NCBI GenBank assembly: GCA_034440375.1
Contig: JAWXBZ010000227.1
Span: forward strand, 1-19,746
DNA from: Candidatus Eiseniibacteriota bacterium
GTDB lineage: Bacteria > Eisenbacteria > RBG-16-71-46 > JABDJR01 > JAWXBZ01
Reading direction: 5' to 3'
DNA: 19,746 nt
Under the pieces are notes generated by a model. It was given only the letters and a program-made list of their open reading frames with translations, did no database searches and was not told where the DNA came from. The position numbers and the translations under genes are program-made. How positions within the stretch are numbered: position 1 is the stretch's first letter; each line of letters begins with the position of its first letter. Of the stretch, positions 1-19,746 are shown piece by piece.

Positions 1-703
1 CCCCGAGCCTGGCCCCCGCGAACGCCACCATCAAGCCGACGGCGATCAGCGTCACCGGCAGGAGAAGCCGTGAAGCCGGATGCTTCTGAATGGCGTCGAA
101 GAGCCGCGGCACGATGGCCAGTCCCACCGTTGCACAGGCGGCCACGAAACCCGCCGTCCGGAGGAGGATCTCGCCGAGAGAGGCGTGAGCCTCCTGGCCG
201 TGCCCGACCCCGAGAGCCGTCAGCGCGATGATGGCCAGGATGTCCACAATCAGGTTGACGCCGATGACCAGGTGCGCGATCCGACCGCTGAACAGGCCGC
301 GCGCTTCGAGCGCCTGGACGGCGATGGCCGTGCTGTTGATAGACAGGATGAAGGCAATGATGACCGGTGTGGCGCCCCTCATGCCGGCCAGCAGCAGGAT
401 GTTGACCAGGACAAGGAACGGGACGCCGACGACGGTCAATGCCAGGACGAGGCTTCGCCCGGCGATCGGCTTCATCGTGTGCCAGGAGAGTTCGAGCCCG
501 AGGTAGAAGAGCAGGAGGACGATGCCGAGGTCGCCGAAGGCCCGGATCGTCTCTTCGTGCCAGATGAGGCCAAAGGCTCCGGCGCCGGCGATGATGCCAG
601 CTGCGATATACCCGAGCAGCGGTGGTTGATTGAGGCGGGCCGCAAGAAGGCCCAGGGCCGCAGCCAGGAAGAGGATCGGTCCGAGTTCGGCAATCAGCGA
701 CAT
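1..703 (-). CDS. Cation:proton antiporter, CPA2 family (KefB/KefC/NapA-like); 3' end runs off the window
   Basis: Not in the ORF track; translated by hand from ATG at 703: MSLIAELGPILFLAAALGLLAARLNQPPLLGYIAAGIIAGAGAFGLIWHEETIRAFGDLGIVLLLFYLGLELS...FILSINSTAIAVQAL...GVNLIVDILAII. It is polytopic and hydrophobic, with the CPA2-type motifs P..LGYI..G, LG+V.LLF..GLE, STAI and a VD acidic residue. No stop codon before position 1. Confidence 0.88.
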   Translation of the reverse strand, partial: MSLIAELGPILFLAAALGLLAARLNQPPLLGYIAAGIIAGAGAFGLIWHEETIRAFGDLGIVLLLFYLGLELSWHTMKPIAGRSLVLALTVVGVPFLVLVNILLLAGMRGATPVIIAFILSINSTAIAVQALEARGLFSGRIAHLVIGVNLIVDILAIIALTALGVGHGQEAHASLGEILLRTAGFVAACATVGLAIVPRLFDAIQKHPASRLLLPVTLIAVGLMVAFAGARLG

Positions 704-715
704 GTCGGAATTCTA
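704..715 (-). promoter_or_regulatory. Candidate -10 element (TAGAAT) 6 nt before the antiporter ATG; leaderless-type start
   Basis: The minus strand reads TAGAAT-TCCGAC-ATG (715..701), with no Shine-Dalgarno sequence. Confidence 0.45.
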
Positions 716-749
716 GCTGCCGGACGGGCGGTCGTCCTCTTTTATCAGG

Positions 750-1058
750 TCAGGCAGGCGTGAGTCGATCCGCCAGTTCGTTCAGTTTCGTGGCCAATTT
801 GACGTCGGTGGCCGTGATGCCCCCGGCATCGTGCGTTACCAGATCGATGCGCACTTTCTGGTAAACGTTGAACCACTCGGGGTGATGATCCATTTTCTGA
901 ATCACGAGGGCCGCGCTGGTCATGAAGCCGATGGCCTCGACAAAGTCGCGGAATTTGAACTCACGGTGAAGCTTTCCCCTGGCCACCGACCAACCAGCCA
1001 GGCCGTCGAGCGCGGCGGCGAGTTCGGCTGCGGTCAGGCACCGCTGCTCCTTGCTCAT
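750..1058 (-). CDS. phhB: Pterin-4-alpha-carbinolamine dehydratase (PCD/PhhB family)
   Basis: 102 aa with W...L.REFKF.DF..A..F, DHHPEW.NVY.KV.I.L.THD.GG+T..D..LA. Its ATG overlaps the TGA stop of the upstream gene. Confidence 0.93.
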   Translation of the reverse strand: MSKEQRCLTAAELAAALDGLAGWSVARGKLHREFKFRDFVEAIGFMTSAALVIQKMDHHPEWFNVYQKVRIDLVTHDAGGITATDVKLATKLNELADRLTPA

Positions 1059-1636
1059 GACTTGACGGTGCCGGCCGGCCCCAGACCGAGCAGGGCCCGC
1101 ACATCACTGTCGTATACCTTCTTGTCACGATAGCCGATATAGCGTCGGAATATTTTGCCGTCCTGGGACACGATGAAGGCGACCGGAATTCCCTTGATGC
1201 CGCCATAGGCCGCGGCCACCTGGTCGTTTCCCATGAGGATCGTGTAGTTGATCTTCTGAGCCAGTGCAAAATTGCCGACCGCCTTGGGGCCGGTCGTGTC
1301 GAGCGAGATGCCGACGACCTCGAGGCCCTGCTCCTTGTACTCATTCTGCAGTTCGATGAGATGCGGAATCGACATCTTGCACGGGCCGCACCAGGTGGCC
1401 CAGAAGTCGACGATGACCACCTTCCCCTTGTAGTCGGCCAGCGTCTTCGGCTTGCCGTTCAGGTCGAGGAGCTTGAAATCGCCGGCCGGCTTGAGCGTCG
1501 AGGTGTCGACGAAGATCTTCGGTGCGTCGGCCATTGGCGTGGTTTTTTCTTCGGCGCCGCAGGCGACCGCCGTCAGCGCGACAAGGCTCAACGCCAGGAA
1601 GGAGGACATGGTCGTTCGGGTGATTCGCTGCAACAT
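1055..1636 (-). CDS. TlpA/ResA-family thiol:disulfide oxidoreductase, predicted lipoprotein
   Basis: VVIVDFWATWCGPC (CxxC) and a GIP cis-Pro loop. N-terminal signal ends in lipobox-like TAVA-C. GGAGG SD at 1646-1650. Confidence 0.92.
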   Translation of the reverse strand: MLQRITRTTMSSFLALSLVALTAVACGAEEKTTPMADAPKIFVDTSTLKPAGDFKLLDLNGKPKTLADYKGKVVIVDFWATWCGPCKMSIPHLIELQNEYKEQGLEVVGISLDTTGPKAVGNFALAQKINYTILMGNDQVAAAYGGIKGIPVAFIVSQDGKIFRRYIGYRDKKVYDSDVRALLGLGPAGTVKS

Positions 1637-1691
1637 TTTCTGGCCCCTCCGAAAAATCGACCGGGACGCATGCCCCGGCCATTGTTGGTGG

Positions 1692-2432
1692 TTATCCGAT
1701 GGTGGAAAGCCACGGGAACAACTGTGACACCCACGACGACATCTGCGTGAACAGATCGAAGAAGATCATGAGACCGACCGCGATCATGAAAAATCCGCTG
1801 ACCTTCTCGATCAGCTGAAATTGCTTCTTGACGCTGCCCGACAGGCGGAAAAATGACTCGACGAAAAGCCCGGCCAGAATGAACGGAATGCCGAGGCCAA
1901 GCGAGTAGACCGCCAGGAGCAAGATCCCCTCGCCGACCGTTTCCGAACTGGCCGCCACGCCGAGGATCGCCCCGAGGATCGGGCCGATGCACGGAGTCCA
2001 GCCGAAGGCAAAGGCCAGGCCAACCAGGAAGGATCCCAGGAGCCCGGCGTGTTTTTGATTCTGGTGGAAGCGTTTTTCGTAATTGAGGAAGGGGATCTTG
2101 AATACGCCCATCGTGTGAAGGCCGAACACGATGATGATGACCCCGGCGATCTTCGAGAGAATCTTGGCGTTCTGATTCATGAATCCGCCGACCACCGTGG
2201 CGGAAGCGCCCAGCATGATGAAGACTGTCGAGAATCCGGCCACGAAGGCCAGGCAGTTCAGGAAGAGTCGGAGCCGCGAGGCCCCGCTGCCCCCGCCGGT
2301 ACCCTTCATCTCGTCGATCGACATGCCGCTCACAAAGGAGAGGTAGGCGGGAACGACGGGAAGTACGCAGGGGGAAATGAAAGAGATGAGTCCCGCGGTC
2401 AATGCAGCCAGCAATCCGACGCTTTCGTTCAT
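1692..2432 (-). CDS. ccdA: Cytochrome c biogenesis protein CcdA (DsbD-beta family membrane electron transporter)
   Basis: AGLISFISPCVLP..PAY and FAFGWTPCIGPILG motifs carry the two redox Cys; about 6 TM segments; YSLGLGIPF. Confidence 0.95.
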   Translation of the reverse strand: MNESVGLLAALTAGLISFISPCVLPVVPAYLSFVSGMSIDEMKGTGGGSGASRLRLFLNCLAFVAGFSTVFIMLGASATVVGGFMNQNAKILSKIAGVIIIVFGLHTMGVFKIPFLNYEKRFHQNQKHAGLLGSFLVGLAFAFGWTPCIGPILGAILGVAASSETVGEGILLLAVYSLGLGIPFILAGLFVESFFRLSGSVKKQFQLIEKVSGFFMIAVGLMIFFDLFTQMSSWVSQLFPWLSTIG

Positions 2433-2487
2433 TACCCTTTGTCTACCTCTTTATGCCGATTGAAGTTACAGCATCTGAACGCGGCGG

Positions 2488-2496
2488 ATTGTAGCA
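2488..2496 (-). promoter_or_regulatory. Candidate extended -10 promoter (TGcTACAAT) for ccdA-tlpA-phhB
   Basis: The reverse complement of ATTGTAGCA is TG-C-TACAAT, about 55 bp upstream of the ccdA ATG. Confidence 0.4.
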
Positions 2497-2597
2497 TGGA
2501 CCGCTGGAAGCGGCGCCGGAGGCAGCACTAACCCCGACTCCCGCCTCCGGTTCGATGCCGCGATGTCAGAACCCGCCTTTTCGGTCGATCCCCATCC

Positions 2598-2606
2598 TGA
2601 TACGCT
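2598..2606 (+). promoter_or_regulatory. Candidate extended -10 promoter (TGaTACGCT) for the moaC run
   Basis: TG-A-TACGCT lies about 38 bp upstream of the moaC ATG. Confidence 0.3.
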
Positions 2607-2644
2607 TCCGGTTCCGCTCCGATCATCCACCCGCGAGTGCCCGG

Positions 2645-3145
2645 ATGGCGTCCAGAAAAAAGCTAACTCATGTTGATGCAAAGGGTTCGGCCCACATGGT
2701 CGATGTCGGGGAAAAGCCCTCCACGACTCGCCGGGCCGTGGCCTGCGGCTTCGTCCGGATGAATGCCGCCGCCAGGCAGGCGCTGGCCGAGAACAAGTTG
2801 GCCAAGGGGGACGCCCTGGCGGTGGCGCGGGTGGCCGGCATCCAGGCCGCGAAACGGACCGCCGACTGGATCCCCCTGTGTCATTCCCTGCCGCTGACCC
2901 ACGTGCGGCTGGATCTGACGCTCGACTCAAGGCGGGGCGGCGTGAGCATCGAGGCTGAGACCGCCACGGTGGCCCCGACCGGTGTCGAGATGGAGGCGTT
3001 GACGGCCGTGGCCGGCGCGGCGTTGACCCTGTACGACATGGCCAAATCGCTCGATCGGGAAATGAGCATCGAAAAAATCGAACTCGTGCGGAAGGAAGGG
3101 GGCCGGAGCGGCAAATTCGTGCGGCCGACCCGGCAGACGGACTGA
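2645..3145 (+). CDS. moaC: Cyclic pyranopterin monophosphate synthase MoaC
   Basis: LTH.D..G.A.MVDV..K, KGD.L.VAR+AGI.AAKRT...IPLCH, TGVEMEALT.V, YDM.K, K.GG+SG. Start moved from 2555 to the in-frame ATG at 2645 (MASRKKLTH), where family similarity begins. Confidence 0.97.
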   Translation: MASRKKLTHVDAKGSAHMVDVGEKPSTTRRAVACGFVRMNAAARQALAENKLAKGDALAVARVAGIQAAKRTADWIPLCHSLPLTHVRLDLTLDSRRGGVSIEAETATVAPTGVEMEALTAVAGAALTLYDMAKSLDREMSIEKIELVRKEGGRSGKFVRPTRQTD

Positions 3146-3151
3146 CGCCCG

Positions 3152-3670
3152 ATGTCGAACCGCCCCTTCCGCGCCGTCGTGCTAACCATCAGCGATTCCG
3201 CCTTCCGGGGCGAACGGGAAGACCGCTCCGGGCCGGCGGCGACGGAATTTCTTATCGGGATTGGTGGCGACGTCGTTCGGAGTGAGATTCTGCCGGACGT
3301 TCGGTCGGTCATTGCCGACCGCCTGGCCACGCTCGCCGACAGCGGTGAGGCCGAACTGATCCTCACCACCGGCGGCACCGGATTCGCCCGGCGGGATGTG
3401 ACACCCGAAGCCACTCGCGACACGATCGAGAGGGAGGCACCCGGACTCGCCGAGTTGATGCGTCGGGAAACCTCGCGGGCTACGCCGCTGGCTCCCCTGT
3501 CCCGGGCGGTGTGTGGCCTGCGTGGGGCCACGCTCATCGTGAACCTGCCGGGCAGCCCGAAAGGGGCACGTGAGTGCCTGGAAGCGCTCCAGCCGATCCT
3601 CCTGCACGGGCTCCAGGTCCTGACGGGCGAGATCACGCAGCATCTGCCGGAAGGTAAGCCCGGCGCATGA
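3152..3670 (+). CDS. mog: Molybdopterin adenylyltransferase, MogA/MoaB family
   Basis: LTISD...G.REDRSGP, ILTTGGTG...RDVTPEAT, LSR, IVNLPGSPKG..EC. Confidence 0.9.
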   Translation: MSNRPFRAVVLTISDSAFRGEREDRSGPAATEFLIGIGGDVVRSEILPDVRSVIADRLATLADSGEAELILTTGGTGFARRDVTPEATRDTIEREAPGLAELMRRETSRATPLAPLSRAVCGLRGATLIVNLPGSPKGARECLEALQPILLHGLQVLTGEITQHLPEGKPGA

Positions 3671-4884
3671 TGCTCTCGCTCGATGAGGCGCGGCAGCGGA
3701 TCCAGAACGCCTTGACGGTGCTTCCGGCCGTCGAAAGGAGCTTCACCGAGGCGCTTGGCCATGTCCTGGCCGAACCGATCGTGGCCGATGTTGATCTGCC
3801 GCCATGGGCGAATTCAAGCATGGATGGATTTGCCGTGCGGGCGGAGGACCTGGCCGGCACCACCCCGGGCTCCCCGACCCGGCTTCGGGTCGTCGGCGAT
3901 TTGCCGGCCGGCCGCGCCCCTTCGCGTGCGATCGGGACGGGGGAGGCGATTCGGATCATGACCGGCGCCCCCCTGCCATCGGGAGGCGACGCGGTGGCCA
4001 TCGTCGAAACGACACGGATGGAGGGGGATGACGTCCTGATCACCGAACCGGTCCGTGCCGGCGCCAATATCCGGCGGGCCGGCGAAGATGTGTCCCGTGG
4101 AAGCACGGTTCTGCCGGCCGGCCATCTGGTTCGGGCCGCCGACGTCGGGCTTCTGGCCTCCCTGGGCCGGACGCGGGTTCGCGTCATCCGAAAGCCGGTG
4201 GTCGCCGTTCTATCCTCGGGCGACGAACTGGTGCCGCCGGACCAGACGCCCGGGCCGGGCCAGATCCGGGACTCGAATCGTTTCACCTTGACGGCCCATC
4301 TGGCCGGCCTGGGATTCACGGCCATCGACTGCGGCAACGCCCTGGACCGGCAAGCCGATCTGGAAGCGCTGTTTCGCAAGGCGGCGGCCGTTGCCGACGT
4401 GGTGGTGTCGACCGGGGGTGTTTCGGTGGGCGACCATGATCTGACGAAGATTGTCCTGGCCCGACTCGGTACAATGAACTTCTGGCGGGTGGCCATCCGG
4501 CCCGGGAAACCCCTGGCGTTTGGCTTCATCGAAGGGAAACCGGTCTTTGGATTACCGGGAAATCCGGTTTCCTCCCTGGTTGTCCTCGACCAGATCGTTC
4601 GGCCGGCGCTTCGGCACATGGCCGGCCAGGTGCGTCTTGACCGTGAGGTCTGGACCGCCTGCCTGGAAGAGCCAATCAAACGCTCGCCCGGCCGAACCGA
4701 GTTCATCCGGGCCGTCATTCGGTGGGAAGACGGTCGATTCAAGGCGAAAACCACGGGCCCGCAGGGTTCAGGGATGCTGAGTTCGTTGTCCCGCGCGAAC
4801 GGATTTCTCATCGTTCCCGCCGAGGTGTCCGATATTCCGGCCGGTGCGACCGTTCTGTGCCAGCTCTTTCTGGAAGAGATTTGA
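3667..4884 (+). CDS. moeA: Molybdopterin molybdotransferase MoeA (gephyrin-like)
   Basis: PP..NSSMDGFAV, IMTGAPLP.G.DAV, SSGDEL, DSN, STGGVSVGDHD, RPGKP, GLPGNPVS, QGSG. ATGA overlap with mog. Confidence 0.97.
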   Translation: MMLSLDEARQRIQNALTVLPAVERSFTEALGHVLAEPIVADVDLPPWANSSMDGFAVRAEDLAGTTPGSPTRLRVVGDLPAGRAPSRAIGTGEAIRIMTGAPLPSGGDAVAIVETTRMEGDDVLITEPVRAGANIRRAGEDVSRGSTVLPAGHLVRAADVGLLASLGRTRVRVIRKPVVAVLSSGDELVPPDQTPGPGQIRDSNRFTLTAHLAGLGFTAIDCGNALDRQADLEALFRKAAAVADVVVSTGGVSVGDHDLTKIVLARLGTMNFWRVAIRPGKPLAFGFIEGKPVFGLPGNPVSSLVVLDQIVRPALRHMAGQVRLDREVWTACLEEPIKRSPGRTEFIRAVIRWEDGRFKAKTTGPQGSGMLSSLSRANGFLIVPAEVSDIPAGATVLCQLFLEEI

Positions 4885-4911
4885 ACCTCTGAGCGCATCA
4901 AGGAGATTGAG

Positions 4912-7506
4912 ATGACTTCAGTTGTCCGTGGCCCCCTGTTAGCGGCCGTCCTGGGCTGTCTGGCCTTCGCCCTGGCCGACCCCGGGTCGCCCGGCGCGCA
5001 CGCCGCCGAGCTCGAGTATCTGGCCGCGCCCTCCCGGCTCGATCCGCGCCTGCGGAGCTTTGTCCGCCAGTACGAGGAGGCCCTGGCCGGCCGCGTGGCA
5101 AAAGCGGAGATGAAGTCCGCGGCCGAGCCGATGTTCGGGGCCGGGGTGGTGAGCCTGGCCGCGGGCGGCCGACTCACGGTCGACTGCCTGGTCAAGATCG
5201 ATGACGAGGCCGCCCTGACAACGCTTTCCTCGATGGGCCTCGTGCCGCGCACCCGCGCCGGCAACATCGTCACGCTCGACATCCCGGTGGAGGATCTTTC
5301 CCTTCTCGAAGACATGGCGGGCATCCGCCATGTCGAGATGAGCCGTCCACTCAAACCGCTCCTCGATGTCAGCCGCGTCCTCACACAGGCCAGCGATGTG
5401 AACGGCTCGTTCGAGCCCCCCTACATGGGGTACACCGGCCGGAACGTCGTCATGGGGATCGTCGACACGGGCGTCGACCTGCAGCACGGCGATTTCAAGG
5501 ACGGGTCAGGCATGACCCGCATCGAGGCGATCTGGGACCAGACAAATCCGGCCGGGCCGGCGCCGGCGGGATTCTCCTACGGTCGCGAGTGGACCGAAGG
5601 TCAAATCAACTCAGGCCTGGCCACCCAATCGGACGGTAGCGGACACGGAACGCATGTCATCGGCATCGCCGCCGGTGACGGATCCGACACCGGCAATGGC
5701 CAACCCGCGTTTCAGTACGTCGGAGTGGCCCCGGAGTGCGACATCATCGGCGTCAAGACGAACTTCACGACCGGTGGTGTTGCCGACGGTGTGGCCTACA
5801 TCTTCAGCAAGGCCGGCGTGCGCGACGCGGTGGTAAACCTCTCCCTCGGTACGCAGGACGGGCCGCACGACGGTAGCTCACTTTTCGACCAGGGGCTGTC
5901 GGCGTTGGTCGGCACGGGCCGCAGCATCGTGGCGGCGGGTGGCAACGAAGGGAATGCCGGGGCCCACGCCCGTTTGATGGTAATGGCCACGGGTGACAGC
6001 GCGGTCTTCACCTTCCGTATCCCGAACTACACGCCCAATCCGGGCGGCACCACCCAGCAGCCCAACGACTTCGTGGTCGTCGACGGCTGGTACGAAGGGA
6101 CGGACAATTTTTCCTTCCGCGTCGAATCGCCGAACGGCAAACGAACCACGGAGGTGCTGATCGGCTCCAATAACAGCGGCGGGCGTTGCCTGCCGGCCGC
6201 CGGTGGTGTTGGTGCGGATGGGCGCAGTTATGTCGAGAACGCCCAGACCGCTCCCGACAACAACGACCGGGAAATTTACATCGAGTTGACCGAGGGCTCG
6301 ATCAGCGGAACCGCGTGCGGCGTGCCACGGGCGGGCCTCTGGAAGATCATCGCCTACAAAAAGGCGGGCTCGACGGGGCCGGGAAAGATCGATTTTTGGA
6401 TCGCCAACTATCTCCTCGGTGGCAGCAACACCTTCCCGGAGTTCGAGATCGGCAACTCCAACGACTATCTCATCGGATCACCGGCCTCGGCCAGCGGCAT
6501 CATCAGCGTCGGCGCATTCATCTCCCGGCGGCAGTGGCCCTCGGAACTGGGTCCGCGCCAGTATTCCACCCTCAACGACACCCACATCGGGCAGATCGCC
6601 AACTTTTCCAGCCCCGGCCCACTTCGCAACGATGAACTGGCCCCGATCATTTCAGCCCCCGGGATGGGCATCGCCTCCACCCGAAGCGCGGTCGCGTCGC
6701 TGGAAGCGGCATTCAACATCAATGACGGCAAGCACACCATCAACCAGGGAACGAGCCAGGCGGCGCCGCATGTGGCGGGGGTGATCGCACTCATTTTCGA
6801 GCGGTATCCACACGAAACCGCCATCAATGTTCGCAATCGCCTGATCAATTCGGCGACGCACGATACGGCAACCGGCGGCACGCCGAACAACATCTACGGC
6901 AACGGCAAATTGAACGCCGTCGGGGCAATGAACTTCGATACGCCGGTCTTTCTATCGACCTTTGAAGCCCTCCCCGCCGAGGGGGGTGTGGCCCTGCGCT
7001 GGCTCGTGGACGGAGACGACCCATTCGTCGGTTTTCATGTGAGCCGCGCCGACGCCGAGGCCGGCCCCTTTGCCCGGTTAACCGTGGCACCGCTGACCGG
7101 TGGGCCGGAATTCGCCTGGAAGGACGACGCGCTCGAGCCCGGCCGTGAGTTCTGGTATCTCCTCGAGGCCATCGAGTCCAATGGCACCTTGACCACGTTC
7201 GGGCCGCTGGCCGTCAAGGCGGGTGCGCCCCGGCTCACGCTCCGGCAGAACGGCCCCAACCCCTTCGCCTCAGGCACGACAATCGAATTCACGTTGCCGG
7301 CGCCGACGCCGGTCCACCTCCGTGTCTTTGACCTGTCGGGAAGGCTGGTGCGGACACTGATCGACGGGCGTCTTCCCGAGGGTAGCGGCCGATCCGAGTG
7401 GGACGGCAACGACGAATCCGGCTTGCCGGCCGCCAACGGCGTCTATTTCTATCGCCTCGAAACGGCATCAGGCAGCGAAGCGCGCAAGATGATCCTCAAG
7501 CGGTGA
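4912..7506 (+). CDS. Secreted S8 (subtilisin-like) serine peptidase, Csp-like architecture, with an Ig/Fn3-like domain and a C-terminal FlgD-Ig/T9SS-type-A-like tail
   Basis: Signal peptide (…AHA-AE) and prodomain. Catalytic triad GIVDTG / HGTHVIG / GTSQAAPHVAG, oxyanion AAGGNEG. Long beta-rich insertion before IGSPA. Then a TPVFLSTFEA…V.L.W…GF.V.R domain and the tail QNGPNPF…I.F.L…VFDLSGRLVRTL…WDG…G…GVYFYRL…KMILKR. SD AAGGAG at about 4900. Confidence 0.92.
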   Translation: MTSVVRGPLLAAVLGCLAFALADPGSPGAHAAELEYLAAPSRLDPRLRSFVRQYEEALAGRVAKAEMKSAAEPMFGAGVVSLAAGGRLTVDCLVKIDDEAALTTLSSMGLVPRTRAGNIVTLDIPVEDLSLLEDMAGIRHVEMSRPLKPLLDVSRVLTQASDVNGSFEPPYMGYTGRNVVMGIVDTGVDLQHGDFKDGSGMTRIEAIWDQTNPAGPAPAGFSYGREWTEGQINSGLATQSDGSGHGTHVIGIAAGDGSDTGNGQPAFQYVGVAPECDIIGVKTNFTTGGVADGVAYIFSKAGVRDAVVNLSLGTQDGPHDGSSLFDQGLSALVGTGRSIVAAGGNEGNAGAHARLMVMATGDSAVFTFRIPNYTPNPGGTTQQPNDFVVVDGWYEGTDNFSFRVESPNGKRTTEVLIGSNNSGGRCLPAAGGVGADGRSYVENAQTAPDNNDREIYIELTEGSISGTACGVPRAGLWKIIAYKKAGSTGPGKIDFWIANYLLGGSNTFPEFEIGNSNDYLIGSPASASGIISVGAFISRRQWPSELGPRQYSTLNDTHIGQIANFSSPGPLRNDELAPIISAPGMGIASTRSAVASLEAAFNINDGKHTINQGTSQAAPHVAGVIALIFERYPHETAINVRNRLINSATHDTATGGTPNNIYGNGKLNAVGAMNFDTPVFLSTFEALPAEGGVALRWLVDGDDPFVGFHVSRADAEAGPFARLTVAPLTGGPEFAWKDDALEPGREFWYLLEAIESNGTLTTFGPLAVKAGAPRLTLRQNGPNPFASGTTIEFTLPAPTPVHLRVFDLSGRLVRTLIDGRLPEGSGRSEWDGNDESGLPAANGVYFYRLETASGSEARKMILKR

Positions 7507-7507
7507 G

Positions 7508-9013
7508 ATGACCCACCTCCCGGAATTGAGCCCGGCAACCTGGCTCTTCATGGCGCTGTACCTTGCGGTCGGCGCCGGTCTCTTCGTTTATGGCGTCCAC
7601 GCGTATCTCATGTCGTGGCTCTATCGGAAGCATGAGGGGCGTGCCACCAGCGGCAAGGAAGGCTTCGAAGGCGCGGCCCATCCCATCGTCACGGTGCAAC
7701 TGCCGATCTTCAACGAGTTTTACGTCGTGGAGAGGCTGGTCGAGGCGGTCGCGGCGTTCGACTGGCCGCGCGACCGCCTCGAAATTCAGATCCTGGACGA
7801 CTCGACCGACGACACGGTCGAGCGGGTGGCGACCCTGGTGGCACGGCGGCGGGAACAGGGCTTCCAGATCGAGCAGGTCCGCCGCGATTGTCGCACCGGG
7901 TACAAGGGTGGGGCGCTGCGCGAAGGGCTGGCGCTGGCCGGGGGCGAGTACGTAGCTGTTTTTGACGCTGACTTTGTGCCACCGCCCGATTTTCTGACAG
8001 CCACGATACCGCACTTCGCTGACGCCCAGGTGGGGATGGTGCAGGCGCGGTGGGGCCACATGAACGAGGAGTACTCGCTTCTGACCCGCGCCCAGGCCGT
8101 GGCACTGGACGGACACTTCCTCATCGAGCAGACGGCGCGAAATCGGAGCGGCGCCTTCATCAATTTCAACGGCACGGCGGGCATCTGGCGGCGGGCAACG
8201 ATCGAGGACGCCGGCAACTGGCAGGACGACACGCTGACGGAGGACCTCGATCTGTCCTACCGGGCCCAGTTGAAGGGATGGCGGTTCGTTTTCCTTCCCG
8301 GCCTGGTCTGCCAGGCCGAACTGCCCGTGGACATCGACGGTTTCAAGGGGCAGCAGTTCCGCTGGGCCAAGGGATCAGTGCAGACGGCGATGAAGCTGCT
8401 GCCGGAGCTCCTGCGATCGCGGGTCGGCATCTTCGTCAAAGTGCAGGCGCTGATCCATCTCACGAACCACGCCGTTTATCCGCTCCTGCTCCTGCTGGCC
8501 ATTTTCTCGCTGCCGGCGTTGATCCTCCACGCAAACGAACCACTCGTCCGCCGTTTTTTCGTGGTGGCCACTTTTTTTGTCATTGCCAGTCTGGGGCACC
8601 CGCTTCTCTACCTGGATGCGCAGCGACGGCTCAAGCGGGATTGGCCGCGCCAGCTTGCGCTCATGCCGATCCTCATTGCGCTGGGAATGGGAATCGCCGT
8701 GAATAACGTCCGCGCCGTCATCGAGGCGCTGGCCGGCGTCCCCTCAGGGTTCAACCGGACGCCGAAGTACGACCTCCGTCAGTCCAGCGACAAATGGCGC
8801 GGCAAACGCTATCGCGTGCCGGTGAATGCCTGGCCGCTGCTCGAGCTGGCCCTCGGCGCCTGGACTGGTGCCGCGCTGGTGTACAGCGTCTGGCACGGCC
8901 AGTGGCTGGCCGCCCCGTTCCTGGCTCTGTACACCGCAGGCCTGGTCTCGGTGGGCGGCGCCTCCCTGGCCCGGGCCTTCGACTCGCCCGGCGGCATTGC
9001 CCGTACGGCATGA
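7508..9013 (+). CDS. Membrane GT2 glycosyltransferase, cellulose-synthase-like (Csl) type
   Basis: VTVQLPIFNE, QILDDSTD, GYKGGAL, FDADF, FNGTAGIWRR, TEDLDLS, QQFRWAKG give the D,D,D,QxxRW signature. One N-terminal and several C-terminal TM helices; no PilZ domain. Confidence 0.92.
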   Translation: MTHLPELSPATWLFMALYLAVGAGLFVYGVHAYLMSWLYRKHEGRATSGKEGFEGAAHPIVTVQLPIFNEFYVVERLVEAVAAFDWPRDRLEIQILDDSTDDTVERVATLVARRREQGFQIEQVRRDCRTGYKGGALREGLALAGGEYVAVFDADFVPPPDFLTATIPHFADAQVGMVQARWGHMNEEYSLLTRAQAVALDGHFLIEQTARNRSGAFINFNGTAGIWRRATIEDAGNWQDDTLTEDLDLSYRAQLKGWRFVFLPGLVCQAELPVDIDGFKGQQFRWAKGSVQTAMKLLPELLRSRVGIFVKVQALIHLTNHAVYPLLLLLAIFSLPALILHANEPLVRRFFVVATFFVIASLGHPLLYLDAQRRLKRDWPRQLALMPILIALGMGIAVNNVRAVIEALAGVPSGFNRTPKYDLRQSSDKWRGKRYRVPVNAWPLLELALGAWTGAALVYSVWHGQWLAAPFLALYTAGLVSVGGASLARAFDSPGGIARTA

Positions 9014-10011
9014 CGGGCGCCATCCGGGCGTTTCTCGACGCGAGCCTTCCCCCCCTGTTTCGCGAGAGGCCGGCAGAGATCGATCCCTGGTTTTATGACT
9101 ACTTCGGTGAACTGGTCGAACCGGCGGCGCGCCAGCGATATGCGCGGGCGGTAGCGGCCGATCTGGAACTGGCCGGGGTCGACCCGTCCGGCCGCGTCGT
9201 GCTCGATGCGGGAAGCGGTTTCGGCATCACGCTCCTCTGCCTCGCGGCCCTCGCGCCCAGGCTGGCCGCCGGCCTCGAAGCCTTCCGGCCGATGGCTCTG
9301 ACCTCGGTCCGGCTTTGCGCACGTCTCGGGCCCGGCCTCCCCGCGGCCGTGGTGCGAGGCTCGGTGGCCGCCTTTCCCTTCGCACGGGGATCGGTCGATT
9401 TCATTTACTGCAACGAAGCGCTCAGCCATTTTCTCGACCGGAACGCTTTTTACGATGAGTGCGCCCGCGTTCTCAAGCCGGGTGGAAAATTGATGATCTG
9501 CGATGGCAACAACGCCCTGAATCCAGGCACGGTGGCCCGTGTCCGGCAGATATGGAAGAGGTTCGAGGAGGGTCCGCCCATCGACGACCTGTTCGGTCAC
9601 CGCATCGAGCGACCGTATCGTGACCGGCGGCGTGAAATGATCGACGTGGCCCTGCCTGAGTTGGGGGAGACCGTGCTCGACCGCCTCGCCTGGGGCACGT
9701 TTGGCCGCCACGGCGCCGACATCCTGATCGAGGCCAGGCGCATTCTGGCCTCGGGGCAATTGCCCGAGGCGCCGCCCGTCGTCGATCGTTCCCCGGTTGA
9801 TCCGGTCAAGGGAGATCACATCGAAAGCCTGGTGGATGCGGGCGAACTGCGGGCGCAACTCGAACCCCGTGGCTTTCTCGTGCAGGTTCATGCCCACTTC
9901 GGCGGCGCCCGCAGCCCAATTCTGGCTGCGGTCAATCAGTTGCTCCGGGCCGCCTCCTTCGTCACTCTTCCCTGGGCCCGCTCGGTCAAGATTGTCGCCA
10001 CGCGGGTTTGA
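9010..10011 (+). CDS. Class I SAM-dependent methyltransferase
   Basis: Motif I VVLDAGSGFG, FPF…SVDFIYCNEALSH, RVLKPGGKLMICD. Start moved from 8794 to ATG 9010, which forms an ATGA overlap with the GT2 stop. Confidence 0.85.
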   Translation: MTGAIRAFLDASLPPLFRERPAEIDPWFYDYFGELVEPAARQRYARAVAADLELAGVDPSGRVVLDAGSGFGITLLCLAALAPRLAAGLEAFRPMALTSVRLCARLGPGLPAAVVRGSVAAFPFARGSVDFIYCNEALSHFLDRNAFYDECARVLKPGGKLMICDGNNALNPGTVARVRQIWKRFEEGPPIDDLFGHRIERPYRDRRREMIDVALPELGETVLDRLAWGTFGRHGADILIEARRILASGQLPEAPPVVDRSPVDPVKGDHIESLVDAGELRAQLEPRGFLVQVHAHFGGARSPILAAVNQLLRAASFVTLPWARSVKIVATRV

Positions 10012-10022
10012 TGGACGGTTGA

Positions 10023-10925
10023 TCAGCCCCGTCCACCCCGCCACATCCCATAGAACTGCGCGAACCGGTACACCGCCGCCCGCGGCCATGCCAGAAGCCG
10101 CCCCTCGCGACCGAGGCGCCCGAGATCGGCCAGCGTCTGCCTGGGCCAGGCCTTGAACAGCAGCGACACACTCTCGGTCAACCCTTCCGACTGTCGACGC
10201 ACCCGCGATTCCGCCTCGCACCGGGCGGCGGTCGCGCGCACCGAGTAATCGTGAGAGTGGCGAACCGCGGCGCCCGGGACATAGGCGATGCGTCGGCCGC
10301 GGGCCAATTGGTGCGCCGCCCAGACGCGGTCCTCCGCGATGAGCAGTGACTCGTCGAACGGCTCCTCCTGCCAGGCGGACCGTCGCGCGACCGAGTTGAC
10401 ATTGCTGAAGAGAACACCGCCTCTGTTGGACTCAGGAAGCGCCTCAGCGGGATAGTCCACCTCGATCTGCCAGCGCTCGGGCGGAAAAACATCCGGCCGG
10501 GCGATCTGGCGACCGAACGCGGCCGCCACCGCCGATTCGTCGGAGCCCGCCGTAGTTTCCATCGGAGCGATCAGCCGGCCGAGCCACCCGGCATCGAGTG
10601 GCAGCGCGTCCTGGCTGAGCATCACGACCAGGTCGCCGCGGGCCTCGCGGAAACCCAGATTGGTACTGCGCGCGTGGGTGAACTCGGAGCCGGGTATCGT
10701 GACGATGCGGCATCGTTCCGCTTGGCCGAACGGCGAGTCCGGTGCCACGAGGCGGAGGCCAACCGCCAGTATCCGGTCAACGGTGCCATCGCTCGAGCCC
10801 GAGTCGACAATCAGCAACTCATCCGGCCTTCGGCGCTGGTCGGCAAGGCACGGCAGAAGATCCGCCAGCCAGGGTCCGGCATTAAGTGTCCTGATCACGA
10901 GCGTCACGCGCGCGGAATCGTTCAC
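10023..10925 (-). CDS. Soluble GT2 glycosyltransferase (rhamnosyltransferase-like)
   Basis: VTLVIRTLNAG, IVDSGSSDGT, F.HA.+.N.G, VMLSQDALP, FGRQ, FSNVNS, FDE…AED..WA, V.HSHDY. Real start is probably GTG at 10925 (GTGA overlap with the upstream stop), not 11705. Confidence 0.87.
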   Translation of the reverse strand: MNDSARVTLVIRTLNAGPWLADLLPCLADQRRRPDELLIVDSGSSDGTVDRILAVGLRLVAPDSPFGQAERCRIVTIPGSEFTHARSTNLGFREARGDLVVMLSQDALPLDAGWLGRLIAPMETTAGSDESAVAAAFGRQIARPDVFPPERWQIEVDYPAEALPESNRGGVLFSNVNSVARRSAWQEEPFDESLLIAEDRVWAAHQLARGRRIAYVPGAAVRHSHDYSVRATAARCEAESRVRRQSEGLTESVSLLFKAWPRQTLADLGRLGREGRLLAWPRAAVYRFAQFYGMWRGGRG

Positions 10926-12304
10926 GACCCGGAACCCGGATGATGGCCGCGATTCAGGATCCACCGACGCGACTCCCATCCCAGAAGGAGCAGAAACGGA
11001 ATCGCCAGGAACATCTTGGATCCGGCCGGATCGCCCGACTGCCGTCCCTCGATCCAGGCGGGCACCGCCTGATATGAGAGGAGCGAGGCGAGCGTGACGT
11101 AGAACCAACTGACCGAAAAATTGATGGCCACGAACGGAAGCAGCCACGCCAGGTACCAGGGGTGGATCGTCGGCGACAGGAGAAGCGCGGAACCGGTAAC
11201 GGTGGCAATGGCTACGGCCGGGCGGGCCCTGATCAGCGCCACCGCGGTGGCGATGGCCCCGACCAGCAGGGCCGCATAAAGCTTGGCCTCGGTCAGCCGG
11301 CCGGGCTGATCGACAAGCGTCCCGGGACGAACCAGCAATCCGAAGAAGAAATCGTTGGCACGCCAACGGGCCGCGTAGGTGCCAAGACTTCCGAATGCGT
11401 TCGTATCGGGGGCCATGTACGGAAGGTAACCGACGAGCAGAGTTAGGACGAACCCCAGCGCAATCCAGCCCCAGGCTCGACGCGGCCCCAGCAGAAACGG
11501 CAGGGCGAGCAGAGCCAGGAATTTGACCATCGTGGCGGCAGCAACCATGGCGCCAACAGCGATCCACCGCCCTCTGCCATGCCCTTTCGAATTGGCCAGG
11601 ATGAACGCGAGCACGAGCAGTGCGATCCCAGCCACATCGACATGGCCTGAGCCGCTCCATTCGATGGCTGCGAGTGGATGCCACCACCAGACGAGAAATC
11701 GCCACCGGTCAGCCGGAAGCGCCGCCACCCGGACCGCGAGAATAAGCCCTACCGCGAGGTCGAACAGGAGGAGCAGCATCTTGAGACCGGTAACGCCCGG
11801 CAAAACATGGGCCGCGGCCTCGAATAGTCGTTGCGCCGTGGGCGGGTAGATGGTCGGAAGCGTTGGATTGTTGAGGCGCGACCAATCAAGGTCACGAAGT
11901 TGCGAGAGTGCCGTGTCCGGCGGCGCGTGCCGGTAGGGGTTCACCCCGCTCCTGGCCACCCGGCCATCCCACACGTAGCGGTAGATGTCGTCCGACATTT
12001 GCGGCGGTGCCAGGAGCAGCGGAAGGCGCATCAAGAGGCCCACGACCAGAAGCAGCGGCCATGAGAGGACAATCGAGTCGATCGACCCGGCACGGCCGGG
12101 GGCCATGTCGCGGCCGAGCCGCCGCGCGATGAACAGGGCGCCCACGAAACAGGCCACCATGGCCACCAGCAACAGAAGGAGGTTGGCACTCTGGCCCTGC
12201 AGCGTGGGGAAGCACGCCAGTCGGGCCGAGGCGGCCGCCAGCAGGAAGCCGAGAACAGGAATGGCCGTAGCCATCAATCGTGCGGGCAGTGGCGCTGGTC
12301 TCAT
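10922..12304 (-). CDS. Polytopic GT-C-fold glycosyltransferase (GT87/DUF2029/MptB-like)
   Basis: SDDIYRYVWDG…G.NPY..AP…TIYPP loop, WWHPL..IE..GSGH.D, conserved K in MVKFL, LLSPTIHPWY..W; about 10 TM segments. Start ATG 12304 (alternative 12274). The longer track ORF to 13183 is the antisense of pyk. Confidence 0.82.
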   Translation of the reverse strand: MRPAPLPARLMATAIPVLGFLLAAASARLACFPTLQGQSANLLLLLVAMVACFVGALFIARRLGRDMAPGRAGSIDSIVLSWPLLLVVGLLMRLPLLLAPPQMSDDIYRYVWDGRVARSGVNPYRHAPPDTALSQLRDLDWSRLNNPTLPTIYPPTAQRLFEAAAHVLPGVTGLKMLLLLFDLAVGLILAVRVAALPADRWRFLVWWWHPLAAIEWSGSGHVDVAGIALLVLAFILANSKGHGRGRWIAVGAMVAAATMVKFLALLALPFLLGPRRAWGWIALGFVLTLLVGYLPYMAPDTNAFGSLGTYAARWRANDFFFGLLVRPGTLVDQPGRLTEAKLYAALLVGAIATAVALIRARPAVAIATVTGSALLLSPTIHPWYLAWLLPFVAINFSVSWFYVTLASLLSYQAVPAWIEGRQSGDPAGSKMFLAIPFLLLLGWESRRWILNRGHHPGSGS

Positions 12305-12328
12305 CCGTCCAGTAGCATACCCGGCTTC
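12305..12328. promoter_or_regulatory. Candidate bidirectional promoter (overlapping -10 elements TAGCAT on + and TATGCT on -)
   Basis: The 24-bp gap between divergent ATGs contains TAGCATA (12313-12319), and neither gene has an SD. Confidence 0.5.
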
Positions 12329-13750
12329 ATGAGACGAGCGAAGATAGTCTGCACTCTGGGGCCCGCCACGCGCGAGCCGAAAATGCTGCGCCAGCTGATC
12401 GAAGCCGGCATGAATGTCTGCCGGCTTAACTTTTCCCACGGAACACACGAGGAACACCGCCGGACGGTGGAGATGATCCACCGCGAGGCCAAACGGGCGG
12501 GTGCCACGGTCGCCATCCTGCAAGACCTGCAGGGCCCAAAGATCCGGACCGGGTTGATGCCTGCCGGCGACGTGCTGCTGAAACCGGGGGCGGCCTTCGT
12601 GTTGACAACCCGCAAGGTGACCGGCAGCGCCACGATCGTATCCACGACGTTTGCCGACCTCCCCCACGAGGTGTCCCGGGGTGACCAACTCCTCCTGGCT
12701 GACGGCCTGATCCAGCTGGAAGTGGCCCGCGTGGACGGGACCGATGTGCACTGCAAGGTCGTCGACGGCGGGCTCCTCGGCTCGAACAAGGGGATCAACA
12801 TTCCGGGCCGCAAGTTGTCGGTGTCGGCGCTGACTCCCAAGGATCGGGAGGACCTGAAGCTTGGCGTTCAGCTCGGCGTCGACTGGGTGGCCTTGTCGTT
12901 CGTGCGGTCGGCGGACGATGTCCGGCTCCTGCGCGCGGCGTTGAAGCGGCTGCGCGCCTCCGACAAGCCGGTCGTGGCCAAGCTGGAGAAGCCACAGGCC
13001 ATGGCCAACCTGATCGAGATCCTGGACGAGGCCGACGCCGTCATGGTGGCCCGCGGCGATCTGGCCGTGGAAACCAGCCCGGAACAGGTACCGGTTTTGC
13101 AAAAGAGGATCATCCGTGAGGCGAGGCGACGGGGCGTGCCGGTGATCACGGCCACGCAGATGCTCGAATCGATGATCGACCATCCCCGGCCGACGCGCGC
13201 CGAAGCCAGCGACGTGGCCAACGCCATTTACGACGGCACGGATGCCGTGATGCTGTCAGCCGAAACCGCCGTCGGCCGGTATCCGGTTGAAACGGTCCAG
13301 CTCATGGGGCGAATCATCGAAAACGTGGAGGCGGAACTGTCGGCCAATCCACGTCGCGAATCCGAATCAGCCTCCTGGTGGCGCAAGTCGGTGGCCGACG
13401 CCATCTGCGAGGCCGCCGCCCATGCCGCCGAGGGACTCGGGGCACCGGTCGTCGCCGTATTCACCGAGACCGGCAACACAGCGCGGCGCGTCGCGCAGTA
13501 TCGACCAAGCGCTCGCATCATCGCGTTCAGTTCGTCGGACATGATCCGACGGCGCATGGCGCTCCTCTGGGGCGTCGAATCGCGGCCGTCCCCGGCGGTG
13601 TCAACCACCGACCGGATGGTTGATTGGGTGGCCGGTGCCCTGCGTCGGGAGGGGATCATTCACCCGGGTGACCGGATCGTCGTTACTGCCGGTACGCCGG
13701 TCGGTCAGGCAGGTTCAACCAACTTCCTGAAGATTCACCAGGCGCGCTGA
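12329..13750 (+). CDS. pyk: Pyruvate kinase
   Basis: KIVCTLGPAT, RLNFSHG, DLQGPKIR, AKLEK, MVARGDL, ATQMLESM…PTRAEASDVANA..DGTDAVMLSAETA.G.YP. Confidence 0.98.
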   Translation: MRRAKIVCTLGPATREPKMLRQLIEAGMNVCRLNFSHGTHEEHRRTVEMIHREAKRAGATVAILQDLQGPKIRTGLMPAGDVLLKPGAAFVLTTRKVTGSATIVSTTFADLPHEVSRGDQLLLADGLIQLEVARVDGTDVHCKVVDGGLLGSNKGINIPGRKLSVSALTPKDREDLKLGVQLGVDWVALSFVRSADDVRLLRAALKRLRASDKPVVAKLEKPQAMANLIEILDEADAVMVARGDLAVETSPEQVPVLQKRIIREARRRGVPVITATQMLESMIDHPRPTRAEASDVANAIYDGTDAVMLSAETAVGRYPVETVQLMGRIIENVEAELSANPRRESESASWWRKSVADAICEAAAHAAEGLGAPVVAVFTETGNTARRVAQYRPSARIIAFSSSDMIRRRMALLWGVESRPSPAVSTTDRMVDWVAGALRREGIIHPGDRIVVTAGTPVGQAGSTNFLKIHQAR

Positions 13751-13806
13751 CTCACGGAGACCATCCACGAAGATGGAGGTAACGGCGGCGCACGGCGCGT
13801 CGACGC

Positions 13807-13843
13807 AAAAAAAAAGCCCATCCGGCGGGAGCCGGATGGGCTT
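13807..13843 (-). terminator. Rho-independent terminator for the minus-strand yjbH-like/small-protein unit (may also act on pyk)
   Basis: Perfect 13-bp inverted repeat AAGCCCATCCGGC-ggga-GCCGGATGGGCTT (13814-13843), with an A9 run at 13807-13815 that is a U-tract on the minus strand. Confidence 0.88.
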
Positions 13844-13868
13844 CAGTCTTCTTGTTGAATCCAGGGGA

Positions 13869-14231
13869 CTACTGACCGCCGCCGCCGCGCCCCTGTTCAT
13901 GGCAGGGCGCCTTGCAGCTCTGGGCTGCGGCCGCGATTTCTTCCTGCCGTGCCTCGTGACGGGCTCTTTCCTGCTCAAGGCAGGCCGGATTCCCGTGGCA
14001 GGCCTCGATGTTGGCGCGGTGGAGGTCCTGTTCATCATCCCGGGCATCCTTGGCGATATCATTGCAGGCACGCACGCACGCCGAGACCCCGCTGCCGTTA
14101 TCCAGGGTTCCGCTGCCTGGTCCGACCGCCCGGTCCGCCACCTGGCTGCATTGCGAACCGGAAAGGGTCAGGATCGTGATAGCCAGGGCGGCCGTGATAG
14201 GCCAGTACCAGTTCTTGTTGCGGAGCGTCAT
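13869..14231 (-). CDS. Small exported cysteine-rich protein, possible lipoprotein; unknown function
   Basis: Strong SD (AGGGGAGG) before the ATG. Basic N-terminus and hydrophobic stretch ending LSGSQ-C28, then a Gly/Ser linker and six further Cys in symmetric spacing. Followed directly by a terminator. Confidence 0.8.
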   Translation of the reverse strand: MTLRNKNWYWPITAALAITILTLSGSQCSQVADRAVGPGSGTLDNGSGVSACVRACNDIAKDARDDEQDLHRANIEACHGNPACLEQERARHEARQEEIAAAAQSCKAPCHEQGRGGGGQ

Positions 14232-14276
14232 GCGTTGATCCTCCCCTAGTTGTAATGCGACTCAGCCGCAATATCC

Positions 14277-16226
14277 TTAAAACCGAACTGACCATGAGAC
14301 ACCACCGGACAGTTCCTCGAAATTCAGTAACGCCAACTGCGCTGACAGGCGAGATAGCATGATGACGCGTACGCCGCCATTCCATTTCTCACTATCATAC
14401 TCAGCCATGGTGATGGCCCACGGAGTTAATTGTAGCTGTACTCCGCCAAAGACACCATCAAGAAGATAACGGGCAGCCGTCAAGCTGCGCAATCCATATC
14501 CAAGGGTCACCTCGGCCCCGGGACGGTCGAAACCGGGTCCAATCGATTGACTTGCAACAAGATACAGAGAATGAAAGCGTCGGGTACCCCGAATATCTTC
14601 AACGCCCGCCCCCAGGGTGGTACGTCCTCCTGGCCACGGACTCTGGATCCGGAGGCTCCCCATTCGGTCGACCGCATCAACCGGAACGTCTTCGATCAGG
14701 TACTCCCCCGGCAGGACGGTGGCGCGCAGCGACGCTTCGACCCAGGGCAGGAATCCAACGGTGAGATACCCATATTCGTTGCGAAGTGAGCCTCTTCCCT
14801 CGTAGGCGAATTCACGCGGTATGTGGCTGTATCCCACATGGATGGTTCCTTCCAGGGCGACATGGGGCGTAGGTGTATTGATCAGCCCGGTGGTGCCCGC
14901 AAGGGAGGCACGCGGTTCAATGATCGGCCACCCCGCCCGGGATCTGTCCCGGTAGCGGGAGGTGACCGAGCGGCCGCGGATCGCATCCAGGTTGTTCTCG
15001 ATATAGGTCGGTGTCAGGCCGTGGCGGAAGCGGTCAATTGTGTCGAAGGCCCGAACGCGTTGACCGATTGGCGCCACGTCTTCGCGGTACTCGAACGGGA
15101 AAGATGGAACCGTCGTCGCCCGAATGGGCGCCGGACGCGACAGGTGCCGCGCCGGAAGCGGAACGCTGAATCGGAATCCGCCGACCTCTCCCGCATCGGT
15201 CGAGATGCCGAAGAACCCCAGATCCACCTCTCCAAAACGACGGACCGCATCGATCCGAATTCCCTCGTCCCCGGAAAGGAAGTGGCCGGCCGCGAAGGAG
15301 ACTTCGACATCGCGGCCCGGTAGTCGCCCGATCAGTGTCCCCACCCCGGACCAGGCAGCGATATCCGAATAGGAGACCGTTCCAGCGTCGAGAAACTTGA
15401 AGAATCCCGACCAATCGCCCCCGACGCGGGCCTCCAGCAGGCCCCGGCGATCGAGGTAGCGGCCTGCCTCGGCCACGAACCCGTACCGGTTTTCCGGGAA
15501 CGTCCCGCCGCTGGCGGCCGCGTGAATGCCACCGGGAAGGCGGTTGTTCCACGAGAGGGTGTTGCGCCCGGGCTCGATGGGGGAATTGAAGTCATCCAGG
15601 TCATCCTGCAACTCGATGCGGGCCTGCAGGGTCAGGAGGAGGCTGCCTGCCGGGCTCATGGTCAGTTCCGGTGCCACCCAAAATCCGGTCTGGAACGGAT
15701 CGTCCGCAATGCCCAGCTGGAGGTCGACAAGCGGCCGGAGTGCCAGGTCGATCCGCCACTGAGAGGCGTTCAGGGGTTTGAGTCCCGATTCCTCGGAATC
15801 ACGATCCAGAGTGGTGCCGATTGGGGGCCACGATCCGGGCTCCGAGATGTGCAAGATCTCCCGGAAGGCGGACAGATCCATGGCGCCGGAAAGGAACTGC
15901 CGCCAGGCCTCGACCGGAGCCTTCAGGGTTTGCGTCGCCACGCCGCGTGTCAGAGGCGTGAGAGCCAGGGCGCCACCTGGGCTCAGGTACGGAATTGCTC
16001 GCCCGGCCACGCGACCCAGGGCTCTCAGCTCCCAACGCTCAATCCGGTTTTCGAAACGGATCTCGACGTCCCCGCCGTTCAGAAACGAAACGCTGATGTT
16101 TTCAAAGCCAGCGCCTGCCAGCGAATCGACAAATTCCTGATGTTTCACATCCTGGGCATGCCCGCTGGGGTGGGCAAGGAGATGGAGCAGAACAACGGCA
16201 ATCATTAAGCCCGGCTTACGGGACAT
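14277..16226 (-). CDS. YjbH/GfcD-like outer-membrane beta-barrel protein with permuted domain order
   Basis: Likely start ATG 16226 (SD GGAG; signal peptide …SGHA-QD). Segments: L..AGFENISV…I.FENR; G.F…RYG…E / G.F+.GD.G.R.D..RRF; LAGTTGLINTPT…G+LPWVE.SLR.T…DR…+R…AEYDS…N.G. C-terminal beta-signal-like GGVSWSVRF. Family call is from remembered motifs, not from a search. Confidence 0.75.
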   Translation of the reverse strand: MSRKPGLMIAVVLLHLLAHPSGHAQDVKHQEFVDSLAGAGFENISVSFLNGGDVEIRFENRIERWELRALGRVAGRAIPYLSPGGALALTPLTRGVATQTLKAPVEAWRQFLSGAMDLSAFREILHISEPGSWPPIGTTLDRDSEESGLKPLNASQWRIDLALRPLVDLQLGIADDPFQTGFWVAPELTMSPAGSLLLTLQARIELQDDLDDFNSPIEPGRNTLSWNNRLPGGIHAAASGGTFPENRYGFVAEAGRYLDRRGLLEARVGGDWSGFFKFLDAGTVSYSDIAAWSGVGTLIGRLPGRDVEVSFAAGHFLSGDEGIRIDAVRRFGEVDLGFFGISTDAGEVGGFRFSVPLPARHLSRPAPIRATTVPSFPFEYREDVAPIGQRVRAFDTIDRFRHGLTPTYIENNLDAIRGRSVTSRYRDRSRAGWPIIEPRASLAGTTGLINTPTPHVALEGTIHVGYSHIPREFAYEGRGSLRNEYGYLTVGFLPWVEASLRATVLPGEYLIEDVPVDAVDRMGSLRIQSPWPGGRTTLGAGVEDIRGTRRFHSLYLVASQSIGPGFDRPGAEVTLGYGLRSLTAARYLLDGVFGGVQLQLTPWAITMAEYDSEKWNGGVRVIMLSRLSAQLALLNFEELSGGVSWSVRF

Positions 16227-16265
16227 GAAATCTCCGGAATAGTGGTGAGAACTGTTGGGATTTTC

Positions 16266-16271
16266 ATTATA
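16266..16271 (-). promoter_or_regulatory. Candidate -10 (TATAAT) for the yjbH-like gene
   Basis: ATTATA on + is TATAAT on -, about 40 bp upstream of ATG 16226. No recognisable -35. Confidence 0.4.
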
Positions 16272-16450
16272 GTGGAAGGGCTCCTCGCTGCCCTGCGGTC
16301 GAGGCAGGAGGATCATTTATACTTGAAAACAACTTCCATCAATTTCATGTAAAACATGAATAATGGCAAGTCACTGCCACCAAGGGATCTGGGGCAATTT
16401 CCACTCCTCGTGCATTTAGTCACTCTCTGAGTGGCAAGTCGCCTGAGGGA

Positions 16451-16479
16451 TTGACGCCCGGGTCGGATCCCCCTAGCAT
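16451..16479 (+). promoter_or_regulatory. Candidate sigma70 promoter TTGACG-N17-TAGCAT
   Basis: -35 at 16451-16456, 17-bp spacer, -10 at 16474-16479, upstream of the second S8 peptidase. Confidence 0.55.
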
Positions 16480-16540
16480 CCTTAGGGCTTATCTGCATTG
16501 GGGTCATACACATGACGTCAATGCGGGGAGTAGTGAAAAA

Positions 16541-16555
16541 TGGCACCGTGCTTGC
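16541..16555 (+). promoter_or_regulatory. Candidate sigma54 (-24/-12) promoter TGGCAC-N5-TTGC
   Basis: TGGCACCGTGCTTGC matches the RpoN core consensus. It is intergenic, about 125 bp upstream of the start codon and in the correct orientation. Confidence 0.7.
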
Positions 16556-16680
16556 GTTAGGAGAATCGCTGTGGACAACCGGGTAAGGCACCCGGACCTT
16601 GTTCGCAAGCGGGATGTTGGCGTTTGGCTTCTCGGGCCAACTGACCGCAACAGGCTACTCCTCCCCAAATCGAGGTCAAA

Positions 16681-19008
16681 TTGCGACACGCGCTGCTGAG
16701 CCGTCGACCACACAGGCTGGCCCCGGACCGGGCACCGCTGAACCTCATCCTGCTGGTCATCCTTGCGAGTCTCGGCTTCCAGTCCCCCGTTGCCCGGGCA
16801 TCGACCCTTCGTTCGTCTCTCGGCGATCCCCGGATCGCCACCCACCTTCGGTCAGCACTCGAATGGGCGGCCCGGTCGGAATCGGACCCTCAGGATGAGC
16901 TTCGCCCAACGGCGGCCCCGCAATCCGAGTTGATTCTCAGCGGACCCGCCTACGATTGGGCCGGGCCGGACAGTCGCGTCCTCCTGGTCATCGAAGGAAA
17001 TCCTCATCCAGGCTTGCTGGCGGCCGCGGGCGCAGAGGTCAATACGATCGCGGGGGGTGTCACGACCGCACTCGCACCGCTGTCGCGCATACCAGACATC
17101 CTTGGCGTGGCCGGAATCCGTTCCATCGAGATGGAGCAACCGCTGGTGCTCTGTACCGATGTGAGTGCGCTGGCGATCAACGCCGACGACCTGTGGGGCG
17201 GCCCTCCCCCGGCCTATTCGGCCAGCGGTGAAACGGGTGAAAACGTAGTTGTCGGCATCGTCGACACCGGCCTCGATGTCTACCACGAGGATTTCCGCAC
17301 AGCTGCCGGATCACGAGTCAAGGCGTGCTGGGACCAGACGATTTCAACCGGGACGCGCCCCGCCGGCTTCACATACGGCAGTGAGTACTCGACGTCCCAG
17401 ATCAACGCGAGCCAGTATCCGGGCACGGACGACCTGGGACACGGCACACATATCGCCGGCGTAGCCGCGGGGAATGGCCGGGCCACCGGCGGTGCTGTCC
17501 CCCAGTTCACATTTCCCGGCATCGCCCCGGAAGCCGATCTGGTGTTTGTCAAACTGACACCGAGTCCGAACGGCAGCTACACGGACGCCCGGGTGATCGA
17601 CGGCGTCAATTTCGTCTTCCAGAAGGCCGCCGCGCTGGGCAAACCCGCAGTTGTCCTCCTGGCGGTCAGCAAAATGACCGGACCACATGACGGCTCCGAC
17701 GCCATGGACGTTGCCCTCACCGCCCTCACCGGCCCCGGGAAGCTCCTGGTGGTCGCCGGCGGCAACGAATATGGCCGCTCCCGACATGCCGAATGGACCG
17801 CCTCGAGCAGCCAGCCGAGCGGGAACATGACCGTTAACGTCCCGGCTTATGTTGCCTCGGGCAACGCCGGAGATCACTTTCAGGTGGAAGCGTGGTACGA
17901 CGCCACGGAGAACGTCACCGTGACGATGACCACCCCGGCCGGGATGGTGATCGGACCGGTATTGCGCGGTACTCAAATTACAGTCCAGAGCCCATCCGGC
18001 GTGGTGACGATCAAGAATGGTGTCGCCACCAGCAGCAATGGATCCTTCAAGATCGAATACAGCCTCTCGAGGGGAAGCCTCACTTTTCCGGCGCTCGCCT
18101 CGGGCACCTGGACGGTCGGTCTCACGGCCCTCAGTAATCCGTACTTCCGGGTGGATGCCTGGCTGACGAGCTGGCTCCTTGGCTCCGCCGCCCCCACGTT
18201 CGTAACGGGAAAGACGGAGTCACGATTGATCGGCTCGCCGGCGACCGCCCTTGGTGCCGTATCCGCGTCGTCCTACACGACGAAGCGTACCTGGACCGAC
18301 GTCAACGGATCCTCCCGTTCGTATTACTACGCCGTCATGAACCAGATCGCCAACTACGCCTCCAGCGGCCCCAGCCGTGACGGAGAAACTCTGCCGCACA
18401 TCGCGGCTCCGGGCTATGGTGTGGCGGGGTCGATGTCGTCGCAGGCGCTGTCGAGTATTTCGAGCACCTATCGACTCCCCGATGGTGTGCATTACATCAA
18501 CAGCGGAACGAGTGTGGCCGCGGCCCACGTCGCCGGCGGTGTGGCCCTCCTGCTGCAGTCGGTCTCGAACCTGACGCGGGACCAGGTTGTCAACCAGTTG
18601 ACGGCCTCGGCCACCACCGACGCCTTCACCGGTGCCGTGCCGAACTTGCGGTGGGGCGCCGGCAAGCTGTATCTGCAACCGCTCGCTGCGGCCGCGGTTG
18701 GCGACCAGGTTTTTACCTCGCGCATCGGATTCAATGTCACGCCGAACCCGAGCCGCGGCCCGGCCATCTTCCGATTCAACGTACCCCTGGAGATGGCCGA
18801 GCGGCAGTCGGTGGACGCCCGCCTCCAGATTTTCGACATCGCGGGTCGGGAAATCAGCCATTTGATCCGTGCGGTGCCATCGGGCCCGGCCGAGTTGGCC
18901 TGGGATGGCTCGACAGGTTCGGGAGCCGTTGCAGCGGCCGGAATTTACTGGGGCCGTTTGACCCTGGGCGGCAAGAGCGCGTTGACACGTATCGTCCGCA
19001 CCCGATAA
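16681..19008 (+). CDS. Secreted S8 serine peptidase (paralog of 4912..7506) with a C-terminal FlgD-Ig/T9SS-like tail
   Basis: TTG start with GAGG SD; signal peptide (…ARA-ST). Triad GIVDTG / HGTHIAG / SGTSVAAAHVAG, VAGGNE. Tail PNPS…F.F…IFDIAGR…WDG…G…AGIYW.RL…RIVRTR. Exact start is uncertain. Confidence 0.9.
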   Translation: MRHALLSRRPHRLAPDRAPLNLILLVILASLGFQSPVARASTLRSSLGDPRIATHLRSALEWAARSESDPQDELRPTAAPQSELILSGPAYDWAGPDSRVLLVIEGNPHPGLLAAAGAEVNTIAGGVTTALAPLSRIPDILGVAGIRSIEMEQPLVLCTDVSALAINADDLWGGPPPAYSASGETGENVVVGIVDTGLDVYHEDFRTAAGSRVKACWDQTISTGTRPAGFTYGSEYSTSQINASQYPGTDDLGHGTHIAGVAAGNGRATGGAVPQFTFPGIAPEADLVFVKLTPSPNGSYTDARVIDGVNFVFQKAAALGKPAVVLLAVSKMTGPHDGSDAMDVALTALTGPGKLLVVAGGNEYGRSRHAEWTASSSQPSGNMTVNVPAYVASGNAGDHFQVEAWYDATENVTVTMTTPAGMVIGPVLRGTQITVQSPSGVVTIKNGVATSSNGSFKIEYSLSRGSLTFPALASGTWTVGLTALSNPYFRVDAWLTSWLLGSAAPTFVTGKTESRLIGSPATALGAVSASSYTTKRTWTDVNGSSRSYYYAVMNQIANYASSGPSRDGETLPHIAAPGYGVAGSMSSQALSSISSTYRLPDGVHYINSGTSVAAAHVAGGVALLLQSVSNLTRDQVVNQLTASATTDAFTGAVPNLRWGAGKLYLQPLAAAAVGDQVFTSRIGFNVTPNPSRGPAIFRFNVPLEMAERQSVDARLQIFDIAGREISHLIRAVPSGPAELAWDGSTGSGAVAAAGIYWGRLTLGGKSALTRIVRTR

Positions 19009-19030
19009 CCAGCGAAGTCTGAACAGCTTG

Positions 19031-19076
19031 ACAGGAGGGCCGACTCCGCCTGCGGGGTCGGCCCTCTTGTTTGTTT
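19031..19076 (+). terminator. Rho-independent terminator after the second S8 peptidase
   Basis: 18-bp stem with 2 G:U pairs, ACAGGAGGGCCGACTCCG-cctg-CGGGGTCGGCCCTCTTGT, running into TTGTTT. Confidence 0.8.
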
Positions 19077-19163
19077 CCCGGCTGCGGGTCGGATATGTGT
19101 CAAAACACCCGGTGGGTGGGTCGGATCGCATTGCAGGACACCCGATCCATTTCTAATTCTGCA

Positions 19164-19194
19164 TTGACATCAATACACTCAACTCGCCTATAAT
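19164..19194 (+). promoter_or_regulatory. Sigma70-type promoter with perfect hexamers and a 19-bp spacer (TTGACA-N19-TATAAT)
   Basis: TTGACA at 19164-19169 and TATAAT at 19189-19194 in an AT-rich intergenic patch. Confidence 0.6.
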
Positions 19195-19335
19195 TGGGGC
19201 CTTAGCAGATCCTTTTTGCCTCGCCACCACCGACAGAGCCTACATCAACGTCGAAATTGTCCGGTGTCACTTCGAGTCGAATATCATCCCTTTCGACTTG
19301 CCGTCCATCGGAGTTTCGACAAGGAGACGCATCCG

Positions 19336-19746
19336 GTGCCTATTACAACTAGTCGATGTACCGTCCGCCGAGTTTCCGTTGTTGTTCTTGCACTTCTCGC
19401 CTTCCTTCTTCCCACCGCCGCCCGCGCCTCCCACGAAACCGTCATGGTCGATGGCAACCTGACCGACCTGATCCTGGCGATCAATAACAACCTGGGTCCA
19501 GATAAGGGCGGATTCTCCGCCCCCGATCCGCTGGGCGAGATCTACCCGGGTGGCTGTTCCTATGTGAACGGCTACGACATCCGCCAAGCGTACGTTTTCA
19601 TCGACTTCAAGAACGAGATGGGCGGGTTGACACCGAACGATGTCACTCTCTACGTCGGCTGGGACACGGAAGGAAACATCGGTGACGTCGACGGCGACGG
19701 CCACCCTTCCACATTTAATCCGGTCGGCCCGGGGGCTGCCTGCGGC
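19336..19746 (+). CDS. Secreted protein of unknown function; 3' end runs off the window
   Basis: Not in the ORF track. SD AAGGAG (19321-19326), then GTG 19336: MPITTSRCTVRRVSVVVLALLAFLLPTAARA-SHETVMVDGNLTDLILAINNNLGPDKGGFSAPDPLGEIYPGGCSYVNGYDIRQAYVFIDFKNEMGGLTPNDVTLYVGWDTEGNIGDVDGDGHPSTFNPVGPGAACG. Open to the window end, with an A-x-A signal peptide and GC3-rich codons. Confidence 0.82.
   Translation, partial: MPITTSRCTVRRVSVVVLALLAFLLPTAARASHETVMVDGNLTDLILAINNNLGPDKGGFSAPDPLGEIYPGGCSYVNGYDIRQAYVFIDFKNEMGGLTPNDVTLYVGWDTEGNIGDVDGDGHPSTFNPVGPGAACG

Follow-up and report, generated by a model that had tools for sequence, protein, structure and literature searches.

The minus strand of the window, by which we mean the whole stretch of 19,746 nucleotides analyzed here, carries a gene for a double beta-barrel outer-membrane protein, followed 45 nt downstream by a gene for a small exported protein with seven cysteines, which converges on a pyruvate kinase gene (pyk). 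The features of this region are listed below in the order in which they are read.

14277..16226, minus strand: gene for an outer-membrane protein of 649 aa, a permuted GfcD/YjbH-like double beta-barrel; its end lies 45 nt ahead of the hairpin gene
14240..14246, minus strand: Shine-Dalgarno-like GGGGAGG, 8 nt ahead of the ATG of the hairpin gene (direct sequence reading)
13869..14231, minus strand: gene for the 120-aa hairpin protein with seven cysteines, from the ORF list; stop codon at 13869-13871
14151..14231, minus strand: signal peptide (residues 1-27), in which a hydrophobic stretch follows the basic n-region and runs directly into the cysteine, ending in the lipobox-like LSGSQ
14148..14150, minus strand: C28, invariant, the probable lipid-attachment cysteine
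14118..14147, minus strand: post-Cys motif C-x-x-V-x-D-x-x-T-G-[V/P] (residues 29-38), a candidate sorting or docking signal
13998..14093, minus strand: helix 1 (residues 47-78) with C52, C56, E67, H71, N74 and C78, from AF2 and column counts
13983..13997, minus strand: turn HGNPA (residues 79-83) between C78 and C84, a variable site
13893..13982, minus strand: helix 2 (residues 84-113) with C84, E88, H92, I99, C106 and C110, from the AF2 helix 82-113 and column counts
13872..13901, minus strand: C-terminal tail [H/Y]-x-[Q/E]-G-x-G-x-G-G-x (residues 111-120), the conserved protein end
13813..13844, both strands: two-way intrinsic terminator common to the hairpin gene and the convergent pyruvate kinase gene, with a 14-pair stem and a T run after the stem on the minus strand

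The 120-aa hairpin gene is a real gene, as judged from the Shine-Dalgarno-like site, the terminator hairpin and a coding-like codon-position GC content (0.67/0.54/0.77) resembling that of the adjoining pyk (0.68/0.48/0.81). Its translation bore out the reading given in the first-pass annotation: cysteines lie at residues 28, 52, 56, 78, 84, 106 and 110, the last six follow the spacing C-x3-C-x21-C-x5-C-x21-C-x3-C in pairs whose positions sum to 162, and the HGNPA turn, E67/H71, E88/H92 and the CHEQGRGGGGQ end are all present.

The hairpin protein and its family

C28 stands directly after ...AITILTLSGSQ and was invariant in 128 alignment rows, as expected of a lipoprotein. The residue at -1, however, is Gln in the window protein and not the small residue (G/A/S) expected of a lipobox; among 154 members, Q was found at this position in 124 and G/A/S in 12. 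A crude survey of 284 candidate lipobox sites in the window's genome placed Gln at -1 in 4, versus G in 114, A in 53 and S in 17. Lipidation of C28 is thus not certain, because Gln is not a canonical lipobox residue. At locus L051, three of the four tandem paralogs carry LAGC, FAGC and LAAC, and the first copy carries LSQC at the equivalent place, showing that the Gln-Cys position is equivalent to a canonical lipobox. LspA was found in the window's genome, and six cysteines, an even number, are left in the mature protein if C28 is set aside. From the sequence, C28 is most likely the lipid-attachment cysteine of a lipoprotein whose -1 residue, Gln, is unusual, a reading that the first-pass annotation had missed. 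The conserved motif that follows it has V at +3 in 117, D at +5 in 130 and G at +9 in 93 of the 154 members, and AF2 confidence was low over residues 29-38. Export by the Tat pathway was rejected: although RR occurs in 65 of the 154 signals, a stricter Tat-like motif is found in only 7, and RR is absent from the window protein.

AF2 modeled the protein as helix-turn-helix, with helices at residues 47-78 and 82-113 and a block pLDDT of 85-93, in agreement with the earlier proposal of an exported protein forming a helical hairpin. In relatives, the turn is extended by inserts as long as 58 residues, several of them rich in Asp and His. The tail is 9-11 residues long in 154 of 161 members; in the 111 tails of ten residues, Gly occupies position 4 in 110, position 6 in 101 and position 9 in 105, while position 1 is H in 83 or Y in 26 and position 3 is Q in 84 or E in 25. 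The CHxQG-type tail is indeed kept by the homologs. Pfam and NCBIfam scans of the hairpin protein returned no family at E ≤ 1. A Foldseek comparison of the model with the PDB gave no match at E ≤ 0.001, what it returned being helical hairpins of a generic kind, and the best hit of a PDB profile search with the family, cyclin D3 at E 0.1, was not meaningful. The protein was thus rightly described as belonging to no recognized family, with no Pfam, NCBIfam or PDB match by sequence or fold.

Sixteen close homologs (identity 55-99%) were found, and a profile search retrieved 256 cluster representatives at E ≤ 1e-3. The initial contig profile scan yielded one true locus, L001, from a distant MAG; a 47-residue match (36%) in a Lachnospiraceae contig was taken as chance. 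The Atlas clusters matching the hairpin protein came only from Candidatus Eiseniibacteriota and none had a family name. The family has been seen almost only in Candidatus Eisenbacteria, and is so far without a name. Literature searches on twin CX3C motifs in bacteria or the periplasm, and on the exopolysaccharide or outer membrane of Eisenbacteria, returned no paper on such a bacterial family, and are the sole basis for regarding it as not in print.

All seven cysteines were invariant in the 16 close homologs and throughout the 128-row alignment, which reaches down to 23% identity. The pattern C-x3-C-x21-C-x(3-70)-C-x21-C-x3-C, with both arms fixed at 21, was found in 161 of the 166 family proteins scored, the five misses being two N-terminal fragments and three proteins with changed spacing or additional Cys. 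The loop between the equivalents of C78 and C84 varies from 4 to 58 residues in the 161 matching members and has 5 residues in 126. The ladder is the most conserved feature of the family, and this conservation shows that the mirror pattern of cysteines is not chance. The first-pass annotation had also described both 21-residue arms as free of Pro and Gly; this holds for the window protein but not family-wide, as 65 of the 161 members have an arm Pro or Gly.

Chemistry of the cysteine clamp

The six mirror-placed cysteines would lie on the inner helix faces and fix a single register through C52-C110, C56-C106 and C78-C84. Three disulfide rungs, as proposed earlier, fit this geometry, but a search for enzymes that would make them gave none: DsbA (PF01323, PF13462), DsbB and VKOR were not found in the window's genome, which is 93.7% complete. 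Across the phylum, DsbB was found in 0 of 206 genomes and VKOR in 35, including only 12 of the 45 that hold the hairpin family. A crude, uncalibrated count of Cys per exported protein (1 in 133 proteins, 2 in 85, 3 in 54 and 4 in 41) revealed no bias towards even numbers. Enzymatic disulfide formation is therefore unsupported, given that DsbA, DsbB and VKOR were not found, the patchy VKOR of the phylum and the lack of an even-Cys bias. Three disulfides nevertheless appear the most likely form of the cysteine lock, with thiolate-metal bridges less likely.

The same absence of oxidases and of an even-Cys bias speaks for an alternative that we consider unlikely, although worth weighing, in which the twin CX3C base and the tip cysteines would hold Zn, Cu(I) or Fe-S. 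The center would possibly lie between two hairpins, the Glu/His strip may add a site, and the hairpin would be an envelope metal-binding or metal-buffering protein; this alternative concerns the clamp chemistry, and fits equally well whether the protein is cargo or a subunit of the barrel (see below). Reduced small Tim proteins bind zinc through the same twin-CX3C motif. Further, E67 (156 of 161), E88 (146 of 161) and H92 (144 of 161) are well kept on the same helix face as the cysteines, according to column counts and a heptad reading, and some relatives have Asp/His-rich loop inserts. On the other hand, pairwise cross-links would require just such a strict mirror pairing and arms of a fixed 21 residues, and the two tip cysteines alone cannot complete a metal site. 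The co-variation in the tail, H with Q (83/84) and Y with E (26/25), resembles hydrogen bonding between two residues and not a ligand. Moreover, only 7 of the 154 signals are strictly Tat-like, which makes it unlikely that the protein is exported already folded and loaded with a cofactor. The central His2/Glu2 site of the first-pass annotation is geometrically possible, since its residues share the Cys-bearing helix face, but its conservation is uneven: H71 is replaced by Phe in 22 and by Tyr in 11 of 161 members (33 in all), and the complete E/H/E/H quartet is kept in 106. A di-iron or ferritin-like protein would be expected to show paired E-x-x-H in a four-helix bundle; the hairpin protein has E-x3-H on two helices.

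A small c-type cytochrome, with haem on the variant motif C106-x3-C110-H111 and H92 as distal ligand, is scarcely credible: the 16 close homologs all keep CKAPCH, the genome has four matches to the cytochrome c assembly family and a CcdA/TlpA-like pair lies inside the same window, but the motif is CX3CH in place of CXXCH with its obligatory His, that His alternates with Tyr (83 and 26 of the 111 ten-residue tails), which makes haem attachment unlikely, haem would leave the invariant C52 and C56 unpaired and the mirror symmetry unexplained, and no cytochrome family was matched in the Pfam, NCBIfam and PDB profile searches.

The small Tim chaperones (Tim9/Tim10) of the mitochondrial intermembrane space resemble the hairpin protein in their mirror-pairing CX3C motifs on antiparallel helices, their envelope compartment and their small size, and C52-x3-C56 and C106-x3-C110 lie on the two AF2 helices as in a twin-CX3C protein. 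The spacer between the CX3C motifs of small Tims is about a dozen (11-16) residues, whereas that of the hairpin family is at least 48 (21 + 1 + loop + 1 + 21). No homology to zf-Tim10_DDP was detected, as Pfam gave no family at E ≤ 1 and no Tim chain appeared in the PDB profile search. The hairpin protein further differs from small Tims by its tip cysteines, which make up a third pair, by its lipoprotein-type signal and Gly-rich tail, and by having a bacterial barrel as its partner.

The partner barrel and its coupling to the hairpin gene

The barrel gene matched PF06082 at E 1.6e-16 (60.7 bits, over the curated cut-off of 24), and is the sole gene in the window's genome to do so. In GfcD/YjbH proteins, the usual order is an N-terminal 12-strand barrel, a middle domain and a C-terminal barrel (PMC8346858; PMC11494523). 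The window's barrel departs from this order and is permuted, with residues 49-245 corresponding to PF06082 positions 263-452 and residues 474-614 to positions 6-134. The AF2 model (pLDDT 79, pTM 0.77) comprises an alpha/beta domain followed by strands at 159-381 and then at 461-648. The gene is split in two at six loci (L001, L035, L038, L040, L052 and L053). Foldseek rows with E ≤ 0.001 for the barrel model showed a generic barrel likeness (TM 0.12-0.20) and nothing specific, for example on FapF; a barrel profile search of the PDB returned nothing at E ≤ 1.

A YjbH-like gene lies immediately upstream of the hairpin gene on the same strand at 25 of the 29 loci of the phylum other than the window's own, and upstream of it at 19 of the 20 loci with longer flanks. 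The barrel-then-hairpin order is preserved in the distant MAG. Among the 206 genomes of the phylum, the barrel occurs in all 45 holders of the hairpin family, and 158 lack both; three have the barrel only, two of them with a barrel gene truncated on its downstream side where the contig ends and one with a weak match. Each single barrel gene is followed by one to six tandem hairpin copies, 33-69% identical to one another, and hairpin net charges span -22 to +12. The S8 peptidase, pyruvate kinase and glycosyltransferase genes recur as neighbors in close relatives only and were therefore discounted as conserved partners, and the locus comparison revealed no other conserved neighbor of the hairpin gene. 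The minimal module in Eisenbacteria consists of a barrel gene and one to six genes for Cys-clamped hairpins, with no conserved polysaccharide genes. These data demonstrate that the hairpin gene is the obligate, fixed downstream gene partner of the permuted GfcD/YjbH-like double barrel, a coupling that the first-pass annotation had missed.

A complex prediction of hairpin and barrel gave a median ipSAE of 0.44 (runs of 0.51, 0.44 and 0.01), against 0.00 for the best of three controls, with at least 38% of contacts in agreement and a partner pLDDT of at least 63. Of 80 solved complexes, 58 reach the ipSAE mark, as do 2 of 110 mismatched pairs; at ipSAE ≤ 0.60, however, those reaching it include only 7 of the 80 solved complexes and both of the passing mismatches. 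The prediction thus weakly supports a hairpin-barrel pairing.

Possible roles as cargo or subunit of the barrel

We consider it somewhat probable that the hairpin protein is a Cys-clamped lipoprotein working physically with the barrel encoded 45 nt upstream, preferably as its cargo; lipidation, the disulfides, binding and the direction of transport are what we infer here. The protein would consist of a signal peptide ending in the lipidated cysteine, a flexible Gly/Ser linker starting C-x-x-V-x-D-x-x-T-G, a 65-residue antiparallel hairpin and the Gly-rich tail. In the preferred version, the polypeptide would pass through the 13-strand-type barrel while its acyl chains exit laterally to the outer leaflet; recognition would rely on the two conserved motifs, N- and C-terminal, that lie at the hairpin's base, and the hairpin would finish on the cell surface. 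Such a role is consistent with the one to six diverged tandem copies per barrel gene (33-69% identical), with the spread of net charge and with the variable acidic inserts at the hairpin tip. [quoted passage not shown] A clamped two-helix hairpin, however, would be bulky for a 12- or 13-strand barrel.

Known systems offer precedents for both roles. Genes of the Slam translocon, likewise an outer-membrane barrel, often adjoin one or more genes of its lipoprotein cargo (PMC5449769), which favors cargo; the Slam barrel belongs to DUF560 whereas the present one is YjbH-like, Slam cargo has a beta-rich TbpB-like fold, and transport by the present pair is a proposal. LptD, with which an analogy has been drawn for GfcD (PMC11494523), is a barrel whose lateral gate handles a lipid-anchored molecule and which is assisted by the small lipoproteins LptE and LptM. 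LptE and LptM have no sequence relation to the hairpin protein, and the LptDE(M) entries among the Foldseek matches of the barrel reflect a generic likeness, with TM scores of 0.12-0.19. In the E. coli GfcBCD system, GfcB/YjbF is likewise an outer-membrane lipoprotein that binds a GfcD/YjbH-type double barrel whose gene accompanies its own, and is described, together with GfcC, as a partner of GfcD and not as cargo (PMC8592465), which counts against cargo and favors a subunit. The hairpin protein has no homology to GfcB/YjbF, and here the partner lies downstream of a permuted or split barrel, in up to six copies and with no GfcC.

An accessory subunit is a possible, if rather unlikely, role. 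The hairpin would then stay on the periplasmic side and dock on, plug or help assemble the barrel, much as LptE and LptM serve LptD and as the lipoprotein GfcB serves E. coli GfcD, and the barrel's substrate would be another molecule, for example a lipid-anchored glycan. Linkage, co-occurrence and the weak complex score fit this role as well as they fit cargo. The place of GfcB and GfcC is also vacant, because no match to GfcB/YjbF (PF11102) was found for the hairpin protein or anywhere in the window's genome, and no GfcC homolog was found there. Glycosyltransferase genes do lie inside the window, but they are unconserved as neighbors beyond close relatives, and up to six diverged copies per barrel with a wide charge spread would be unusual for a stoichiometric subunit.

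A released antimicrobial or signaling peptide akin to the alpha-hairpinins, which would leave through the barrel and stay unanchored, is very improbable. Plant alpha-hairpinins and scorpion CS-alpha/alpha peptides share the motif XnC1X3C2XnC3X3C4Xn, which forms a helix-loop-helix (PMC7191063), and the outer four cysteines of the hairpin protein fit it; the copies are tandem and diverged, and a faint profile match to the vicilin-like peptide chain 7uv1_A was the sole sequence signal, although its E of 2.7 is not significant. In that motif, X is not Cys, whereas the hairpin family has the invariant C78 and C84 in the middle stretch. Both kinds are short, released eukaryotic defence peptides; the present hairpin is about twice as long as that of hairpinins and, judging from the canonical lipoboxes of paralogs and from the invariant Cys that closes the signal peptide, probably anchored, and no immunity or processing gene was found nearby.

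Returning to the cargo reading, we also formulated a more specific version, which we regard as doubtful, in which the double barrel would be a translocon for lipid-anchored proteins that flips one to six hairpins to the cell surface, their acyl chains passing out by the lateral gate, with the post-Cys motif and the tail as export signals and the Gln-Cys lipobox marking the cargo.

The GfcD/YjbH double barrels have been described as the largest multi-barrel family of the outer membrane (PMC8346858), and the strict coupling of barrel and hairpin provides a handle on what barrels of this type do. A two-component module with a small, easily expressed partner would be a simple system for testing binding or transport by such a barrel. 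The hairpin family gives the twin-CX3C helical hairpin a counterpart in bacteria, and its non-canonical Gln-Cys lipobox is of wider interest. Finally, the family keeps six invariant cysteines in a phylum with patchy VKOR and in which searches gave no DsbB, so one may ask by what route disulfides form in its envelope, if they form at all.

The hairpin gene and its family

The minus-strand ORF at 13869–14231 encodes a 120-aa protein, whose translation agreed with the description in the first-pass annotation of a small exported protein bearing a ladder of cysteines. The ORF looks like a real gene, because GGGGAGG precedes its ATG, a terminator stands at its end, and its codon-position GC (0.67/0.54/0.77) resembles that of pyk. 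No ribosome-site, terminator, or codon-GC support of this kind was found for the overlapping plus-strand ORF 13773–14249.

Features of the hairpin gene and its product
13869–14231, minus strand: Cys at residues 28, 52, 56, 78, 84, 106, and 110 (translation)
Residues 67/71 and 88/92: E-x3-H motifs (translation)
Turn: HGNPA (translation)
C-terminal end: CHEQGRGGGGQ (translation)
8 nt 5' of the ATG, minus strand: Shine-Dalgarno-like GGGGAGG (sequence reading)
13813–13844: strong two-way terminator at the gene's end, common to the convergent pyruvate kinase gene

A word-indexed search retrieved 16 relatives with 55–99% identity, of which one was named, merely as a Candidatus Eisenbacteria hypothetical protein; all seven Cys were invariant in their alignment. 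When 1.84 billion cluster representatives were searched with a profile, 256 proteins matched at E ≤ 1e-3, of which 119 also passed E ≤ 1e-10; almost all of them had about 120 aa. As had been proposed from the sequence, no named family emerged from Pfam, NCBIfam, the PDB profile search, or the protein atlas. The named hosts were almost all Candidatus Eisenbacteria, with the exception of one 4.4-kb contig labelled Verrucomicrobiia (L055), whose family member (71% identity over 62 residues) could reflect a binning error or gene transfer.

The pattern C-x3-C-x21-C-x(3-70)-C-x21-C-x3-C was present in 161 of the 166 family proteins examined; in these the arms had 21 residues without exception, and the loop between them ranged from 4 to 58 residues (5 in 126 proteins). 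Five natural members, P0046 (227 aa), P0063 (250 aa), P0083, P0146, and P0151, carried two hairpin units per chain or tip inserts, the latter being Asp/His-rich, low-complexity segments of 30–60 residues. The C-terminal tail had 9–11 residues in 154/161 proteins, with the consensus [H/Y]-x-[Q/E]-G-x-G-x-G-G-x, in which H and Q (83/84) or Y and E (26/25) occurred together.

The invariant C28 immediately follows the hydrophobic core, a lipoprotein-like placement. The preceding residue was Gln in 124/154 members and G/A/S in only 12/154, while a crude survey of 284 candidate lipobox sites in the same genome gave G 114, A 53, S 17, and Q 4 at this position. The strongest argument favoring lipidation of C28 came from the tandem paralogs of locus L051, in which LSQC in the first copy is followed by LAGC, FAGC, and LAAC at the same site in the next three. 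LspA is encoded in the genome, and a strict Tat-like motif was found in only 7/154 family signals. The ten residues after C28 were unusually conserved (V at +3, 117/154; D at +5, 130/154; G at +9, 93/154). Another of the four Q sites belongs to a Cys-rich 286-aa minus-strand ORF on contig C150, with the signal end LALTGSQC and a dense Cys cluster thereafter (CDECWTDDCDCY); its product may be another Gln-Cys lipoprotein.

Fold and chemistry of the hairpin

The AlphaFold2 model, built on the 16-row alignment, contained helices at residues 47–78 and 82–113 (block pLDDT 85–93), in keeping with the helical hairpin originally envisaged, and residues 1–46 and 114–120 were disordered. A Foldseek search with this model returned generic helical hairpins only, none at E ≤ 0.001. 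By a heptad phase deduced from the Cys positions rather than from model coordinates, the Cys would share the inter-helix face with E67, L70/H71, and N74 of helix 1 and E88, H92, and I99 of helix 2, probably layered with N74 opposite E88, L70/H71 opposite H92/R91, and E67 opposite R95.

Three disulfides had been proposed for this hairpin. Their geometry stood, since three cross-links would call for just such a mirror pairing of the Cys and such constant arms; the mature protein has an even number of Cys, six, when the putative lipid Cys is left out. Enzymatic oxidation found no such backing, as DsbB, VKOR, and DsbA-type families (PF01323, PF13462) were not detected in the genome, which is 93.7% complete. 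Across 206 species genomes of the phylum, DsbB was found in none and VKOR in 35, including only 12 of the 45 holders of the hairpin family; several VKOR-less holders (G048, G049, G097) are near-complete in few contigs. A crude, uncalibrated count revealed no even-Cys bias in predicted exported proteins (1 Cys, 133; 2, 85; 3, 54; 4, 41). Therefore, the disulfides would arise spontaneously, extracellularly, or via an unknown oxidase, or else the Cys would hold metal. On balance, we consider it fairly probable that the Cys form disulfides, and rather doubtful that they serve as thiolate-metal ligands. Haem on the CX3CH motif is unlikely, because His and Tyr alternate in the tail.

The suggested Glu/His metal site is possible, but position 71 is Phe or Tyr in 33/161 family proteins (His 123, Phe 22, Tyr 11) while E67 stays (156/161). 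Position 88 was Glu in 146 and Ala in 12, position 92 was His in 144, Tyr in 8, and Asn in 5, and the full quartet occurred in 106/161. A role in packing and hydrogen bonding would fit this strip at least as well.

The genome also contains four cytochrome c assembly matches, although no DsbA, DsbB, or VKOR was detected in it. Within the window, a TlpA/ResA-like thioredoxin-fold protein (1055–1636, minus strand) adjoins a CcdA-type DsbD_TM membrane protein (1692–2432, minus strand), and the two together resemble a pathway that reduces thiols in the envelope.

Linkage to a permuted GfcD-like barrel

The neighboring gene, on the same strand 45 nt upstream, encodes a 649-aa protein matching Pfam YjbH in permuted order: residues 49–245 aligned with profile positions 263–452, and residues 474–614 with positions 6–134. 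In published work (PMC8346858), GfcD/YjbH starts with a 12-strand barrel, continues with a middle domain, and ends in a second barrel. In contrast, the window barrel is circularly permuted relative to the Pfam model, opening with the middle domain and C-type barrel and closing with the N-type barrel. Its AlphaFold2 model (pLDDT 79, pTM 0.77) gave merely generic outer-membrane barrel matches in Foldseek.

Parts of the barrel protein (14277–16226, minus strand) in the AlphaFold2 model
Residues 40–128: alpha/beta domain
Residues 159–381: strand block
Residues 461–648: second strand block

The halves are two adjacent genes in six loci (L001, L035, L038, L040, L052, and L053), the second half in L001 having a signal peptide of its own, and fused (G000, the window's genome) and split (G055) forms occur inside one taxonomic family. 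The window's genome encodes no other YjbH-like gene, and no GfcB/YjbF or GfcC homologs were found in it.

The hairpin and barrel genes are tightly linked. A YjbH-like gene lay directly upstream of the hairpin gene in 25 of the 29 other loci of the phylum, the rest being L008 (cut by a contig end), L012, L023, and L026. Among 20 loci retrieved with longer flanks, 19 had such a gene upstream, the exception (L039) belonging to a genome with five matches. The hairpin family occurred in 45/206 genomes, with up to six matches each, often in tandem. The barrel profile matched 48, among them all 45 holders, and 158 had neither; related genomes are not independent in these counts, and the pairs cover six families of the phylum. 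The three barrel-only genomes were G108 and G126 (in both, the barrel gene is cut on its downstream side by a contig end) and G021 (a weak match).

S8 peptidases, pyruvate kinase, and glycosyltransferases were not conserved neighbors beyond close relatives. Two large S8 subtilases, each carrying a FlgD-Ig-like domain at its C terminus, lie at 4912–7506 and 16681–19008 (both plus strand); the latter is divergent from the barrel operon, and L001 retains this arrangement, as does L038 on the same strand, but the wider phylum does not. The listed forms of a GT2 glycosyltransferase ORF (7508–9013, plus) and a methyltransferase ORF (8794–10011, plus) share about 220 nt, so that the latter probably starts later. 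Another GT2 gene lies at 10023–11705 (minus), and the 753-aa ORF 10922–13183 is probably over-extended, because its L001 counterpart has 450 aa.

Complex prediction with the mature barrel and hairpin gave scores of 0.51, 0.44, and 0.01, with a median of 0.44, against 0.00 for the highest-scoring of three controls. The mark applied was reached by 58/80 solved complexes and 2/110 mismatched pairs, and scores at or below 0.60 that passed it comprised only seven of the 80 solved complexes and both mismatches. Contacts agreed by at least 38% between runs, partner pLDDT was at least 63, and no interface was returned. The prediction thus lends the pairing weak support.

Possible cargo or subunit of the barrel

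Twin-CX3C helical hairpins and barrel genes beside lipoprotein genes are both already known kinds. Compared with these, the present family is unnamed and without detectable homology; its additions are a third Cys pair, a putative Gln-Cys lipobox, and its strict linkage with a GfcD-like barrel of permuted order. Our literature search found no paper on it; supplementary family lists of the cited papers lay outside its reach.

We propose that the Cys-clamped protein, a putative lipoprotein, would act physically with the barrel. That it is a barrel subunit is a serious rival, with a precedent in GfcB-GfcC, outlined as binding GfcD (PMC8592465). We lean toward the hairpin being cargo, because copies per barrel vary from one to six and are 33–69% identical, net charge spans −22 to +12, the tip accepts acidic inserts of considerable length, double hairpins occur naturally, and the conserved motifs stand at both chain ends, at the hairpin base. 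Slam, whose lipoprotein cargo genes are outlined as adjoining the translocon gene (PMC5449769), gives a precedent for cargo. Cargo would also fit a published proposal (PMC11494523) for the GfcD/YjbH C-terminal barrel: its model has 13 strands and a lateral gate, and it would export lipid-anchored polysaccharide, the gate serving lipid-anchored passengers.
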